Part shown: positions 1-64,000 of the stretch, piece after piece
Numbering within the stretch: position 1 is the first letter of the stretch
How the letters are laid out: each line of letters begins with the position of its first letter
Assembly (NCBI GenBank): GCA_964626365.1
Contig: CAZVDL010000005.1
Span: forward strand, 3,075 to 67,074
Source of the DNA: an uncultured Nitrososphaerota archaeon
GTDB taxonomy: Archaea > Thermoproteota > Methanomethylicia > Nezhaarchaeales > B40-G2
Length of the DNA: 64,000 nucleotides
Direction of reading: 5' to 3'
The notes under the pieces: generated by a model
The model's input: the letters and a program-made list of their open reading frames with translations, nothing else
What the model was told of the DNA's origin: nothing
Database searches by the model: none
Position numbers and translations under genes: made by a program

Positions 1-630
1 GCCGTACTCTGCTCTACCCCTCATGTCGTAGGGGTCGTAGCCAGTGGCTATCACGACGGCGTCCACGGCCAGCTCGACCTCCACAGGCTGCTCGTCCAGG
101 TTTATGGCGGCCTTAGGGCATGCGTCGCGGCAGACCGTACACGACTTGTCCTTCACGTATAGGCAGGCCTGCTCATCGATCACATAGGCTCTCGGGAAGG
201 CCTTGTCGAAGGGCGTGTACACGGCTTTACGCTTACTTAAGCCTAGGTCGAACTCGTTACTGACCTCTACGGGGCAAGCCTCTGAGCATTTACCGCAGGC
301 GTCGCATTTGCTCAGGTCTACGCGCCTAGCCCTCCTCAACACCTTAACCTTAAACCCTTTACCCTCTCTCTTAGCCTCTAGGACCTCTGAGCATGTTAAG
401 ACCTCCACGTTGGACGCCTTGGCTAGCGCGTCCATCCTAGCGGCCACCATGTCGAGCGCGGGGTCGAGCTTAGGGTAGAGCAGGCTTAGCTGGGCCGCCC
501 TCCCCCCTAAGCTAGGCTTAGACTCGACCAGGTAGACCTTGGCCCCCAGCGAGGCCGCGCCGAGCGCAGCCTCTATCCCAGCAATGCCTCCTCCAACCAC
601 GAGTATGGACGGGGCGTCGCGCCTCTCCAA
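1..630 (-). CDS. hdrA: Heterodisulfide reductase subunit A (HdrA), N-terminal part. The gene continues beyond the window start. The probable start codon is TTG at 628-630.
   Basis: The reverse-strand translation starts MERRDAPSILVVGGGIAGIEAALGAASLGAKVYLVESKPSLGG, a Rossmann FAD-binding GxGxxG motif. It is followed by CDACGKCSEACP and CTVCRDACP ferredoxin-type 4Fe-4S motifs, as expected for HdrA. The frame is open to the window edge. Confidence 0.7.
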   Translation of the reverse strand, partial: MERRDAPSILVVGGGIAGIEAALGAASLGAKVYLVESKPSLGGRAAQLSLLYPKLDPALDMVAARMDALAKASNVEVLTCSEVLEAKREGKGFKVKVLRRARRVDLSKCDACGKCSEACPVEVSNEFDLGLSKRKAVYTPFDKAFPRAYVIDEQACLYVKDKSCTVCRDACPKAAINLDEQPVEVELAVDAVVIATGYDPYDMRGRAEYG

Positions 631-710
631 ACTACATCCCCTTGGTAGAGGGCTCTACCAGGCGTAGCCTTTTTAAGCTTTAAGCGTTGTAGTGGGGCCG
701 GTGGCTTCCC

Positions 711-1241
711 TTGGCCTCCGTAGCCCTCCTAGACCTCATGACCAACAAGCCCTCGGAGCCGGAGGCCAAGAAGCGCTTCGCTGAGATTATAGGTTCACAG
801 GACCCAAACGCCTGCTTCGTGTGCGCGAGATGCACAACGGGCTGCGAGGCTATGGAGCTCCTCGAAAACTTCCCCCACCAGGTCGTCAATCTAGTGAGGC
901 TAGGGCTCATTGACGAGCTCATCAACAGCGAGAAGATATGGGCATGCATGCAGTGCCTGAAGTGCACAGAGCGCTGCCCCCAGAACGTAGCTCCCTCCGA
1001 CGTCTTCCTAGCCCTACGCAACCTGGCCGTCAAGGCTGGGGCTAAGGTGCCTGACGGCTTCTTTAAGGCCCTGGAGATGATAATGGAGACGGGATACCTA
1101 CAGCCGGTCCAGGAGGTAGTGTCTAGGACCTTTGAGACCTACAACCGGAAGTCCTTAAACCTACGCGAGAACATACCTCAGCCAGCTAACCTGGAGAAGT
1201 TTAAGGAGGCGTTTATGGCCACCATGGAGGGGATGTTCTAG
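711..1241 (+). CDS. hdrC: Heterodisulfide reductase subunit C (HdrC). The start is TTG at 711, or ATG at 738.
   Basis: Two Cys clusters, CARCTTGCEA and CMQCLKCTERCP, match the HdrC/succinate dehydrogenase C-like [4Fe-4S] pattern. The 176 aa size fits. It lies immediately upstream of hdrB with a 1-nt overlap. Confidence 0.8.
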   Translation: MASVALLDLMTNKPSEPEAKKRFAEIIGSQDPNACFVCARCTTGCEAMELLENFPHQVVNLVRLGLIDELINSEKIWACMQCLKCTERCPQNVAPSDVFLALRNLAVKAGAKVPDGFFKALEMIMETGYLQPVQEVVSRTFETYNRKSLNLRENIPQPANLEKFKEAFMATMEGMF

Positions 1242-2119
1242 TGGTCCAGGCTAAGCTAACCCTGTATTTAGGATGTACCGTAGCCACCGACGAGTACGCC
1301 TACGAGTTATCCACCATAAACACCCTGCCGAAGCTAGGGGTCGAGCTAGAGTACTTAGAGGGGACTACGTGCTGTGGCTCCCCCTTAATGTCGGTGAACA
1401 TGAAAAGCTTCGTCTACCTAGCGCTCAGAAACGTGGCCTTAGCCGATCAGCAAGGCCTAGACATGTTGACGCTATGTCCAGGTTGCCATCTCTCCTTCTT
1501 CGAGGCTAGACACTACGCTGAGCATAGCCCTCAGCTAAAGGACGAGATCAACGCCCTCCTAAGCAACGAGGGACTTAAGTACGAGGGGAAGGTTAAGGTC
1601 AGGCACCTCGTCGACCTGCTTCACGATGTCGTAGGCCTCGACAAGATAAGATCGGCTGCGTCCAAGCCGTTGAAGGGACTTAGGTTAGCTACCCACATAG
1701 GCTGCCATGCCATTAGGCCTAGTAGGCTTGAGCGGATAGACGACCCCGAGAAGCCGGTAAAGCTCGACAGACTCGTGGAGGCCCTAGGAGCCGAGGTAGT
1801 TGACTACCCTGAGAAGCTTGACTGCTGTGGAGCAGGCTTCCTATTATCCAACCCCCAGGCAGGGTTGACGGTGGCTGGAGTTAAGATTAAGGCGCTGCAG
1901 GCCAGAGGCGTCGATGGGTTGGTTGTGGCGTGCCCTCTATGCCATAAAATGCTAGGGCAGAAGCAGCAGTCGGCTAGCCAAGTTGTAGGCGCGGAGCTGA
2001 ATCTGCCGGTGATCTACTATACGCAGCTGCTAGGCTTAGCTATGGGGGAGAGCGAGGATAAACTTGGATTGATGTTAAACCAGAGCCCCGTAGACTCGCT
2101 GCTTGAGAAGCTCAAGTAG
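1241..2119 (+). CDS. hdrB: Heterodisulfide reductase subunit B (HdrB), with two CCG domains.
   Basis: Two CCG motifs (TTCCGSPL and LDCCGAGF) are each followed by CPGC / CPLC, the canonical HdrB cysteine-rich pattern. The GTG start overlaps the hdrC stop (taGTG). Confidence 0.85.
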   Translation: MVQAKLTLYLGCTVATDEYAYELSTINTLPKLGVELEYLEGTTCCGSPLMSVNMKSFVYLALRNVALADQQGLDMLTLCPGCHLSFFEARHYAEHSPQLKDEINALLSNEGLKYEGKVKVRHLVDLLHDVVGLDKIRSAASKPLKGLRLATHIGCHAIRPSRLERIDDPEKPVKLDRLVEALGAEVVDYPEKLDCCGAGFLLSNPQAGLTVAGVKIKALQARGVDGLVVACPLCHKMLGQKQQSASQVVGAELNLPVIYYTQLLGLAMGESEDKLGLMLNQSPVDSLLEKLK

Positions 2120-2513
2120 CCTTCATCCTCTCCTCTTTAAGCCACCTATAGATGGTCTTCAGGGGTACCTTAACCTCCGACGCTATTTCCTTAACCGTCA
2201 AACCCCTCCTACTAAGCTCCACGACTCTTCCCTTAAGCGTCCTCCTCTCAGCTTTATGGTAACGGGCCCTCTCCTCAAACATCAACCTCTCCTTGAACCC
2301 TAAGAACTCCACGGCAAACATGAAAGCCTCGAGGGCCTCACTCCTACGTGAAAGATACCCCTTGATGCGCACCCTATAGCCTTCATCGAAGAACTCCTTA
2401 ACCTCGCTCAAAGCCTCCTTGACCTGCTCAAAGGTAACTGTAGCTCCCTCGAAGTAGAGCTCTACTTCCTTCTCCTCGTCCCGCCTATTCACTCTGTACA
2501 GCGCCCTAGCCAT
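2112..2513 (-). CDS. Small DNA-binding protein with a C-terminal helix-turn-helix, a putative transcriptional regulator.
   Basis: The C-terminal segment LSRRGLTVKEIASEVKVPLKTIYRWLK resembles resolvase/sigma-70 region-4-like HTH. The N-terminal part has no recognisable domain. Its 3' end overlaps hdrB convergently. Confidence 0.45.
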   Translation of the reverse strand: MARALYRVNRRDEEKEVELYFEGATVTFEQVKEALSEVKEFFDEGYRVRIKGYLSRRSEALEAFMFAVEFLGFKERLMFEERARYHKAERRTLKGRVVELSRRGLTVKEIASEVKVPLKTIYRWLKEERMKAT

Positions 2514-2592
2514 AGCTCTTCCTCCTTATTCAAGGGCCGAGGCTTATAAACTTTCTCACTTTAACATCAATCCTTAAAACGAGAAAAATTTA

Positions 2593-2607
2593 TAAACCCC
2601 TCTTCTC
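2593..2607 (+). promoter_or_regulatory. Archaeal BRE/TATA promoter (agaaaaa-TTTATAAA) placed for a leaderless transcript starting near 2630.
   Basis: A purine-rich BRE-like run immediately 5' of the TTTATAAA box (2600-2607). An ATG at 2635 lies about 28 nt downstream of the TATA centre. Confidence 0.4.
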
Positions 2608-2751
2608 ACTTCTATAAGCAGAGAAACTGAGAACATGGAGGTGGTGGACGTGATCTTGGCGCGCGCCGTGATCATGGGAGGGTTGATGGTTAAAATCACC
2701 GATAGAGGCCCTCCGATAGAAACCTAAACCCCCCGAGCGCTTTTTCCCTAG

Positions 2752-3060
2752 GTGCTACGTATGGTTGTCGTGGCTGAATTGACGGTTACGCCTCTAGGCT
2801 CAGGTGTAAGCGTTAGCTCCCTGGTGGCCGAGGCCGTTAAGGTGCTTAAAGAAGCTGGGGTTAAATACGAGGTGACTCCCATGTGCACAGTCTTCGAGGC
2901 CCCGACGGCTGAGGAGGCCTTTAAGCTAGCTTTAAAGGCCCACGAGGCGGTATTTAAGGCTGGAGCCGTGAGGGTGTTAACATCGATCAAAATAGACGAG
3001 CGTAGAGACGTCGAGCACTCAATGAAGAGAAAGATCGAGAGTTTAAGGTCTAAGCTCTAG
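2752..3060 (+). CDS. MTH1187/YkoF-family protein (UPF0045, DUF77). The likely start is ATG 2761.
   Basis: MVVVAELTVTPLGSGVSVSSLVAEAVKVLKEAGVKYEVTPMCTVFEA ... IKIDERRD matches the conserved ~100 aa MTH1187/YkoF fold signature (VxPxG, YExTPMxT, IDxRRD). Confidence 0.75.
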   Translation: MLRMVVVAELTVTPLGSGVSVSSLVAEAVKVLKEAGVKYEVTPMCTVFEAPTAEEAFKLALKAHEAVFKAGAVRVLTSIKIDERRDVEHSMKRKIESLRSKL

Positions 3061-3781
3061 GCGTTATGGCCACGGCCGCCTCGATGGCTAAGCCTGAAGA
3101 CGCCTCTTGGGGACTTAACGCCGCCAGCCTCCCTTTGATATTGACGCCCTCCAGCTGCTTTGAGGCCAAAAGCCTCGCTAGGTCCACGTAGTAAAGGAAA
3201 CTCCAGGGCTTCTCATCTCCCTTAGCTAACCTCCAATACCTGGCCTTATCTCGGCTCACCCTCTTACGGCGCTCCTCAATGAAGAGGTTGAGGTCTACGT
3301 CCCTCCATAGCTCCTCGGCGTGCTCAGTGCTCCATCTATATAGGTCTAACACCGTGTAGTCAGCGATCCTTAGATGGAGCTTCCACCCTTTTAAGTCGAG
3401 TTTAGCTCTAGATTCGACGGTGTCGACGGCTATCTTGGCTAGCTGCTGCTTCACCCCGTCGCCTATAGCTAGGATGGGGGAGACGTAGGCTGAGGCTAAG
3501 ATTACGCCTTCAACAACCCTCTCCTCTACTCCTAATAGCTCAGTGCATAGCTCCTTGAGCTTCTCCAAGGACTTAGTGGGGTAGACGAGCTCCACGAATG
3601 GCTTACCCTCCATCTTACCCTTAAAGAAGTCTCCAGCCCCTCTAAGCATGGTTGGCGGCACGCCGAGGTTCCTGTACTTAAACCTGTCCTTAAGCCACTT
3701 AACCCCCTCCTCGCCCTCCTCAGGGTCTATGAGGACCACGCCTCTAAGGTTCTTGACTAGGGAGGCGTACCTAGAAAACAA
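3050..3781 (-). CDS. Hypothetical protein of 243 aa. A very tentative guess is an HhH-like DNA glycosylase (AGOG-type).
   Basis: A long clean ORF with crenarchaeal codon usage. The only hint is an AIGDGVKQQLAKIAV helix-hairpin-helix-like segment. No firm family assignment is possible by eye. Confidence 0.45.
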   Translation of the reverse strand: MFSRYASLVKNLRGVVLIDPEEGEEGVKWLKDRFKYRNLGVPPTMLRGAGDFFKGKMEGKPFVELVYPTKSLEKLKELCTELLGVEERVVEGVILASAYVSPILAIGDGVKQQLAKIAVDTVESRAKLDLKGWKLHLRIADYTVLDLYRWSTEHAEELWRDVDLNLFIEERRKRVSRDKARYWRLAKGDEKPWSFLYYVDLARLLASKQLEGVNIKGRLAALSPQEASSGLAIEAAVAITPRA

Positions 3782-3795
3782 GGGGTGTTAACCTC

Positions 3796-4170
3796 TCAGG
3801 CGCCGAAGCAGCTTTTGTTCCACTCACACTCTGAACAGTACTTTGACCTCCACTCGCCGATCACGTTGGAGACCTTCTCCTTGACATAGCTCCACGTAGT
3901 CACCGCGCCCTTCTCTAGGCCCAGCAGCTTCAGGGCGTCCCGGTCCATAGCCTTAATCTCCTCCTCAGCGCCCTCGCTGTAAGCGCACTCGTCTCCTCTA
4001 AGGTAGGGGCAGGCGCTACATACCTCGTCGGCGTCGTCGACGACTATAATAGGCTCGCCACTCTCAAGCCTAGACAGTACATGTCTAGCCTTGGAGGCGA
4101 AGGCCTCACCTAGGGCCTCAGGCTTAAAGAAGTGTAAACATATCAGGTGGTGCCCTCTCAGCCTAGCCAA
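3796..4170 (-). CDS. DUF1284-family Cys-rich (putative Fe-S) protein.
   Basis: An N-terminal RGHHLIC motif plus C-terminal CSACP...C...CSEC clusters are typical of DUF1284. Confidence 0.65.
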   Translation of the reverse strand: MARLRGHHLICLHFFKPEALGEAFASKARHVLSRLESGEPIIVVDDADEVCSACPYLRGDECAYSEGAEEEIKAMDRDALKLLGLEKGAVTTWSYVKEKVSNVIGEWRSKYCSECEWNKSCFGA

Positions 4171-4276
4171 GCCTCACACCCATAGGTCGATAGCTGTGAG
4201 GGGGCTATTAAACCAGCGGCATCGAGATTTAATAGGCTAAAAGAGGCTTTAATTAGCCGCTGTTGAAGGTGGGACG

Positions 4277-5062
4277 ATGAGGGCCGACGTCGACGAGGCG
4301 CTGATAACGAGGATTATAGTTGAGGACTCGCTTAGACACTTATCCAGCCTAACAGAGCTCGACGTAGCGGTGGTTGGAGCGGGGCCCGCTGGCTTAACGG
4401 TTGCCCGCCTCCTAGCTAAGCGGGGCTTTAAGACCGCGGTTTTCGAGCGTAGGCTATCCTTCGGCGGGGGGATGGGAGGCGGAGGTATGCAGCTGCCTAG
4501 GATAGTCGTAGAGGAGGAGGCCGCGGCTCTCTTGGCTGAGCTGGGGTGCAGGTTATCGAGGGCCTCTAACGGCCTCTATGTAGCTGACGCCGCTGAGGCG
4601 CTAGCTAGGCTAGCGGCTGGGGCTGTTGAGGCTGGAGCCAACATACTGCTGGGCGTCTCGGTCGAGGATGTCGTCTACAGGGGGGCGCCGCCGAGGATAG
4701 TGGGCGTAGTGATCCAGTGGTCCTCGGTGCAGCTCTCAGGGCTCCACGTAGACCCCCTAGCTTTCAAGGCTAGGGCCACGGTCGACTGCACGGGCCACGA
4801 GGCCTCAGTAATCGCCGTGGCCTCTAGGAAGGTGCCTGGGCTAGGCGTACAGCTCAAAGGAGAGGGGGCTATGTGGGCCGGGGAGGGCGAGCGCCTCGTA
4901 GTTGAACGTAGCGGACGTGTATGCCCAGGCCTTTACGCCGCCGGCATGTCGGTGGCCGCGCTCTATGGTCTTCCGAGGATGGGCCCTATATTTGGGGGCA
5001 TGCTCCTCTCAGGTAGGAAGGCGGCCGAGGAGGTGGCTAGGGACCTAGCTGAGGGCGGTTAA
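4277..5062 (+). CDS. thi4: Thiamine thiazole synthase Thi4 (archaeal-type thiazole biosynthesis enzyme).
   Basis: DVAVVGAGPAGLTVARLLAKRGFKTAVFERRLSFGGGMGGGGM is the Thi4 dinucleotide-binding signature with a Gly-rich loop. The 261 aa size is typical. Confidence 0.85.
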   Translation: MRADVDEALITRIIVEDSLRHLSSLTELDVAVVGAGPAGLTVARLLAKRGFKTAVFERRLSFGGGMGGGGMQLPRIVVEEEAAALLAELGCRLSRASNGLYVADAAEALARLAAGAVEAGANILLGVSVEDVVYRGAPPRIVGVVIQWSSVQLSGLHVDPLAFKARATVDCTGHEASVIAVASRKVPGLGVQLKGEGAMWAGEGERLVVERSGRVCPGLYAAGMSVAALYGLPRMGPIFGGMLLSGRKAAEEVARDLAEGG

Positions 5063-7150
5063 ATGAGGGTGGTCAGGTCAGTATGCAGGATGTGTCACGG
5101 TGGCTGTGGGGCTCTCATATACGTGGAGGACGGCAGGGCGGTTAGGGTCGAGGGCGACCCCCAACATCCAGTTAGTAGGGGCTACATGTGCGCTAAGGGC
5201 TTAGCCTCCATCCAGCTAGCCTACCACCCTGATAGGCTTCGCTACCCGTTGAAGAGAGCTGGGGATAGGGGTGGAGGCAGCTGGGTTAGGGTCTCGTGGA
5301 ATGAGGCGCTGAGCGACATAGCTAAGAGGCTCTTGGAGATAAAGGAGCGCTACGGCGCTGAGGCGGTGGTCTTTGCCCACGGCACCAACAGGGAGTACCT
5401 ACACATGGTCTATAGGCTAGCCCACGCTTTCGGATCACCTAACGTGACCTCCCCAGGCTATGTCTGCTACTACCCTAGGGTAGCGGCCTCCATCCTGACC
5501 TGCGGCGGGCTACCCATAGCCGACTACGACGGCGAGCCGAAGTGCATAATGGTGTGGGGGTGCAACCCTCTCCACACAAGCCCAGACGAGTACTGCGCCG
5601 CTCAGCTATGCAGAGCGCTGGAACGCGGCCCCAAGTTAATAGTGGTCGACCCTAGACCCACGTGGCTAGCGTCTAGAGCTGACGTATGGCTTAGGATAAG
5701 GCCTGGCAGCGACGTGGCCTTAGCCCTAGGCCTCCTCAACGTCATAATCGAGGAGGGTCTCTATGATAGGGGTTTTGTTGAGCGGTGGACTGTGGGCTTC
5801 GATAAGCTGGCTAGCCACGTAAAGAAGTACACGCCTGAGAAGGTTGAGGGGTTGACTTGGGTTTCGGCTGGTTTGATTAGGGAGGCTGCTAGGCTTTATG
5901 CGTTGTCTAAGCCTGCCTGCATCCAATGGGGGGTTAAGATAGAGCAGAACGTGAACTGCACTAGCTGTATTAGGGCGCTAGTCGCGCTAATGGCTATAAC
6001 CGGGAACCTGGACGTCCCTGGAGGCAACGTCTTATGCTCGCCTCCTCCCGTAACCAGGTTCACCGAGTTCATGTTGACTAGCGCCTTGAGCGAGGAGCAG
6101 CGGCGTAAGAGGTTGGGAGGAGAACATAAGCTGTCCTCGATGGGCTCGGTCGTACCGCCTATGCACGTGGTTAAGGCCATACTTGAAGGAGACCCATACC
6201 CGGTTAAAGCCATGGTGGTGTTCGGCAGTAACCCCCTACTAACCTGGCCTAACTCCAAGCTGGTCAAGGAGGCCTTAATGAAGCTGGACTTCTTGGTGGT
6301 TGTGGACTTGTTTATGACTCCTACGGCTGAGTTGGCTGATTATGTGCTTCCTGCTGCCACCTGGCTGGAAATAGACGACGTGGCCTTCTACTTCTACAGG
6401 GCGGGCTACGTGATGGCCAGGCGTAAGGCCATAGAGGTAGACGAGTGTTGGCCAGACCACAAGATAATCATAGAGTTAGCTAAGAGGCTAGGCCTACGCG
6501 AGTGCTTCTGGGAGGACGTGGAGGAGTACTTGAACTACGTCTTAAAGCCTTCAGGCTTAACTTGGCGTGAGTTCGCTGAGCGAGGATGGCTTGAAGCTCC
6601 CAAGCGCTACCGTAAATACGAGGAGGAGGGCTTTAGGACGCTCTCAGGTAAAGTCGAGCTCTACTCTGAGACCTTAGAGAGGATGGGTTATAGCCCTCTG
6701 CCAGACTACGTGGAGCCTCCTGAGACCCCGCTAAGTAACCCTAAGCTAGCTGAGGAGTACCCCTTCATCCTAACCACCGGCCATAGAAGCCCCGCGTACT
6801 TCCATAGCGAGTACCGCCAGCTTCCCTGGCTTAGATCCATTCAACCGGACCCCATAGTCGAGCTGAGCCCTGAAGCAGCTAAGGAAATAGGGGTTGAGGA
6901 TGGGGACTGGGTGTGGATTGAGACGCCTAGGGGTAGAGTTAAACAGAGGGTTAAGGTGGTCCCTGGGATGCACCCTAAGGTGGTTAGTGCCCAGCACGGC
7001 TGGTGGTTCCCTGAGAAGCCTGGGCCTGAGCATGGCTGCTTCGAGTCCAACATCAACGTGGTGACTAGTAGCGAACCCCCCTACGATCCCTGCTTTGGGG
7101 CTGTAACCTTCAACGCCTTGCTATGCAGGGTGTATAAGGCGGAGGGGTGA
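5063..7150 (+). CDS. Molybdopterin (bis-MGD) oxidoreductase catalytic subunit of the DMSO-reductase / formate-dehydrogenase-like family. It is predicted cytoplasmic, with no Tat signal.
   Basis: The N-terminal CRMCHGGCG...C motif is a [4Fe-4S] binding site typical of the family. The 695 aa size fits. It starts 1 nt after the thi4 stop and is followed by an overlapping ferredoxin subunit. Confidence 0.85.
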   Translation: MRVVRSVCRMCHGGCGALIYVEDGRAVRVEGDPQHPVSRGYMCAKGLASIQLAYHPDRLRYPLKRAGDRGGGSWVRVSWNEALSDIAKRLLEIKERYGAEAVVFAHGTNREYLHMVYRLAHAFGSPNVTSPGYVCYYPRVAASILTCGGLPIADYDGEPKCIMVWGCNPLHTSPDEYCAAQLCRALERGPKLIVVDPRPTWLASRADVWLRIRPGSDVALALGLLNVIIEEGLYDRGFVERWTVGFDKLASHVKKYTPEKVEGLTWVSAGLIREAARLYALSKPACIQWGVKIEQNVNCTSCIRALVALMAITGNLDVPGGNVLCSPPPVTRFTEFMLTSALSEEQRRKRLGGEHKLSSMGSVVPPMHVVKAILEGDPYPVKAMVVFGSNPLLTWPNSKLVKEALMKLDFLVVVDLFMTPTAELADYVLPAATWLEIDDVAFYFYRAGYVMARRKAIEVDECWPDHKIIIELAKRLGLRECFWEDVEEYLNYVLKPSGLTWREFAERGWLEAPKRYRKYEEEGFRTLSGKVELYSETLERMGYSPLPDYVEPPETPLSNPKLAEEYPFILTTGHRSPAYFHSEYRQLPWLRSIQPDPIVELSPEAAKEIGVEDGDWVWIETPRGRVKQRVKVVPGMHPKVVSAQHGWWFPEKPGPEHGCFESNINVVTSSEPPYDPCFGAVTFNALLCRVYKAEG

Positions 7151-7641
7151 ATGTGGTTAAGCTAACCCTCCTCATTGACCCCTCCAAGTGTATAGGCTGC
7201 TACGCCTGCGAAGTCGCCTGTAAGCAGGAGCATGGGTTAAGTGGGTGGGCTGAGCCCTTCATCAAGGTGAAGGAAGTTAGGCGGCTGCATGGAACCTATG
7301 TAAGCTACGTCCCGGTGGTGTGTAGACATTGCGGGCGCCCTCCATGCATCGAAGTGTGTCCCACCGGCGCCCTTGAGAAGACGAAGGAGGGCGCGGTCCT
7401 TCTCGACGTCGAGAAGTGTATTGGCTGTGGTGCATGTATACCTGTATGTCCGTTCAAGGCCCTAGTCTTCGACCCTGAGGAGGGCGTTGTTAAGAAATGC
7501 GATCTTTGCGTTGAGAGGGTTAAGGAGGGCTTAGAGCCCAGCTGCGTAGCTCACTGCCCGTCGAGCGCGCTGGTCTTTGGGGAAACCTCCTCGCTAATCG
7601 ACGAGCTAAGATCCAAGTCTGCTGGCCAGCTGGCCAAGTAG
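7147..7641 (+). CDS. 4x[4Fe-4S] ferredoxin-type electron-transfer subunit of the molybdopterin oxidoreductase.
   Basis: Four CxxCxxCxxxCP-type motifs are present (CIGCYACEVAC, CRHCGRPPCIEVCP, CIGCGACIPVCP, CDLCV...CVAHCP). A 4-nt overlap with the upstream gene suggests translational coupling. Confidence 0.85.
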   Translation: MNVVKLTLLIDPSKCIGCYACEVACKQEHGLSGWAEPFIKVKEVRRLHGTYVSYVPVVCRHCGRPPCIEVCPTGALEKTKEGAVLLDVEKCIGCGACIPVCPFKALVFDPEEGVVKKCDLCVERVKEGLEPSCVAHCPSSALVFGETSSLIDELRSKSAGQLAK

Positions 7642-7706
7642 TGTTCCAATTACTCGTACACCTAAACAGTGAACTGCCAGCGTGCCCTCTGAGCTAGGGG
7701 GTCCCT

Positions 7707-8177
7707 GTGAGGACGTCGGCCTTAATGCTCGTCTTGCTGCTGCTGTTTAGCCTACAGCTTGCGTACGCCGATAAACTCTATGTACGCATCACGCAGCCAG
7801 CTAATGAGCTATGCATAGAGGTGTCTAATGCCTCGTGCGTGGTGGCTAAGGCCACACTAGACGGTAGGGTCTCTGCCGTGGTCTTTGAGCTACCGCCCGG
7901 GCGCTACTTAGTTAAGGTCTCGGCCTCGGGGCGCATTGTTGATGCCAGGGAGGTTGAGTTGCCCGGCGAGTCGTCGCTGGAGTTCGATGTAGCTAAGCAC
8001 GCGGCTCCCTCGGGTACTGTGAGGGAGTTTAGCTCGTCAGGCCTGAAGCAGCTAGGCGGCGTTGAGGGGGCGGTGCCCTCAGCTCTAGGGGCCGTTAACG
8101 CTCTGTTGTTGCTAGCCGCGTCGGCTATGCTGGCCGCGGTGTTATCTTTAACAGTCAAGCTGCTCAAGAAGCTTTAG
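7707..8177 (+). CDS. Secreted or membrane-anchored hypothetical protein.
   Basis: An N-terminal signal peptide (MRTSALMLVLLLLFSLQLAYA) and a C-terminal hydrophobic anchor. Confidence 0.5.
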   Translation: MRTSALMLVLLLLFSLQLAYADKLYVRITQPANELCIEVSNASCVVAKATLDGRVSAVVFELPPGRYLVKVSASGRIVDAREVELPGESSLEFDVAKHAAPSGTVREFSSSGLKQLGGVEGAVPSALGAVNALLLLAASAMLAAVLSLTVKLLKKL

Positions 8178-8195
8178 CGCCGGCAGGGGTCGATC

Positions 8196-8660
8196 TTGGC
8201 TAAGCGGCTTCTGCCTCAAGGTACGACACTGAGGGTCTACGTGGCTATGCTGAGGGCAGGTAGGCCTCTCGGCGTTAGGGAGGTGCAGCGCATGTTGGGG
8301 TTTAAGAGCCCCTCAACGGCCCTCTATCACATAAACAAGTTGTTGGACATGGGCTACGTGGTTAAGGCGGAGGAGGGCTACGAGGCCTTGGCGGTTAAGG
8401 GGGAGGCTGGCATATTGGGCCTCTTCAACCGCGTAGGGACCCTCTTAGTGCCTAGGGTGCTGTTCTATGCCCTCTTCTTCACGACCTCGCTCGTGCTCTT
8501 CTTAACGGCCTCCCTCGCCCAGCAGGCAACTTATCAATTCCTTTACACCTACGCCCTAGCTTTAACCTCCACCGCCGCGGCGCTGATGTGGTATGAAGCG
8601 TTTAAGCTATGGAGAGGGCTCGAGTTTGAAGTCAGGCGTCACGCCAGCTCAATACCGTAG
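8196..8660 (+). CDS. Winged-helix transcriptional regulator with a C-terminal membrane domain.
   Basis: An N-terminal wHTH-like segment (RPLGVREVQRMLGFKSPSTALYHINKLLDMGYV) is followed by 2-3 predicted transmembrane helices. Confidence 0.5.
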   Translation: MAKRLLPQGTTLRVYVAMLRAGRPLGVREVQRMLGFKSPSTALYHINKLLDMGYVVKAEEGYEALAVKGEAGILGLFNRVGTLLVPRVLFYALFFTTSLVLFLTASLAQQATYQFLYTYALALTSTAAALMWYEAFKLWRGLEFEVRRHASSIP

Positions 8661-9442
8661 AGGCTCGACGCGTTCGATGAGGTCAACTTTGCTACCTCCT
8701 CAACGCTGACCTCCTTCATTGAGGCCAGCATTTTGACCACCTCCACCACGTCAGCCGGCTCAGCCTCCCTGTTGAACTTGCCCTTGTACTTGACTGGGCT
8801 GTCGGTCTCGACGAGGAGTTTGGTGAGCGGGGTGTGTTTAACCACGTTTATGTGCTCCTCGCTGTAGTCTATGGCGGGCGTGGCCGACACATAATATCCA
8901 CATGAAAGCAGGTCCTTAAGCACGTCGAGGGGGCCGCTAAACCAGTGGAAGAGGGCCTCTACGCCGGCCTCCTTAACCATGTCTAGGCAGTCTCTCCATG
9001 CCCCCCTGCTGTGGACGACCACGGGCTTGCCTGCGTCCTTGGCAGCTCTAAGCTGCCTGGCAAACACCTTACGTTGAAGCTCCCTGCCTGCTCCCTCCTT
9101 TCTAGCTTCAGGTAGCCAGTAGTCGAGTCCGATCTCACCCACGGCGACGGCCTCTTTCGCCTTAGCCTCCACGAACCTGAGGACCTCCTCGACACCCCCG
9201 GGGCTTAGCTCCTTTAAGCTCCATGGATGTAGGCCCACAGCGCCGTAGACCTTTACCCCAAGCCTCTCCACCCTGCGGCCAACCTCGAGCGCAAACACGC
9301 TCGACTCTAGGTCTGAGCCAGCTGTGACCACTGCCACCACGCCTAGGTTAAACGCCTTAGTCAGCTTAGCTTCTAAGTCCTCTAACTCCTCTAGGTGCGC
9401 GTGAGCGTCAACGACTTTGAGCTTCACGGGGGAACGTGACAT
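8639..9442 (-). CDS. tatD: TatD-family metal-dependent hydrolase / DNase.
   Basis: The TatD motifs VDAHAHL, GEIGLDY, VHSR and ETDSP are present. The 267 aa size fits. Confidence 0.85.
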   Translation of the reverse strand: MSRSPVKLKVVDAHAHLEELEDLEAKLTKAFNLGVVAVVTAGSDLESSVFALEVGRRVERLGVKVYGAVGLHPWSLKELSPGGVEEVLRFVEAKAKEAVAVGEIGLDYWLPEARKEGAGRELQRKVFARQLRAAKDAGKPVVVHSRGAWRDCLDMVKEAGVEALFHWFSGPLDVLKDLLSCGYYVSATPAIDYSEEHINVVKHTPLTKLLVETDSPVKYKGKFNREAEPADVVEVVKMLASMKEVSVEEVAKLTSSNASSLYGIELA

Positions 9443-9555
9443 TGGGGAGATATTTTAGCTTATCGCCTAGTTCACATACTTTGAGTTAAATACCCCCCTC
9501 GCAAAGTTTATAACTCGTCGCCGTTAGGCGGCCCTTCGACTTTGAGGGCATATCT

Positions 9556-10836
9556 ATGGCAAAACCCCCTAATCCCATAAAGTCTTTTATGGAATCTAGG
9601 AAGGAGCGTAAGCTCAGGGACGAAGTTGAAGAACTGATATCTAAGCTTAAGGATGAATCCTCAAACTTGAAGGCTTACGCCGTCCTCATCGAGAGGTTAA
9701 AGGAAGCTCTAGGCGAGGAGCTCGATAGACTGGTAGGCCCTCCTCCTTCACTGCCTAAGGAGCTTCTTGAGCCCTCGACCGTGGTCGTAAGCCCTGAGGA
9801 CAAGGAGATCAAGCTCGACTTAGAGGGGCTAGAAAGGGAGGTGCAGGAGGGCTTTAGGCACGTATCAGGAGAGAAGCTTAAAGCCATCATTAACGGGGCG
9901 GTGAACGCTGCTGAAGCGACCGAGGACGAGTGCATTAAGTACTTGGAGACAGCGGTCAATGCCCTCTTAACGGACACCGAGAACCTGCTTAGGCCGTTTA
10001 AGGGGGATGCTAGATTCAACGACTTGCTGGCCACCGTGGAGAAGGCCAAGTCGCTACTGAGCTCCACCTTAAACCTTAAGTCCTTGGACGAAGCCATAGG
10101 CCTCTTGCTCTGCGTTAGAGGTGTGCTCGACAAGCTAAAGCCCGAGGCCTTAATGATGCTTAGATCCACGGCTTCAAGCCTATTAAACGAGAGCAGGGCG
10201 GTCAAGGAGGAGGCTGAGAGGGTAGGAGTGAGGCCTCCTGACACCGAGGAGGCTACCTCGCTAGCTGAGAAGATGGTGGAGGTTACATCTGAGGCTAGCT
10301 GGGAAAGCATATCTTATTATCAGAGGGAGCTTGAAGAGACGCTTAAGCAGTTAAGGGACTTCAAGGACAGCATGTCGAGGCTAGAGGTACTAAGACACAT
10401 AGATGAGGCGGTAGACTACGTGACCTCCAAGCTACCTGAGCTGAGAGGCGAGGTGGTCGAAGCTAAGCGCAAGCTGAAGGACCTAATAGAGGAGGCTAAG
10501 CAGGGCAGAATGTTAAGCAGTAGCGACGTTGACGAGGCGGTGGGCGAGGTAGAGGAGGCATTCATGAAGGCCGGGGCCAATAAGCTGTTGAAGGAGGTTA
10601 AGGAGCTCTACAGGGAGTTAAGGAAGAAGCTAGGGGGGCGATGTGAGGTTGAGGAGCCTCCTCAGGAGCTTAAAGGCAGAGCTCTCATTGAAAGGCTGGA
10701 GGAGATGGCTAAGTGTAAGGAGAAGCTTGAACGCCTAGTTAAATCCATGGTGGGCGGCCCAGCTCGAACATCCTCGGTGGAGGAGTTGAGGGAAGCCTTA
10801 AAGGAGGCTAAGGAAGGTCCTCCTTCAACCTCTTAA
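9556..10836 (+). CDS. Large coiled-coil protein of unknown function (426 aa).
   Basis: E/K/L-rich heptad-like sequence throughout with no catalytic motifs. A TATA-like box (tttataa) lies about 44 nt upstream. Confidence 0.5.
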   Translation: MAKPPNPIKSFMESRKERKLRDEVEELISKLKDESSNLKAYAVLIERLKEALGEELDRLVGPPPSLPKELLEPSTVVVSPEDKEIKLDLEGLEREVQEGFRHVSGEKLKAIINGAVNAAEATEDECIKYLETAVNALLTDTENLLRPFKGDARFNDLLATVEKAKSLLSSTLNLKSLDEAIGLLLCVRGVLDKLKPEALMMLRSTASSLLNESRAVKEEAERVGVRPPDTEEATSLAEKMVEVTSEASWESISYYQRELEETLKQLRDFKDSMSRLEVLRHIDEAVDYVTSKLPELRGEVVEAKRKLKDLIEEAKQGRMLSSSDVDEAVGEVEEAFMKAGANKLLKEVKELYRELRKKLGGRCEVEEPPQELKGRALIERLEEMAKCKEKLERLVKSMVGGPARTSSVEELREALKEAKEGPPSTS

Positions 10837-11470
10837 TCCTACCGTTCTCCACCCTAAACCCACCTCTCTCCTCAAGCCTCCTAGCAACCCTCGCAGCCCA
10901 GTATTCATGTACCTTTAGCCTCCTGCTCAGTTCATCGACGGCGAGCTCATCCAGATCCTCAAGCGCCTCTAAAGCCTTGGGTAGGAGGTGGTCAACTACC
11001 TCCTCCTCGTTCATTAGGGCGTGCTCGACTAACGCTAAGGCCACCCTCCAGTCCACGTTCAACACCTCACACACCGCCTCCACGGTAGGCTTAGCGGGCA
11101 GCCAGCCCCTACTCAACGACCTTTCAACGTACTCGTGTAGTAGCTCGTCGAACTTCTGTTTGCTTGGCAGCCTAGCGTAGGAGTCTAGGTCCAGTTGGAG
11201 GCTGATCTTTCTATCCACTACGCTGTATACCTTAAGCTGCCTACCGCCGACCGTCCTCCACTCCCACTTGACTAGGCCCGCGCTCATCAACGCTGATAGG
11301 TGTTCCATCACGGTGGGTATGCTTAAGTTTAATCTCTTAGCCAGCTCGCTAGCGGATAACCCTTCTTCATCAAGTAGATGCCTGACTATGTTAACCCTAG
11401 TTGGGCTGGCTAAGGCTTCGATTACTAGCTTAGCTTCTAATGGGCGGCTCCAGGGAACCACCTTCACCAA
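10808..11470 (-). CDS. ArsR-family winged-helix transcriptional regulator with a C-terminal extension.
   Basis: SPTRVNIVRHLLDEEGLSASELAKRLNLSIPTVMEHLSALMSAGLV is the ArsR/SmtB HTH signature. Confidence 0.7.
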   Translation of the reverse strand: MVKVVPWSRPLEAKLVIEALASPTRVNIVRHLLDEEGLSASELAKRLNLSIPTVMEHLSALMSAGLVKWEWRTVGGRQLKVYSVVDRKISLQLDLDSYARLPSKQKFDELLHEYVERSLSRGWLPAKPTVEAVCEVLNVDWRVALALVEHALMNEEEVVDHLLPKALEALEDLDELAVDELSRRLKVHEYWAARVARRLEERGGFRVENGRIKRLKEDLP

Positions 11471-11477
11471 ACCACTT

Positions 11478-12254
11478 TCACCGATCCACTTTAAGGTCTA
11501 CTGAGGCTGCTGAAGCCTGGACGTCTATGACTAGCCCCTCCCTGAAGCCGGGGTCCGCGATTACACGCTCCTCGAAACCGCTCACTGAGGTCTTAGCCAG
11601 CTCCTTTACGTTCACGTCTACCTCGGCGGCGTCGGCCGAGGCCTTAATGTAGACCTTTGACTCCTTGGGTACCTTAATCCTTAGCTCAACTCCCCCCGCG
11701 CTAACGTCTATGTTTAATGAGGACGTAGCGTTGCTGTACTCTAGGGTTCCTTCAAGGCTCCCTGCGCTAACCCTAAAGGAGAAGACGGTCCTGTTAAGTC
11801 CTCCTAGCTCCACGGTGCCTGAGCCCGCGCTCACTTTTACCTCGATCTCCCTTAGGATGGAGGGGTTGAGGTACACCACCACCGACCCAGCTTTAACCTC
11901 CACCTCTAAGCGCCCCCCTTCCTCCACCACCGAGTAGTCCGTGGAGCTCCAGGGCATGAGGGCTCCGTAGACCTCGACCCTATACGCTAGGCTCTCCTCC
12001 GCTTCCTCAACCCTTAGGTTACCAGCGCTCAGCTCAGCCCTAACCCTTAGTTCTTGGACCTCGGTCATATTCTTCTCGTAGCTGGCTAACAGCTTACCCT
12101 TACCCCATGCCACGGTCCAGGCCCCTTCAACCTTTAAGCTGGGGTAGAAGCCTATGGCTGGGGACACTAAGGCTATGAGAAGCGAGGACCCTAAAATGGC
12201 CGCGACTAAGAGACCCGCAACCTCCTCAGCCCTCATGTCCACCACGCCTCCCAT
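11478..12254 (-). CDS. DUF4097-like (LiaG-type putative adhesin) beta-repeat protein with an N-terminal membrane anchor. The start is probably ATG 12254.
   Basis: An N-terminal TM helix is followed by repeated short beta-strand modules (VSAGS.., DVSAGG.., VKASADAAEVDV), typical of DUF4097 repeats. Confidence 0.5.
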   Translation of the reverse strand: MGGVVDMRAEEVAGLLVAAILGSSLLIALVSPAIGFYPSLKVEGAWTVAWGKGKLLASYEKNMTEVQELRVRAELSAGNLRVEEAEESLAYRVEVYGALMPWSSTDYSVVEEGGRLEVEVKAGSVVVYLNPSILREIEVKVSAGSGTVELGGLNRTVFSFRVSAGSLEGTLEYSNATSSLNIDVSAGGVELRIKVPKESKVYIKASADAAEVDVNVKELAKTSVSGFEERVIADPGFREGLVIDVQASAASVDLKVDR

Positions 12255-12877
12255 GACGTCGCTAAGAAAAAGATGGCTGAACCCACCACGGCCAGTATCA
12301 GCCAAGGGAAGAACGATGAGGCGAGGCCCTTGCCCAGTGATATCCCATGCGCCTCAGACATCCCTATGCCGACCACGACGCCCTTCCACACCCAAGCCAC
12401 GAAGGCTCCAAGCAGCGCTATTAGTGCTAGCCTAGGGGACGCCACCGCCACTAGCAGCGATGCCAGGGAGGCGGAGTCAGTCACCCAAGCATACCCCACC
12501 GCGTTCAGGCTATGCGCGTACTCTCCTCCTCCATTGAAGGACTTGGCAAGGGCGTGAGCGAAAAGGCTCCACATGAACCATAGGAAGAGCTCAAAAAGCA
12601 CCCCAATGGCCATGGCTCCATAGACCAACAGGCTCGTAAGCCACGGCGCAGCCCAGTCCGTCACTGCTTCTAACGGAGTTACACCGAAGCTTCCAATGGC
12701 CGAGGCCGCTAAGCCGGCTACGAGGAGGCCACGTAGCCCCCACTTAGAGGCCGAGAAGAGGATCACATATGCTAGGGGTTCTAAAGGCCCTCGCCTCTCG
12801 TGTATCGCTATGCTTAAGTACACCCTAGGAGAAGTTATGAAGCCGCCAACTCTAACGAGAGCTCCCGGAATCTTCAT
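12233..12877 (-). CDS. Yip1-domain polytopic membrane protein.
   Basis: Five or so predicted TM helices and the Yip1-like topology. It is co-directional and tightly packed with the DUF4097 and ArsR genes. Confidence 0.5.
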   Translation of the reverse strand: MKIPGALVRVGGFITSPRVYLSIAIHERRGPLEPLAYVILFSASKWGLRGLLVAGLAASAIGSFGVTPLEAVTDWAAPWLTSLLVYGAMAIGVLFELFLWFMWSLFAHALAKSFNGGGEYAHSLNAVGYAWVTDSASLASLLVAVASPRLALIALLGAFVAWVWKGVVVGIGMSEAHGISLGKGLASSFFPWLILAVVGSAIFFLATSWEAWWT

Positions 12878-12997
12878 CTCCGCTAGCTGCCAGTGGAGAA
12901 GCCTATAAAAAACTTAGGTTTACATTAATGTTCAGCCTAACCTGACATGTAGGGGGAGGCTTTATATCGGCTCCGCACGGCATATTCGGGGGCGCGC

Positions 12998-13981
12998 ATG
13001 AGTTTATGGAAGCTTAGGCTATCCATGCTAGGTACCTTAGCGGCCCTCATAGGTCTAAGCACGCTGTTCTTCGCCTTGATCCTAAACTGGCTCGGCGTAG
13101 CTGACCTTACCAGTGCTCCAGGGCTCTTGACCCTCATAGTGTTGGTAGTCTTCTTTAACCTAATGCAGTGGCTCCTAGCCCCTTACATGATAGACTCGAT
13201 GTATAGAGTGAGGGAGGCCGATAGGACGAGGTACGCTAGGCTCTACGACATGGTTGAGAGGTTATGTAACAGAATGAGGGTGAAGACGCCTAAGTTGATG
13301 ATAGCCGACCTCCCCATACCCAATGCCTTCGCCTACGGCTCACCCTTAACAGGTAGCCGTGTAGCGGTCACCACGGGGCTACTAAGAGAGCTTGAAGAGG
13401 AGGAGGTAGAGGCGGTCATAGGCCATGAGCTTGGACATCTTAAACACAGGGACGTGCAGGTAATGATGTTCGCCTCCGTGCTACCAGCGATCTTCTACCT
13501 ACTTGGATACAGCCTTCTATGGTCATCTTGGCTTGGAGGACGCGATGAGAGGGGAGGCGCTGGGGCCTTAGCGCTAGTGGGCTTAGCGAGCATAGCGATC
13601 TACTGGGTGCTATCGCTCTTCGTGTTACACCTTAGCAGGCTGCGCGAGTACTACGCTGATCGTGAGAGCGCGGTCAACGTCGACGACGGGGCGCGTAAGC
13701 TATCAGAGGCGCTAGCCAAGATAGTACACTCCACCAGCAGGGCCCATTTAGCCCGCAACGCCCAGGGCTTTAGCGCCTTCAAGGCGCTATTTATAGAGGA
13801 CCCCGACAGGGCGCCGTCAAGCATGCTCGCTATATCTAGCGTGAGGAGGCTCGGCGATCAAGCGCTGGTTAAGAGCATACTAAGCAGGAGGATCACGTGG
13901 GCTGACCGTATAGCTGAGCTGTTCTCCACGCACCCCAACATAGTTAAGAGGCTTAGGGCACTCCAAGAGCTAGCAGCCTAG
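12998..13981 (+). CDS. htpX: HtpX-type M48 zinc metalloprotease.
   Basis: An HELGH zinc-binding motif, N-terminal TM helices and the M48 architecture. Confidence 0.85.
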   Translation: MSLWKLRLSMLGTLAALIGLSTLFFALILNWLGVADLTSAPGLLTLIVLVVFFNLMQWLLAPYMIDSMYRVREADRTRYARLYDMVERLCNRMRVKTPKLMIADLPIPNAFAYGSPLTGSRVAVTTGLLRELEEEEVEAVIGHELGHLKHRDVQVMMFASVLPAIFYLLGYSLLWSSWLGGRDERGGAGALALVGLASIAIYWVLSLFVLHLSRLREYYADRESAVNVDDGARKLSEALAKIVHSTSRAHLARNAQGFSAFKALFIEDPDRAPSSMLAISSVRRLGDQALVKSILSRRITWADRIAELFSTHPNIVKRLRALQELAA

Positions 13982-15138
13982 CTCTCTTCAAACAGTTTTC
14001 TCCCCTCCCCCACTACCATGACTGGGTAGGCCTCTAGCTCGAAGGGGTCTCCTTTCCACACTATGAAGGAGGCCCACTTACCAGGCTCCAAGGTGCCTAA
14101 GAGATCGTCCACGCCCACGATCTTGGCGTTCCTGTAGGTTATCAGCGATATACAGTCCTCTCTGCTCATGCCGTAGCGCCTAAAGAACCTTAGCTGCAAG
14201 TATAGGTTTCGCTGTAAGACCACTGGGTGGTCGCTCATTAAGCCGAAGAACGGCGAGGCCTCTATCAATAGCTTGACGTTCCTGTAGCTCTCGTTTTTAA
14301 GCTCGGTCTTATATGGGAAGGCGTCAACAGGCCCATAAACCAAGGGGACCTTCTCGTCCCTAAGCCTCTCAAAGGTGTGCTTAGAGGCTACGTCGCATAG
14401 GTGCTCAGCCACGGCCTTAAGCCCGTACGCCCTCTTGAGCTTTATGAGGGCGGCCACGTCGTCTGATCGATGCACGTGCACCCTTAAGGGCTCTTCCCCC
14501 CTCAACACAGGGAACATCATCCTGAGCTCTGGGTCCACCTCGTCAAGGTCCTTCTTCCCCGACTCGATAAGCCTCATTGAAGACTTAGCCCTCTCTAGCC
14601 ACCTCTGCAGGATAGCCATGGCCCCCATCCTAGTGTGGGGTCTCGTGCCCTCCCAGTCCTCAGTGCTCCTAGGGTTGTAGCCGAGCGCGGCCTTAACGCC
14701 GGCGTAACGTATGAAGGCGTCCTCGATGTCCCTTCCATAGTTCCTGATGACGGCGCCCCTACCACCCACTATGTTACCGCTCCCCGGCAATATGCACGAG
14801 TAGAGCACGCCGAACTCTATGGACTCTTGGAAGGCCTTATCGTCCATGTACACCGAGTACAGCGCGTCCACCATGGGTAACACGGACTCGTAATGCTCGT
14901 TAACCTCAGCCTCCCTGCTCGGCTCACCGGCCCTCTCCATCCCTACGTGGCAGTGTGCGTCTATGAAGGCAGGGGTTACCACATGTCCCGAGTAGTCGAG
15001 TAGCTCTGCCTCCTTGGGCCTCTCAGGGCCCACGTAGCTTATCCTTCCCTCCTCGTAGGCTATGAAGGAATCCCTAAGCACCTCGCCAGGCCTGCCCGTG
15101 TATATTAAGCTGGCCTTAAGGCATATCATGTAGCCCAC
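13978..15138 (-). CDS. Amidohydrolase-superfamily metal-dependent hydrolase.
   Basis: An FIDAHCHVG metal-binding motif and the ~390 aa TIM-barrel amidohydrolase layout. Confidence 0.75.
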   Translation of the reverse strand: MGYMICLKASLIYTGRPGEVLRDSFIAYEEGRISYVGPERPKEAELLDYSGHVVTPAFIDAHCHVGMERAGEPSREAEVNEHYESVLPMVDALYSVYMDDKAFQESIEFGVLYSCILPGSGNIVGGRGAVIRNYGRDIEDAFIRYAGVKAALGYNPRSTEDWEGTRPHTRMGAMAILQRWLERAKSSMRLIESGKKDLDEVDPELRMMFPVLRGEEPLRVHVHRSDDVAALIKLKRAYGLKAVAEHLCDVASKHTFERLRDEKVPLVYGPVDAFPYKTELKNESYRNVKLLIEASPFFGLMSDHPVVLQRNLYLQLRFFRRYGMSREDCISLITYRNAKIVGVDDLLGTLEPGKWASFIVWKGDPFELEAYPVMVVGEGRKLFEES

Positions 15139-15244
15139 CGCCTAACGATACGCTAACCCCTAATTCTCGCTTTCCCTTAACGCTGAGTCGGCGGCGCGTT
15201 AACCTGAAATAACCCCCTCTATGAAGGGGGCATGGTGCTGCTCA

Positions 15245-16411
15245 ATGACTGAGCGTAGGGTGGAGGAGCTTAGGAGGAGTATGGCTGAGGCCGGTGTGGA
15301 CGTCGCCGTCATAACCCACATCATTGACGTCTACTACTTCTCGGGCACGGGCAACCGCTCAACGCTCATAGTCCCCCTTGAAGGAGAGCCTAAACTGCTG
15401 GTCCAGGTGGGCTACGAGAGGGCTAAGGAGGACTCCTGGATAAGCGACGTTAGGAGAGCTGGAGGCACCTCTGACATAAAGCGCGTGTTGGATGAGCTTG
15501 GCCTTAGTAGGGGCGTCGTGGGCCTAAACATGGACACCATCTCAGCTGGCTTCTACCTTAAGCTTTCATCCATCCTCAAGGAGGCTAAGCTCGTGAACGT
15601 GTCGCCCCTCGTACTCGACGTTAGGTCGGTGAAGGATAAGAACGAGGTCGAGTTGATAGAGAAGGCGGCCGAGATTTCCAGGATTGGCCATAAGAGGGTG
15701 GAGGAGGTCCTAGAGCCGGGGATCACTGAATTAGAGCTGGCTGTAGAGGTGGAGTGTACGCTTCGCCGAGCTGGCCACGACGGCTTTATTAGACACCGTA
15801 CATGGCGCTTTAACGCCTACGGTGTCATAGGGCCTTCAGGCCCCAACCTCGGAGTCATCACGGGCCCCGGGGCTATAACCATCACGGGGCCGGGTACTTG
15901 TCCAGCTCTACCTTACGGGGCCTCTAATAGGAGGATCGAGAAGGGGGACATGGTGCTAGTGGACTTCGTGGTCAGCTACATGGGCTACCACCACGACGAG
16001 GCCAGGATGTACGCGGTGGGCGACGTAGATAGCCGGAAGGTTAAGTCCTTTAAGCTGGTCAAGGAAGCTGAGGAGCAGGCCCTCGAAGCCATTAAACCGG
16101 GTAGGCCGGTGAGCGACCTTTACTGGGCGGCTCGCTCAGTCTTCGAACGCGAAGGCCTTCTCGACTACTTCGCGGCCTACTCAGAGTATCCGCAGTACAC
16201 CTACCTAGGCCACGGCATAGGGCTGGAGGTTGTCGAGGAGCCCAGCATAACCCCCGGCAACGATAAGCTGTTAAGGCCTGGCATGACTATCTGCATAGAG
16301 CCCAAGCTGATAGCCCCTGATTGGGGGGCCAGCTTTGAGGACACCGTGCTGGTGGAGGAGGATGGCCCGCGCATACTGAGTAAGACGCCCAGGGAGTTAA
16401 TCTACGTCTAG
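15245..16411 (+). CDS. M24-family Xaa-Pro aminopeptidase / prolidase.
   Basis: A creatinase/prolidase N-domain is followed by the pita-bread catalytic domain, with conserved D...D...H...E...E positions (VDFVVSYMGYHHDEARMY, GHGIGLEVVEEP). The earlier ATG at 15221 is also possible. Confidence 0.8.
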   Translation: MTERRVEELRRSMAEAGVDVAVITHIIDVYYFSGTGNRSTLIVPLEGEPKLLVQVGYERAKEDSWISDVRRAGGTSDIKRVLDELGLSRGVVGLNMDTISAGFYLKLSSILKEAKLVNVSPLVLDVRSVKDKNEVELIEKAAEISRIGHKRVEEVLEPGITELELAVEVECTLRRAGHDGFIRHRTWRFNAYGVIGPSGPNLGVITGPGAITITGPGTCPALPYGASNRRIEKGDMVLVDFVVSYMGYHHDEARMYAVGDVDSRKVKSFKLVKEAEEQALEAIKPGRPVSDLYWAARSVFEREGLLDYFAAYSEYPQYTYLGHGIGLEVVEEPSITPGNDKLLRPGMTICIEPKLIAPDWGASFEDTVLVEEDGPRILSKTPRELIYV

Positions 16412-16491
16412 GCCGTTTTTAATGGCGGCTCCATCAAGCCCGGCGGGCCTGTTTTAACCCCCTCCTCGTTAAGGGTGAACGGTGGCTGAGT

Positions 16492-17610
16492 TTGTTGAGT
16501 GAGAGCCTCACGTTACTGAGGGACACCGCTAGGCAGTTCGCTGAGAAAGAAGTGGAGCCGCTAGCGAGCGAAATTGATAGAACGGCTAGGATACCCGACG
16601 AGCTGCGCCGCCGCTTAGCTGAGCTAGGCTTCTACGCGGTTCCCTTCCCGCAGAAGTATGGAGGAGCAGGAGCCGGCTACTTCGCCTTAATGTTGGTGCT
16701 GGAGGAGATAGCTAAGGCTTCTATGGCGGTGAGTCTAAACATAGGGGTCCAGTTCCTAGTTTCCAACGCCATCTATCAATATGGCAGCGAGGACCAGAAG
16801 GCCAAGTACCTGCCTAAGATGCTGCGCGGCGAGCTACTAGGCTGCTTCGCCTTCACGGAGGCGTCTACTGGCAGCGACCCTGAAATGATCGAGACGGTCG
16901 CCAAGAAAGTCGAGGGGGGCTTTAGGCTTAGGGGCTCCAAGCAGCTAATATGTAATGCTCCCATAGCAGATCTAGCCATAGTGTTCGCCAAGGACCCCGA
17001 GGCTGGAGGCTTAACGGCTTTCATAGTGGAGGCTGACCGCCCTGGCTTTGAAAGGCTGGGCGAGGAGAGCTTCATGGGCCTTAGGGGGATGAGAATCGGG
17101 AGCTTCGCGTTAAACGACGTCGAGGTCCCAGAGGAGAACGTGCTGGGCAGGCGGGGAGAGGGGTTCAGGATGCTTAGGAGGCTCATAGCTCACAGCAAGG
17201 TGGCCCTATCAGCCCAGGCTGTAGGCGTAGCCCAGGCAGCCCTGGATGAGGCCGTAAAGTACGCTAAAACTAGGGTTCAGAGAGGTAAGCCCATAGCTGA
17301 GTTTCAGACAATACAATGGCTCTTGGCCGAGATGGCCACCTTGATCGAGGCCGCTAGGTCTCTGGTCTACAGGTCAGCCCAATTAATGGATGAGGGAAGG
17401 GAGGTCGTAAAGGAGGCCGCCATGTGTAAGCTACTAGCCTCCGAGGTAGCTGAGCGCGTAACGAGCATGGCTATACAGGTGCATGGCAGCTACGGCTACT
17501 CTAAGGAGTTTAAGGTGGAGAGGCTGTATCGCGACGCTAAGTCTATAGGGGTGACCGAGGGCTCCTCGGAGATACAGAGAGTAATCATAGCCTCCACCCT
17601 GTTAAGGTAA
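16492..17610 (+). CDS. Acyl-CoA dehydrogenase.
   Basis: ACAD signatures (CFAFTEASTGSDP, QVHGSYGYSKEF) and a 372 aa size. The start is TTG. Confidence 0.9.
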   Translation: MLSESLTLLRDTARQFAEKEVEPLASEIDRTARIPDELRRRLAELGFYAVPFPQKYGGAGAGYFALMLVLEEIAKASMAVSLNIGVQFLVSNAIYQYGSEDQKAKYLPKMLRGELLGCFAFTEASTGSDPEMIETVAKKVEGGFRLRGSKQLICNAPIADLAIVFAKDPEAGGLTAFIVEADRPGFERLGEESFMGLRGMRIGSFALNDVEVPEENVLGRRGEGFRMLRRLIAHSKVALSAQAVGVAQAALDEAVKYAKTRVQRGKPIAEFQTIQWLLAEMATLIEAARSLVYRSAQLMDEGREVVKEAAMCKLLASEVAERVTSMAIQVHGSYGYSKEFKVERLYRDAKSIGVTEGSSEIQRVIIASTLLR

Positions 17611-17621
17611 GGTTGAAGCTT

Positions 17622-18266
17622 CTAAACCTCAACGAAGTACACTTCGACTCCTTCCTTGCCCAGCACTAGAAGGGCCACGGTGGGCTTAACTAAGAAAGGC
17701 GGCATAGGGTCCACGGGGCTACCAGGGTTCACTAGCAGCACGTCTCCATACTCCTTAAGCAGCGGCTTATGAGTATGCCCGAAGACCAGGACATCAAGGT
17801 CGAGGCCCTCAATGAGCCTCTCAACCTTAGGGTGATTCCAGAGCGGAGGGATGCCTAATACGTGCGTGACGCCGACTCTATAGCCATCAACCTTCACGAC
17901 CTCGACTGTGGACAGCGTACGTCGAAGCTCCGGTGGGTCAGCGTTCCCCCAAACCACAATTACAGGGGCCACTCTGCTGAGCTCGTAGATGATGGAGGGG
18001 TCGACGACGTCTCCAGCGTGTATGATTAAGCTCACGTTAGCCTCCCTAAACACCTCAACCGCTCTCCTAGGTAGTACGCCTCTCACGTAGGGTAGGTGGA
18101 CGTGGGTATCGGCAATTAGGCCCACGACCACTCCCTCGCTTAGCTTAGGCACTTCACGGCATGTAGCCGGTAAGTCCCACTGAGAGTAGGCTGTTAAGAC
18201 GAGCGTTGATAGTATCAAGGCAGCGGTTAGAGCCAGTAGCCAAGCCTTAACTCTGCGAGGCGTCAA
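17622..18266 (-). CDS. Calcineurin-like metallophosphoesterase (MJ0936/YfcE-like) with an N-terminal signal or anchor.
   Basis: Metallophosphoesterase motifs GLIADTHVH, GD, GNAD and GHTH. Confidence 0.75.
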   Translation of the reverse strand: MTPRRVKAWLLALTAALILSTLVLTAYSQWDLPATCREVPKLSEGVVVGLIADTHVHLPYVRGVLPRRAVEVFREANVSLIIHAGDVVDPSIIYELSRVAPVIVVWGNADPPELRRTLSTVEVVKVDGYRVGVTHVLGIPPLWNHPKVERLIEGLDLDVLVFGHTHKPLLKEYGDVLLVNPGSPVDPMPPFLVKPTVALLVLGKEGVEVYFVEV

Positions 18267-18278
18267 GGTGTTCTCAGC

Positions 18279-18755
18279 TCAGTAGACTCCTGGAATGAAC
18301 CTCCACTTAACCCTCCTCCTATACTCCTCGTACTCCCTACCAAACTTTTTGAGGAGAAGCTCCTCCTCTTTAACCGCGGTCAACACGTGCAGCGCCGCCA
18401 ACATGGATGCGACTATAAGGGCTGGCACGTTTCCAAGGCAAAGAGAGGCTCCGAAATAAACCAGCATTATCCCTAAGTAGCCTGGATGCCTAACCTTAGA
18501 GTAGATACCCGTCGTCACGAGCTTCTCAACCTCCTCGACCTTAGCGTGGGCCTGCCGGTGCTCCTTATGTGACAGGCCGTGGATGAACATGCCGACGATA
18601 AACAGTGTTACGCCCAACGCTGTAAAGATCGAGGTGAAGGGTAACGTTAAGGTCTTAGTGAGGTAACAAGGAAGGCCTACGACGATCAGTAGAAGCCACT
18701 CTATAGTAGCCCTTAGGCCGGGCTTCATTAGGAGATACCTGTCTAGCGTCCTCAT
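18279..18755 (-). CDS. ICMT/PEMT-family membrane methyltransferase (isoprenylcysteine carboxyl methyltransferase-like).
   Basis: A polytopic protein with the C-terminal RHPGYLG ... E motif typical of the ICMT/phospholipid methyltransferase family. Confidence 0.65.
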   Translation of the reverse strand: MRTLDRYLLMKPGLRATIEWLLLIVVGLPCYLTKTLTLPFTSIFTALGVTLFIVGMFIHGLSHKEHRQAHAKVEEVEKLVTTGIYSKVRHPGYLGIMLVYFGASLCLGNVPALIVASMLAALHVLTAVKEEELLLKKFGREYEEYRRRVKWRFIPGVY

Positions 18756-18832
18756 CTATGCGCCTTAAGGCAGGTTTAAGGTAAAATTTTTACGATCCTT
18801 GAACCTAAGGGCTCGTCAACCAAGCTTAAAGC

Positions 18833-19672
18833 TTGCTCTCTCCGCGTTTTTTAGTAGGTGGATGGTTGAGGCGTATCGTCCTGCTAGCGCTATTGTTATG
18901 CCTGACCCTGTTCGCTGCGGTATGTGTCCTTGTAAGACAACGCGAGGCTCCCAGTTTCATCGACGCTAAGCGTGCATGTAGCTTCCTTGAATCTCAGTAC
19001 GTACCCGAGGTGGGTTTACTAAGGGCCTCGGTTGAAGCTTACCCCGAAAACATAACGATATACGTAACCTCAGATAACCTGTTAGCAGTTAAAGCCTTAG
19101 AGCTCTGCAGCTCTCCTTTATCTCGAGAGGTCAAGAAGGTATTGGCTTCCAGTTATCCGAGGCTGGCTCATGGAGATGGGCTTCATGAAGTACTCCTAGG
19201 CAGGACGATAGGGGCGTTTAGGTCTCAGAGAGAGCTGCTCTTCGGCGTATTTAATGGCTACCTAGTTAAAGCTCACGTCTTTGATGGCGCGGTTATGGCC
19301 GACTGGTACGAGTACGCTGATCTAGTGGCGTATAGGGGGCTTAATGCTACATGGTCCAGCCGCTTAAAGGAGGCAGAACTTGCATGGTCAAACCTAACCA
19401 GGATGTGGGACGGCTACGGTTTTAAGGATAAAGCCTTTGACGGCAGGTATGAGTCGTATAAGCTTGCATTGGCTTATCTTCTCGCCAAAAACCTTAAGGT
19501 TGAAGACCCTATAGCAAAGAGCCTAGAGGAGGTCATGTCCAAGCTCCAAGCGGATAATGGCGGGATCTACACCCACTATGTCGCCGTAGACGGGAAGATA
19601 GTACCGGCTGGAGACGTTAACGTGGAGACAACCTCCATCTTCATAATCGCGTGCCTATCAACGAAGCACTAA
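18833..19672 (+). CDS. Hypothetical secreted or anchored protein whose codon usage is AT-richer than its neighbours.
   Basis: An N-terminal hydrophobic anchor and no recognisable domain. Third-position A/T is enriched compared with flanking genes. Confidence 0.45.
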   Translation: MLSPRFLVGGWLRRIVLLALLLCLTLFAAVCVLVRQREAPSFIDAKRACSFLESQYVPEVGLLRASVEAYPENITIYVTSDNLLAVKALELCSSPLSREVKKVLASSYPRLAHGDGLHEVLLGRTIGAFRSQRELLFGVFNGYLVKAHVFDGAVMADWYEYADLVAYRGLNATWSSRLKEAELAWSNLTRMWDGYGFKDKAFDGRYESYKLALAYLLAKNLKVEDPIAKSLEEVMSKLQADNGGIYTHYVAVDGKIVPAGDVNVETTSIFIIACLSTKH

Positions 19673-19825
19673 TCGCGTTGAGATCGCTAAACCTGACGTT
19701 ACGCCGTTAGCGGTGGTCGCGCCATTAATCATCTCTTGCATCCTACAATGGTCACGCCCCTAATAATTGCGAGGAAAACTAAGGCCCTTCTCTAAGGCAG
19801 GTGGTTAAGGGGGCGTCGAGGGAGG

Positions 19826-20611
19826 TTATGGAAATTCAACCCTGTCCACGTTTGCCCCCCTCGCCTTGGCCTGTTCTAAGAGCCAGTTTAATGCGCCCTC
19901 TACCATAGCTTTAGCCTCGTTTAAGTTGGCGACTCGACAGGCTACGTGTAGTTGTATAACTGATAACCCTTCCTCGAGCCTCGGATGGGACTTTATGTAT
20001 ACCTTAGGGTATCGCCGCATGGCCTCCTCTATGTAGGGGGCTAAGGTGGCCTCATAGATCCCTGTGATCGTGGCCTCAGCTTGATAGAAGGCCTCCTTTA
20101 CCCGCTCCCTTAGCAGAGGCTCCACGTGCACCTCAAACATGGCCTTCATCTCGGCTGGCACGCCTGGTAACACGGTGATTAGCGTGGAGCCCAGCTTAAC
20201 CATGGCTCCAGGGGCGGCGCCCACAGGGTTGTAGAGTGGCTTGGCTCCACGTGGGAGGTAGGCCATCTTTTTAACTTGGGGCGCCTCGACGTGCCTGCCC
20301 ACCCTCTCCTCCAGCATTCTAAGCGCCTCTTGGTTAAGCTCAGTCTCCACGCCTAGCGCCCTAGCCACCCCCTCCATGGTCATGTCGTCGGGGGTTGGGC
20401 CTAAGCCGCCGGTCGTTATCACCAGCTCGGCTCCACGTGAAGAGGCCTCCCTGAGCGACGATGAGATTTCATCTAGGTTGTCGCCAACCACCGTGATCCT
20501 CTTTACCACTCCTCCAAGCCTAGTTACGCGGTCAGCCAGCCAGGAGGCGTTGGTGTTCACCGTCCTACCTATGAGCAGCTCGTTGCCTATAGAGACAAGC
20601 TCGACGATCAA
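19826..20611 (-). CDS. CinA-like protein with an N-terminal molybdopterin-binding (MoCF biosynthesis) domain.
   Basis: IVELVSIGNELLIGRTVNTNASWLADRVTRLGG ... ITTGGLGPTPDDMT is the MogA/MoaB/CinA N-domain signature (GGLGPT, DD). Confidence 0.7.
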   Translation of the reverse strand: MIVELVSIGNELLIGRTVNTNASWLADRVTRLGGVVKRITVVGDNLDEISSSLREASSRGAELVITTGGLGPTPDDMTMEGVARALGVETELNQEALRMLEERVGRHVEAPQVKKMAYLPRGAKPLYNPVGAAPGAMVKLGSTLITVLPGVPAEMKAMFEVHVEPLLRERVKEAFYQAEATITGIYEATLAPYIEEAMRRYPKVYIKSHPRLEEGLSVIQLHVACRVANLNEAKAMVEGALNWLLEQAKARGANVDRVEFP

Positions 20612-20624
20612 GCTTACCGCCCCC

Positions 20625-21737
20625 CTAGAGCATAACTTCAGCTAGGTCCTCAGGTCTAATGAACCTGCTCTCCTCCACTTCAAGGGCCCTATCCACCGCC
20701 TTTAGGATCTCCTCCTTCTCGTCTGGGAGCTTGTAGCCCTCGTGGTCCTGGCTGAACACGTGCACTAGACCCATCCTCGTTTTATACGCTGGGTTACAGA
20801 AATGGTCGAAGCTGATGCGGCTGTCTACGTCGAGCTTCTCGACGAGAAGCCTTATTTCCTTAAGGTAGCCGTGGGGGGTTAGTAGCTTGAAGCGCCCCTG
20901 GACGAAGTCGTCGTAGAGCGGGGTTCCTTTACGTGGAACTAGGCTTCGGACCCTTATGTAGTGGGGGTTGATCTCGTTTAACACCTTGGCGGTGTTTAAG
21001 GCGTGCTCCCTCCACCTATCAGCTCCGCCTAGCCCAGGCATAACGTACTCGGACAGCTCAAACCCAGCCTCTATGGCCTTCCTCCCAGCCTCCACGTGTT
21101 CCTGGCTCGTAACCCCCTTGTTAACGTAGGCCAACACCTCGTCATCTCCGCTTTCAAGCCCCACGTGTAGCCTAGTTAAGCCGGAGGCCCTTAGCTCCTT
21201 CAGCTCCTCGAGGCTCTTCCTATATAGGGTCTTAGCTCTAGCGTAGGAGGTCACCCTCTCGATAGTAGGGAACTTAGCTCTCAGGTACCTTATTATTTCA
21301 CATAGCCTATCCGTCTTCATTATGAGGCTATCGGCGTCCTGTATAAACACGGTCCTACAGCCTGACCTAGCCCAGTTAAACACCAAGCTGAACCATGGGC
21401 TATAGGCCAGGGCAGGCTCGATGGCTATGAGGGTTAGGGCGAGCCTATCATTGACCTCGCCCTTAAAGCCCAACTCCTTAGATAACATCCTAAGCTCGTT
21501 CAACATAAGCTCCACGGAGTCTATATCGGCCTTGACCTCGTCCACAAACCTGATCTGGAAGGGCTTCCTATCGTAGGGCAGCCCGTAGCAGAACTTACAC
21601 TTGCTCCACGGGCAGTTCCTAGTAGCCCTAATCAACAGGGAGTGGCTGCCCCCCTCACTTGGAGGCCTTATGGGGCCTACCTCAAACTTAAGCGTAGCTA
21701 GCAGTTGAAGGGACGCCTTAACAGCCTCGCTTAACAA
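20625..21737 (-). CDS. Radical SAM protein with a non-canonical CX4CX2C cluster motif (Elp3-N-terminal / TIGR01212-like).
   Basis: NCPWSKCKFC sits at the expected position of the radical SAM Cys triad. The downstream region shows TIM-barrel-like radical SAM core features. There is no acetyltransferase domain. Confidence 0.6.
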   Translation of the reverse strand: MLSEAVKASLQLLATLKFEVGPIRPPSEGGSHSLLIRATRNCPWSKCKFCYGLPYDRKPFQIRFVDEVKADIDSVELMLNELRMLSKELGFKGEVNDRLALTLIAIEPALAYSPWFSLVFNWARSGCRTVFIQDADSLIMKTDRLCEIIRYLRAKFPTIERVTSYARAKTLYRKSLEELKELRASGLTRLHVGLESGDDEVLAYVNKGVTSQEHVEAGRKAIEAGFELSEYVMPGLGGADRWREHALNTAKVLNEINPHYIRVRSLVPRKGTPLYDDFVQGRFKLLTPHGYLKEIRLLVEKLDVDSRISFDHFCNPAYKTRMGLVHVFSQDHEGYKLPDEKEEILKAVDRALEVEESRFIRPEDLAEVML

Positions 21738-21820
21738 CCCAAGTCACCTTAACTGGAGGTCCGCTTAGAACCTGGCGGCTAGGTATTTAAAGCATGGCGT
21801 GGCCGCCTTGCCACTTAGGC

Positions 21821-22537
21821 CTATGAACAGCTGGCGTCGCCCTCCACCGCCCTCGACCTGCTCCAAAACGAAGCTAACATCTCGGCCACCTCGTCGTCGC
21901 TTAAGTCCCGCCACTCCACGTAGGCGTCAGCCACCGCATAAACAGGCCCTCCTCTCACGTTTAAGGCCACCAATAGGTCGACTTCAGGTAACAGGAGCTC
22001 CACAGCGGAGATGGACGAAGTAGGGGCTGCGATCACTACCCTGGCGGCCTCTTTATCCTTAACCGCTCTCACCGCGGTGAGCATGGTGAAGCCTGAGGCC
22101 AGCCCATCATCAATCAACACGACCTCCCTGCCCTTAATCTGAGGCATAGGCCTGCCTCCTCTAAGCCTAGCCATCCTAGCCTCCACGCTGCGCCTAGCCT
22201 CCTCCACCTTAGCCTTGACAACCTTGCCCGGTAGCCCTAAGGCCTCGATAGCTCCCTGGTCCAGTATGACTCTTCCATCCCAAGCCACAGCTCCAAAGCC
22301 AGCCTCGGTGGTCCAGGGGTATAGCACCTTCCTAACTATGGCTAAATCAAGCTCCAGGCCTAGTTTCTCCGCCACCTTTAAGCCTATGGGTACCCCTCCG
22401 GCAGGTATAGCCAATACTAGCGAGCTACTTGAAACCAGCCTCTCTAAGGCTTCAGCTAGCTTCAGCCCAGCTTCAACCCTATCCTTAAACACGTACAACT
22501 TCTCTCTCAGCGTAGGGTCCTCCACTAGTTTGCCCAT
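21821..22537 (-). CDS. Type-I phosphoribosyltransferase family protein.
   Basis: VVLIDDGLASGFTM is the canonical PRPP-binding motif. Confidence 0.7.
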   Translation of the reverse strand: MGKLVEDPTLREKLYVFKDRVEAGLKLAEALERLVSSSSLVLAIPAGGVPIGLKVAEKLGLELDLAIVRKVLYPWTTEAGFGAVAWDGRVILDQGAIEALGLPGKVVKAKVEEARRSVEARMARLRGGRPMPQIKGREVVLIDDGLASGFTMLTAVRAVKDKEAARVVIAAPTSSISAVELLLPEVDLLVALNVRGGPVYAVADAYVEWRDLSDDEVAEMLASFWSRSRAVEGDASCS

Positions 22538-22591
22538 CCTACATATTTTAGGGTGTAGCTGGAACTTAAAGGCTTGTACGTGGACCCAGCT

Positions 22592-23392
22592 TTACACTTG
22601 ATCGAAGGAGCCAGGCCGATAGCCCTCTAAGTCGAGGGCTACAAACCTATAACCTAGCTTTTTAAGCTCAGAAGCCACCTTTAAGGCCACCTTAGGCCTA
22701 GCTAAAATCTCCACGAGCCCTTGGTCGACTTCGATCCTGGCCAAGTCCCCGTGGTCCCTAACCCTCACGTGGCCACGCGCTCCCACCACCTCGACGACCA
22801 CTCTTTCGGCCTCAGCTACTTTCCTAAGCGCCTCCAAAGTCAACGTCCTCCCGTAAGGGAAGCGTGTAGCTAGACACGCGGATGAAGGCCTATAGGCTGA
22901 GGGTAGCCCCCACCGCATAGCAAGTCCTCTTACCTCTTTTCTGCCCAGCCCGGCCTCAATGAGTGGGCTGGCTATGCCCAGCTCCTTTAAGGCCTTGAGG
23001 CCCGGCCTATGCTCGGAGAAGTCGTCGACGTTGGTCCCATCAGCTACGTACTTAAGCCCAAGTTCCTCAGCTAGCTTCAAGGCCAAGGTGAACCTTAAGC
23101 GTTTACACGCATAACAGCGGTCACGCTGGTTGCCAGCTACGCTCGGGAGCTCAAGCTCGTTTAGGTCTAAGACCACGTGCTTAACCCCTATATGCTCAGC
23201 TACCCGCCTAGCCTCCTCGACTTCCCAAGGAGGGTGTAACGGCGAGTTAAAGGTGACAGCTGCACAGCGCCCCTTTAAGGCCTTGAAGGCTGCCGCGGCC
23301 ACGACGGAGCTGTCAACGCCCCCTGAGAGGGCTACGAGGAGGGAGCCCTTAGACTCGATGACTCTTAGTAGGCGCTCCTCAGCCTCCTTCAA
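22592..23392 (-). CDS. LarE-like / TIGR00268 PP-loop ATP pyrophosphatase, a putative ATP-dependent sulfur transferase. The start is probably TTG at 23392, overlapping the thiI stop.
   Basis: The PP-loop SGGVDSS and a conserved downstream Cys in ACLATRFPYG resemble the LarE catalytic-Cys region. The ORF-track N-terminal extension overlaps thiI and is likely not translated. Confidence 0.65.
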   Translation of the reverse strand: MKEAEERLLRVIESKGSLLVALSGGVDSSVVAAAAFKALKGRCAAVTFNSPLHPPWEVEEARRVAEHIGVKHVVLDLNELELPSVAGNQRDRCYACKRLRFTLALKLAEELGLKYVADGTNVDDFSEHRPGLKALKELGIASPLIEAGLGRKEVRGLAMRWGLPSAYRPSSACLATRFPYGRTLTLEALRKVAEAERVVVEVVGARGHVRVRDHGDLARIEVDQGLVEILARPKVALKVASELKKLGYRFVALDLEGYRPGSFDQV

Positions 23393-24590
23393 CCACGAGC
23401 TCCTCAAGCCCCTCAACCTCCATGGACACCAGCCCCCCAGCGTCCACCTTGGCCTCGGCCTCCTCAACCTCCCCAAGGTCCACTCTGGTCGCTGCCCTTT
23501 TAGGCGAGGCCTTACACCCCTCCTCGGGCCTCGAGGAGATCTCGTAGGTCCCTATGCGCTGAGCAAGCCTCTCTACCTCGGCCTTATCCATGCCTAAGAG
23601 GGGCCTAAACACCGGGCACCCTTTAACCGCCGAGTCGATGACGTAGAGGTTGCTCAACGTCTGGCTGGCCTGCTCCCCTAAAATGTCCCCCGTGACTACG
23701 CCTTTAGCCCTCCTAAGCGAAGCCAGCCTACAAGCCACCCCTAACATCACCCTCTTACATAGCACGCAGGTCAACCTCTCAGGGGCGGCCTCCTTAATCC
23801 TCCTCAACGCCTCGCCGTGCCTAGCCACGTAGAACCTAAGCCTATTGCCCGGCATCCAACCAGCCAGCCTCTTAGCCAAGTCGAGCGCCTTAGCCCTCGT
23901 CTCGGGACCCGCAAAATCCTCAAGGTCGAAGTGTAGCAACGCAGGTATGCATCCTCTCCTCATGGACATCCAGGCGGCCACGGGAGAGTCTATCCCCCCG
24001 CTTATCAGGCACACTACTCTCCCCTGGCTGCCTGTCGGTAGGCCTCCTGGCCCTTCAACCTCATCCACGTACACGTAGGCGTCCCCCTCCCTGACTTCGA
24101 CGCCCACAATGATGTCAGGCCTATCCAGGTCCACCTTCACCCCTTTACCCTTAAGGGACCTTAGTATGGCCGAGCCTACGGCCTTGACCACGTCGGGGCT
24201 ACGGTAAGGGTGCTCGCCCACCCTCCTACATTTAACAGCGAAGCGTGTACCCTCTTTGAAGGTGGAGAGGGCCACCTTAACCCCAAGGTCCACGATGTCT
24301 TCAAGCTTAGAGCTTGCCTTAACGGCCGGCGAAACTGAGGAGACGCCGAAGACCTTGGCAGCCTCGTTAACCGCTGCATCAGGGTCCTCGACAGGGACAT
24401 AGATCCTGCCGAAGACGTAAGTGGGCTCGTGGCTAAACGCCCCAGCCCTCTTAAGCCTCTTAACGAGGTCCCTTAAGACTCTCCTCTCGTACCTAACCCT
24501 AACCCTGCTACTCTTAACCCCTATCTCCCCACTAAACCTGATGATTAAGTATACGGGCGCTCCAAGGCGCTTAGTCCATGTATACGACAC
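23379..24590 (-). CDS. thiI: tRNA 4-thiouridine synthase ThiI (THUMP plus PP-loop domains, no rhodanese domain).
   Basis: An N-terminal THUMP-like region and the PP-loop SGGIDSPVAAW. The 403 aa size fits archaeal ThiI. Confidence 0.85.
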   Translation of the reverse strand: MSYTWTKRLGAPVYLIIRFSGEIGVKSSRVRVRYERRVLRDLVKRLKRAGAFSHEPTYVFGRIYVPVEDPDAAVNEAAKVFGVSSVSPAVKASSKLEDIVDLGVKVALSTFKEGTRFAVKCRRVGEHPYRSPDVVKAVGSAILRSLKGKGVKVDLDRPDIIVGVEVREGDAYVYVDEVEGPGGLPTGSQGRVVCLISGGIDSPVAAWMSMRRGCIPALLHFDLEDFAGPETRAKALDLAKRLAGWMPGNRLRFYVARHGEALRRIKEAAPERLTCVLCKRVMLGVACRLASLRRAKGVVTGDILGEQASQTLSNLYVIDSAVKGCPVFRPLLGMDKAEVERLAQRIGTYEISSRPEEGCKASPKRAATRVDLGEVEEAEAKVDAGGLVSMEVEGLEELVVEGG

Positions 24591-24619
24591 AGCGATCAGG
24601 CTTCAAGGATTTGAGCCTC

Positions 24620-25582
24620 CTAATATTCTTTGGTCAGGGCCTTCCTCACAGCTCCCTCGACGCTCCTCTTAAACGCTTCCACCCCCTCGTAGCTGCCCGT
24701 AGCCCTATAAATCAACCTGCAGAAGGCGCAGACATCGGTTGAGGTCGGCATATCACACACTGAACACTTTTTAACCTCCCCCTCTACGTGCGTGCTTAGC
24801 TTCTCCCTAAGCCTCCTGAGAAACGACAGCTTAAAGCCGGGCCTCTCGGCCTCTAGGGTGTTTAGGAACTCCTTAGCCTTGAACTCAAGCCCCTCCCTGT
24901 TAACGTAGGGACACTCCTCGTGGTGGAAGGGCAGCCCGCTAGTCAACGCGTACACTAGGGCTTCGCGCTCGCTCACCTCGAGGAGCGGCCTAAGCCTACC
25001 CACTAGGCCGTCCTTAGTCTCGCTGTGACCTACAAGCTTAGCTAGCTCCCCTTCTCCCCCCACTAGGAAGGCCTTAACCGCGTAGGCAGCGATATCGTCT
25101 AAGTTATGCCCTGTGGCTAGCCTCGAAGCGCCGGCCAGGTTAGCCGCCAAGTTCAATGTGTAGCGCTTAACGAGACCGCACACGGAGCACACAGGCCTCT
25201 TAGCCAGCTTAGCGGCCTTGTCTACACTTAACCCGAGCGCCTGTTCAAGGCCCACTAGGATTAAGGGGCGCTCAAGCTTTTCAGCCAGCGCTTCAGCGGC
25301 GCGGCAGCACTCCTCAGAGTACCCTTGAATCCCCAGGTTTAAGTGCACCAAGAGGACCCTTGTCGCCAGCTCGTTCTCTAACAGCTTCAATAAGCTAGCC
25401 GCTGAGGCGCTATCCTTACCTCCTGAGACCGCAACTAATACTAGCGAGCTTCTTGGAACCGCGTCTCTGACTACGCTGGACACCTTCCTTGCCAGGTAGC
25501 TTTCTAAGTGGTCCCTACATAGGGCCAGCTTAGCGTACCTAAGGTATATGACCGCCCTCGACCCACATCGGCTACACTTCAC
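24620..25582 (-). CDS. ttuA: TtuA/NcsA-family tRNA 2-thiolation PP-loop ATPase.
   Basis: An N-terminal zinc finger (CSRCGSRAVIY...C), the PP-loop SGGKDS, and C-terminal CSVCDMPTSTDVCAFC (Zn/Fe-S cysteines). The GTG start overlaps the upstream stop (GTGA). Confidence 0.8.
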   Translation of the reverse strand: MKCSRCGSRAVIYLRYAKLALCRDHLESYLARKVSSVVRDAVPRSSLVLVAVSGGKDSASAASLLKLLENELATRVLLVHLNLGIQGYSEECCRAAEALAEKLERPLILVGLEQALGLSVDKAAKLAKRPVCSVCGLVKRYTLNLAANLAGASRLATGHNLDDIAAYAVKAFLVGGEGELAKLVGHSETKDGLVGRLRPLLEVSEREALVYALTSGLPFHHEECPYVNREGLEFKAKEFLNTLEAERPGFKLSFLRRLREKLSTHVEGEVKKCSVCDMPTSTDVCAFCRLIYRATGSYEGVEAFKRSVEGAVRKALTKEY

Positions 25583-25794
25583 CTCAAGCCACCCGAGATA
25601 GCCTCGTAAACCTCAACCTCATCGCCGTCCATTAAGGCTTCGTCCTCAGTTAACACGACCCCCTCCCGGACAACCACGGCTGACTCCTCACTATACCCTA
25701 AAAGCCTAAGAAGGTCCCTTACCTTAGCCTTGCCCTTCAGCTCCACGTCCCTAACGGCGCCTCCAGGCCTAACCCTCACTCTAAGCCTAATCAA
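25579..25794 (-). CDS. ThiS/MoaD/TtuB-type ubiquitin-like sulfur-carrier protein (SAMP) with a C-terminal Gly-Gly followed by two extra residues (..SGGLR).
   Basis: The 71 aa size and a beta-grasp-like sequence ending EVYEAISGGLR*. It sits immediately upstream of ttuA with an overlap. Confidence 0.6.
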   Translation of the reverse strand: MIRLRVRVRPGGAVRDVELKGKAKVRDLLRLLGYSEESAVVVREGVVLTEDEALMDGDEVEVYEAISGGLR

Positions 25795-25891
25795 TTTGGG
25801 GCCTCTTAGCTGACGCGTAAAGGGCTGCTTAAACGTTTACGCTCAAAGATAACCTTTTTCTTCTTCCACAGCTCTCACCCACCGAGCTAAG

Positions 25892-27283
25892 ATGTCGGTG
25901 AAGGCTGTGGAAAGCCTGTTTGAGGCCCTCTTCGCCTTAATCGACCTTAGGCAGCTGTTCAGGGAGACGAAGCCTAGCTACAGGTTTAACGAGGACCAGA
26001 GGGCTAAGGCGTTAAACAGCATTGAGAGAGCTAGACGCTGTCTAGACCTGCTTGAGGAGTTCGTCAAGGAGCCAAGGCCCTCGGACACCGAGTTTTCCAT
26101 GTACCTAGCTGATAAAGTGGAGGTTAGGGCTAGGGAGGAGCTCTTCGTCAACATCGACCCCATTCAGCCAGGAGGTAGGTTAACGGCTGAGGCTATGAAG
26201 GCGCTGATAGCCTACGGCGACGGCTACTCCACCTGCGACTGGTGCATGAAGCCCTTCAGGCTTGACACCATTAAGCGCCCCCCTCTGGCCGAGTTCCACG
26301 CCGAGCTAGCCGAGTTCCTAGGGATGGACGAGGCCAGGCTTATGCCTGGGGCTAGGAGAGCGTTCCAAGCGGTCACCTCAACTCTCCTTGAGAGAGGGGA
26401 CGTAGCGCTGGTCTCCTCGCTAGCTCATTACACCGAGGTGTTAGCAGTTGAGGAGGCTGGAGGAGTTGTCAAGGAGGTCCCGGTTAACGAGAAGAACGTG
26501 TTGACTGGCGAGGCCGTCGAGGCCAAGATAGAGGAAGTGAAGAGGGAGCTCGGTAAGCCACCTAAGCTGGTCATAGTCGACCACTTCGACTACGTGTACG
26601 GGAACGAGCACGACGTTAAAGGGGTCGTGGAGGCTGCCCACCGCTACGACGTCCCAGTGCTATGTAATGGCGCCTACTCAGTGGGCATCATGCCGGTGAA
26701 CGGGAGGGAGCTAGGCGTCGATTTCCTCGCGGGTTCAGGTCATAAGAGCTTCGCCTCCCCAGCACCCTCAGGGATCTTAGCTACCACCGAGGAGTGGGCT
26801 AAGAAGGTGTTTAGGCGCTCGAGTACGGTCTGCGACGTAACCGGCAGGCGCTTCGACAATAAGGAGGTGGAGCTGCTAGGGTGCACGTTGATGGGAGCGG
26901 TGGCCATAGCTATGATGCTGAGCTTCCCCCACGTCAAGGAGAGGGTTAAGAGGTGGGGGGAGGAGGTGGAGAGATCTAACTTCTTCGTCAAGGAGTTCAT
27001 GAAGATAGAGGGGTGTAGGATCCTAAGCGAGCTCCCAAGGAAGCACACCTTAACCTACGTAGACACCACCGAGAGCTTCGACAAAGTGGCCAGGACGCAT
27101 AGGCGTAGAGGGTACTTCCTCTTCGACGAGCTGGTTAAGCGGAGGGTTATAGGGGTGTTCCCTGGCTCCACGAGGAGGTGGAAGCTCAACGTGTACGGCT
27201 TAACGTGGGATCAGGTTAGGCACGTAGCCTGGGCCTTCAAGGACATCGCCAGGAGCTACGGGCTTAAGGTTGAGGAGTCCTAG
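25892..27283 (+). CDS. PLP-dependent SepCysS/SepSecS-like (COG1103) enzyme, a possible sulfur-mobilising transferase.
   Basis: A GSGHKSFASPAPSGIL PLP-lysine motif resembling the archaeal Sep-tRNA:Cys-tRNA synthase family. No SepRS gene lies in the window. It is transcribed divergently from the thiolation operon. Confidence 0.55.
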   Translation: MSVKAVESLFEALFALIDLRQLFRETKPSYRFNEDQRAKALNSIERARRCLDLLEEFVKEPRPSDTEFSMYLADKVEVRAREELFVNIDPIQPGGRLTAEAMKALIAYGDGYSTCDWCMKPFRLDTIKRPPLAEFHAELAEFLGMDEARLMPGARRAFQAVTSTLLERGDVALVSSLAHYTEVLAVEEAGGVVKEVPVNEKNVLTGEAVEAKIEEVKRELGKPPKLVIVDHFDYVYGNEHDVKGVVEAAHRYDVPVLCNGAYSVGIMPVNGRELGVDFLAGSGHKSFASPAPSGILATTEEWAKKVFRRSSTVCDVTGRRFDNKEVELLGCTLMGAVAIAMMLSFPHVKERVKRWGEEVERSNFFVKEFMKIEGCRILSELPRKHTLTYVDTTESFDKVARTHRRRGYFLFDELVKRRVIGVFPGSTRRWKLNVYGLTWDQVRHVAWAFKDIARSYGLKVEES

Positions 27284-27353
27284 TAGGCTCTAACCTTAAG
27301 TAGCTCAGCTACACGGTGGGTTAAAGGACGTTTAGGTGGGCTGAGAGGCCAAG

Positions 27354-27944
27354 GTGAATAGCTTGAAGGTGGGGGTCATAGGGAGAAAGCTGATGATGAA
27401 GGGGGAGTTCGTAGAGCTAGTACTCAAGGGTATAAAGAAGACCACGATCAGGCTTGGCCTCGTTAAGCCGAAGCATAAGGTCGTCATCCTGCACGGAGGA
27501 GGCAAGGACGTAGCTAAGGTGAGGATAACTAAGGTCGAACACAAGAGGGTTAAGGACCTTACTGAGGCTGACGCTCGGCGAGATGGTTTCAACAGCCTCG
27601 AGGACCTACTGAAGGCGCTAAAGAGGGTTTACGGTGCCATAGACCCCAACGAACCGGTCACCATAATAGGCTTCGAGGTGCTAAATCTTCTAGACGAGAA
27701 GCCCCACGACATCATATCGCCGGCCGAGGTGGCCAGGGCTACCCTAGATAGCGGCATAGAGCTCTCCAGCGAGGAGCGGAGGGTGTTGAGCGAGGTAGCT
27801 AGGAAGGGGAGCATAAGGAAGGCCGCGGTGGCCCTATACGGCGACGTGAGCAGGAGGTGGCTTGTTAGGAGGGTGTTGAGGAAGGCCTTAAAGGCCTTAG
27901 CGGAGAGAGAGTTAAAGGGCGAAGTTAAGGGCGGAGAAAGCTAG
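27354..27944 (+). CDS. ASCH-domain (PUA-like RNA-binding) protein with a basic C-terminal extension.
   Basis: An N-terminal ASCH-like beta-barrel signature (GIKKTTIR, YG) and a C-terminal K/R-rich helical tail. Confidence 0.55.
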   Translation: MNSLKVGVIGRKLMMKGEFVELVLKGIKKTTIRLGLVKPKHKVVILHGGGKDVAKVRITKVEHKRVKDLTEADARRDGFNSLEDLLKALKRVYGAIDPNEPVTIIGFEVLNLLDEKPHDIISPAEVARATLDSGIELSSEERRVLSEVARKGSIRKAAVALYGDVSRRWLVRRVLRKALKALAERELKGEVKGGES

Positions 27945-27956
27945 GAGGGCCTGGCC

Positions 27957-28241
27957 TTGAAGGTGAGGGCCCACGTCTTCATAAGTGGAAGGGTTCAGGG
28001 AGTTTTCTTTAGGGCTTGGACTGAGGACGAAGCGGTCAAGAGAGGGTTGACTGGATGGGTGAGGAACCTAGCTGACGGCAGGGTGGAGGCCGTGTTTGAG
28101 GGTGATAAGGAGGCCGTAGAGGAGATGGTTAAGCTATGTTGGAAGGGCCCCCCTGGAGCTAGGGTCACCAACGTCGAGGTTAAATGGGAGCCCTACACGG
28201 GCGAGTTTACAGACTTCAGGATAATCTACGGGAGATGGTAA
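27957..28241 (+). CDS. acyP: Acylphosphatase.
   Basis: VQGVFFR and GWVRNLADGRVE acylphosphatase signatures. The protein is 94 aa. Confidence 0.85.
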   Translation: MKVRAHVFISGRVQGVFFRAWTEDEAVKRGLTGWVRNLADGRVEAVFEGDKEAVEEMVKLCWKGPPGARVTNVEVKWEPYTGEFTDFRIIYGRW

Positions 28242-28244
28242 GTC

Positions 28245-28526
28245 TCAGCGCCTAAGCACCTCCCTGATTATCTCCAAGAACTTCCTGCTGTATGGGACCT
28301 CGATTTTATAGTAGAGCTCGCAGGGGAAGTCCTCACAGTCCCTTGAACAGTGGTCTACTCCTTTCTTAAGCGCGCACTCTAGGATGGGACATGTGAAGCC
28401 GAGGACTCTCCTCTGCTCCTCAAGCTTACTTGAAGCTTGGCTTCCAGGAGCGCACCCATTTATGGGACAGAGGCTACGGGTCTTGCCGCCACAGACCTCG
28501 CATGCAAGGCCGCAGGCCGACGGCAT
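28245..28526 (-). CDS. Small Cys-rich protein (DUF3795-like).
   Basis: CGLACEVCGG...CP.NGC.....C..C....C..C..C clusters with 13 Cys in 93 aa. Confidence 0.5.
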   Translation of the reverse strand: MPSACGLACEVCGGKTRSLCPINGCAPGSQASSKLEEQRRVLGFTCPILECALKKGVDHCSRDCEDFPCELYYKIEVPYSRKFLEIIREVLRR

Positions 28527-28528
28527 GA

Positions 28529-29191
28529 TTAAATCCTTCGCGTCTTAAAGCTATAAGCCTTGATCGCCTTCTTAGCCGAGAAGGCTAAGGACGTTAACAG
28601 CTTGATGATAGGAGCTAGGCTGTCTGAGCTGATGCAGAGGTCGGCTTCGGCTCTAACCTCCTGGCTCCAGGGGTTGAAGGCTACAGCCACGTCGGACATC
28701 CTAAACATCTCCACGTCCGGCCTCCCATCACCTACGGAGACTAGGAGCGCTGGCCTAATACTTAACCTCTCCAAGAGCCTCCTTAACGCTCCTCCCTTGC
28801 CCCAGTACTCGACGTTGACCTTCACCCCTCCGGTTAAACGGCCCTCCACGACCTCAAGCTCGTTGGCGAGCACATAGTCGAAGCCTAGCTCGGCTAGGGT
28901 CCTCGAGGCTAGCTCCCATATGCCCGTGGTGATGGCTATTAAGGTGTAGCCAAGCTCCTTAAGCCTGCTTAAGTTCCAGGCGCCGCTACGCCACGGTATG
29001 CTCCCTGCCAGCTCAGCTATACGGCTAGCCGACACCCCCCTCCACAGCCCTACGTCTAGCCTAGCCCACTCCAAGTAATCAATAGCTCCTGAAAAGAAAA
29101 GCTCAGCGTGGCGCTTAGCTTGGTCCCACGTGCCTAAAGCCTTATGGTAATACCTCCAAGAGTCCGCTACGGGCGTCAACGTGCCGTCCAC
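28529..29191 (-). CDS. HAD-superfamily hydrolase (phosphoserine-phosphatase-like subfamily). The annotated GTG start falls inside motif I.
   Basis: The translation upstream of the first canonical start reads ..VAVFDVDGTLT (HAD motif I) with no ATG/GTG/TTG before it. HAD motifs II-IV (ITTG, K, GDGRPD) lie downstream. Confidence 0.6.
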   Translation of the reverse strand: MDGTLTPVADSWRYYHKALGTWDQAKRHAELFFSGAIDYLEWARLDVGLWRGVSASRIAELAGSIPWRSGAWNLSRLKELGYTLIAITTGIWELASRTLAELGFDYVLANELEVVEGRLTGGVKVNVEYWGKGGALRRLLERLSIRPALLVSVGDGRPDVEMFRMSDVAVAFNPWSQEVRAEADLCISSDSLAPIIKLLTSLAFSAKKAIKAYSFKTRRI

Positions 29192-29284
29192 GTCGAAGAC
29201 AGCTACGAGGCCGTCCCCTATGCTCTTAACCCCCTGAGAATTAAAGGGTTTATATCTGGGCAGTTTAAGTAGTCTACGAGCCTC

Positions 29285-29953
29285 ATGTATCCTGCCCAGT
29301 GGGCTAGGGAGCGACTACTAACCTCGAGGATACTGAGAAGACTCTCAGAACACATCCCCGGCTTCAAGCACCACGAGCCCGAGGGCCGCATGCTGGCTAA
29401 CGTGGCAGTCAACGACTTCAGGAACTACGTTAAATACAAGCCTCCCTCGCCCAACGTGGACCAAGGCGAGTATGCAGACTGCTGGGCTGAGAGGTGGCTT
29501 GACAAGTGGAGAGAGCGTGTCAAGCTGGTGTTTAGGCCCCAGGACGGTCACGTCTTCGCTAAGCACGAGAAGCTGATTAGGGACACAAGCTTCCTATGGA
29601 GCAGGTTCCCCCACTTAAACGAGGCCTTAGAGCTCGTAGTTGACGCGTTAATCGACGTCGGCGAGATCTGCTTCACCAACCTCCTAGCTGAGAGCACCCT
29701 GCGAGGGGAGCTATTGAGATACAAGCAGCTATGTAGGTCTGACGAGGAGGCGCTGCGGAGGATCCAGGTGGACCCGTTAAAGGTGGTGAAGGAAGCCATG
29801 TACAGGGCTAAGTCGCTGCGCCACGTCAAAGGCCCTCTCGTGTGGCTGAGGGTTGATGAGCACATATGGCGCAGCTCAACGGGCAAGATCGTGGAGGAGC
29901 CTCCAGGGAACGGCGAGGAAGAATGGGAGCAGGCGGTCTTCGGGATCTTTTAG
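29285..29953 (+). CDS. Hypothetical protein.
   Basis: A clean 222 aa ORF with typical codon usage and no recognisable motif. Confidence 0.4.
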   Translation: MYPAQWARERLLTSRILRRLSEHIPGFKHHEPEGRMLANVAVNDFRNYVKYKPPSPNVDQGEYADCWAERWLDKWRERVKLVFRPQDGHVFAKHEKLIRDTSFLWSRFPHLNEALELVVDALIDVGEICFTNLLAESTLRGELLRYKQLCRSDEEALRRIQVDPLKVVKEAMYRAKSLRHVKGPLVWLRVDEHIWRSSTGKIVEEPPGNGEEEWEQAVFGIF

Positions 29954-29977
29954 CCGCGGCCTAAGAGGAGCTCACCT

Positions 29978-30712
29978 TTGAAGAACCCCTCGCTTCCCAA
30001 GATAGACCTTCACATACACACTAACTACTCCGACGGTCTTCCTACCATGGCCGAGGTGGCCAAGGCTGCCAGGCTTAAGAGATTGGCCCTAGCTGGGGTG
30101 GCTGATCACTACGGCTACGCCAAGGGGAGGATGAAGCCTTGGAGGCTAAGGGCCTACCTAGCTGAGGCCGAGGCTGAGGGTTTACTTAAGGGCGTCGAGG
30201 TTGATATATTCGAGGATGGCCACGTAGATCTTGCTGCCTCCGAGAGGCGCCTCTTCGACTACGTGATAGGGGGCGTTCACGAAGTTGCAGGTGTCGCCTT
30301 CTGGGGGGATCCCTCGCCTATACCAGACCCTAAGGGCTTCGTGGAGACGGTTAGGGTGGCGGTCATAGAGGCCATAGAGTCTGGCCTCATCGACATCGTA
30401 GCCCACCTCACTTGGCTACCCGAGGACATAAGGAGCGAAGTAAACAGCCTGATTACACCTGACTGGGTGGACAGCGTCGTTAAGGCCGCAGCCTCTAAGG
30501 GCGTAGCGATAGAGGTCAGCGGAGCATGGCTGGTCCCAGACGAGTGGGTGGTTAAGAGGTGTTTGAAGGAGGGTGTGAAGCTGTCTATGGGCAGCGACGC
30601 CCATAGGGTTGAGGACGTAGGCAACCTAAGCTACCCGCTAAGCCTGTTTAAGAGGCTGGGGGTTAAGCTGGAGGACCTGTTTATACCTAGGCCTCTAGCG
30701 CCTGAAGCGTAG
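29978..30712 (+). CDS. PHP-domain metal-dependent phosphoesterase.
   Basis: IDLHIHTNYSDG (PHP motif I) plus a conserved His/Asp pattern (GGVHE, SDAH). Confidence 0.75.
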   Translation: MKNPSLPKIDLHIHTNYSDGLPTMAEVAKAARLKRLALAGVADHYGYAKGRMKPWRLRAYLAEAEAEGLLKGVEVDIFEDGHVDLAASERRLFDYVIGGVHEVAGVAFWGDPSPIPDPKGFVETVRVAVIEAIESGLIDIVAHLTWLPEDIRSEVNSLITPDWVDSVVKAAASKGVAIEVSGAWLVPDEWVVKRCLKEGVKLSMGSDAHRVEDVGNLSYPLSLFKRLGVKLEDLFIPRPLAPEA

Positions 30713-31753
30713 TATGGCAGCTATGCCTCCAAGCGCTTTTAGCTGCCTGTAAGTGTCGTGGAGCGAGCTGAACACCTTAACCTTAGCCCCTAGGCTCTCA
30801 GCCATCTTGACAACCTCCTCCACCCTTCTACGCAGGTCTAGGTCCATGCTCCTTAGAAGCTCGCTGGTCACCAACAGCTTCTCCACGGCTCCCATCCTAA
30901 CTGCGGCCTCCACGTCGCTAAGGGAGTAAGCTACGCGCCTCTCGTCCCTAGCTAGCGTCGACATGAGCTCCTCCATCAACCTCTCCTCCACCACCAGCTC
31001 GTGGTCCCTTAAGACCTTGGTCATCACTCCCCTCTTAATGGCCTCGTAGACCCCGCTAACCCCGCCGGATGACGCGTTCTCCCTGTACACCTTCCCCTTA
31101 AAATCCTTGGACAGCTCGGCGGCCACGTCGTCCTTCACGAAGCCAGGCCCAGCCACCACGACCACATCCACTCCGTGCCTCTCAGCGCTCGACTTGACTA
31201 GGCTGGCGAGCTCCTTAACCTTGGCCTCGAGCTCCCTCCTCCTAGCTTCAGGGTCCCTCTTGCCTGGCAGGTTTAACGTGAACTCCATCAACACCTCGAC
31301 CCCGTAGTCCCTGATGAGCGCTATAGCCGCCTCCTCAGCGTCCACTCCCACCGCCAGCGCCTTGACGCTGGCCCTAGAGCAAGCCTCCTTAACTCTCTTA
31401 AGCGCATGTAGGGGCCACCCATCCTCCTTGTAAACCACCACCTCATCGTTTACGTCTACCGCCACCGTGTGCCGCTGCCCCTCCAAGTCTAGCTCCCTGG
31501 GCCCCTCCACTATGAAGCCATGGACCCTGAGCCTCGTAGTAAAGGGTTGAAACTCAGCCTTCTCGACTCTCAGCGCCACTCTCATCGCCTTACGCCTGCT
31601 CCCTGAGTCGGCCTTGAGCTCCCTCGTGGTCCAGGCCCTAATCACGTCGCCTTTCTCAAGCACGTTGTAAAGAGTCCAGAGGTCGTCCTCGCTCTCCACC
31701 TTAATCTCCAACTCTCTGCCTTTCTCATCCAGGAACCTAGCCTTCAAGGGCAC
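30695..31753 (-). CDS. pelA: Pelota / Dom34 mRNA surveillance factor. The likely start is GTG at 31753; the ORF track extends further to an upstream TTG.
   Basis: An N-terminal EDDLWTLYNVLEKGDVI pelota signature, a central domain and a C-terminal eRF1-like domain. Confidence 0.8.
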   Translation of the reverse strand: MPLKARFLDEKGRELEIKVESEDDLWTLYNVLEKGDVIRAWTTRELKADSGSRRKAMRVALRVEKAEFQPFTTRLRVHGFIVEGPRELDLEGQRHTVAVDVNDEVVVYKEDGWPLHALKRVKEACSRASVKALAVGVDAEEAAIALIRDYGVEVLMEFTLNLPGKRDPEARRRELEAKVKELASLVKSSAERHGVDVVVVAGPGFVKDDVAAELSKDFKGKVYRENASSGGVSGVYEAIKRGVMTKVLRDHELVVEERLMEELMSTLARDERRVAYSLSDVEAAVRMGAVEKLLVTSELLRSMDLDLRRRVEEVVKMAESLGAKVKVFSSLHDTYRQLKALGGIAAILRFRR

Positions 31754-31802
31754 CACTTCAAGCGGTCTACGTAGCTTATAGGCGAGGCCTACATAAACCT
31801 GC

Positions 31803-32570
31803 CTAGCGACCCCCACACGTTGGGCAACGGGGCGACCTCTCGACGAGCAGGTGGTCAAAGGTCATGGTGAGCCCATTGAACACGAGCAGCTTTCCAATTA
31901 AGGCTTCGCCTACGCCCGTCAACAGCTTTATAGTCTCCACCACTTGGAGGGCTGCCATGACGGCTGGAGTGGCCCCAAAGACTGGGATGGGCCTAGGCTC
32001 CTTAGGATCCACGGGCACCAGGCAGCGTAGGCATGGACCCTTGCCGGGCACGATTGTCATGAGCCTGCCCTCGAAGCCCCGCACGCCAGCGTAGATGAAA
32101 GGTTTGCCCAGCCTCACACAGGCCTCGTTAACCATGAACCTGGTCCTGAAGTTGTCTAAGCCGTCGACAACCACGTCGGCCTCCTTAACTAGGCCTTGAA
32201 CGTTGTCCTCATCGACCCTAGCGGCTACGGCCTCGACCTTGACCTCGGGGTTTAGCTGGCGGAGCTTCTCAGCGGCTGAATCCACCTTAAGCCTGCCGAG
32301 GTCCTTGGTCCAATGGAGCACCTGCCTATTGAGATTGCTTAGCTCAACCGCCTCGCTGTCAACTATGATAAGCTTACCAACTCCAGCGGCAGCTAGATAC
32401 ATGGACGACGCGCTGCCTAAGCCCCCTACGCCCACTACGAGGACCGTGGCGTTCTTCAGTTTAGCCTGGCCTTCAACGCCGAAGCCGGGTATACGTATCT
32501 GCCTATCATACCTCTCGAGCTCGTGGACGGTGAACTGTAAGCCTCGGCTTGTCTCCGAGCGAATGTTCAT
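31803..32570 (-). CDS. moeB: MoeB/ThiF/UbaA-type E1-like adenylyltransferase.
   Basis: ELERYDRQIRIPGFGVEGQAKLKNATVLVVGVGGLGS (Rossmann GxGxxG) and C-terminal CLRC...CPTCG zinc-binding cysteines. Confidence 0.85.
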   Translation of the reverse strand: MNIRSETSRGLQFTVHELERYDRQIRIPGFGVEGQAKLKNATVLVVGVGGLGSASSMYLAAAGVGKLIIVDSEAVELSNLNRQVLHWTKDLGRLKVDSAAEKLRQLNPEVKVEAVAARVDEDNVQGLVKEADVVVDGLDNFRTRFMVNEACVRLGKPFIYAGVRGFEGRLMTIVPGKGPCLRCLVPVDPKEPRPIPVFGATPAVMAALQVVETIKLLTGVGEALIGKLLVFNGLTMTFDHLLVERSPRCPTCGGR

Positions 32571-32851
32571 CCCCCACCCAAGGAGACCTCTATGAGGTCC
32601 GATATTATGACCCTGTCACCGTCCTTCAACTTGCGGTCCAGCTTGAACACAAAAGCGTTGTTGACTATCAACGCTACGTCGCGGCTGACCTCTCCACTTC
32701 GACCCGCTATGTCCTCGAACAGGTCATCGTACCTAGAGGCTAAGGCTGAGATCAAGTCCTTTAAGCTAGCTCCTTCGGGCAGCTCCTCAATTAGCTCCTT
32801 TTCGCCGGCGACCTCCCTGAAGGCGCCAGCCAGCACCACGGTAATCTTCAT
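32567..32851 (-). CDS. moaD: MoaD/ThiS-type sulfur-carrier protein ending in Gly-Gly(-Gly). Its ATGA overlap with moeB suggests translational coupling.
   Basis: A 94 aa beta-grasp-like sequence ending ..LIEVSLGGG*. It sits immediately upstream of moeB. Confidence 0.7.
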   Translation of the reverse strand: MKITVVLAGAFREVAGEKELIEELPEGASLKDLISALASRYDDLFEDIAGRSGEVSRDVALIVNNAFVFKLDRKLKDGDRVIISDLIEVSLGGG

Positions 32852-32937
32852 AGCCTCACGCCTATAGGAAGTCCACGTGACGTTAATTAAAGCTCTGCTC
32901 CTAAAGACCTTTTAGCCCTAGGCCTTAGACCTTTACT

Positions 32938-34998
32938 TTGGGGCTCAGGTTGAGGATCATTAAGACAGCCTGCGAGCTCTGCGCTTGGAGCTGCGGCATG
33001 GAGGTTTACGTGGAGAGCGGCAGAGTGGTTAAGGTCAAGGGAATGAAGGAACACCCTCTCAATAGGGGTCGGCTTTGCCCTAAAGCTCCAGCCATAGTCG
33101 ACTTAATGTACCACGGTGAGAGAGTCTTAACCCCCATGGTAAGGGAGGGGGCTAAGTGGAGGAAGGTGGACTGGGACTACGCGTTGGAGCTCTTAGTGGA
33201 GAACCTTAAGGAGGTGAGGGAGGAGGACCCTCGCTCCTTCGCCATGATAATAGGGATGCCCATTCTACTTGGCGGCTCCTCCACGGTAGGCTTAATAAGG
33301 CGCTTCATGGACGTCTACGGCTCCCCTAACTGCTTCTCCCCTGAAAGCATGTGCTATAGGCACCAGATCATAGGTTACATTCTAACGCTGGGCAAGTTCC
33401 CGGTCCCGGAAGTCGAAAACTCCAACTGCATAGTGGTGTGGGGCCATAACCCCCACGAATCTAAGCCCCCCTTAGCTTGGAGGATCGAGGAAGCTAGGAG
33501 GAGGGGGGCTAAACTCATAGTCATAGATCCCCGTAGGACCAAGGTAGCTGAGATGGCTGACATACACGCCCCGATTAGGCCTGGAAGCGACATATACCTG
33601 GCCGTGGGGATGATGAAGGTCATAATCGAGGAGGGTCTCTATGATAGGGGTTTTGTTGAGCGGTGGACTGTGGGCTTTGATAAGTTGAAGGAGCATCTAT
33701 CCAAGTACAGCTTGTCCTACATAGCTGAGAGGACGTGGCTCGACGAGGAGCTCATAGCTAAGATGGCCAGGGTCTTCGCCACGGTCAAGCCTGCCTGCAT
33801 AGTTCAAGGCGTAAACACCTTGGATCAGGTGCTCGTAGGTGTACAGAACGCTAGGAGCATAGCTATGCTCCATGCGCTTACAGGCAACGTTGACGTTAAG
33901 GGCGGCCTCGTAAGGGCCTCGAGGAGCCACATAGCCTCTCTTCGCCTACCGCACCTGCTAAGGGATGAGCCCCTGGGCATTAAGGAGCACCCTCTCTTCT
34001 ATCAAGTGTGGGAGACCCATCTAGGCGAGGGGCAGGCAATGTACCTCTACGACGCCATCTTAGAGGGGAGGCCCTACCAGGTGAAGTCACTCTTCATAGC
34101 CGGCTCAAATCCCCTTCTCACCTGGCCCGAAGCGTCTAAACTGGCTGAAGCCTTAGGGAAGGTCAAGTTCCTAGCCGTGATGGACCTCTTTATGACCGAC
34201 ACCGCTAAGCATGCCCACCTCCTCTTGCCCGCGGCTACCTTCCTAGAGAGGTATGAGCTCTGCGACTATTACAGCGTGATCTTCGGCATACCCTACATGA
34301 TGCTGAGGAAGAAATGCGTAGAGCCTATAGGGGGGTCTAAGAGCGACGTGGAGCTCTGGCTCGAGGTAGCTAGGAGGATGGGCTACACCGAGCACTTCCC
34401 TTGGAGGAGCGTCGAGGAGGTCTTAGACTACGTCTTGAAGCCCACGGGCTACACCTTTAAGGATCTCGAGGAGGTGTACCCTTCAGGGGTCTGGGTAGGC
34501 AAGGTGAACTACGGCGAATACCTCAGTAAGGGGTTTAGGACGCCCTCAGGTAAAGTCGAGCTCTACTCTGAGACCTTAGCTAGGCAAGGCTACGACCCCC
34601 TACCTACGCCGAGGGAGCCCTACGAGTCGCCCTTCAACGAGGATTCCAAGGAGTACCCCCTCATACTGACCACAGGCTCTAGGTTAATCTACTACACGCA
34701 TTCACAGCTTAGAAACGTGGAGAGGCTTAGGAAGCAGTGCCCTGAGCCCTACGTTGAAATGAACCCTGACACCGCGCGCAGGTATGGTTTAAGGGACGGG
34801 GGCGTGGTCGTGATTAAAACTAGGAGGGGTAGCATAAAGGTGAAGGTGAGGACGACCCCCACTATACTGCCCGGTGTCATAAACATGTCTCATGGGTGGA
34901 ACGAAGCCAACGTAAACCTGCTAACCTCAAGTAGGCCAGCAGACCCCGTCTCCGGATGTCCTGAACTTAAAGCTCTATTAGCTAGGGTATCACGATAA
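32938..34998 (+). CDS. Molybdopterin oxidoreductase catalytic subunit, a paralog of the gene at 5063-7150.
   Basis: An N-terminal CELCAWSCG...C [4Fe-4S] motif. It shares blocks with the first copy (VIIEEGLYDRGFVERWTVGFDKL; SGKVELYSETL). There is no adjacent ferredoxin subunit. Confidence 0.85.
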   Translation: MGLRLRIIKTACELCAWSCGMEVYVESGRVVKVKGMKEHPLNRGRLCPKAPAIVDLMYHGERVLTPMVREGAKWRKVDWDYALELLVENLKEVREEDPRSFAMIIGMPILLGGSSTVGLIRRFMDVYGSPNCFSPESMCYRHQIIGYILTLGKFPVPEVENSNCIVVWGHNPHESKPPLAWRIEEARRRGAKLIVIDPRRTKVAEMADIHAPIRPGSDIYLAVGMMKVIIEEGLYDRGFVERWTVGFDKLKEHLSKYSLSYIAERTWLDEELIAKMARVFATVKPACIVQGVNTLDQVLVGVQNARSIAMLHALTGNVDVKGGLVRASRSHIASLRLPHLLRDEPLGIKEHPLFYQVWETHLGEGQAMYLYDAILEGRPYQVKSLFIAGSNPLLTWPEASKLAEALGKVKFLAVMDLFMTDTAKHAHLLLPAATFLERYELCDYYSVIFGIPYMMLRKKCVEPIGGSKSDVELWLEVARRMGYTEHFPWRSVEEVLDYVLKPTGYTFKDLEEVYPSGVWVGKVNYGEYLSKGFRTPSGKVELYSETLARQGYDPLPTPREPYESPFNEDSKEYPLILTTGSRLIYYTHSQLRNVERLRKQCPEPYVEMNPDTARRYGLRDGGVVVIKTRRGSIKVKVRTTPTILPGVINMSHGWNEANVNLLTSSRPADPVSGCPELKALLARVSR

Positions 34999-35033
34999 GA
35001 TTTTAATGCTAAGGCTCCAGCCCTTAAGAAGAG

Positions 35034-36116
35034 ATGAAGGTTCTCCTAGTATGCGACAAACACCCCTCAACAATAGGGGGCGTTGAAGAACATGTTAGAG
35101 GGCTTGCTGGGCAGCTGGCAGCGAGAGGCTTTGAGGTCGTAATCGCCTATAGGAAGGAGGGTAGAGCCTTCATCAATCAATTAGACTTCGACTCGGTACG
35201 GGTTGGCTTAGACCTTCTAAGGCTTAAAAGGAGGATTTCCAGCCTTAACCCTGACGTAGTCCACGCTCATTACTCTTTCAACTGGCTACCTCTTCTGGCC
35301 ATAGCAGCCGCCAGCCAGCTTAGGTTAAAGGTCGTGGTCACGTGTCATAGTGTGCTTCCAGGCTATGACCAAGACTTTTTAGGCCATCTCTACGCGCTAA
35401 CACCTCATCGACCCCTACTCTCTAAGGCTGATGCGTTGATCTCAGTGAGCAGGGCTGTAGATTTACTTATGTCGAGGATCGTTGGTAGCAAGGTTAGGAG
35501 AGCTGTCATACCCAACGCCGTGGACATAAACGTATACGCCCCTTCGCCCAGAGAGCCTAAGGACCCCCTAGTGCTCTACGTTGGGAGGTTAATATACCGT
35601 AAAGGAGTCCATGTCCTACTTCAAGCTTTCAGGCAGGTGGTTAAGGAGGAGCGAGATGCCAAGCTAGTTGTGGTTGGAGGAGGCTACCTTGAACCTCTAC
35701 TAAGGACTATGGCCTCGAAGTTTAACCTTAAAGGAAGGGTGGAGTTTAAGGGTTTAGTACCCGACCAGGAGAAAGCCTCACTTTACAGGTCTGCTTGGGC
35801 TGTAGCTGTACCTACGCTATACGCTGAGGGCTTCGGGATAGTAGCCATCGAGGCCATGGCTTCGGGGGCCCCTGTCGTAGCCTCTAAGGTGGGTGGGCTT
35901 AAGGAAGTGGTTGAGGATAGGGTGACAGGGCTACTTGTCAAGCCGGGGTCGGCTAAGGAGCTAGCTAGAGTCCTCCTCTCGCTAATCCAAGACCCCTCGC
36001 TGCGCAGAAAGCTTTCGTCCAACGCCAGGGCTAAGGCTGTTAGTAATTACTCGTGGAGGACCGTGGCTGGGAGGGTCGTCGACGCGTACATGGATCTTAG
36101 GGCCAGCCCTACTTAG
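35034..36116 (+). CDS. GT4-family glycosyltransferase.
   Basis: A GT-B fold pattern with the C-terminal EGFGIVAIEAMASGAPVVASKVGG sugar-nucleotide-binding signature. Confidence 0.8.
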   Translation: MKVLLVCDKHPSTIGGVEEHVRGLAGQLAARGFEVVIAYRKEGRAFINQLDFDSVRVGLDLLRLKRRISSLNPDVVHAHYSFNWLPLLAIAAASQLRLKVVVTCHSVLPGYDQDFLGHLYALTPHRPLLSKADALISVSRAVDLLMSRIVGSKVRRAVIPNAVDINVYAPSPREPKDPLVLYVGRLIYRKGVHVLLQAFRQVVKEERDAKLVVVGGGYLEPLLRTMASKFNLKGRVEFKGLVPDQEKASLYRSAWAVAVPTLYAEGFGIVAIEAMASGAPVVASKVGGLKEVVEDRVTGLLVKPGSAKELARVLLSLIQDPSLRRKLSSNARAKAVSNYSWRTVAGRVVDAYMDLRASPT

Positions 36117-36492
36117 ATGATAAGTTGAACGGCTTACCCTCGGTTAGTACACGGCTAGGTATCTTATCCCTCCATTTCTCTAGGAAGGCTCGGTCCTCCT
36201 TAGCATCACGTAGGTCGTCCGGCAACATGTGAGGTATCTCCTCAATTATAGGGTACCAGCGGCCGCAGTTATCGCATATTAATATCCCTTCAGCTACTTC
36301 ACGGGCAAAGCATTCATGACAGTTGCCTTTACCCTCCTTAACCCACTTTCTAAGCCATCCACAGTACTCCTCACAGGTCCTTGAGGGTATACGCTCAGGC
36401 TTTTCGTAGAGGTTCTCTTGGAACACCACCAGCTGAAGGGGGAACCGCTTACATATGGGACATGCAAGGAGGTCCATTAACCTATACTTCAA
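36109..36492 (-). CDS. Trm112-family small zinc-binding protein (methyltransferase activator) with an inserted Cys-rich segment.
   Basis: N-terminal LLACPICK and C-terminal CDNCGRWYPIIEEIPHML match Trm112/DUF343. Confidence 0.65.
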   Translation of the reverse strand: MKYRLMDLLACPICKRFPLQLVVFQENLYEKPERIPSRTCEEYCGWLRKWVKEGKGNCHECFAREVAEGILICDNCGRWYPIIEEIPHMLPDDLRDAKEDRAFLEKWRDKIPSRVLTEGKPFNLSSK

Positions 36493-36600
36493 CTTACGCC
36501 CCCTCTACCCTCTACGCCGGTACGATTTAAGATTTAACGTCCTACGCAAGCTTTATTAACAACCCCAGCTCGGGGCTACGTCAAGCTGGAAGTGTAGCTG

Positions 36601-36885
36601 ATGAAGATAGCTGACCTGAAACCCGGTATGAGTAGGGTCAACTTAAAGGTGACCGTGGTCGAGGTCTCGAGACCGCGCCTCGTAAACACCAGGTTCGGCT
36701 TAGCCAAGGTAGCTGACGCGGTGATTGAGGACGATACGGGCAGGGCTAAGATGAGCCTATGGAACGAGCAGATAAGCCTGGTATCGCCGGGCGACGAGAT
36801 AACCATCGAGAACGGCTACACGACCCAGTTCAGGGGAGAGGTCCAAGTAAACGTGGGGAGGTATGGCAGGATAGTTAAGGGGTAG
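36601..36885 (+). CDS. Small OB-fold nucleic-acid-binding protein.
   Basis: A 94 aa protein with a VNLKVTVVEV...RFG...V.D.TG...S.W OB-fold pattern, similar to the RPA/SSB-like tRNA_anti-codon family. Confidence 0.55.
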   Translation: MKIADLKPGMSRVNLKVTVVEVSRPRLVNTRFGLAKVADAVIEDDTGRAKMSLWNEQISLVSPGDEITIENGYTTQFRGEVQVNVGRYGRIVKG

Positions 36886-36890
36886 GCTCT

Positions 36891-37049
36891 ATGAGGACCT
36901 GCCCCAAGTGCGGCTCACTTATGGAGCAGCGCTGGGTATCCTTCTGCGCCGGCATAGTGGTGCTGCCCCCAGGCCAAGCAGGCTCTTTAAAGGCTTGGAT
37001 CTGTGAGAGCTGTGGGTACATGGAGGCCGAGGAGCATGGAGGACGTCAG
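36891..37049 (+). CDS. Small zinc-ribbon protein (52 aa).
   Basis: CPKCG ... CESCG form a four-Cys zinc ribbon. The ORF is below the track's size cutoff and overlaps the next gene by 14 nt. Confidence 0.35.
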
Positions 37050-37554
37050 GAGGTATAAGCTTGATTGTCCTAGCTGCGGCTCCAAGGACATGGAGGTCGT
37101 AGAGGTCATCTACGACATCCCGATCTTCGGTAAGGCCCTGCTGTCGTCCATGCTATGCCCTAGCTGTGGCTATAGGAGGAGTGACGTGATGAGCTTGGAG
37201 TTTAAGCCTCCAGCGCGCTACGAGGTGAAGGTAGAGGGCCCCGAGGACCTGTGCTTAAGGGTCGTCAGGTCGTCGACGGCTACCATATTGATCCCTGAGC
37301 TGGGCGTCGAGGTTAAGCCTGGCCCAGCGTCGGAGGGCTTCATCTCCAACGTGGAGGGGGTGCTTCATAGAGTCAGGAGGGTGGCTGAGCAGTTACTACG
37401 TGACAGTGAGACCCCTGAGGAGAGGAGAGCTGCTGAGGAGATCCTACGCAAGATCGATGAGGCTCTCGAGGGAAGACTTTCCTTCACCTTGATCGTAGAC
37501 GACCCGTATGGCAACAGCTTCATAGCTCCTAAGCAGCCTAAGCAGCCCTCGTAG
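37036..37554 (+). CDS. ZPR1-type zinc-finger domain protein (COG1779).
   Basis: CPSCGSKDM...IPIFG...[11 protein letters not shown] follows the ZPR1 zinc finger followed by a beta-rich domain. The start is ATG 37036 rather than the track's upstream GTG. Confidence 0.65.
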
Positions 37555-37948
37555 ACTCCAGCTTCATCGCGTCCTTGAGTATCCTAGCGTGGTCGAAGGC
37601 GAGCTTGTCGGGCGGATCCTTAAACACGGCCACCTCCTTAGCGTCGCTCGAGGCCTTAAGCTCACCTCCCACAGCCTCGGCTAGGAAGGCCACCGACACG
37701 TAGTGGCCCCTAGGGTCCCTATTCGGCTCGGAGTACACGCCTACGAGACCGATCAGCTTTACGTCGAGCCCTGTCTCCTCCTTAGCTTCTCTAACTGCCG
37801 CCTCCTCCACGGTCTCTCCGTACTCGACTATGCCGCCCGGTATAGCCCAGTACCCCTTGAAAGGCTCATTCAGCCTCTTAACGAGCACGTAGCCTCCACG
37901 GTACTTAATAACCACGTCTACGGTCAGGACAGGCCCCCTCTCGTTCAT
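37538..37948 (-). CDS. Nudix hydrolase.
   Basis: The Nudix box [24 protein letters not shown] is present. The start is probably MNERGPVL. Confidence 0.8.
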
Positions 37949-38152
37949 AGCCTCTCCCGTTAGGGTAAAGTTAATGTGTAGCTTAAGTTTTCCTTCACAC
38001 AAGGTGGCGCCTTATGGGCTTAAGCGAGGACGTAAAGTTCGCGATTAAGCTGGCCGTGGCCCTATGCGCGGCCGTGCTTATAATAGGCTACGCCCTCTTT
38101 GGGGAGGAGCTATTCTATAAAATAGCTGAGCTACTCAGCCTCGCCCCTTAGG

Positions 38153-38773
38153 GTGGTGGGGTTGAAGGTGCTAGCCCTGTCTGACATCCATAGGAGTGTA
38201 TACATGGTGAAGAAGGCGCTAGAGTTTGCTGCAGCCAACGCCTTAGAGGTGGTGACTTGCTCAGGCGACTTTCAAAGCCTCGAGGCCATCAAGGTCCTCT
38301 CAGGCTTCAAGGGCAAGGTCTTTGCCGTCCCCGGCAACATGGATGGAGGCGAGGAGCTCGAGGCACTTGAGGAGGCTGGGGTGAGCCTACATGGCAAGGT
38401 AGCTGAACACGGAGGCTTCCTCTTCGCGGGCGCAGGAGCCCTAAACTTTAAGTGGGCTCTTCAGGCGGTGACGAGCCAGCTAAACAACATTGAGCCTAAC
38501 AAGTTCGTGTTTATCACGCACTACCCGCCGAAGGACTCAAAGGTAGACGTGGCCTTCAACCTCGCTCACGTAGGCAGTAGCTCAGTGAGGGAGTTCATAG
38601 AGTCGTATAGGCCGGCGGTTTGCCTATGTGGCCATATACATGAGGCTAGAGGGGTAGATTGGCTGGGCGAAACTCTGCTCGTTAACCCAGGCCCGCTGGC
38701 TAGGGGGTACGCGGCTATAGTGGACGTGGCTAAGCGTCAAGCTGAGCTAATCGAGGTTGGAACCCTAGAGTAG
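38153..38773 (+). CDS. Calcineurin-like metallophosphoesterase.
   Basis: Metallophosphoesterase motifs LSDIH, GD, GNMD and GHIHE. Confidence 0.75.
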   Translation: MVGLKVLALSDIHRSVYMVKKALEFAAANALEVVTCSGDFQSLEAIKVLSGFKGKVFAVPGNMDGGEELEALEEAGVSLHGKVAEHGGFLFAGAGALNFKWALQAVTSQLNNIEPNKFVFITHYPPKDSKVDVAFNLAHVGSSSVREFIESYRPAVCLCGHIHEARGVDWLGETLLVNPGPLARGYAAIVDVAKRQAELIEVGTLE

Positions 38774-38825
38774 GGCTGCGTAGTCCTTATTAAAAGTAGG
38801 GGACGAGGTTTAACCGGGGTTTAGG

Positions 38826-39572
38826 TTGCCCGACGAGATTGAGGTCGTGGAGACGAGGCCGGTTAAGCCGGGGGCCAAGGCGATTGAGGGATTGCCCGAC
38901 GTGGGCTTGGTGGGGGCGATAGCTACATCCTACCTCGTCGACTTATTGAACCTTGGCGAGGTGGCCTACATAGACTCAGAGCTCCTACCGCCCATAATGG
39001 TGTTGCATAAGGGGAGGCTTAAGAGCCCCATTAGGATCTACGGGGACAACGACCTGCTAGTCTTGGTCTCTGAGATCGCTATACCCCCCGACGTTCTAAG
39101 CCCCCTCGTGAAGGCCTTAGCCGACTGGTTTAAGTCCAAGGGAGTGAGGTTAATGGTGTCCCTGGGCGGAATACCCGTACCTAACAGGCTTGACATCGAG
39201 ACCCCAGCGGTGTATGGAGTGCCAAACGGCGACGAGGCGATGGAGCTCCTCAAGAACAAGGGGATAGAGCTTATGGAGGAGGGCTTCGTGGCCGGGGCCT
39301 ACGCCCTCTTCCTACGTGAATCAACTAAGCGTGAGGTTCCAGCTCTAGCTCTGCTAGCCCAATGCTTCCTTCAATACCCCGATCCAGGGGCTGCCGCGGC
39401 CACGATAAGCGCGCTCGGGAAACTCCTCGATAGGGACTTCGACATTAAGCCGTTGATAGAGAGAGCCGAGGAGATTAGGATTAAGACTAGGGACTTGATG
39501 AAGCAGGCAAGGACAGCTATGGTTGGCATGCAGAAGCCTAGGGAGCACGAGGTGCCCTTGATGTACACGTGA
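38826..39572 (+). CDS. PAC2-family proteasome assembly chaperone (PbaA/PbaB-like).
   Basis: An N-terminal GLPDVGLVGAIA motif characteristic of the PAC2/DUF75 family. The 248 aa size fits. Confidence 0.7.
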   Translation: MPDEIEVVETRPVKPGAKAIEGLPDVGLVGAIATSYLVDLLNLGEVAYIDSELLPPIMVLHKGRLKSPIRIYGDNDLLVLVSEIAIPPDVLSPLVKALADWFKSKGVRLMVSLGGIPVPNRLDIETPAVYGVPNGDEAMELLKNKGIELMEEGFVAGAYALFLRESTKREVPALALLAQCFLQYPDPGAAAATISALGKLLDRDFDIKPLIERAEEIRIKTRDLMKQARTAMVGMQKPREHEVPLMYT

Positions 39573-39573
39573 G

Positions 39574-40002
39574 GTGGTGGAGTTGTGGAGGCGTAGGAGA
39601 TCTCTCTTGGACTGGATCGACGAGTTCTTTGAGAGGTTTGAGGAGGAGTTCTTTAAGCCTAGCTGGGATGCTGAGTCCTGTTGCCTTGAGCCCTTGGTGG
39701 ACGTCGAAGAGCGCGACGACGTCATCGTGGTGACCGCGGACCTCCCCTTCGTGGAGCGTAAGGAGGATATCAGGCTAGATGTGACTGAGAACACCTTGAC
39801 CATAGAGGCCACCATGGTTAGAGGCTTTAGGCTCGAGAGATGGGGCACTGTTCAGCGCAACGTCGAGTTTAAGAGCTTTAGGAAGCTGGTTAAGCTCCCA
39901 GCCCCAGTAGACCCTGAGGGTGCGAGGGCTACGTTCAGGCGTGGGATACTGAGAGTGGTGTTGCCTAAAAAAGTGAGGAGGTTTACCATCAAGATCGAAT
40001 AA
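39574..40002 (+). CDS. hsp20: Small heat-shock protein, Hsp20 / alpha-crystallin family.
   Basis: The alpha-crystallin domain (DVIVVTADLPF ... EFKSFRKLVKLP ... ATFRRGILRVVLPK) is present. The protein is 142 aa. Confidence 0.85.
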   Translation: MVELWRRRRSLLDWIDEFFERFEEEFFKPSWDAESCCLEPLVDVEERDDVIVVTADLPFVERKEDIRLDVTENTLTIEATMVRGFRLERWGTVQRNVEFKSFRKLVKLPAPVDPEGARATFRRGILRVVLPKKVRRFTIKIE

Positions 40003-40287
40003 CTATTCTCCTCCCTCCTCCTCGACGGCCTCGCTGAAAGTCTCGAGGAAGATTTCATAGTACTCCCTTGCGAGCTCGCGCTCCTCTTTACGCTGTTTCT
40101 CTAAGGCTGGGAGCTCCTCCACCACGGCGGTCCCTCTACGTTTAGAGTCGTCTATTTTCTCAGTCCACGTGTAGCCCTTAGACCTAGATAGCGGCTTAGA
40201 GTAGCCGCAGACCCTGCATGTTAAAATGACCTCTCCCTTATCTGAGGAAGGGACAAGTAGTTTACCACATTTCGGGCAAAACTCCAT
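40003..40287 (-). CDS. Zinc-ribbon protein with an acidic C-terminal tail.
   Basis: CPKCG...CRVCG forms an N-terminal zinc ribbon resembling the first ribbon of TFS/RpoM. There is no second ribbon. Confidence 0.5.
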   Translation of the reverse strand: MEFCPKCGKLLVPSSDKGEVILTCRVCGYSKPLSRSKGYTWTEKIDDSKRRGTAVVEELPALEKQRKEERELAREYYEIFLETFSEAVEEEGGE

Positions 40288-40426
40288 GAATATGACCTCT
40301 AGCTTTGATTCGAGGCAGGTTCCAATAAGCTAACACCTTTATATACTTTTTAGTCTTCACAGAAGGCGTCTATACATCATGGTGCGCGGAGGGGGCCCTA
40401 GCCATTTTAATAGGCTTGCTTAAAAG

Positions 40427-41200
40427 TTGAGTGGGGTAAGCTACTTGATACCGCTGGGAGTTGAAGGTGTCCGTAAAAAGCCCTACGTTACGTGGATGTT
40501 GGTGATAACCAACACCGCAGTGTTCTTCCTCCTGTTCCTCTCAGAGGCCTTGCCCTCAGCTATAGCTCTTTACGGGCTGACCCCCCTGAAGCTGATTAAG
40601 GGCAAGGGCCTCTACACGCTTATAACCTCGCTGTTTCTTCACGCTGATATACTCCACTTAGCTAGCAATATGATCTACCTGTACGTGTTTGGAGGGGCAG
40701 TCGAGGCGCGGCTTGGATCCAAGTACTTCCTGCTATTCTACTTGCTATGCGGCATAGACGCCTCACTCATACATACATGCATCGAGCTCGTGGTTGGCCA
40801 CCCACTGAACATACCATGCATCGGAGCCAGTGGAGCTATCTCAGGGGTGCTAGGGGCTTACTTAGTGCTGTTTCCAGGGTCCTTCGTCAACATAATGACG
40901 TTGACCCTCCTAGGACTCCCGCTAATCATACCGGTCCCAGCTTTCCTCTTCTTAGCCATATGGTTCATATACCAGCTCTGGATGGGCATGATCAGCTTAT
41001 CGCTACCTTACTTCATAGGGGTAGCCTTCTGGGCACATATAGGCGGCTTCCTATCAGGCATGATAGCGGCGCTGCCGCTTAGGCGTAAAAGGTACGTGGT
41101 CCGTTACGGGAAGGTCTGGTATGAGGTGCCAGTTAGGTTTAACACCGGTAGCTTAGCCGTTAAAGTCTGGAGGAGTGGTTTTGGAGAGGCCTCGATGTAA
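40427..41200 (+). CDS. Rhomboid-family intramembrane serine protease.
   Basis: Six TM helices with the catalytic GASGAISGVLGAY serine motif and AHIGGFLSG histidine motif. Confidence 0.8.
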   Translation: MSGVSYLIPLGVEGVRKKPYVTWMLVITNTAVFFLLFLSEALPSAIALYGLTPLKLIKGKGLYTLITSLFLHADILHLASNMIYLYVFGGAVEARLGSKYFLLFYLLCGIDASLIHTCIELVVGHPLNIPCIGASGAISGVLGAYLVLFPGSFVNIMTLTLLGLPLIIPVPAFLFLAIWFIYQLWMGMISLSLPYFIGVAFWAHIGGFLSGMIAALPLRRKRYVVRYGKVWYEVPVRFNTGSLAVKVWRSGFGEASM

Positions 41201-41969
41201 GGAGTGTGGAGCCCCCTTAGACCCTTTAAGTGGGCGTAGATGTAGGTACTGCGGCGAATGGGTATGTATGGCCCACCTCCTCCCCGAGTTACACCACTGT
41301 ACAGGTCTAGTTAGGGGGCCGACCACTAAGGGGGCCTGGTTTAGGACGTTTGAGGTCGAAGCTCCAGCCTATGTGCACTTTAAGCCTGCTAGGAAGCTAA
41401 CCCTAGCCGAGGTTAAGGACCTAGCCTACTCCATAGCGGCGCTAACTGCCGCCTTCACCATACTGGGGGCTAGGACTTACCTGTTCATCGACCCTCTACG
41501 CCTCTTATTCATTGTTCCTATCGCCTTCCTCGCCGTGCTCACCGCCTTCGCCTTCCACGAGCTAGCCCATCGCTTCGTGGCCAGGGGCATGGGGTACTGG
41601 GCTGAGTATAGGGCGTGGCCCCTAGGGCTACTGCTAGCTGTGGCTACATCGTTCTTGGGCATGATCTTCGCGGCCCCTGGAGCAGTATACGTGGAGGGAG
41701 TGACTAGTCGGAGGGACTACGGCGTGATCTCGTTGGTGGGCCCCTTAGTTAATTTATTCGTGGCGGGGCTCCTTAAGTTAACCTCGGTATTCATTCATGT
41801 CGGGGGCCTGCTTGGGCTGGGGCTGTGGTATCTAGCTGACGTTAACCTCTGGCTAGGCGTCTTCAACCTTCTGCCCATACCCCCCTTGGATGGCTCAAAA
41901 GTCTTTAGCTGGAGCCCGGTAGCCTGGGTGGCGTCGATAGGCCTCGGAGTAGCCCTCTTCATACTTTGA
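41175..41969 (+). CDS. Fusion of an AN1-type zinc finger with an M50 (site-2-protease-like) membrane metalloprotease.
   Basis: The N-terminal CKECGAPLD...CRYCGEWVCMAHLLPELHHC follows the AN1 pattern. Downstream are the HELAH zinc motif and the NLLPIPPLDG (LDG) motif of the S2P/M50 family within multiple TM helices. Confidence 0.7.
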   Translation: MVLERPRCKECGAPLDPLSGRRCRYCGEWVCMAHLLPELHHCTGLVRGPTTKGAWFRTFEVEAPAYVHFKPARKLTLAEVKDLAYSIAALTAAFTILGARTYLFIDPLRLLFIVPIAFLAVLTAFAFHELAHRFVARGMGYWAEYRAWPLGLLLAVATSFLGMIFAAPGAVYVEGVTSRRDYGVISLVGPLVNLFVAGLLKLTSVFIHVGGLLGLGLWYLADVNLWLGVFNLLPIPPLDGSKVFSWSPVAWVASIGLGVALFIL

Positions 41970-42016
41970 GGGACACAAAGTTAATATGGTGGCACGTGGC
42001 TCCTGGGCTGAGGTCC

Positions 42017-42691
42017 AAGATGACCGAGGTAGTCGTAGCCGAAGAGGGAGAAGCACTAGACATAGAGCTAGAGGAGGACTTCATTAAGAGGAATGAGGAG
42101 CTAGCGGCGGACAATCGTAAGTTGGTGGACGAGCATGGCGTTAAGCTAATCGACGTCATGGGCTCCGTGGGCTCGGGGAAGACCACGCTCATAGAGGCCT
42201 TGACTCAGAGACTGAGGGGTAAGTATAGGATAGCGGTGATAGCCGGGGACGTAGCTACCACGGTGGACGCTGATAGAATTAGGAGGTTGAATGTGTCCTC
42301 CATCCAGGTCAACACGGGCAGGGAGTGTCATTTAGACGCTAACTTGGTCAGGAAGGCTTTAATGAAGCTAGACCTCAAGGACTTAGACCTCGTGTTCATA
42401 GAGAACGTAGGCAACCTGATATGCCCAGCCGACTTTAAGCTGGGCGCCCATGTAAGGGTCGTGGTTGTAAGCGTAACGGAGGGTCCCTACGTGGTGGTTA
42501 AGCACCCCTTAATTTTCAGGGAGGCCGACGTCGCCGTAGTCAACAAGGTCGACCTAGCTGAGGCCATGGAGGTGGACCCTGATAGGCTCGTAAATGAAAT
42601 TAAGAGCGTTAAGCCAGGCATCGAGGTAGTGAAGGCTAGTTTAAAGAGAGGAGTGGGTGTGGACGAAGTTATAAGGGCCCTTAAACTGTAA
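42017..42691 (+). CDS. hypB: HypB/UreG-family metallochaperone GTPase (hydrogenase nickel incorporation protein HypB-like).
   Basis: A GSVGSGKTT P-loop, the ENVGNLICP metal-binding CH/C motif and NKVDL. The start is taken at MTEVVV. Confidence 0.8.
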   Translation, partial: KMTEVVVAEEGEALDIELEEDFIKRNEELAADNRKLVDEHGVKLIDVMGSVGSGKTTLIEALTQRLRGKYRIAVIAGDVATTVDADRIRRLNVSSIQVNTGRECHLDANLVRKALMKLDLKDLDLVFIENVGNLICPADFKLGAHVRVVVVSVTEGPYVVVKHPLIFREADVAVVNKVDLAEAMEVDPDRLVNEIKSVKPGIEVVKASLKRGVGVDEVIRALKL

Positions 42692-42756
42692 CTCTCGCAG
42701 GGCCGATGAAGAGGCGTGTAAGGGTAGAACGGTGATAGCAGGACCGGGACGGAGGC

Positions 42757-44016
42757 CTACCTCCAGTATTTTCTTGGGTCTGTGATCCTGCCCTCCACGG
42801 CGGAGGCAGCCACGGTGGCTGGGGACGCCAAGTAGATTTTGGCCTTGGTGCTCCCCATCCTGCCCACGAAGTTCCTATTGGCGGCGCTGATACATACCTC
42901 CCCGTCGCCAAGTAGGCCTAGATGGCTGCCTAGGCAAGGCCCACACGTAGGGTTGCAGACCATGGCTCCAGCCTCCAAGAACACCTCTATTAGCCCCCTC
43001 CTTAGCGCCTCGCGGTATATGCGCTGAGAGGCGGGTATCACGATAAGCCTCGTCCGCGGGTGTACCTTCCTCCCTCTCAGGATCTTAGCCGCGACCTCTA
43101 GGTCCTCAAGCCTGCCGTTGGTGCATGAACCTATGAAGGCCTGGTCTACCTCCACCCCTTCGACCTCGGTCACCGCCTTTACGTTATCCACGGAGTGAGG
43201 ACAGGCGACCACGGGCTCAAGCTTGTTGGCATCTAAGACTAGCTCGTCGGCGTAGTGGGCGTCCGGATCGCTCCTAACCGCCTTGTAGGGAAACTTAGCC
43301 CTCCCAGCCAAGTAAGCCTCGGTCTTAGCGTCGGCCTCAATTATACCGTTCTTGGCGCCCATCTCGACGGCCATGTTGCACATGGTCATCCTGCCGTCTA
43401 CGCTTATGTCCTCAACGGCCTCCCCCCTATACTCGACGGCCATGTAGGTCGCCCCGTCAGCCTTAACCTGGCCTATAATCGCCAGTACGAGGTCCTTAGC
43501 AGACACGGGCGGCTTCAGCTTGCCCTCTGCCTGCACCTTTAAGGTCTCAGGGACCCTAAACCACAGCTCCCCCGTCGCCATCGCCGCCGCCATGTCTGTA
43601 GACCCTAGGCCCGTGGCGAAGGCTCCTAGCGCCCCATAGGTCGTGGTATGTGAGTCCGCGCCCACTATAACAAAGCCCGGCACGGCGTAGCCCTCCTCGG
43701 GCACGACTTGATGGCATATGCCTCCCCTGCCTACGTCATAGAAGCTGGTTATGCCCTGCTCCTCTACGAAGCTCCTAAGCATTTTATGGAACTCCGCGGC
43801 TTGAAGAGTGCTGGCAGGGACCTGGTGATCAAACACGACGACGATCCTTGAGGGGTCCCAAACCCTGATCGCACCCATGGCCTTAAGCGACTTGATAGCC
43901 ATGGGCCCTGTGAAATCGTGAATCATGGCTAGGTCGACTTTGGCTACCACTACCTCGCCAGCTGAGACCTCTCTCTTACCCGAGGCCCTAGCAAGTATCT
44001 TCTCAGTTATGGTCAT
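42757..44016 (-). CDS. leuC: 3-isopropylmalate dehydratase / homoaconitase large subunit (aconitase family).
   Basis: The aconitase-family large-subunit layout with Fe-S ligating Cys (GSCTNGR, CNPTCGPC). The 420 aa archaeal LeuC/HacA size fits. No small-subunit gene is adjacent. Confidence 0.85.
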   Translation of the reverse strand: MTITEKILARASGKREVSAGEVVVAKVDLAMIHDFTGPMAIKSLKAMGAIRVWDPSRIVVVFDHQVPASTLQAAEFHKMLRSFVEEQGITSFYDVGRGGICHQVVPEEGYAVPGFVIVGADSHTTTYGALGAFATGLGSTDMAAAMATGELWFRVPETLKVQAEGKLKPPVSAKDLVLAIIGQVKADGATYMAVEYRGEAVEDISVDGRMTMCNMAVEMGAKNGIIEADAKTEAYLAGRAKFPYKAVRSDPDAHYADELVLDANKLEPVVACPHSVDNVKAVTEVEGVEVDQAFIGSCTNGRLEDLEVAAKILRGRKVHPRTRLIVIPASQRIYREALRRGLIEVFLEAGAMVCNPTCGPCLGSHLGLLGDGEVCISAANRNFVGRMGSTKAKIYLASPATVAASAVEGRITDPRKYWR

Positions 44017-44146
44017 CCCCAAGCCGTCCACCCCTTAAGCCGTGCATAGCGTCCACGCAGCCTTTAAGCTTACATGGGGAGGGGGCTGGAGAAGCCTTAT
44101 CTACTCTTCCTTTTTGACAATGAGAACAGCTTAAGGTGGAGGGGCT

Positions 44147-45223
44147 TTGAGCAAAAGCCTTAGCGGGGTCCCAGAGCTCTCGGTAATAGTTCCCACTTAC
44201 AACGAGAGGGAGAACTTACCGCTGCTCGTTGAGAGGGTAGAGGAGGCGCTTAAAGGCAGAAGCTTTGAGCTTATAGTAGTTGATGACAATAGCCCCGACG
44301 GCACAGCCGAAGAAGCATTAAGGCTCGCCGAAAAGTACGGCAACCTGAAGGTCATACGGAGGCCGGGCAAGCTGGGGCTAAGTTCAGCCGTGCTCGACGG
44401 CGTCAGGGAGGCTAGAGCCGGCGTCATCGCGGTCATGGACGCCGACCTACAGCACCCTCCGGAGCTGCTACCTAAGATGCTGGGGAAGATAGGGGAGGGC
44501 TTCGACCTAGTGGTAGCTTCAAGGTATATTGAGGGAGGAGGAGTTGAGGGGTGGAGCTTCTGGAGGAGGTTGATTTCTCGGGCCGCCACGTTGATGGCTA
44601 AGCTAGCTCTCCCAAGAGTTAGGGGCTTAAGAGACCTAATGTCGGGCTTCTTCATGTTTAAGAGGGAGGTCATAGAGGGGGTCGAGCTAAGGCCTAGAGG
44701 GTTTAAGGTCCTACTCGAGATACTGGTTAAAGGTAGGTGGAGCCGAGCCGCTGAGGTCCCATACCTCTTTAAGCCTAGAGAGAGGGGTAAAAGTAAGCTA
44801 GGAGCTAGGGTCATGTGGAACTACGTCGAACAACTCTTAGAGTTAAGCAGTTATAGACCTCTTAAGTTCGCTGCAGTGGGCTCCATCGGGGTGGCCGTGA
44901 ACGAAGGCCTACTCCATGTACTAATGCACTTCCTGCCCCTCCAGCTAGCTGGCGCCATCGCTATAGAGACCTCTATCTTAAACAACTTCATCCTCAACGA
45001 TCAGTGGACGTTCAAGGATAGGAAGGTGGGGAGGTGGGCTTATAGGTGCCTAAAGTATCACGGAGCGGTGGCCGTAGGGGGGCTAGTGAACTACGTCGTG
45101 CTCCTGGCTCTAACCTTACTCTTCGGCGTACATTATCTCATCTCAAACCTAATCGGCATATTGATGGGCTTCCTCGCCAACTACGCTGTGAGTGAAGTCT
45201 TCGTGTGGAGGTCAAGGCAATGA
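44147..45223 (+). CDS. GT2 dolichyl-phosphate sugar synthase (DPM1-like) fused to a GtrA-like C-terminal membrane domain.
   Basis: SVIVPTYNERENL ... VVDDNSPDGT ... DADLQHPP GT2 motifs, followed by four TM helices of the GtrA type. Confidence 0.8.
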   Translation: MSKSLSGVPELSVIVPTYNERENLPLLVERVEEALKGRSFELIVVDDNSPDGTAEEALRLAEKYGNLKVIRRPGKLGLSSAVLDGVREARAGVIAVMDADLQHPPELLPKMLGKIGEGFDLVVASRYIEGGGVEGWSFWRRLISRAATLMAKLALPRVRGLRDLMSGFFMFKREVIEGVELRPRGFKVLLEILVKGRWSRAAEVPYLFKPRERGKSKLGARVMWNYVEQLLELSSYRPLKFAAVGSIGVAVNEGLLHVLMHFLPLQLAGAIAIETSILNNFILNDQWTFKDRKVGRWAYRCLKYHGAVAVGGLVNYVVLLALTLLFGVHYLISNLIGILMGFLANYAVSEVFVWRSRQ

Positions 45224-46431
45224 AGGACTCTAAGCAATCATTGATGAGCAGGGCCATAAAGGTGCTGACAGCGGCGCTTCTACTGAGGACTGGCTTCTGG
45301 ATGCACTTAGAGCTTAACATGGTGGAGAACCTCCCCGGCCTCTTATGCGCCCTCCTACTGTACGTGTTATCCTTCGTGTTGATTGTGGAGGCCTTCACCG
45401 ACTTAGACCTGACCAGGGTGACTAGGTCCCTGACCGTAGTCGTTATAGCGCTCTTCGCGGCCGCCTTCGTTTTCTCCGCCCCTAACGCTCCTCGATACTG
45501 TACCGACGCCATGCTGTTTACCAGGTACGCCGTAGAGCTTCTCCTTGAGGGGCATAACCCTTACGCCTACTCCATGCAGCAGGCTCTGTTGAAGTACGCC
45601 ACCATGGATTATCGGTGGCTGACGGAGACTCTTGAGGGGGCCCCCGTGTCCACATACAGTTACCCCTCGCTAAGCTTCCTAATCTATGTCCCAGCCTTCC
45701 TGGCTGGTTTAAGGGATGTAGGGGCAGTTATGGCAGCCTTTTTCTGCTTGACGGCCTTCTTCCTCGTCAAGGAGACCCCTCAGGAGTACAGGTTGCTCCC
45801 CATCTTAATCCTATTCTTAGACCCTATGTTAGCTGTGCTCTCTTACGTAGGGGCTCACGACGTGGTCTGGATGTTCTTCCTCCTCCTGGCCATGAAGTAC
45901 TTTAACCCCCGCTCTAAGGATAGCTTGAGGGTTAGTGCTATACTCCTTGGGGTTGCCTTCGCTGTAAAGCAGACCCCTTGGTTAATACTCCCCTTCCTCG
46001 TTATCTGGACAGTTAAGGAGGCTGGTGTTAAAAGGGCGGCTGAACTCATATCCATAGCCGCGCTGGTCTTCTTAGCCCCTAACCTCCCCTTCATGTTGTG
46101 GGACTTTAACTCGTGGCTTGAGGGGGTGTTGACGCCCGTAGCTAAGCCTCTTATACCTCAGGGCTATGGGCTGGTGGCCTTAGTCTATGAAGGCTACGTG
46201 TACCTCCCCAAGGAGTTCTTCACGGTCGCCACGGTGACGGTGGCAGCTACCCTCCTAGCCCTTTACTGGCTTAACTTTAACGACAAGGTGAAATACCTAG
46301 CCTGGGTAGTACCCATGTTCGTGTTGTTCTTTGCCTGGCGAAGCTTACCCAGCTACTTCATGTTCTTCATACCGGTAGCCTACTATGCCGCCCTGTTAAT
46401 GGTGAAGGAACATGGCCTCCTTAAGGCTTAA
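45220..46431 (+). CDS. Polytopic membrane protein, a possible GT-C-type glycosyltransferase.
   Basis: About 10 TM helices. The ATGA overlap with the Dol-P-sugar synthase gene suggests a coupled function. Confidence 0.45.
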   Translation: MKDSKQSLMSRAIKVLTAALLLRTGFWMHLELNMVENLPGLLCALLLYVLSFVLIVEAFTDLDLTRVTRSLTVVVIALFAAAFVFSAPNAPRYCTDAMLFTRYAVELLLEGHNPYAYSMQQALLKYATMDYRWLTETLEGAPVSTYSYPSLSFLIYVPAFLAGLRDVGAVMAAFFCLTAFFLVKETPQEYRLLPILILFLDPMLAVLSYVGAHDVVWMFFLLLAMKYFNPRSKDSLRVSAILLGVAFAVKQTPWLILPFLVIWTVKEAGVKRAAELISIAALVFLAPNLPFMLWDFNSWLEGVLTPVAKPLIPQGYGLVALVYEGYVYLPKEFFTVATVTVAATLLALYWLNFNDKVKYLAWVVPMFVLFFAWRSLPSYFMFFIPVAYYAALLMVKEHGLLKA

Positions 46432-47512
46432 CCTAGCCGTGCTCCTCCTAGCGTCGCTGATAATAGCTTCCTCGGCCATAGTACTGGTCGGTAGGCCTCC
46501 GGTGGAGGTTGAGCTGAGGGTCGTCGACGCCTACGACTCAGCTAAAATAGGGAGGCTAGACACGCTGGTCGTAGAGGTCAGGAACCTAGGAGGCTCAGAG
46601 CTTAGCCCCGTGTTCTTCGTGACGGACGGAAGCCCTGGAGGGTATAAGGCCTGGAAGATCGTGGAGGGGCCCAGGCTGGTTGAGCCCGGCGCCAAGGCCC
46701 GCTTCGTCATTAAGTCCCCTTACCCCTTAAACGCCATACCCCCTAGCAGGGGCTTCATCGTCCTCCTGCTGGACCCTTCCAACGAGACGGTCAAGGCCAA
46801 GAGCCGCCTATGTAGGTTCAACCTACCGTTCACCCCTCTACGCAACCCTAACTTAGATTACTGGGTCTACGATGTCAAGAAGGGGTATAGCGAACCCTTC
46901 GCCTGGTCCTTCATCTACTGTAAGGAGGGCGTCGAGCATGCCTACCTTGAGAAGGTGGACGACACGGCTAGGTTGGTCGTAGCTAACCTGTCCAGGAGGA
47001 AGGGGGATTGGTTAATGAGCGGGCTGTGGCAAACCGTGGAGTTTCCGGAGGTAGTCGAGGTTAAGGTCAAACCCATGTTCAGCACGCCGGTGAGCAGAAG
47101 ACCTTCAAGGGTGGTGGCTGTAGAGGTGGGCTATGGCCACTGGGACTGGGATGAACATAGGAGGATAAGCAACTACACTGTGATACCCTACAAAGGCCTA
47201 TGGATAGCTTTCACCAACGACACCGAGGAGCCAATCCTGTTGAGGAACTGCATGTGGGAAGGAGTGGCTATATACTTCGTGCCCGTTAAGGTGGGAGAGT
47301 GGAACGTGGTTAAGGTAAACGTTACCAGGCTACTGCTTGAGCTTGGATGGGAACTGCCTGAGCCGCAGCCGTACACCTATGAAGGCAACCTCTACGTGAT
47401 TAGGAGGGCTGAGCTCACGTTATTCGTGGCTAAGTACCCTTGGACCCTACACCCCAAGGAGCCCTTAGAGGCATACTTCGATTACGTCAAAATAACCCCC
47501 CATAGAGGCTAG
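46412..47512 (+). CDS. Signal-anchored extracellular protein rich in N-glycosylation sequons.
   Basis: An N-terminal signal/anchor and multiple N-x-S/T sites (NET, NLS, NYT, NDT, NVT). It overlaps the upstream membrane gene. Confidence 0.5.
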   Translation: MASLRLNLAVLLLASLIIASSAIVLVGRPPVEVELRVVDAYDSAKIGRLDTLVVEVRNLGGSELSPVFFVTDGSPGGYKAWKIVEGPRLVEPGAKARFVIKSPYPLNAIPPSRGFIVLLLDPSNETVKAKSRLCRFNLPFTPLRNPNLDYWVYDVKKGYSEPFAWSFIYCKEGVEHAYLEKVDDTARLVVANLSRRKGDWLMSGLWQTVEFPEVVEVKVKPMFSTPVSRRPSRVVAVEVGYGHWDWDEHRRISNYTVIPYKGLWIAFTNDTEEPILLRNCMWEGVAIYFVPVKVGEWNVVKVNVTRLLLELGWELPEPQPYTYEGNLYVIRRAELTLFVAKYPWTLHPKEPLEAYFDYVKITPHRG

Positions 47513-47545
47513 CCCAGCCCTCCACGTCGAGGTTGACTCGCCAGC

Positions 47546-49201
47546 CTATGCTTTAAGCACAGCGCCCTCATCAGCTGAGGAGGCCATCTTAGCGTACCTT
47601 ACTAGGCAGCCTCCCTCTACCTTGGGTTTTGGAGGGGTCCACCGCCTCCTCCTAGCCTCAAGCTCGTCTGAGCTTACGTCCAAGTCTATCCTCCTAGCCT
47701 CAACATCTATGACCACGCGGTCGCCCTCCTCGACCAGTGCTATAGGCCCGCCCTCAGCTGCTTCAGGCGATACGTGGCCTATACAGAGCCCCCTCGTGGC
47801 GCCCGAGAACCGTCCATCGGTTACGAGGGCAACTCTCCCCGACATACCCATCCCCGCTATGATGGCGGTGGCCTGTAGCATCTCTCTCATCCCCGGGCCT
47901 CCTTTAGGCCCCTCATACCTGATTATGACCACGTCGCCTTCCTCAACATCGCCGTTAAGTAGCGCCTTAACCGCTTCTTCCTCACCGTCATACACTTTAG
48001 CTCTACCTTCGAACTTCATGGCCTCCTTGGGGACCGCCGCGGTCTTTAACACGGACCCTCGAGGCGCCAAGCTCCCCTTCAACACTGCTATACCTCCAAC
48101 GGTCGACACCGGGCGGTTCAACGGCCTTATCACGGCGGGGTCTCGTACTGTTACCCCCTCGAGGTTCTCCTTAACTGTTCTCCCCGTCACGGTCAGGGCT
48201 TCAAGGTTTAGGAGAGGGGACAACTCAGACATTAAGGCGGGTACGCCACCAGCCGCCTCCAAGTCCTCCATGGTATGCGGCCCTCCTGGAACCATGGTGC
48301 ATAGCTGAGGCACCCTCCTACTCATGTAGTCAAAGTCGTCTAGGCTAAGCTCCACCCCAGCCTCCCTGGCTATGGCTGGTAGATGGAGCACGGTGTTAGT
48401 CGAGCCTCCAAGCGCCAGGTCGACGGCTATGGCGTTCTCGAAAGCCTTCCTGATCATTATTCGCCTCGCCGTCAACCCCTCCTTAACCATCTCCACGGCC
48501 CTAACCCCGCTGCGGAAGGCTATCTCCAGCTTCTTAGCCGTGTCAGCGTGCGCCGTGGCGCAGCCCGGCAGAGACATCCCTAGGGCCTCAGTGAGGCAGG
48601 CCATGGTATTGGCGGTGAACATGCCGTTGCAGGAGCCGGGCCCTGGACAAGCCGCCTTCTCCAGCTCCGCTAGCTCCTCCTCCTTGAGCTCGCCCCTCTT
48701 CACCCTCCCGACGGCCTCGAACACCGAGGCTACGCCCACCTTAGACCCCCTATAGAGCCCGGACCTCATGGGTCCGCCGGTCACTACTATGGATGGTATG
48801 TCTAGCCTAGCCGCCGCCATTAACATCCCAGGCGTTATCTTGTCGCAGTTGGTGACTAGCACCATGCCGTCGAACCTATGCGCCTCGACCACCATCTCCA
48901 CTGAGTCAGCTATCAGGTCGCGTGAAGGCAACGAGTACTTCATGCCCCTGTGGCCCATGGCTATGCCGTCGCAGATGGCTATGGTGTTGACCTCGAAGGG
49001 CACGCCCCCGGCAGCCCTAACACCCTGCTTCACGGCCTCAGCGAGCCTACGTAGATGTATGTGGCCTGGGACCACCTCAGAGTAGCTGTTGACGACCGCT
49101 ATGAAGGGCCTCGCGAAGTCCTCGTCGCTTAGCCCTAGCGCCCTAAGCAGAGCTCTATGGGGGGCTCTCTCTAAGCCCTCTTTAGCCTCAGAGCTTCTCA
49201 T
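47546..49201 (-). CDS. ilvD: Dihydroxy-acid dehydratase.
   Basis: The full-length IlvD/EDD signature (CDGIAMGH, Fe-S Cys, SGGP) is present. The protein is 551 aa. Confidence 0.9.
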
Positions 49202-49248
49202 AGCGCTGTTCCTAAGCGCTTAGCTGGGATTAACGCGTTACGCCCAGC

Positions 49249-49656
49249 TTATCTGCTCGGCTTAAAGCCGGCCTTGCCTAGGCTCTCTATGAAGCTAAGC
49301 AGCTTCTTTAAGGTCTCCTCGCTTATCGAGTGTTCAAGGGCGCAGCTATCGCGCTCGGCTGTCTCTCTGTCGACGCCTAGGACCTCGTGTAGGAACTTCA
49401 GGAGGACCAAGTGTCGGTTATAGATCCTCTTGGCTAGATCCTCGCCCTCCTTGGTCAGCACTATGGACCCATACCTTTCATGTTTAACTAGGTTGCGCTC
49501 AGCCAACTTCTCGATAGCCTCGTTGGCGCTGGACGCCCTTACGTTAAGCCTCGCCGCTAAGTCCTTCATCCTCGCCTCGCCCTTCTCCCTCTGCAATATA
49601 TAGACGGCCTCTAAGTAGTCCTCCAGGCTCCTCGTCAGCTTAGGCTCCTCGCCCAA
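49249..49656 (-). CDS. DtxR/MntR-family metal-dependent transcriptional repressor.
   Basis: SLEDYLEAVYILQREKGEARMKDLAARLNVRASSANEAIEKLAERNLV is the DtxR HTH plus the start of the metal-binding helix. The start is TTG. Confidence 0.75.
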   Translation of the reverse strand: MGEEPKLTRSLEDYLEAVYILQREKGEARMKDLAARLNVRASSANEAIEKLAERNLVKHERYGSIVLTKEGEDLAKRIYNRHLVLLKFLHEVLGVDRETAERDSCALEHSISEETLKKLLSFIESLGKAGFKPSR

Positions 49657-49670
49657 GACTCTTCAACCCA

Positions 49671-49689
49671 CTGCTGGCTGACTGAGCAG
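49671..49689. promoter_or_regulatory. An inverted repeat (CTGCT-N9-AGCAG) in the divergent promoter region between the DtxR-like gene and feoA/feoB, a candidate metalloregulator operator.
   Basis: An imperfect palindrome ctgctggctgactgagcag next to an AT-rich TATA-like segment (ttcaataattagctttaaata). Confidence 0.3.
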
Positions 49690-49786
49690 TTAACCTTTTC
49701 GTCGCCTTTCTGTGCATAGTTCAATAATTAGCTTTAAATAGGATGACCTCCTCCTCGGCGCTAGAAGTTAGGGGTGCCTAACTAGC

Positions 49787-50419
49787 GTGGGGCAGGCCGA
49801 GTTAATGGAGGAGCTCCTAGAGGCCATCCTAACCATGGAGATTAGGGGGATGAGGGCTACGCCTAAAGAGTTAGCTGAGGAGCTAAAGGTAGATGTTAGC
49901 GCTGTCGAGGAGCTGCTGAGGAAAGCCTTGGATAAGGGGCTCGTGGCCGAGGATCAGGGACGCTACCTGCTAACCCCCAAAGGGCTCGAGGAGGTACATG
50001 TACACAGGGAGCGCTACATCCATGACAGGCTACTCCACGGCTCCACCATCCTAGGCAGGCTAAGCAAGGTGGTTGAAGGCAGAGTGTACGACCTCGACGC
50101 GCACTGGCACCATAGACACGGCATCAACGGCCCAGCGCTTAGCGCCCTACACCGGGGCTTTATGGGGGTTGAAGGCAGGGTGGAGGAGCTTGTACCCTTA
50201 ACGTGGCTTAGGCCAGGCTCCCGGGGCGTAGTGGTCTTCGCCCTTGGAGGCTACGGCTTAGTGAGGAGACTGGCCGAGATGGGCTTGACCCCGGGCACGG
50301 AGGTCCGAGTTACGCGCAGGGCCCCATTGAGGGGGCCCATTGAGGTCCAAGTTAGAGGCGTGTCGCTGGCGTTAGGCTTCGGCGTAGCCTCGAAGGTAAT
50401 AGTTAAGCCTCTAGAGTGA
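49787..50419 (+). CDS. feoA: Fusion of a DtxR-like HTH with a C-terminal FeoA domain.
   Basis: An N-terminal wHTH, and a C-terminal SH3-like FeoA segment (LRPGSRGVVVFALGGYGLVRRLAEMGLTPGTEVRVTRRAP). Confidence 0.7.
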   Translation: MGQAELMEELLEAILTMEIRGMRATPKELAEELKVDVSAVEELLRKALDKGLVAEDQGRYLLTPKGLEEVHVHRERYIHDRLLHGSTILGRLSKVVEGRVYDLDAHWHHRHGINGPALSALHRGFMGVEGRVEELVPLTWLRPGSRGVVVFALGGYGLVRRLAEMGLTPGTEVRVTRRAPLRGPIEVQVRGVSLALGFGVASKVIVKPLE

Positions 50420-50429
50420 AGGGCCTGCT

Positions 50430-52388
50430 ATGAGGACCCTGTCGATAGCCTTAGCCGGCAACTCTAACGTAGGTAAGAGTGCTCTCTTTAACCAGCTGAC
50501 AGGGTTAAGGCAGAACGTAGGCAACTGGCCGGGCACCACCGTGGAGAAGGTCGAGGGGGCCCTCTACTTCCAGGGGTTCAAGATAAAGGTGGTCGACTTA
50601 CCGGGCGTCTACTCGCTCTCGGCATTTTCAGCTGACGAGAGGGTCGCTAGAGAATACATAGCGTCGGGCGAGCCAGACGTGGTTATAGACGTGGTCGACG
50701 CTACGGCCCTAGAGAGGAACCTGTACTTGACGCTGCAGCTGCTCGAGCTGAGCGCCCCCATGGTCGTGGCGCTTAATCAAGTTGACGCTGCGGCTAGAAA
50801 GGGGCTGGTTATAGACGTCGAAGCCCTATCGAGGGAGCTAGGCGTGCCCGTCGCTCCCACGGTGGCTATAACAGGCCAGGGAGTCAAGGAGCTCCTCGCC
50901 CTAGCCGTGAAGGCGGCTCAGGAGAAGGTTAGACCTCCCTCCCCTAAGTATGGCAGGGAGGTTGAGGAGAGGGTTGCGAGGCTAGCCCTCGAGGTTGAAC
51001 GTAGGAGCGAGCAGCTTGGGTTAAGGTACCCAGCTAGGTGGGTGGCACTCAAACTCCTAGAGCGCGATGAAGAGATAACGAAGCTCCTGCTCAGCCGCCC
51101 TCAAGGGCGCGAGCTGGTGATGTTAGCTGAGGCCCTAGCGGAGGAGCTTGAGGAGATCCACGGTGAGCCCTCGCCTATGGTTATCGCTGCGGAGCGCTAC
51201 AACGTGGCGGCTAGGATAGCTAGGCTTTGCGTTAAGGCTGTAGCCCCGCCTAAGCCCTCCCTCACCGATAGACTCGACTCGCTATTAATGCACAGGGTTT
51301 TAGGGTACCCTATACTGGCAGGGGTCCTAGTGTCGGTCTTTGCTTTCATCTTCCACGTTGGAAGCCTGCTCGCAAGTCCATTAGAGGCTCTATTCAGCGA
51401 CTTCGTGGCTCCAGCGGTTCGAAGCACTCTATCAGCCACCCTGCCTGAGGCGGGGGTTGACCTCGTGGTGAACGGCGTAGTGATGGGGGTGGCCGCGGGG
51501 ATCACGGTGATCCTTCCCTTCATCCTCCCGTTCTACCTAGCCTTGGCTATCCTGGAGGACTCGGGCTACCTGCCTAGGGCGGCTTTCCTTACTGACACCT
51601 TGATGCATAAGCTGGGCCTTCACGGTAGGGCCGTGGTCCCGATGGTGCTAGGGTACGGGTGTAACGTGCCGGCGGTGATGGCGTGCCGAGTGCTTGAGAC
51701 TGAGCGTGAGCGCCTGATAGCTGGTCTCCTCGTGGTGTTGATACCCTGTGCAGCGAGGACGGTGGTGATCTTGGGCCTCGTGGGCAGGTTTATAGGAGTA
51801 CACGCGGCCTTAGCCCTCTACCTCCTGGACTTGGCGGTCGTGGTGCTTCTTGGCAGAGCGGCCTTTAAGCTGCTGCCAGGCGAGGCTCTAGGCCTCATCA
51901 TGGAGATCCCTCCCTACAGGGTGCCGTCGCCTAAGTCGGTGCTAACTAAGACCCTGACTAGGACCTGGTCCTTCATTTACATAGCCTTCCCCCTCATAGT
52001 GGGGGGCAGTGTAGCTATAGAGGGCCTAAGGCTGACAGGCCTCCTAGAGCTGTTCGTGGAGACCTCAAAGCCCTTCATGGAGGGCCTGCTGGGCCTGCCA
52101 GCGATGTGCGCTGTGCCCATAGTCTTCGGGGTGTTGAGGAAGGAGCTCACCCTCATAATGCTGGCTGAAGTGGCGGGGACCACAAATCTGGCCTCGGTGC
52201 TGACCGCCCATCAAATGCTGGTGTTCACGGCGGTGGTAATGCTGTATGTGCCCTGCGTAGCTACCATAGCCTCGCTCGTACATGAGTTCGGCGCTAAGAG
52301 AGCCCTGTACATGACCCTGCTCTACGTGGGCCTAGCGTTGGCTGCGGGGGCGCTACTCAACTTTACCTTGGCTCTCCTCGGGATTTAG
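50430..52388 (+). CDS. feoB: Ferrous iron transporter FeoB.
   Basis: An N-terminal G-protein domain ([20 protein letters not shown]) followed by the polytopic FeoB membrane domain. Confidence 0.9.
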
Positions 52389-53374
52389 CCTTCCCTCCAC
52401 ATTAACTTCCTTAGCTCCCTACCCACCTTCTCTATTGGGTGCTCCTCGAGCTCCCTCATGTACTTATTGAAGGCCTCAGGACCCTCACGCCTCCAAGCTT
52501 CAACCCACTCCCTAGCGAACTCGCCTGACTGCACCTCCGATAGGACCTTTCTCATGGCCTCCTTGACCCCCTCGCCGATAACCCTTCCTCCCCTCGTAAG
52601 CCCCCCGTAGCGGGCGGTCTCGCTCACCCTCCTATACATGCCCGCTATGCCGTAGCGCTGGATAAGGTCCACTATCAGCTTAAGCTCATGGAGGCACTCG
52701 AAGTATGCAACCTCAGGCTGGTATCCAGCCTCCACGAGGACCTCGAAGGCCGTCCTGATGAGCCTATCCACGCCGCCGCATAGGTCTACCTGCTCGCCGA
52801 ACCAGTCGGTCTCGACCTCCTCCTTGAACGTGGTCTCTATAACTCCGGCCCTCGTGGCGCCTATGCCCTTAGCTAGGGCTAAGACACGCTGCCAAGCCCT
52901 GCCCGTGTAGTCTTGTTGAACCGCCACCAGCGCTGGTGCCCCAAAGCCCTCAAGGTACAGCTCGCGTACACGCTGGCCTGGAGCCTTGGGAGCCACCATA
53001 ATCACGTCCACGTACTCGGGGGGCTTGATCCACCTCCAATGTATGGCTGCGCCATGGGAGAAGCATAGGGCCTTGCCGGGCTTAAGGTGGTCCTTAACCT
53101 GGCTCTCATACACCTCAGCCTGAACCATGTCTGGGATCAGGAAGTGTATGATGTCGCCCCGCTTAGCGGCCTCAGGTATATCGTAGACCTCGAAGCCATC
53201 TCGCCTAGCCATCTCCCTCGTCTCGTCGCCCCTTAAGCCCAGTATCACGTTGAGCCCCGAGTCCCTTAGGTTATTGGCTTGGGCGTAGCCCTGGTTCCCA
53301 TAGCCTATTATAGCTATGACCTCCCCCTTTAATGGGTCCAGGCTTACCTCCTCATCCCTCCATATCCTAGCCAA
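52385..53374 (-). CDS. ilvC: Ketol-acid reductoisomerase.
   Basis: The [24 protein letters not shown]-binding signature and the class I KARI length (329 aa). Confidence 0.9.
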
Positions 53375-53410
53375 GGAAGGCCACCTACGAGCACTCCTCT
53401 CAGCTGAGCT

Positions 53411-53785
53411 TTAAAACCGCTTCCTCCCCAATACCCCCAGTTTCCTAAGGAGCCTCAACACCTTGGGCGCCGCCCTAGCCACGTCCTCCTCAGTGGCCGT
53501 GTAGGCAGCGCTACACTCTGGGTCTACGGTGACTCCAACTCCCTCCACGTATATGAAGGGGTAGACCCTGCAGCCCTCAGGTCTATCTGGGTACACCCTA
53601 CAGGTCCTCGATTTAGGGTCATAGAAGAAGCAGTGGCCATCTACGTTCTTAAGCCTTAAGAGCCCGTCCCTAAGCTCGTAGAAGCCTCTATAGCCTAACC
53701 TCTCAAGGCGCCTCACGTCGTCCTCGGTCAAGGGCATCTCGGTGTCTAAGCAGCACCTCCCGCATCTGAGGCAGGTAAAGGGCAT
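53411..53785 (-). CDS. YkgJ-family (PF03692) CxxCxxCC zinc/iron-chelating domain protein.
   Basis: An N-terminal CLRCGRCC motif plus downstream Cys (C..C). Confidence 0.7.
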   Translation of the reverse strand: MPFTCLRCGRCCLDTEMPLTEDDVRRLERLGYRGFYELRDGLLRLKNVDGHCFFYDPKSRTCRVYPDRPEGCRVYPFIYVEGVGVTVDPECSAAYTATEEDVARAAPKVLRLLRKLGVLGRKRF

Positions 53786-53787
53786 AG

Positions 53788-54570
53788 TTAGCCCGCCACT
53801 ATCGAGTACACTTTCTTGAGGAGCTCGACGACCTCCTCTACTCCCCTAACGTAAAACTTGGCAGTACTCCTCTTCTTAGCTCCGACCACCACAGTGATTC
53901 CCAGGTGCTTGAGCGCCTTAAACGCGGCCTCGTCGGTCTCATCGTCGCCTACATACACCGGCACACGGTCAGTTCCTCCAGCCTTACTGAGCAGCAATAG
54001 AGCCGCCTTACCTTTATCCCAGTCCACGTCCGGTAGTAGCTCTACCACCTTCTTGCCTCTCAATGCTCTTAGACCTTCGCTTGAAGCCAAGATGGCATTG
54101 AGTTCCCTAGCCACGCGCTTAACGTAACCTCTAGGCACTAACCTATAATGCACGGCTACGCTGAAGCCCTTATCTTCAATTAGGACCCCTGGGACCCCTG
54201 AAAGCCTATCGTTAAGCCTGTCTTTGACCTCCTCAACCGCCCTTCTAGCCTCGTCGAGCCCCTCAACCATAAACCTTAAGCCCGGCCCCTCTATGACCAT
54301 CCCGTGGAGGCCAGCATAGTAAGCTTCCTCCAGCCCCACTAAACCTTTCAGCTGGTCCAGCCCCCTACCGCTTATGATAGCCAGCTTAACCCACTTACTG
54401 AGGGCAAGCTTCCTAAGCAGCGCTTTAACGTCGCCACTTAACACCGCCTCTTCAGGCCTGCTAGCTATGGGGGTCAGGGTGCCGTCGTAATCTAGCATCA
54501 AGAACACGCCTAGCGAAGCCCTTAAGGTGCCCTCGACCTCAAGCCAATGCCTAAATAAGTACAGGGGCAT
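53788..54570 (-). CDS. otsB: Trehalose-6-phosphate phosphatase-like HAD-IIB hydrolase.
   Basis: An LMLDYDGTLTP motif I and GDDETDE motif IV, as in OtsB-type phosphatases. Confidence 0.7.
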   Translation of the reverse strand: MPLYLFRHWLEVEGTLRASLGVFLMLDYDGTLTPIASRPEEAVLSGDVKALLRKLALSKWVKLAIISGRGLDQLKGLVGLEEAYYAGLHGMVIEGPGLRFMVEGLDEARRAVEEVKDRLNDRLSGVPGVLIEDKGFSVAVHYRLVPRGYVKRVARELNAILASSEGLRALRGKKVVELLPDVDWDKGKAALLLLSKAGGTDRVPVYVGDDETDEAAFKALKHLGITVVVGAKKRSTAKFYVRGVEEVVELLKKVYSIVAG

Positions 54571-54635
54571 CCTGTCAACCTTGCCCCCTCATTCCTAATA
54601 AAGCCTAAACAGAAAAAAAGAGGCGGAGTTTAAGG

Positions 54636-54827
54636 CTACTCGAACCTCGGCTTCTCGTCGGTCTTCTCATAGAATAGGAGACCACACTTACCACACACGT
54701 TTATGCTAGCTGAGACTGAGCGAGTCTTCCCTACCTTTAATAGCACAACTCCATACTTCACCGAGTCATTACCGCACCTAGGGCATTTGCCGAGGCTTAT
54801 TACAGGTTCCACATAGATTATATACAT
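54636..54827 (-). CDS. Small zinc-ribbon protein in an AT-richer segment.
   Basis: CPRCG ... CGKCG form a four-Cys ribbon in a 63 aa protein. Confidence 0.45.
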   Translation of the reverse strand: MYIIYVEPVISLGKCPRCGNDSVKYGVVLLKVGKTRSVSASINVCGKCGLLFYEKTDEKPRFE

Positions 54828-54900
54828 TTATAGAGTTTATATAGTTTTTCCTACAAGAAAAGCTAACTAACCTCTCTTTGTAACCCTCTGAGAGCCGTAG

Positions 54901-55287
54901 ATGAAGGTCTTGCTCAAGCTTAGGGAGCGTGGTGGTCGACTTTCAGGGCAGGCCTACTGGTATTTTGACGGAACGTGACATTCTTAGGAAGGTAGTGTCC
55001 ACGTGTAGGGACGCCATGAACGTCAAGGTGAAGGAGGCCACGTCTAAGCCCTAATCGCAGGGGGCCCCGACATGGACGTTGTGAGCGCGGCCACCTTAAT
55101 GACCTCTAAGGGGATTAAACGCCTCCCCCCGTGATTGAAGGTGGACAGCTACTAGGCATCTTGACCTTCACAGACCTCGTAAAACATCAGCCCGAGGTCA
55201 TAGACCTGCTGGAGAAGGAGGTTGCATCGGGCGAGCTGCTGTTACTGAGCCTACTAAAGTGGTTAAGGAAGAGGATGCTCTATACTT
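54901..55287 (+). pseudogene. Disrupted CBS-domain-pair gene, with a frameshift in a C6 homopolymer and an internal stop.
   Basis: Three frames carry consecutive CBS-like pieces: VVDFQGRPTGILTERDILRKVV, then MDVVSAATLMTSKGIKRLPP, then VIEGGQLLGILTFTDLVKH. The last junction sits at the cctcccccc run (a one-C change restores the frame). Confidence 0.45.
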
Positions 55288-56122
55288 AGGGCCGCATACG
55301 CCACGCGGCTAGCCATGCTAGTAACACGGTGGCCGAGGCCGCGATGGATAACGCACCTACAGGTAGACCTACGAGCCTATTTACGAGCACCGTGTACAGC
55401 ATTAGCCCAGCTAGAGCGTTCATCGTGCCGTGCATCACTGAGGATGGAACTACGCTGCCGCTCTTAAGCTTCAGAATCGACATCATCACTGACCATAGCA
55501 CGCAGAGAGCTACATAGGTAGCTAGCCCGAGCAGCCTTTGTTCAGGGTAGTTGTAGCCGAAAAATAGTATGAGAGGGGCGTGCCAGAGAGCCCACACTAC
55601 GCCCGCCGCTATCGCCGAGGTCCAGAAACCTACCCTAAGCCTAAGCTCGTCGAGCATTAAGCCCCTCCACCCTATCTCCTCGCCCAAGGCCACCGCGGCG
55701 TTGAGCGTAGCTCCAGCTAGAGCCCCTAGAGCTAGGAAGGCAGCTAGTAGCAAGTAGGGGTCTAAGGGAGGGGTCAAGCCTAGGCTACGGAAAACCAAGA
55801 CCGCTGGGTTGTATATGGGCAAGTCCAAGGCTAGGGCGTAGGTCACCCCCACCGCATACACCATGAAGGGGAGAGCTAAGCCCACAGCCGCCCACTTAAG
55901 ACACGACGGGCTCCACTTGAAGCCGTAGCCTCTCAGCCCCTCCAAGATAGGCTGGCCGCTTAGAGCTAGGGTCAAGGCGACAGCGAGGAGGGGGGTGAAC
56001 ATCCGGGGCAGGGCGAAGAGAGGAAAGATGTCGACGCGGCTTAGGTAGAAGGCCAAGTCTATGGCGTACGCCAACGAGAAGGACAGCGACACGAAGACTA
56101 CTACCCTCGAAGCCCCGCCCAT
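55286..56122 (-). CDS. CPBP-family (CAAX protease / Abi) intramembrane metalloprotease.
   Basis: EEIGWRGLM (the EExxxR motif) and a downstream conserved His/Asn within a polytopic membrane protein. Confidence 0.75.
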   Translation of the reverse strand: MGGASRVVVFVSLSFSLAYAIDLAFYLSRVDIFPLFALPRMFTPLLAVALTLALSGQPILEGLRGYGFKWSPSCLKWAAVGLALPFMVYAVGVTYALALDLPIYNPAVLVFRSLGLTPPLDPYLLLAAFLALGALAGATLNAAVALGEEIGWRGLMLDELRLRVGFWTSAIAAGVVWALWHAPLILFFGYNYPEQRLLGLATYVALCVLWSVMMSILKLKSGSVVPSSVMHGTMNALAGLMLYTVLVNRLVGLPVGALSIAASATVLLAWLAAWRMRP

Positions 56123-56252
56123 GCAGGTCTATGTAGATAGGCGTAGAGGGCTCTTAAAAAGCTCCCTAGGCTCAGCATCGTGTCCTTAAAGCTCGTGAGC
56201 TGGCGCCATGGCTTAGGCAGACCCAGCTTGCCAGGTCAAGGTCAGAAGGGCA

Positions 56253-56279
56253 CCCTTTCTCCCACCTAAGGAGAAAGGG
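56253..56279. repeat. A perfect 10-bp inverted repeat (ccctttctcc N7 ggagaaaggg) upstream of the recombinase gene, a candidate recombination or regulatory site.
   Basis: Read directly from the sequence. The arms are exact reverse complements. Confidence 0.5.
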
Positions 56280-56454
56280 GTCTTACGTGGTGGAAGCGTC
56301 TATACTTTATGGTAATAATGGGGCCTGAAATTTTGACCAAGTCCTCTCGTTGGCCGACCGCCGTGAACCTGGGGGCAAGGCCTTAAGTGTCCAGCTAGCC
56401 GTTAAAGTTATTGAGCCGAGTGCGCCTAAGTCGCATTGTTGCAAGGTGGGCTTT

Positions 56455-57069
56455 GTGAAACCTGTCGTCGCGTATCTTAGAGTGAGTACCGAGGAGCAAA
56501 GCCTAGAAAATCAGCGGCTAGCGGTTGAGCAGTGGGCTAAGGAGAACGGGTACCTCGTCATCAGGTACTACGAGGACCAAGCTAAGAGCGGCGCCATACC
56601 CCCCTTAAGGAGGGATGGCTTTAGGCAGTTGATCGAGGACATACCTAGGCTTAACCCTAGGCCGGTAGCGGTGCTAACCTACGAGCTCAGCAGGGTGGGG
56701 AGGACGTTTTACGAAACCTTAGAGGCCATTAGCTCGCTGGAAGCCCTCGGAGCCCCCCTCATAAGCATTAGCCCTAAGGAGGGCTTCCTTCAAACTCTCG
56801 ATCCGTCCATCAGGAAGCTGATACTGGCCATACTAACATGGGTAGCTGAGCGCGAACGCGACTTAATCTCGCAGCGAACCAAGGAGGGGATGAGGAGGGC
56901 TAAGCATGAGGGTAAGAGGGTGGGTAGGCCTAGAAAGGAGGTTTCAAGGGTGAGGGTGGAGGAATACCTGCGTAAGGGCCTAAGCCTCTCAGCCATCAGT
57001 AAGATCTTAGGGGTATCTACTAAAACGCTGAAACGGAGGCTGGCGGAGTGGTCCTTAACCACCAAGTAG
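56455..57069 (+). CDS. Resolvase/invertase-type serine recombinase (N-terminal catalytic domain, C-terminal HTH).
   Basis: VAYLRVSTEEQ carries the catalytic Ser in its canonical context, with GRPRK and a C-terminal HTH (LSLSAISKILGVSTKTLKRRL). The start is taken at GTG 56455; the ORF track extends to 56350. Confidence 0.75.
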   Translation: MKPVVAYLRVSTEEQSLENQRLAVEQWAKENGYLVIRYYEDQAKSGAIPPLRRDGFRQLIEDIPRLNPRPVAVLTYELSRVGRTFYETLEAISSLEALGAPLISISPKEGFLQTLDPSIRKLILAILTWVAERERDLISQRTKEGMRRAKHEGKRVGRPRKEVSRVRVEEYLRKGLSLSAISKILGVSTKTLKRRLAEWSLTTK

Positions 57070-57303
57070 AAGCTGCATAGCAATGATCCAGGAAGCGAGG
57101 CGGCTAAGAGCGTGTGAACCTCAGCTCGAACCTCACGGACGCGGAGGATGTTCGGCGGTCTACGCCTTCTATTCTCATCTAGTCCGGCTTCTTCACGAGT
57201 GGGGGTTTTTAAAGTCGGAGAGCTTGCTTCTTAGCCTCTAGCTCAAATAGGCTGCTCTTTCAGGTTCTCTAGGGATGCTCCCAGGAATACGCGTGTATTA
57301 CCA

Positions 57304-58350
57304 TTAGATCAGCGAAGCCCACCTAGCGCCGCTCCTAGTTATAGGCCCCACTATGTTTAGCTGAAAGCCGCAGTTAGCGCACCTAGAACCCTCCTCCACC
57401 CTCCACGAGGCGAGGTAGAAGCTGTACCTCTCAATGACCAGCTGGCCGCAATTGGGACAATACGTGTGCTCCAGCTTGTGCCCAGGCACGTTGCCTATGT
57501 AAACGTGCTTTAAGCCGGCGTCCATGGCCTTCTCGGCTGCGGCTTCCAGCGTGCTCAACGGGGTTGAGGGCACATCGATTAGCTGATAGTCGGGGTGGAA
57601 CCTTAAAATGTGGAAGGGCGTGTAGGGGCCTAACACTTCCTTTATCCTCGAGGCAAGCCCGTAGACGTCGTCCAGGTTATCGCCGTACTTAGTGACTATG
57701 AGGTCAGTGACCTCCACGAATATCCCTGAGGCCTTCATCTCCCTTAAGGTCTCGAAGATGGGCTCCGGGCTGGGAACCGACATAAACTCTCGGTAGAAGG
57801 AGGGGTTGCCCGAGGCCTTGAAGTCTACGGTGGCCGCGTCTAGGTAGGGCGCTATCGCCTTGACGGCCTCGGGGGTCATGTAGCCGTTGGTGACGAAGGT
57901 ATTGAAGAGCCCCCTCTCCTTAGCCAGCTTGGCTGAGTCATAGGCGTACTCGAAGAATATCGTGGGCTCGGTGTACGTGTAGCTAATCCCCTCGCACCTG
58001 TGTTTAACCGCCTGCTCCACTAACTGCTCGGGTGGCAGGTTCTTCCCTATAACCTCCTCCTCCTGGCTAATCACCCAGTTATCGCAGAAGCGGCATCGAA
58101 AGTTACAGCCTATAGTGGCCACGGAGAACACGGCGGAGCCCGGGCGGTAGTGGTACAGCGGCTTCTTCTCTATGGGGTCTACGTTGGCGGCTATGGCCTT
58201 ACCGTAGACTAGGCTGTAGAGCCTGCCCTCCTTATTGCGCCTCACTCTACAAAAGCCCGTAGAGCCCTCGGGTACTGTGCAGCGCCTATGGCAAAGATTG
58301 CACCTAACCTTCCCTCCACCCAGCTCCTCGTATAACATAGCTTCCTTCAA
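57304..58350 (-). CDS. AmmeMemoRadiSam-system radical SAM enzyme (PFL-activase-like).
   Basis: A CNFRCRFCDNW radical SAM triad, an N-terminal CNLCHRRC and C-terminal CPNCG...CANCG extra cysteines typical of this family. Confidence 0.75.
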   Translation of the reverse strand: MKEAMLYEELGGGKVRCNLCHRRCTVPEGSTGFCRVRRNKEGRLYSLVYGKAIAANVDPIEKKPLYHYRPGSAVFSVATIGCNFRCRFCDNWVISQEEEVIGKNLPPEQLVEQAVKHRCEGISYTYTEPTIFFEYAYDSAKLAKERGLFNTFVTNGYMTPEAVKAIAPYLDAATVDFKASGNPSFYREFMSVPSPEPIFETLREMKASGIFVEVTDLIVTKYGDNLDDVYGLASRIKEVLGPYTPFHILRFHPDYQLIDVPSTPLSTLEAAAEKAMDAGLKHVYIGNVPGHKLEHTYCPNCGQLVIERYSFYLASWRVEEGSRCANCGFQLNIVGPITRSGARWASLI

Positions 58351-58515
58351 ATCCTAGCCCCAAGCTAAGTTAGCCTACGTGGTTTAAACGGTTTTGGTTA
58401 AAGGCTCCTCGGCTAAGGCTTAAAAACCCCCCATTCAACCCTAAACTGAGGCTCAACTACATCTCGGCGCGCCTTCCACCTCTCCAAGGAAGAATACACC
58501 GCGAGGTGTTTAGCG

Positions 58516-59616
58516 TTGGTGTACCTGGTAGTCACCCACGGGACGAGCTCCATAGATCTATACAGCGTCAGGCTCGCCAATTACCTGAAGGTGCCGCTGC
58601 TCCACACCGACATCTACCAGCGCATTAGGAGACTCTTCAATAAGCCGCTCCTAAGCCCCTACCTCTTCGAGGGCTTCATGTTGCTAAAGGACTTCGTTAA
58701 GAGGCTACGCGAGACACCTGGCATACCCCACCTACCCAACCACCACCTAGGTAGGTTCGGCTACTTTCTAGGCAAGCCCTTCATTATAACCGTCCACGAC
58801 TTAATGAGGTACCTAGACCTTGTAGGAGGCGGGCCCTGCTTAATCCGTAAGCCCAACCTACAGGACGCACTGTGGCTACACCTCGACTACCTCGGTGCCG
58901 TCAAGGCGGCTAAAATAGTCGTCCCCTCCAATCACACTAAGAACGACCTCGTAAGGTACCTTAAGGTGCCCGAGGAGAAGGTGGTGGTCATATACCACGG
59001 CATCGACGAGGCCTTCAAGCCCGTGGAGGGCCCTAGGCCCTGCGAGGAGCCCTACGTGCTCTATGTAGGCTCAGAACACCCCAGAAAAAACCTAGCAACG
59101 CTACTTAAAGCCTTCAAGCTGTTGAAGCAGGACCCCAAGTTTAGGGAGCTGAAGCTCGTTAAGGCCGGCCCCGCGGGCGGGGAGGAGAAGAGCTTTAGGA
59201 GCGACACCATGTCCGTGGTCGAGGCCCTAGGCCTAAAGGGCGACGTGATCTTCGTGGATAGGTGGTTAAGCGTGGAGGAGCTCGCCGCGCTCTATAGTCA
59301 GGCTGAGCTCTTTGCTTTCCCGTCTATCTATGAGGGTTTTGGCTGGCCTCCACTTGAAGCTATGGCCTGTGGCTGCCCAGTAATAGCATCAAACACCACC
59401 AGCCTGCCTGAGGTGCTGGGCGACGCAGCCATGTACGCGGACCCAGCCAGCCCTGAAGCCTGGGCTGAGGCCATGGAGCGCGTGCTGACTGACGATAGGC
59501 TCCGCAGAAAGCTGGCGTCCATGGGGCTGGAGAGGGCTAAGCAGTTCACTTGGAGGAGAGCGGCTGAGCAGCTGCTTAGGGTGTATGAGGAGGTGGAGGA
59601 GCTCTACGGGGCTTAG
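58516..59616 (+). CDS. GT4-family glycosyltransferase.
   Basis: A C-terminal EGFGWPPLEAMACGCPVIASN signature. Codon usage is AT-richer than neighbours. Confidence 0.8.
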   Translation: MVYLVVTHGTSSIDLYSVRLANYLKVPLLHTDIYQRIRRLFNKPLLSPYLFEGFMLLKDFVKRLRETPGIPHLPNHHLGRFGYFLGKPFIITVHDLMRYLDLVGGGPCLIRKPNLQDALWLHLDYLGAVKAAKIVVPSNHTKNDLVRYLKVPEEKVVVIYHGIDEAFKPVEGPRPCEEPYVLYVGSEHPRKNLATLLKAFKLLKQDPKFRELKLVKAGPAGGEEKSFRSDTMSVVEALGLKGDVIFVDRWLSVEELAALYSQAELFAFPSIYEGFGWPPLEAMACGCPVIASNTTSLPEVLGDAAMYADPASPEAWAEAMERVLTDDRLRRKLASMGLERAKQFTWRRAAEQLLRVYEEVEELYGA

Positions 59617-60259
59617 GCTTGTACTCGCTTGGCGCAGCCTGCTTCACGGTCCTCCAAGTCCTCCTAACGCAGTCGGGGAGCGAGCCATGCTCCTCGTAGT
59701 AACGGCGGATCCATTCCTCAGTCTTACGGTCTGAGGGGTAGCCACTGCCAAAATCGCCTAGCCGTCTCTTAAGTTCGTCTATGTGTCGGTCCCTAAGCAC
59801 CTTAGCTACTATGGACGCCGCCGAACACTCAACAAACTTCTCGTCGGCGTCGTGCTCGAGTATAAGCTCAGCTTCGGGACAAGCCTCCCTCACAGCGCCC
59901 TCCACGAGCCTCCTAGGACCGAAGAGATCGACCACCACTCTAGCCACCTCGTAGCCCTGAACCCTAAGCTTCACGACCAGCAGCTTCAAGGCCTTCTTGA
60001 CCGCCTCAGCCTCGGCCAGGTTTAAGTTCATGGAGTCTATGACGCTGGGCTCGATGGCCACGACCTCTACGGCGGCCGCCAGCTTCTTTATGGTAGCCGC
60101 TAGCTCCTCCCTCCTAGCTCTAGTCAGCTTCTTGCTGTCCACCACCCCCATGTAGCGTAGGCTGTCTAAGTCCTCCTCCTTAAAGGCGGCGGCCGCCACG
60201 AAGAGGCAGCCAATAGCGCAGCCTCTGCCAGCCTCGTCTACACCAATGGACACCCTCAA
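59576..60259 (-). CDS. rnhB: Ribonuclease HII.
   Basis: A GVDEAGRG catalytic motif and the RNase HII fold pattern. Confidence 0.9.
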   Translation of the reverse strand: MRVSIGVDEAGRGCAIGCLFVAAAAFKEEDLDSLRYMGVVDSKKLTRARREELAATIKKLAAAVEVVAIEPSVIDSMNLNLAEAEAVKKALKLLVVKLRVQGYEVARVVVDLFGPRRLVEGAVREACPEAELILEHDADEKFVECSAASIVAKVLRDRHIDELKRRLGDFGSGYPSDRKTEEWIRRYYEEHGSLPDCVRRTWRTVKQAAPSEYKPKPRRAPPPPHTP

Positions 60260-60323
60260 CGTAAGCTACCTTTTTAAGGTGAGCAGGCCACCACCCCTTT
60301 AAGCTTAGCCTCGAGGGGTCTTA

Positions 60324-60860
60324 TTGGCCGAGTTCCGATGCTTAGGCTGTGCTCGCTGTTGTTCAAGCCTCTTAGTGCCGGTTACGAGAGTCGACCTAGC
60401 TAGGTGGATAGCCGTGGGGAGGTTCGACGTGGCGGCCTCCGTGGTGGAGGTGAGAGGGCTGGAGGCCTTAAGGTTCGGCTCCACGCTGATATACGCCCTA
60501 CCGCACGACGAAAGGGGCAGATGTCTCTACCTCGTCGATGGGAGGTGCTCGATCTACAAGGTTAAGCCGCTGGTATGCGACATCTTCCCCTTCGCCTACG
60601 ACCACGCTGCCGATAGGCTTGACCTACACCCTTGGGCCCTAGCCAGGTGCGAGGCTATAGCTAAGGGCTTCTCTGAGGTTAGGGTAGAGGAGAGGGGGAG
60701 GCTCCTAGCTGAGGCTAGAACTGTTTCAAGGGAGCTTAGGAGGGTCGATGAGGTTAAGGGGGAGTACGAGCAGCTCATCGAGGAGGCGCGTAGGAGGGCG
60801 GGCAGAACCCTCAACACGCTAAGCGCTCGACACAAGCCTAGCCCATTCCTCGGCCTTTGA
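60324..60860 (+). CDS. YkgJ-family (PF03692) CxxCxxCC domain protein, a second paralog.
   Basis: An N-terminal CLGCARCC motif. The start is TTG. Confidence 0.65.
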   Translation: MAEFRCLGCARCCSSLLVPVTRVDLARWIAVGRFDVAASVVEVRGLEALRFGSTLIYALPHDERGRCLYLVDGRCSIYKVKPLVCDIFPFAYDHAADRLDLHPWALARCEAIAKGFSEVRVEERGRLLAEARTVSRELRRVDEVKGEYEQLIEEARRRAGRTLNTLSARHKPSPFLGL

Positions 60861-61121
60861 TCTACCATAAGCCTTTTCCACAGCCTCCACGTCCACGAGT
60901 TTGCCCGCGTCCTCCCTGCCCAGGGCGTCGATGACGGCGCGAGCCGCATCCTCGAAGCTAAGCCCGCTGACACTGGCCACCTCGAAGACGCCGCTCGCTA
61001 GGTCGCGGAGGTTTTCATACACCGCCTCGCTTGGAAGGCCTGAGGACTTGAGGGCCTCTAGGACCTCCTTAAGCTGCCTTAGCAGGGAGTCCACTATATC
61101 CCTCCTAAGGTAGGCGGGCAT
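60819..61121 (-). CDS. Hypothetical small protein.
   Basis: An ORF with typical codon usage and no motif. It partly overlaps the 3' end of the YkgJ gene. Confidence 0.35.
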   Translation of the reverse strand: MPAYLRRDIVDSLLRQLKEVLEALKSSGLPSEAVYENLRDLASGVFEVASVSGLSFEDAARAVIDALGREDAGKLVDVEAVEKAYGRSKAEEWARLVSSA

Positions 61122-61146
61122 ACCTTGAAGTTAGCGCCACTAAGGC

Positions 61147-62682
61147 TTAAAATTCTTCCAGCAGCGGGTAAACCTCTACCTCGCTTATACCTAGGCTTCT
61201 CCCAGCTTTCATGAGCTTCTTCCTACACTTCTTCATGACCACGGAGGCGTAGCTCTTAGGGACATAGATGGCCACTATGCCCTTCTCGTCTATCTCCACC
61301 CTGTACTCAGGTACATACCTCTTAACTATGTTCTCCACCACCCTCCTAGCCGCCTCCTTGCCCTTAGCCTCCCTCTTAACGGGCACGACGAACGTCTTCT
61401 CTCCGAACACGTACATCTCATACTCAGGCTCCTCGGTTAGGAAATCCCTAACCACGACGACCGGCCTAGCTAAGTCGGCCTCCCTTAGCCCGTGGGGGAC
61501 CTTGATGACCGTCTCAAGGGCGTACACTTTGTCCACCCTTCCGTCCTTTATGAAGATCACGGTGTCGATCACTGAGGGTATCATGCCGAGCTCGACCCTG
61601 CCCACGAAGCGCTGGATGGCATCTATAGGCGTGGTTGCGTGCACCACGCCCACCATGCCCACGCCGGCCAGCCTAAGGTCCGCGAAGAGCTTGAAGTCCT
61701 CGGTGTCCCTCATCTCGTCGAAGATCGTGTAGTCGGGCCTGCTAAGCAGCAATACGTCGTGTATCTCCTCGGAGGTCCCCTTAGACTTGGAGTACTGGGT
61801 GACCTCGCATGGGAGCTGTAAGTCCCTGGGGGCCTCCACCGTCTTGACCACCTTGCCCTTCCTTAAGTAGAACTCGGCCAGCGCCTGGGCGAAGGTGGTC
61901 TTCCCCATCCCCGGCGCGCCGGCTATGAGTATGCCTTCGGCCTGGGCCTCAAGCCTGTTGAGGAGCTTCTTGGGCAGGTTGTAGTCCTCGAGGCCCAACT
62001 TGACTATGGGCCTAACCGCGGTGAGCTCGAGGCCGTCGGAGAACGGCGGCTTAGTTATGACTATCCTGTAGGGGCCGAGCTGGACTATTGTGGAGCCCTC
62101 GCGGTCAGCCTCTATGAAGCCGTCCTCGAAGGTCCTAGCTCTCTCTAAGACCTCCTCAATGAGGCTTTCGAGCTCAGCTCTACTAAAGGGCCACTCCCTG
62201 ATGGTCTCGAACACCCATTTACCGGGGGCTCCACGCTTAACCCTGGGCGGCATGCCCTCCTTGATGTGCACCGACATTACGTCGCCGCTCTCGAAGAACT
62301 CCTCGAGCTTAAGCCTACCTGAAGGCTTCTCGTAAAGCACCCTAATGCCTAGGGCCTCCGCCGTCTTCGCCACCACGTAGTCGCAGGTCACTAGGACAGC
62401 GTCCAGGGAGGCCGCCTTGCTCCTAACCTTCATGTTCAGCTCCTCCACATCCCTAGCTCCACCTCTACCCGTCAACTTGACGTCTACGCCGCACTTTACG
62501 GCGGTTTCCCTAAGCCTCCTGACCTCCTCGAGCCCCCTAAAGTCGCCCATGGCAGCTCTGCGCTCGAACTCCGAGATTATGCCTCTATGTAGCAGTATTT
62601 CCCCGCTAATCCTACCTTCCTCTACCAGCCTAGTTACGGCTCCAGACCTTATAGCTGAGAGATCGGGAATGAACCTATCCAT
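61147..62682 (-). CDS. PilT-family ATPase with PIN and KH domains (COG1855).
   Basis: An N-terminal PIN-like domain, a Walker A GAPGMGKTT motif and a C-terminal KH-like region. Confidence 0.8.
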   Translation of the reverse strand: MDRFIPDLSAIRSGAVTRLVEEGRISGEILLHRGIISEFERRAAMGDFRGLEEVRRLRETAVKCGVDVKLTGRGGARDVEELNMKVRSKAASLDAVLVTCDYVVAKTAEALGIRVLYEKPSGRLKLEEFFESGDVMSVHIKEGMPPRVKRGAPGKWVFETIREWPFSRAELESLIEEVLERARTFEDGFIEADREGSTIVQLGPYRIVITKPPFSDGLELTAVRPIVKLGLEDYNLPKKLLNRLEAQAEGILIAGAPGMGKTTFAQALAEFYLRKGKVVKTVEAPRDLQLPCEVTQYSKSKGTSEEIHDVLLLSRPDYTIFDEMRDTEDFKLFADLRLAGVGMVGVVHATTPIDAIQRFVGRVELGMIPSVIDTVIFIKDGRVDKVYALETVIKVPHGLREADLARPVVVVRDFLTEEPEYEMYVFGEKTFVVPVKREAKGKEAARRVVENIVKRYVPEYRVEIDEKGIVAIYVPKSYASVVMKKCRKKLMKAGRSLGISEVEVYPLLEEF

Positions 62683-62805
62683 CTTCCACGTACTACCCTC
62701 TTTCCTTTTTAGCCACTGACCTCTGGGCTAGGCCGATATAAAGGTTTCCTATCATCGAGACCTCGAAGCTTTTTCAGGAAGCTGGCCTCGCTTTAAGCGA
62801 GCACT

Positions 62806-63438
62806 ATGAGCCCAGCGGTGCTAGGCGTCGATCTAGCTGGCAGTGAAAGAAGACCTACAGGGCTATGCCTGCTGAGGGGGCTTAAAGTAGAGCTGGGCAT
62901 AGCTTGGACCGACCGTGAGATCGTGGAAGCGGCGGTTAAAGGGGCCGCCGACCTCATAGCCATAGACGCCCCCTTAAGCCTACCTAGAGGTAGGCGGAGT
63001 CTGGAGGAGCATAGCCCCCACCATTTAAGGGAATGCGACAGGGAGCTCCTTAAGCGTAGGATAAAGTTCTTTCCCGTCACCCTGGGGCCCATGAGGAAGC
63101 TTACAGCTAGGGGGATGAGGTTGAAGGCTGAGCTGGAGAGCCTAGGCTTCAAGGTCATCGAGGTCTACCCTGGAGGAGCACAAGACGTGCTGGGCATACC
63201 TAGGAAGAGCGAGGGCAAGGATAAGCTGTATGAGGGGCTCGCTAAGCTAGGCCTGGAAGGGCTTAAGCCCGACGCCTCGGACCACGAGCTCGACGCCGTA
63301 ACCGCGGCTATAGTGGGAGCTCTCTACCTGCTGGGCCTACACGAGGACTACGGCGACCCTAAGGAGGGGATCATAGTGATGCCCAAGCAGGGCTTAACGT
63401 CGGAGCTCCTAGCATCAAAGCTCAGGACTCTAGCTTAG
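62806..63438 (+). CDS. DUF429-family protein (predicted RNase-H-fold nuclease).
   Basis: LGVDLAGSERRPTGLCLL...IAIDAPLSLP is the conserved N-terminus of DUF429. Confidence 0.6.
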   Translation: MSPAVLGVDLAGSERRPTGLCLLRGLKVELGIAWTDREIVEAAVKGAADLIAIDAPLSLPRGRRSLEEHSPHHLRECDRELLKRRIKFFPVTLGPMRKLTARGMRLKAELESLGFKVIEVYPGGAQDVLGIPRKSEGKDKLYEGLAKLGLEGLKPDASDHELDAVTAAIVGALYLLGLHEDYGDPKEGIIVMPKQGLTSELLASKLRTLA

Positions 63439-63639
63439 AGAGGACCCCTTAGCCTCCCTAAGCTTTATCGCGGAGACCGCCTCTGAGGCCTCCCTCGCGC
63501 TCGACGCGTAGGCCAACACCTGGACCTTCGACACCTCGTTGACCTGGCCACAGTATGGGCAGCGCCTCTTAGAGTACGAGGCCATGGTCGCCTGGACCTG
63601 GCCACAGTGGCGACACCTAAAGACCACGTACCTGGACAT
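63430..63639 (-). CDS. Small zinc-ribbon protein (DUF1922-like).
   Basis: CRHCG...CPYCG form a four-Cys ribbon in a 69 aa protein. Confidence 0.5.
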   Translation of the reverse strand: MSRYVVFRCRHCGQVQATMASYSKRRCPYCGQVNEVSKVQVLAYASSAREASEAVSAIKLREAKGSSLS

Positions 63640-63718
63640 CAGGCCTGGTTAGCGGCGCTCGACTTATTAACTTTCAACTTGAAGCTTAAGGAGAGCGGAG
63701 TTGACGTCGATAGCTGAC

Positions 63719-64000
63719 ATGGTCAGGGACTCCGTTAAGCCGCTAAGGCCCTACGAGGCCTTCGAGCCTCCTCCAGGCGTCATCGAGCTAGACGCCAACG
63801 AAAACCTGGTGATCGACGAGGCCTGGGCTAAGGCCGTGCTCATCGAGGCGGCTAAATCGGTGGACCCTAGGCTCTACCCTAAGGCCTATGGAGGGGAGGC
63901 GTTAAGGGCGCTTAGCGAGCACCTAGGAGTTGATGAGCGTAACCTGGCGGTCAGCAACGGCTCAGACGAACTGATAGAGATGGCCGTGAAGGCTTTCATA
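63719..64000 (+). CDS. hisC: Histidinol-phosphate aminotransferase, N-terminal part. The gene runs off the window end.
   Basis: KPLRPYEAFEPPPGVIELDANEN ... LRALSEHLGVDERNLAVSNGSDELIE is the HisC class-II aminotransferase N-terminus (Y, NEN, GSDE). Confidence 0.7.
   Translation, partial: MVRDSVKPLRPYEAFEPPPGVIELDANENLVIDEAWAKAVLIEAAKSVDPRLYPKAYGGEALRALSEHLGVDERNLAVSNGSDELIEMAVKAFI

What the first reader, a model, noticed from the sequence alone, without database searches (positions are those of the whole stretch)
5741..5799. 59-nt and 35-nt tracts of perfect nucleotide identity between two otherwise diverged molybdopterin oxidoreductase paralogs (gene conversion)
The two molybdoenzyme genes (5063-7150 and 32938-34998) are only moderately similar at protein level over most of their length. 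Two patches stand out. A 59-nt run (5741-5799 matching 33619-33677, encoding IIEEGLYDRGFVERWTVGF) is identical at every position. A 35-nt run (about 6643-6677 matching 34545-34579, encoding SGKVELYSETL) is also identical. Synonymous positions are identical too. That argues for recent inter-paralog recombination or gene conversion rather than purifying selection on protein sequence. An overlapping functional nucleic-acid element is the alternative.
Basis: seen in the sequence. Interest (0 to 1): 0.6.

Follow-up and report, generated by a model that had tools for sequence, protein, structure and literature searches.

The report
Patchwise gene conversion between molybdoenzyme paralogs
Two distantly related molybdenum-enzyme genes of an uncultured heat-loving archaeon have copied short stretches (35-103 bases) of DNA into each other and into a third copy elsewhere in the genome; this is a clear but essentially ordinary case of gene conversion, with an odd excess of T in the copied patches.

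Summary
Genes A (5063-7150) and B (32950-34998) are 44% identical in protein and 53% in DNA. Their synonymous sites match no better than chance. Yet they share perfect runs of 59 nt and 35 nt, against a next-longest run of 14 nt and a maximum of 32 nt in 5000 codon shuffles.

Gene conversion is well supported.
- B's 59-nt patch encodes an A-family peptide (A to B). A's 35-nt patch encodes a B-family peptide (B to A).
- In a sister lineage the orthologous pair is homogenised at the same two sites with different synonymous bases. Site patterns there group by genome 11:1 inside the tracts, against 392:24 for orthology outside.
- Gene A also shares perfect 103-, 88- and 60-nt runs with a third paralog C. 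C lies outside the window, apparently in the same MAG, and is 62% identical in protein.
- A third lineage shows a 44-nt tract between another paralog pair.

No RNA structure, Rfam family, promoter-like motif or viral match supports a nucleic-acid element.

Two extras remain unexplained. Three tracts are rich in T, with 15 of 19 derived changes being to T. Six of ten variable sites among assemblies fall inside tracts, although assembler cross-talk between paralogs could produce some of these.

Verdict: a new member of a known kind, of moderate interest.

The parts
5063..7150 (+). Gene A. It encodes a cytoplasmic bis-MGD (DMSO-reductase superfamily) oxidoreductase of 695 aa, and its closest solved relative is acetylene hydratase. 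It is the hub of the exchanges.
   Evidence: Pfam domains Molybdop_Fe4S4, Molybdopterin and Molydop_binding. No NCBIfam model reaches its cut-off. PDB 2e7z matches at E = 1e-122. The same protein occurs in at least 4 independent assemblies.
32950..34998 (+). Gene B, a paralogous bis-MGD oxidoreductase of 682 aa with a TTG start. It is 44% identical to A in protein.
5741..5799 (+). Tract T1 in gene A (59 nt, encoding VIIEEGLYDRGFVERWTVGF). This is the donor-type sequence.
   Evidence: Identical to 33619-33677. The peptide RWTVGFDKL is typical of A-family orthologs.
33619..33677 (+). Tract T1 in gene B, an A-type patch inside a B-type gene (direction A to B).
   Evidence: B orthologs at about 70% identity have YCHGF-type sequence here. 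This is the region where B most resembles the A family rather than its own.
6643..6677 (+). Tract T2 in gene A (35 nt, encoding SGKVELYSETL), a B-type patch inside A (direction B to A).
   Evidence: Identical to 34545-34579. A orthologs have YSSxLES, whereas B orthologs have YSETLA.
34545..34579 (+). Tract T2 in gene B, the donor-type sequence.
5832..5934 (+). Tract AC1: 103 nt identical to paralog C (P0014, outside the window). It is rich in T.
   Evidence: equals L009 10779-10881. T3 excess p = 0.0003.
6283..6370 (+). Tract AC2: 88 nt identical to paralog C. The peptide is native to the A family (direction A to C). It is rich in T.
   Evidence: T3 excess p = 0.01.
6706..6765 (+). Tract AC3: 60 nt identical to paralog C.
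7147..7641 (+). Gene for a 4Fe-4S ferredoxin-type (DmsB-like) subunit directly downstream of A. This is context: neither B nor C has such a neighbour.

Best explanation
The identical patches are short tracts of ectopic (interlocus) gene conversion between diverged paralogous molybdopterin-oxidoreductase genes in one archaeal genome. The organism is an uncultured member of the Thermoproteota, and its relatives are labelled Nezhaarchaeales. Shown here: gene A gave a 59-nt patch to gene B, and gene B gave a 35-nt patch to gene A. Gene A also shares 103-, 88- and 60-nt patches with a third paralog C, mostly in the direction A to C. The same two A/B sites were homogenised separately in a sister lineage, and another paralog pair in a third lineage carries a 44-nt tract. 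The process is therefore recurrent in this clade. Inferred: the mechanism is the short-patch, discontinuous, gene-conversion mode of homologous recombination described for Sulfolobus acidocaldarius. Inferred: pairing starts at the family's most conserved motifs, the only places where paralogs this diverged keep enough local nucleotide identity. Each conversion restores identity there, so the same sites become self-reinforcing hot spots.
For: - Tract length far exceeds chance, and synonymous sites are identical inside the tracts but saturated outside.
- Direction follows from family-specific residues.
- Quartet A, A2, B, B2: inside the tract windows 11 sites group by genome and 1 by orthology; outside, 392 group by orthology, 24 by genome and 15 crosswise. 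A/B and A2/B2 share different synonymous bases at the same codons.
- Paralog C shares runs of 103, 88 and 60 nt with A against 66% background identity, with a shuffle maximum of 43.
- C occurs in the same three samples as A. NCBI accessions RLF16236 (A), RLF16192 (B) and RLF15779 (C) all read 'MAG: Thermoprotei archaeon'.
- In the third lineage, A3 and X3 share a 44-nt run against a shuffle maximum of 33.
- The tracts are reproduced in independent JGI, MEGAHIT and SPAdes assemblies.
- At all four variable sites of gene A, which all lie inside tracts, one allele is the paralog's allele.
- Short-patch conversion of moderately diverged DNA is documented in a hyperthermophilic crenarchaeon (PMC3367456).
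Against: - Flanking identity is very low (53% in DNA), so classical homology-dependent strand invasion would be inefficient. The actual enzymology is untested.
- Three tracts have a T-rich composition foreign to all three genes. Simple copying between residents does not predict this.
- That C lies in the same genome as A and B rests on co-occurrence and adjacent accession numbers, not on a shared contig.
- Taken alone, the A2/B2 runs (29 and 26 nt) fall within the shuffle range. Only their positions and site patterns make them significant.
Confidence: 0.85

Rival explanations
1. Third-party donor. The patches in A, B and C were not copied from one another. Instead they were imported from an external A-type homolog with T-rich codon usage, carried by another organism or an unsampled paralog. 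Multiple short patches of the incoming DNA would have replaced the best-matching segments of each resident paralog.
For: T1, AC1 and AC2 are T3-rich (37-38% against a window mean of 16%). Such patches are very rare in the window: 27 of 16885 20-codon windows. Fifteen of 19 derived changes in these tracts are to T. Incorporation of incoming DNA as multiple discontinuous patches is known in Sulfolobus. A-family orthologs with higher T3 (22-28%) exist.
Against: No donor was found. The degenerate and exact scans of genome contigs and metagenome contigs, the viral scans and 80 GTDB loci returned only A, B and C themselves. No sampled ortholog is closer than 70-85% to any tract. The tracts are no more diverged from the A-family consensus than the rest of A: 0.076 against 0.060 changes per nt. 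T2 and AC3 are not T-rich. Conversions in the sister and third lineages are not T-rich. Where copies differ, the recipients B and C carry T while A keeps the ancestral C. That pattern suggests the T arose during or after transfer.
Confidence: 0.1
2. Overlapping functional nucleic-acid element. Identity would be kept by selection on DNA or RNA, for example an embedded sRNA, an antisense RNA acting on both mRNAs, or a protein-binding site, rather than by copying.
For: Rfam gives only a chance-level match to the C/D-box family sR44 at 33606-33661 (16 bits against a gathering score of 45, E = 1). An ATGATGA C-box-like heptamer lies at 33610 in B. The same two sites are identical in two lineages.
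Against: There is no D box, and nothing comparable in gene A. Folding z-scores for all five tracts on both strands range from -1.9 to +0.7. Nothing was found in Rfam across gene A. Gene A has no TATA-like motif on either strand. Orthologs differ freely at synonymous sites within the tract. Five tracts at different positions, with different partners and sharp edges, do not fit one element.
Confidence: 0.03
3. Assembly artefact. The identical patches, or their perfection, were created when the assembler collapsed or cross-corrected paralogous reads.
For: All four variable sites of gene A lie inside tracts. Each toggles between the paralog's base and another base among assemblies. Bubble-popping between near-identical repeats would produce exactly this pattern. 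The window carries the paralog's allele at all four sites.
Against: At least 56-58 of 59 nt (T1) and 100% of T2 and AC3 are reproduced in independent JGI, MEGAHIT (k141) and SPAdes assemblies from different samples. The tracts are shorter than typical reads and shorter than the final k-mer. The protein-level donor signatures are also present in a sister lineage.
Confidence: 0.02

Closest known systems
Interlocus gene conversion and concerted evolution of prokaryotic paralogs, e.g. mtrA-1/mtrA-2 of methanogens (PMC4632066) and the recurrent cases surveyed in PMC6053082
   Same: Paralogs in one genome are homogenised over part of their length. The signal groups by genome instead of by orthology, and it recurs in separate lineages.
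   Different: Here the partners are far more diverged (44-62% in protein, with saturated synonymous sites). The tracts are very short (35-103 nt) and scattered, whereas the mtrA abstract describes whole domains being homogenised. Exchange is bidirectional and involves at least three paralogs with one hub. The word molybdopterin does not occur in the main text of that survey.
Short-patch, discontinuous gene-conversion mode of homologous recombination in Sulfolobus acidocaldarius (Mao & Grogan 2012, PMC3367456)
   Same: That system transfers multiple short, separate intervals of moderately diverged DNA and can separate markers 20-30 nt apart. The organism is a hyperthermophilic member of the Thermoproteota. 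Gene A likewise carries five separate tracts within 1.1 kb.
   Different: The Sulfolobus work used introduced DNA that recombined with the allelic locus in the laboratory. Here the exchange is ectopic, between resident paralogs in a wild, uncultured lineage. The enzymology and the MutSL status of this genome were not examined.
Gene conversion among archaeal chaperonin (thermosome) subunit paralogs (Archibald & Roger, early 2000s; recalled from memory, not read here)
   Same: Conversion between paralogs is recurrent and lineage-specific in archaea, and is confined to part of the gene.
   Different: The gene family is different. To my recollection those paralogs are much more similar overall. 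No T-biased signature was reported there, as far as I know.
Mutagenic gene conversion and hypermutation of single-stranded recombination intermediates in yeast (recalled from memory, not read here)
   Same: Substitutions cluster and are coordinated by strand within repair tracts. Here 11 of 19 derived changes in the tracts are C>T on one strand, against 1 G>A.
   Different: No induced break or deaminase is implied here. The cause would be spontaneous thermal damage. This is only a hypothesis for the T bias.

Membership tests
Interlocus (ectopic) gene conversion between paralogs | Donor and recipient are paralogs resident in the same genome | tested here: met
   A and B lie on the same contig: in the window, and in ERZ27227321 contig k141_342847. 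For C this is inferred only: it occurs in the same three samples, and its NCBI accession is adjacent to those of A and B in one 'Thermoprotei archaeon' MAG submission.
Interlocus (ectopic) gene conversion between paralogs | Identical fragment significantly longer than expected from the overall divergence (a Sawyer/GENECONV-type test) | tested here: met
   The observed runs are 59 nt against a shuffle maximum of 32 (A/B), 103 against 43 (A/C) and 44 against 33 (A3/X3), each from 5000 codon-column shuffles.
Interlocus (ectopic) gene conversion between paralogs | Synonymous sites are homogenised inside the tract and diverged outside it | tested here: met
   For A/B, 29 of 30 same-amino-acid codons are identical inside and 0.43 outside (random expectation 0.41), p = 3e-9. 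For A/C, 77 of 78 inside against 0.47 outside, p = 1e-20.
Interlocus (ectopic) gene conversion between paralogs | Phylogenetic incongruence: the tract groups by genome and the rest of the gene by orthology | tested here: met
   Quartet site patterns are 11 genome to 1 orthology inside the tracts. Outside they are 392 orthology, 24 genome and 15 cross.
Interlocus (ectopic) gene conversion between paralogs | Non-reciprocal transfer with an identifiable donor | tested here: met
   T1 carries A-family residues in B and B2. T2 carries B-family residues in A. The AC2 peptide in C is an exact match to A-family members. The direction of AC1 and AC3 is mixed or unclear.
Interlocus (ectopic) gene conversion between paralogs | Dependence on the recombination machinery (RadA, Mre11/Rad50 and others) | not testable with these tools
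   This requires genetics in a cultured relative.
Sulfolobus-type short-patch discontinuous recombination | Several short, separate tracts within one recombining interval | tested here: met
   Five tracts of 35-103 nt lie within 1.1 kb of gene A and are separated by fully diverged sequence.
Sulfolobus-type short-patch discontinuous recombination | Absence of MutS/MutL-type mismatch repair in the organism | not tested
   Only 64 kb of the genome was available. The whole MAG was not searched.
Embedded small RNA (e.g. archaeal C/D-box sRNA) or structured RNA element | Match to a covariance model at or above the gathering score; C and D boxes present; stable or conserved structure | tested here: not met
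   The best Rfam match scores 16 bits against a gathering score of 45 (E = 1) and occurs in B only. No D box is present. Folding z-scores range from -1.9 to +0.7.
Recent whole-gene duplication | Near-identity along the whole length | tested here: not met
   DNA identity is 53% overall, and third-position identity is 43%.

The most novel reading that the evidence does not exclude
Gene conversion in this thermophile may itself be mutagenic, with a signature of thermal damage to single-stranded DNA. While a copied strand is single-stranded, cytosines deaminate (C>T) and purines are lost (N>T after insertion of A opposite the abasic site). Each transfer would then leave strand-coordinated T substitutions in the recipient, and repeated back-and-forth transfer would ratchet the tracts towards T. 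This would account for four observations. (1) Fifteen of 19 derived changes in T1, AC1 and AC2 are to T (11 C>T against 1 G>A). (2) Where copies differ, the recipients B and C carry T while donor A keeps the ancestral C. (3) Variable sites among strains cluster in the tracts. (4) A further T-rich patch sits on the conserved motif of a glycosyltransferase, another gene family with at least two copies in the window.
Probability: 0.15. Interest if true: 0.7.

Novelty: new member of a known kind. Interest (0 to 1): 0.45.

Why it matters
This is natural-population evidence from an uncultured archaeal order. It shows recombination moving patches of 35-100 bases between genes whose flanks are only about 53% identical. 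It happens repeatedly, at the same conserved motifs, and among at least three paralogs. That fits the short-patch recombination seen in laboratory Sulfolobus and extends it to ectopic exchange in the wild.

In practice such mosaics can mislead ortholog assignment, gene trees and substrate prediction for the large family of molybdopterin oxidoreductases. They can also create false single-base variants in metagenome assemblies.

The T-biased signature, if it proves to be caused by conversion, would offer a way to study DNA damage in recombination intermediates at high temperature.

Tried and rejected
- **Degenerate peptide-level scan of genome contigs for T1:** 0 hits. The window's species is therefore not among the GTDB representatives.
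- **Exact scan of metagenome contigs for a T1 core:** 0 hits. The pattern began with GGT, and gene A in the JGI sample has GGC there. Why gene B was not found remains unexplained.
- **Exact scan of metagenome contigs for an AC2 core:** it found only gene C's own contig.
- **Protein search with the concatenated tract peptides, intended to find an outside donor:** it retrieved only 59 candidates and 6 uninformative fragments.
- **blastn of the five tracts against all 90-odd fetched loci:** only A, B and C themselves match.
- **Closest A orthologs P0013 and P0006 as possible donors:** they are only 68-77% identical in the tracts, the same as over the rest of the gene.
- **Viral contigs:** no match.
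- **RNA element:** rejected.
- **The second glycosyltransferase gene in the window as a partner for the T-rich patch at 59290-59370:** no shared tract.
- **Look-up of the NCBI variant of B (P0249):** not on record.
- **The tool's promoter scan:** not used, because it models bacterial sigma-70 sites and this organism is an archaeon.
Full report
**1. The observation**

Window 5741-5799 and 33619-33677 are identical at all 59 positions. Window 6643-6677 and 34545-34579 are identical at all 35 positions. They are the two longest repeats in the whole window. Both copies lie on the + strand, 27.9 kb apart.

The two genes are A (5063-7150, 695 aa) and B (called from the TTG at 32950 in other assemblies, 682 aa). 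Both carry the three Pfam domains of the molybdopterin (bis-MGD) oxidoreductase family. Neither has a signal peptide-like N-terminus; the Fe4S4 cysteine motif starts at about residue 8. No NCBIfam model reaches its cut-off. The nearest solved structure is acetylene hydratase, 2e7z, at E = 1e-122.

A and B are 44.2% identical in protein, 53.1% in DNA and 42.7% at third codon positions. Their next-longest identical run is 14 nt. Shuffling codon columns 5000 times gave a mean longest run of 13.5 and a maximum of 32.

At codons that encode the same amino acid, the codon is the same in 106 of 248 cases (0.43) outside the tracts. That equals the 0.41 expected from the window's codon usage, so synonymous sites are saturated. 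Inside the tracts the figure is 29 of 30 (Fisher p = 3e-9). The tracts are much longer than expected, and the genes are not near-identical overall.

**2. Origin of the window**

The exact protein A occurs on contigs from JGI samples 3300014887 and 3300022470 and from ENA assemblies ERZ27227321 and ERZ27248328. NCBI holds it as RLF16236.1, 'MAG: Thermoprotei archaeon'. The closest relatives that carry a name are labelled Candidatus Nezhaarchaeales or Nezhaarchaeota. The organism is therefore an uncultured member of the Thermoproteota. Independent assemblers (JGI, MEGAHIT k141, SPAdes) reproduce the tracts.

**3. Direction of transfer**

I aligned 30 A-family and 39 B-family proteins.
- The T1 peptide (EEGLYDRGFVERWTVGFDKL) is the A-family form. 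B orthologs at about 70% identity have E(E/N)YC(H/Y)GF there.
- A sliding comparison finds this to be the single region where B looks most like the A family rather than its own: identity 0.80 against 0.48. T1 therefore went from A to B.
- The T2 peptide ends in YSETL, the B-family form. A orthologs have YSSxLES. T2 therefore went from B to A.

**4. Recurrence in a sister lineage**

JGI sample 3300045873 holds A2 (P0007, 75% identical to A) and B2 (P0122, 84% identical to B). B2 also carries the A-type peptide at T1. A2 and B2 share 29-nt and 26-nt runs at exactly the two A/B sites, but with different synonymous bases:

| Pair | T1 codons | T2 codons |
|---|---|---|
| A / B | GGT..TAT..GGT TTT | GGT AAA GTC |
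| A2 / B2 | GGG..TAC..GGC TTC | GGC AAG GTG |

Counting informative sites in the quartet gave the following:

| Region | Group by genome ((A,B),(A2,B2)) | Group by orthology | Crosswise |
|---|---|---|---|
| Inside the two tract windows | 11 | 1 | 0 |
| Outside | 24 | 392 | 15 |

This is the signature of concerted evolution. The same two sites have been converted independently, or continuously, in both lineages. Taken alone, the A2/B2 runs are not longer than shuffles allow. The evidence lies in their position and site pattern.

**5. A third partner**

While reading the homolog list I noticed that A shares long exact peptides with P0014, which is only 62% identical overall. Its gene, C, lies on other contigs of the same samples that hold A: ERZ27227321, ERZ27248328 and JGI 3300014887. 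NCBI lists it as RLF15779.1, 'MAG: Thermoprotei archaeon'. That number is close to those of A and B, so it was probably binned in the same MAG (this is an inference).

A and C are 66% identical in DNA, yet they share perfect runs of 103, 88 and 60 nt. These correspond to window 5832-5934, 6283-6370 and 6706-6765, and their edges are sharp. The shuffle maximum was 43, and codon identity is 77 of 78 inside against 0.47 outside, p = 1e-20. The AC2 peptide in C is an exact A-family sequence, so AC2 went from A to C. AC1 and AC3 are mixed. B and C share nothing longer than 14 nt. Gene A is thus a mosaic and the hub of the exchanges.

**6. A third lineage**

In GCA_038894875.1 (Nezhaarchaeales), the A-type gene P0006 and a neighbouring paralog are 45% identical in protein. 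They share a perfect 44-nt run that encodes an A-type peptide, against a shuffle maximum of 33. Micro-conversion between these enzymes is therefore a habit of the clade.

**7. Rival: a nucleic-acid element**

- Rfam finds nothing in gene A. In B there is only a chance-level C/D-box match: sR44, 16 bits against a gathering score of 45, E = 1.
- B has a C-box-like ATGATGA, which arises from its Met-Met-Lys codons, but no D box. A has neither.
- Neither strand of gene A, nor the neighbourhood of the tracts in B, holds a TATA-like motif.
- The five tracts, folded on both strands, give z-scores between -1.9 and +0.7.
- Orthologs vary freely at synonymous sites in the tract.
- Five tracts with different partners and positions do not suit a single element.

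**8. Likely mechanism (inferred)**

Both A/B tracts sit on motifs conserved across the whole family, and they are also conserved in acetylene hydratase. These are the only places where such diverged paralogs keep enough local identity to pair. The extended regions are 115 nt at 84% identity and 76 nt at 83%. Each conversion renews the identity, so the sites stay hot.

[quoted passage not shown] This mode has been linked to the natural lack of MutSL in hyperthermophilic archaea (PMC3367456). Partial, long-lasting conversion between archaeal paralogs is also known for mtrA (PMC4632066), and recurrent concerted evolution in prokaryotes has been surveyed (PMC6053082).

Only A has an adjacent Fe-S subunit gene (7147-7641), whereas B and C do not. 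Selection for a shared partner interface could help A-type patches become fixed. This is speculation that I did not test.

**9. Unexplained: T richness**

T1, AC1 and AC2 have 37-38% T at third codon positions, against 16% for the window. Given the peptides and the window's codon usage, p = 0.008, 0.0003 and 0.01 respectively. T2 and AC3 are normal. Only 27 of 16885 20-codon windows in the whole window reach 50% T3, and gene A holds two of the four such regions.

I polarised gene A against the near-consensus of six orthologs. Fifteen of 19 derived changes in these tracts are to T (11 C>T, 3 G>T, 1 A>T, against only 1 G>A). Outside the tracts the figure is 27 of 111 (p = 8e-6). The overall rate of change is similar inside and outside (0.076 against 0.060 per nt).

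Where the copies differ, the recipient carries T and A keeps the ancestral C. Examples are TTT and TTG in B against TTC and CTG in A just 3' of T1, position 696, and position 1270.

Conversions in the other two lineages are not T-rich. No outside donor was found. Two readings remain open: an unsampled T-rich donor, or strand-biased damage (deamination, depurination) of single-stranded intermediates at high temperature.

**10. Variation among assemblies**

| Gene | Variable sites (gene positions) | Sites inside tracts |
|---|---|---|
| A | 696, 841, 861, 1270 | 4 of 4 |
| B | 543, 699, 713, 926 | 2 of 4 (699 and 713, both in T1) |
| C | 513, 1895 | 0 of 2 |

Six of ten variable sites fall in the 11% of sequence made up of tracts (p = 3e-4).

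At each A site one allele equals the paralog's base, and sites 861 and 1270 show all four allele combinations. This fits ongoing exchange. It is also what assembler cross-talk between near-identical repeats would produce, so I give it little weight until reads are checked. The window's gene A has the paralog's base at all four sites, so its perfect identity may be slightly flattering. The other four gene A assemblies read C at window 5758.

**11. Verdict**

It is a well-documented new example of a known process. It involves unusually diverged partners, very short recurrent tracts and a curious compositional signature.

Noticed in passing
window 59290-59370 (in the glycosyltransferase gene 58450-59613, + strand): This is one of only four T3-rich patches in the window. 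It lies exactly on the family's conserved motif (FPSIYEGFGWPPLEAMACG) of a GT4 glycosyltransferase, a family with at least two copies in the window. It may be another conversion tract whose partner lies outside the window. The other GT4 gene (35034-36116) shares no tract with it.
   Followed up: partly
L095 (GCA_038894875.1) 2320-7642, compared with window 32950-36492: In this related MAG the A-type gene (P0006) sits next to the Trm112 and OB-fold Ssb-like genes. In the window, the Trm112 gene lies two genes downstream of gene B, and the other assembly of B shows the Ssb-like gene beyond it. A second molybdoenzyme paralog lies 0.8 kb away on the other strand. The paralogs have therefore changed places or been swapped between loci during the evolution of the order.
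   Followed up: no
window 31803-32851 (- strand), and L007 12097-12522: Gene B is preceded by divergently oriented ThiF/MoeB-like and ThiS/MoaD-like genes, and gene C is followed by a MoaE gene. Parts of the molybdopterin synthase system are thus scattered next to the different paralogs. Gene A directly abuts a Thi4-like gene: its ATG at 5063 follows that gene's stop codon at 5060-5062.
   Followed up: no
window 7707-8177 and 8196-8660 (+ strand): Two ORFs lie downstream of the Fe-S subunit gene and are kept in all assemblies. They have no convincing Pfam family, only a sub-threshold LexA_DNA_bind match for the second. They could be further subunits or a regulator of enzyme A.
   Followed up: no
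Metagenome-contig scan for T1: The exact T1 core was not found in the JGI collection, although that collection holds gene C's contig from sample 3300014887, and a gene B protein variant (P0249) is listed with JGI/IMG among its sources. Either B's contig is not held there, or B's tract differs by at least one base in that sample. If B there had GGC, as gene A does in that sample, that would be direct evidence of co-variation.
   Followed up: partly
L006 1-883 (next to A2, JGI 3300045873): Two PaREP1-family genes flank the A-type gene in the sister lineage. The locus context of A is therefore not conserved between lineages.
   Followed up: no
window 12252-12344 (- strand): A fourth T3-rich stretch lies at the 5' end of the long ORF 11481-12353, which has no Pfam match. 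The true start is probably further downstream, so this stretch may not be coding in that frame.
   Followed up: partly

Follow-up and report, generated by a model that had tools for sequence, protein, structure and literature searches.

Seven genes lie in a row on one strand beside a divergently transcribed gene for a PLP enzyme, and the question raised by this locus is whether they form one sulfur-handling pathway, as a preliminary description of the DNA had proposed, or units that merely adjoin each other. We consider it likely that the seven genes make up a lineage-specific mosaic of three units, in which plausibly only the tRNA-thiolation genes cooperate, while the others are unrelated neighbours. 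The first unit would be ttuB-ttuA-thiI(-larE), with three ATP-dependent PP-loop sulfur insertases, the second would be a TT1426-family phosphoribosyltransferase (PRTase) alone, and the third would comprise an orphan radical SAM protein and a CinA-N pyrophosphatase-type protein.

Layout, packing and conservation of the gene run

All eight open reading frames described earlier were present in the window (the whole 64-kb stretch of DNA analysed), and the families named for them were mostly right as judged by profile matches:

19826-20611, minus strand: CinA-N/COG1058 MoCF protein (PF00994, 135 bits)
20625-21737, minus strand: radical SAM protein (PF04055, 54.8 bits)
21821-22537, minus strand: TT1426-type PRTase (PF00156 Pribosyltran, 45 bits)
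22592-23416, minus strand: LarE (TIGR00268; 274-aa call, frame open to 23476)
23379-24590, minus strand: ThiI (TIGR00342)
24620-25582, minus strand: TtuA/NcsA family protein (TtuA_LIM_N and PP-loop, ATP_bind_3)
25579-25794, minus strand: SAMP2/ThiS/TtuB-type carrier (Pfam SAMP2, ThiS)
25892-27283, plus strand: SepCysS (TIGR02539)

From cinA to the carrier gene, the first three junctions measure 13, 83 and 54 nt, the fourth is an overlap, and the last two are 29 nt and -4 nt, so that the tight packing reported before holds for most junctions, which are short or overlapping, but the 83-nt gap exceeds the claimed range of 0-55 nt. Tight packing is the general rule in this window, where the coding density is 94% and the median same-strand gap is 12 nt, and the probability of a same-strand run of at least seven among 75 genes is 0.44. 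The adjacency of three PP-loop sulfur insertases is non-random, with fewer than 1e-3 such triplets expected under the assumed gene counts.

The points at which the block breaks coincide with two large gaps bearing AT-rich promoter-like boxes:

21784-21792, minus strand: TATA-box-like CTTTAAATA, candidate internal promoter preceding the radical SAM start by about 47 nt
22543-22550, minus strand: AT-only box TAAAATAT, candidate promoter preceding the 238-aa PRTase start by 6 nt

The first box occurs only twice in the 64 kb, the other occurrence being 47-55 nt upstream of a feoA-like gene. The second lies about 18 nt upstream of an alternative 234-aa PRTase start and could give rise to a leaderless transcript. 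AT-only 8-mers were intergenic in 22 of 34 cases, though intergenic DNA makes up only about 6% of the window. Inspection of the internal gaps by eye showed no oligo-T terminator, and read-through of the whole seven-gene run is possible.

About five genomes of Nezhaarchaeales type, closely related to one another, are the only ones to show the block arrangement. Within this clade the unrelated flanking genes (Pelota, PHP, HAD, acylphosphatase, ASCH, acyl-CoA dehydrogenase, M24 and M48) are as collinear as the block itself, and foreign genes, some of them on the opposite strand, split it at LarE/PRTase, PRTase/radical SAM, TtuA/ThiI and SepCysS/TtuB. The juxtaposition had been regarded as fixed, with a synteny check across Thermoproteota suggested; what we found is limited to the clade and is accompanied by insertions, loss of LarE and equally collinear flanks. 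The genes are also to a large extent independently distributed in related genomes, a pattern which the preliminary description had named as speaking against its reading, with radical SAM, LarE and PRTase each standing alone outside the clade. Because the linkage disappears outside the clade, the one-pathway reading mostly fails.

The PRTase, radical SAM and CinA-N genes

The PRTase is predicted to have the type I phosphoribosyltransferase fold and to belong to the TT1426 or 'predicted phosphoribosyltransferase' family, for which at least 4018 homologues were obtained. It carries the PRPP-loop motif VVLIDDGLASGFT, and T. thermophilus TT1426 (1WD5, 93 bits), which matches over the full length, is the sole relative with a solved structure; no functional paper on a TT1426-type PRTase was found in the literature searched. 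In the four contexts available outside the clade (n=4 only), the PRTase had neither conserved neighbours nor block partners.

The radical SAM protein matched PF04055 as its only Pfam family, and its best NCBIfam score was about 40 bits in comparison to cutoffs above 180. The CX4CX2C motif (C42, C47, C50) is invariant in 65 homologues, and the family comprises 335 clusters at 50% identity with E<=1e-30, which describes an orphan but widespread and distinct family. The protein had been called Elp3-like, and the CX4CX2C spacing shared with Elp3/class-B-like cores stands, Elp3 radical SAM domains being among the best matches in both sequence and fold; an identity as Elp3 was rejected since the GNAT domain is absent. 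In comparison to these cores, the block protein has no GNAT/KAT or B12 domain, is set apart by an invariant FExGPIRPPSEGGS motif in its N-terminal part and by about 60 residues inserted behind the cluster motif, and reaches TM-scores of only about 0.45-0.5; for its AF2 model (pLDDT 92.5) the best PDB matches are generic radical SAM cores, with a TM-score of about 0.5.

The cinA product is a stand-alone CinA N-terminal (COG1058/MoCF) protein of the dinucleotide pyrophosphatase-type family, scoring 288 against NF002291 and thus just under the cutoff of 293, with PDB matches to Ta0487 (133 bits) and T. thermophilus CinA.

It is unlikely, in our estimate, that these three proteins form a clade-specific module independent of sulfur chemistry, for example one tailoring a nucleotide- or NAD-derived metabolite. 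The order of PRTase, radical SAM and CinA is held in all five clade genomes, cinA always adjoins the radical SAM gene across a short gap, which measures 13 nt in the window, and nucleotide handling would be plausible for all three families. However, two opposite-strand PurP genes lie between the PRTase and radical SAM genes at clade locus L168, a lipoate-ligase-like gene lies between them at L005/L173, and the adjoining acyl-CoA dehydrogenase and M24 genes are equally conserved. Among 80 genome loci of the radical SAM family, block partners were present only in the two closest (79% and 74% identity), while none was found in 74 other genomes, another Nezhaarchaeota included; a CinA or PRTase neighbour was seen at 0 of these 74 non-clade loci, and no neighbour common to the loci was found.

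The tRNA-thiolation genes and LarE

Judging by the overlaps of 4 nt (carrier gene and ttuA start) and about 38 nt (larE in its 274-aa call and the 3' end of thiI) and by the 29-nt gap between thiI and ttuA, the ttuB-ttuA-thiI(-larE) genes would be transcribed together, as a set for sulfur insertases that are related in mechanism. As in characterised relatives, the CXXC...C triad of TtuA, ThiI and LarE would hold a [4Fe-4S] cluster in which one iron is free. Each enzyme would adenylate its target oxygen or carboxylate, and sulfide bound to the free iron would then displace AMP. The PP-loop and Cys motifs on which the preliminary description relied are indeed conserved among homologues.

The TtuA-like protein scored 197 bits against P. 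horikoshii TtuA, 171 against T. thermophilus TtuA and 118 against M. maripaludis NcsA, and when it was aligned with P. horikoshii TtuA the Zn fingers, SGGKDS and the cluster cysteines (CsvC, eeCP) all matched. It is probably a TtuA-like [4Fe-4S] PP-loop tRNA 2-thiouridine synthetase which, with the adjacent carrier, would introduce 2-thiouridine into tRNA, with position 54 as the most likely site. The likeness to the TtuA-TtuB(-TtuC) s2T54 system of T. thermophilus and P. horikoshii extends to a Zn finger at either terminus, the PP-loop SGGKDS, the CXXC+C ligands, a ubiquitin-fold carrier gene directly upstream of ttuA and an E1-like ThiF/MoeB protein encoded nearby, so that the earlier assignment of this pair as a tRNA thiolase was borne out by domains and aligned motifs. 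The differences are that the block's TtuA, at 204, stays under the cutoff of 450 for the NCBIfam TtuA equivalog, and that clade carriers have two to four residues after Gly-Gly. TtuA/TtuB/TtuC is the experimentally characterised [4Fe-4S] class that the block's Cys triad and PP-loop match (PMC8584467).

The carrier itself has 71 aa and passes the Pfam cutoffs for SAMP2 (31.6, cutoff 27) and ThiS (29.0, cutoff 22.5). Its C-terminus, read from the DNA, is ...SGG-LR, with a non-terminal Gly-Gly, and its orthologues end ...SGGLGEV and ...SGGAS. Given this GG-LR tail, thiocarboxylation of the carrier is putative, a point that counts against the three-unit reading. A TtuB-like carrier with residues beyond Gly-Gly is a small oddity, and together with the orphan, widespread radical SAM family it is what departs from the ordinary in a block that is otherwise largely so.

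Thiocarboxylate carriers need an E1-like activating enzyme, and a gene for one, unmentioned before, lies about 6 kb from the block beside a second carrier gene, with which it overlaps by 4 nt:

31803-32570, minus strand: ThiF/MoeB/UbaA-type E1-like adenylyltransferase (Pfam ThiF, 259.7 bits)
32567-32851, minus strand: second ubiquitin-fold carrier, MoaD/SAMP1-like, 94 aa (Pfam ThiS 40.4, cutoff 22.5)

The E1-like protein scored 290 bits for MoeB, 238 for UbaA and 230 for ThiF, all under the equivalog cutoffs; the second carrier scored 44.1 for moaD_arch (cutoff 49.5) and 33.9 for SAMP1, and ends ...SLGGG. Neither TtuD nor a cysteine desulfurase turned up in the window, and the sulfur source would be free sulfide and/or a carrier thiocarboxylate made by this E1-like enzyme.

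ThiI, with ThiI_fer, THUMP and ThiI domains, exceeds the TIGR00342 cutoff (296 vs 264.5) and has SGGIDS, 'LTCVLCK' (CXXC) and 'EEGCK' (third Cys) in place, in agreement with its earlier description as a tRNA thiolase. It is predicted to be a ThiI/TtuI tRNA U8 4-sulfurtransferase of the rhodanese-less CXXC+C (Fe-S) class, which would make s4U8. The [4Fe-4S]-dependent class was described for M. maripaludis and P. furiosus (PMC9825150), whose enzymes have the same ThiI_fer, THUMP, PP-loop and CXXC+C and likewise no rhodanese domain; nothing notable differs in the block's ThiI, for which cluster binding and sulfide use are presumed by this likeness.

LarE scored 269 for TIGR00268 (cutoff 150) and 118 bits against L. 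plantarum LarE, and SGGVDS (SGGxDS), C-x-x-C, C and R-V-R are invariant in 15 homologues. The sacrificial-sulfur type of L. plantarum, which the preliminary description had assumed, was rejected given the conserved CXXC...C triad, and the protein is predicted to be an ordinary catalytic [4Fe-4S] CXXC-C sulfur insertase of nickel-pincer cofactor synthesis. Nor does it lack a defined substrate as had been stated: the family function is defined, homologues adjoin larB and larC, and the enzyme would turn pyridinium-3,5-biscarboxylate mononucleotide into the bis-thiocarboxylate from which the nickel-pincer cofactor is made. The [4Fe-4S] LarE of T. maritima was experimentally characterised (PMC9283937), and the block protein resembles it in SGGXDS, CXXC-C and the phosphate-binding R-x-R, whereas larE here follows thiI and not lar genes; larB and larC are absent from the 64-kb window and from the relatives' loci, and the nickel-pincer role in the source genome is putative. 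Block partners were never present at 80 metagenome loci of LarE homologues, where larC was a neighbour in 20 and larB in 18, nor on two contigs outside the clade; LarE stands alone in another Nezhaarchaeota and at 59% identity.

The thiI-larE overlap, and the fact that the two genes adjoin in three of the five clade genomes, namely in the window, L005/L173 and L167/L169, could mean a functional tie closer than co-regulation. These observations, and the absence of larB and larC from the 64 kb, favour a reading in which LarE was recruited away from nickel-pincer synthesis, is translationally coupled to ThiI and, using a sulfur supply in common with ThiI, has a different carboxylate or nucleotide as its thiolation target, be it tRNA or a small molecule. 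We consider this quite improbable, since the score is far over the LarE equivalog cutoff, the phosphate-binding R-x-R and S/T of L. plantarum LarE are kept, the closest outside homologue (52%) sits beside larB and larC, lar genes are often dispersed (larB or larC adjoining in only 13 of 38 well-flanked loci), and two clade loci, L006 and L168, have lost LarE yet retain ThiI.

SepCysS and the shared-relay proposal

The PLP enzyme, previously described as SepCysS-like, was placed in the right family but is better regarded as a bona fide, orthologue-grade SepCysS, as judged from a TIGR02539 score of 403 (cutoff 365), 297 bits (E 2e-87) against A. fulgidus SepCysS and retention of GDGYSxCDxC, GSGHKS and LLGCT. 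The PLP Lys and the three catalytic Cys of the SepRS-SepCysS systems of A. fulgidus and M. jannaschii are all in place. At its N-terminus the protein is extended by about 80 aa, and the fused SepCysSN forms likewise have an N-terminal extension; solved structures, among them SepCysE-containing entries, gave no detectable sequence match to the extension of the block protein. Its gene is separated from the divergent ttuB by 97 nt. SepRS and tRNA-Cys were not found in the window; the source lineage is related to SepRS-carrying Verstraetearchaeota, and N-terminally fused SepCysS with SepRS was reported in related 'Crenarchaeota'/Verstraetearchaeota (Mukai et al. 2017, PMC5424206). A role as sulfur donor to the carrier, as had been suggested, was rejected on the orthologue-grade score and the Sep-tRNA-specific motifs, because SepCysS consumes sulfur on Sep-tRNA(Cys) and is no donor of the cysteine-desulfurase type; it would be a further sulfide-using enzyme acting on tRNA.

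That one operon runs one relay, from a SepCysS-like donor through the carrier thiocarboxylate to the three PP-loop enzymes, with the PRTase and radical SAM building a new thio-nucleotide, is therefore very improbable: the genes are co-directional and tightly packed, the three PP-loop enzymes and carrier are non-randomly adjacent and the order is kept in the related genomes, but against this stand the nature of SepCysS, the lack of linkage outside the clade, the opposite-strand interruptions within it, the equally conserved flanks, the dispensability of LarE, whose relatives belong to lar operons, and the promoter-like boxes inside the run.

Gene content, packing and predicted transcription units

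The open reading frame (ORF) listing gave seven minus-strand genes at 19826-25794 and, divergent from them, one plus-strand gene at 25892-27283, and the Pfam and NCBIfam matches bore out all eight genes of the preliminary description. They are listed here in order along the forward strand.

Genes of the block and the family matches of their products (scores in bits)
19826-25794, minus strand, seven genes:
CinA N-terminal/MoCF domain protein: PF00994, 135; NF002291, 288, slightly below the cutoff of 293 (Pfam, NCBIfam)
Radical SAM protein (rSAM), 20625-21737: Pfam/NCBIfam assignment
Type I PRTase-fold protein (PRTase): Pfam/NCBIfam assignment
LarE: TIGR00268, 269.4 against a cutoff of 150
ThiI: TIGR00342, 296 against a cutoff of 264.5
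TtuA/NcsA-family enzyme (TtuA): Pfam/NCBIfam assignment
SAMP2/ThiS-fold carrier, 71 aa (TtuB-like): Pfam/NCBIfam assignment
25892-27283, plus strand, one gene:
SepCysS: TIGR02539, 403 against a cutoff of 365

The motifs on which that description relied, namely the CX4CX2C of rSAM and the PP-loop and cysteine motifs of LarE, TtuA and ThiI, are also kept in homologues. The arrangement of the block is partly beyond chance, in that its gene content is non-random: three PP-loop sulfur insertases and a carrier in consecutive order would be expected less than 1e-3 times per genome when 8 to 15 such genes are assumed. The window has 38 same-strand runs, of which none exceeds this one of seven genes, and the probability of a same-strand run of at least seven among 75 genes, with the strand switching at the observed rate of 0.5, was 0.44. 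The coding density of the window is 94%, and same-strand gaps have a median of 12 nt, with 92% of them at most 90 nt long; tight co-directional packing in an archaeal genome coding at such density gives no evidence for an operon.

The ttuB and ttuA genes overlap by 4 nt and thiI and larE by approximately 38 nt (with the 274-aa database call of LarE), and the gaps between ttuA and thiI and between rSAM and cinA are 29 nt and 13 nt, respectively. The translational coupling of thiI and larE that is predicted from their overlap is worth a specialist's glance. The largest gaps of the run, 83 nt between the PRTase and rSAM genes and 54 nt between larE and the PRTase gene, are well over the median and rank high among all same-strand gaps, only 8% of which exceed 90 nt, and both of them hold AT-rich TATA-like boxes as candidate promoters. 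The box CTTTAAATA lies in the 83-nt gap, 47 nt upstream of the rSAM start; this 9-mer has two copies in 64 kb, and the other is likewise intergenic and in the correct orientation with a gene downstream, 47-55 nt upstream of a feoA-like gene. The box TAAAATAT lies in the 54-nt gap, directly before the PRTase start. For AT-only 8-mers, 22 of 34 were intergenic, with the intergenic share of the window being about 6%. Because of the overlaps and short gaps, the boxes in the two large gaps and the insertions that relatives carry at these same two sites, we infer three putative transcription units: ttuB-ttuA-thiI-larE, the PRTase gene alone, and rSAM-cinA. Read-through across the whole run may occur.

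The heptamer CTTTAAR was also tried as a weak TATA proxy, and was discarded as uninformative since it is over-represented inside genes. One form of it, CTTTAAG, occurs 61 times in the window in comparison to about 16 expected, mostly within genes and on both strands, an excess that could reflect a bias in codons or dipeptides, or else selection for a site or its avoidance.

Conservation of the gene order

A fixed juxtaposition of these genes had been proposed, and the synteny comparison spoke against it, with the linkage recurring in none of 74 rSAM, 80 LarE and four PRTase contexts outside the clade of about five closely related Nezhaarchaeales-type genomes to which the window belongs. For rSAM, neighbourhoods in 80 loci from species-representative genomes were compared. 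Other block genes were found nearby solely in the two closest loci, L005 (79% identity) and L006 (74%), and the non-clade loci devoid of block partners include a Nezhaarchaeota at 55% identity. Clustering of all ORFs within 6.5 kb in the 80 loci gave no common rSAM partner; the commonest neighbours, acetyl-CoA synthetase-like and Ffh/SRP54-like proteins by sequence inspection, occurred in 11 to 12 loci each, were confined to subsets and were set aside as providing no functional lead. Near LarE, none of ThiI, TtuA, TtuB, PRTase, CinA and SepCysS was present in the 80 metagenome loci (39-52% identity), and the recurrent neighbours were LarC in 20 and LarB in 18 of them, both above their NCBIfam cutoffs; the closest metagenome match (L088, 52% identity) has LarB/LarC among its neighbours. 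LarE is solitary in another Nezhaarchaeota genome and also in a relative at 59% identity, and the four independent PRTase contexts (52-55% identity) have nothing in common with the block or among themselves.

Within the clade (the window and the loci L005/L173, L006, L167/L169 and L168), the gene order is retained and the run is interrupted repeatedly.

Interruptions of the gene run within the clade
LarE/PRTase junction, L167 and L169: opposite-strand riboflavin-kinase (RFK)/HAD gene
PRTase/rSAM junction, L168: two opposite-strand PurP genes
PRTase/rSAM junction, L005/L173: lipoate-ligase-like gene
TtuA/ThiI junction, L005: CopZ-like gene
SepCysS/TtuB junction, L168: MFS gene
SepCysS/TtuB junction, L006: 2.1-kb insertion with three opposite-strand ORFs

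In addition, LarE is missing from the L006 and L168 loci, and TtuA and TtuB are missing upstream of ThiI in L169. Contiguity in relatives free of foreign or opposite-strand genes, as would be expected of a single operon, was thus not found in the clade genomes. Unrelated genes on both sides also keep the same order in the clade, namely those for Pelota, PHP, a 222-aa protein, HAD, acylphosphatase and ASCH on one flank and for acyl-CoA dehydrogenase, M24, amidohydrolase and M48 on the other. Since these flanks are equally ordered, the synteny of the block reflects the general collinearity of close relatives and not selection for the block. The block, confined to the clade, is a mosaic of proteins of known kinds together with two orphan families, and as one further archaeal case, from an uncultured thermophile lineage, of clustered Fe-S/PP-loop sulfur insertases beside SepCysS, it matters little as it stands.

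Sulfur-transfer proteins and the proposed relay

The assignment of ThiI and TtuA/TtuB as a tRNA-thiolation core was upheld by the profile matches and the aligned motifs. ThiI has the ThiI_fer, THUMP and PP-loop regions above its family cutoff, lacks a rhodanese domain, and contains SGGIDS and the archaeal CXXC+C, and the rhodanese-less CXXC+C class of ThiI requires a [4Fe-4S] cluster and works with sulfide (PMC9825150). TtuA has two Zn fingers, a PP-loop and three cluster cysteines that align to those of P. horikoshii TtuA (PH0300). It falls below the equivalog cutoffs, with scores of 204 for NF049949 (cutoff 450) and 127 for NcsA (cutoff 500). Judged by the scores to PDB sequences, 197 bits for P. 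horikoshii TtuA and 171 for T. thermophilus TtuA in comparison to 118 for NcsA, the predicted enzyme resembles TtuA more than NcsA.

The carrier matches ubiquitin-fold families in Pfam (SAMP2, 31.6 with a cutoff of 27; ThiS, 29.0 with a cutoff of 22.5), and its diglycine is conserved and not terminal, being followed by 2 to 4 variable residues: the C-terminal end is GG-LR in the window (25579-25590), GG-LGEV in L005 (approximately 4125-4145) and GG-AS in L006 (approximately 7020-7040). The carriers QbsE (GG-CF) and CxnE are trimmed by JAMM proteases (PMC5925218); the carrier of the window likewise has residues beyond the diglycine and would need trimming, and the scanned window ORFs showed no JAMM gene. 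Such a tail implies either a putative C-terminal processing step before adenylation or a carrier that would not be thiocarboxylated. The non-terminal Gly-Gly of a TtuB-type carrier, which would imply that archaeal tRNA thiolation includes a processing step, merits a specialist's glance. The carrier ORF of L168 looks frameshifted or degenerate, with one frame entering ttuA without a stop.

LarE had been described as a sacrificial-sulfur type, a class at odds with its cysteines, since it has the CXXC-C expected of the catalytic [4Fe-4S] class. Across 15 homologues there is no change in its PP-loop S31-G-G-x-D35-S36 or in C101, C104 and C181; CXXC-C is present in most LarE homologues, and in T. 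maritima it binds a [4Fe-4S] cluster and the enzyme is catalytic, not sacrificial (PMC9283937). R218 and R220 are invariant in the same 15 homologues and align with the vRvR of 5UDQ. In comparison to the phosphate ligands Ser180, Arg212 and Arg214 of L. plantarum LarE, the window protein keeps the R-x-R and has Thr aligned in place of Ser180. Neither larB nor larC was found in the 64-kb window or in the relatives' loci.

The divergent PLP enzyme, which had been put forward as the sulfur donor, is a genuine SepCysS by its family cutoff and conserved catalytic residues. Its score to A. fulgidus SepCysS is 297 bits (E 2e-87), every catalytic residue is kept, and its GDGYStCDwC, GSGHKS and LLGCT align to 2E7I, covering the PLP lysine and three catalytic cysteines. 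The score and the catalytic residues together mark it as an enzyme that consumes sulfur on Sep-tRNA(Cys), and not as a desulfurase-type donor. SepRS and SepCysS, including N-terminally extended SepCysS, are known in related uncultured 'Crenarchaeota' and Verstraetearchaeota (PMC5424206). SepRS is not in the window, the tRNA scan of the window gave none and thus no linked tRNA-Cys, and the Rfam scan of the window gave no matches. A SepCysE-like identity was considered for the N-terminal extension of SepCysS, which gave no significant PDB sequence match. On the same strand, SepCysS is followed at 27354-28241 by genes for an ASCH protein (196 aa, whose C-terminal extension has no family match) and an acylphosphatase, with gaps of 70 and 12 nt, and the trio is kept in all relatives reaching that region.

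Any thiocarboxylate relay needs an activating E1 enzyme (PMC8584467), and one, absent from the preliminary description, is encoded with a second carrier 6 kb upstream of ttuB on the same strand.

E1 and second carrier of the window
31803-32570, minus strand: E1, ThiF/MoeB/UbaA-type, 255 aa; Pfam ThiF, 260 bits
32567-32851, minus strand: second carrier, MoaD/SAMP1-like, 94 aa, ending ...SLGGG

The two genes overlap by 4 nt. A different gene precedes Pelota in L168, and the loci of the other relatives end before the E1 region. The E1 gene also overlaps the Pelota gene, and the pair is divergent from a molybdopterin oxidoreductase gene at 32938-34998. The proposal that the block forms one sulfur relay or makes a new thio-nucleotide is not supported, the linkage being clade-restricted and the run broken within the clade. 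It seems very improbable that SepCysS, TtuA, ThiI and LarE of Nezhaarchaeales share one dedicated supply, a TtuB-like carrier that is trimmed to its diglycine and thiocarboxylated by E1, and that the thiI-coupled LarE works with the PRTase and a CinA-type pyrophosphatase towards a thio-pyridinium or other thio-nucleotide independently of LarB. The in vivo sulfur donor of SepCysS has long been sought, and the sharing of the carrier, if true, would name it.

Orphan families and other loci of the window

The three cysteines C42, C47 and C50 of the rSAM CX4CX2C are invariant in 65 homologues, as is the N-terminal motif FExGPIRPPSEGGSxSLLxRxTRNCPWxxCxFCYG in the family. The same protein, at 100% identity, is encoded on contig QMSK01000006.1 of GCA_003650875.1, labelled 'Thermoprotei archaeon', and the labels on its closest relatives read Nezhaarchaeales, Nezhaarchaeota or Methanomethylicia. 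The family gave more than 6800 word-index matches and 335 clusters of 50% identity at E<=1e-30, and its archaeal members (Bathyarchaeia, Methanomethylicia, Syntrophoarchaeum) share 50-60% identity with the bacterial ones (Dehalococcoidia, Desulfobacterota). NCBIfam has no model for the family, which also lacks conserved neighbours (loci L005 to L084) and a close solved structure. The preliminary description had called the protein Elp3-like, and it is not an Elp3: PF04055 was the sole match, TIGR01211 scored 36 bits (cutoff 350), and Elp3 is a radical SAM protein fused to a GNAT domain, whereas the 370-aa rSAM model has no GNAT or other extra domain. The TIM-barrel core of the predicted structure (pLDDT 92.5) matches MgmA, AprD4, Elp3, PylB and HydE, and Foldseek returned generic radical SAM cores alone, with a TM-score of about 0.5. 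So widely shared and highly conserved an orphan CX4CX2C family is worth a specialist's glance.

A lipoyl synthase of the LipS1/LipS2 type was also considered for rSAM because L005/L173 have the lipoate-ligase-like gene just upstream; it was rejected, with no BioB/LipS-level match and that neighbour in one genome only. A lipoate-ligase gene also lies in one Bathyarchaeota rSAM locus, 4.5 kb off and on the other strand. The inserted gene (L005 8800-9933; L173 4468-5601, between the PRTase and rSAM genes) encodes a homologue of lipoate-protein ligase in which LplA- and LplB-like parts are fused, scoring below every NCBIfam cutoff, and in the locus L172 a split LplA/LplB pair lies 2 kb from a LarE homologue. 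For the PRTase, TT1426 (1WD5) is the sole solved relative, and no functional literature on the TT1426 family was found.

Elsewhere in the window, four plus-strand ORFs of 279, 222, 408 and 366 aa (18833-19672, 29285-29953 and 45205-47512) have no Pfam/NCBIfam match, and the 222-aa ORF is conserved in relatives. An AmmeMemoRadiSam-system radical SAM enzyme (57304-58350, minus strand; TIGR04337, 307 against a cutoff of 220) adjoins a serine-recombinase/resolvase gene (56350-57069, plus strand), and the longest listed same-strand gap, 715 nt (approximately 54571-55285), lies near it with AT-rich boxes at 54817-54843. An HdrB-like CCG-domain protein and a ferredoxin are encoded at 711-2119. The sulfide-dependent ADP-thiazole synthase Thi4 (4277-5062, plus strand; TIGR00292, 297 with a cutoff of 148) has downstream of it first a molybdopterin oxidoreductase (5063-7150) and then a 4Fe-4S ferredoxin subunit (7147-7641). 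An iron-uptake locus at 49249-52388 contains an iron-dependent repressor (49249-49656, minus strand) and, divergent from it, a repressor-FeoA fusion (49787-50419) and FeoB (50430-52388).
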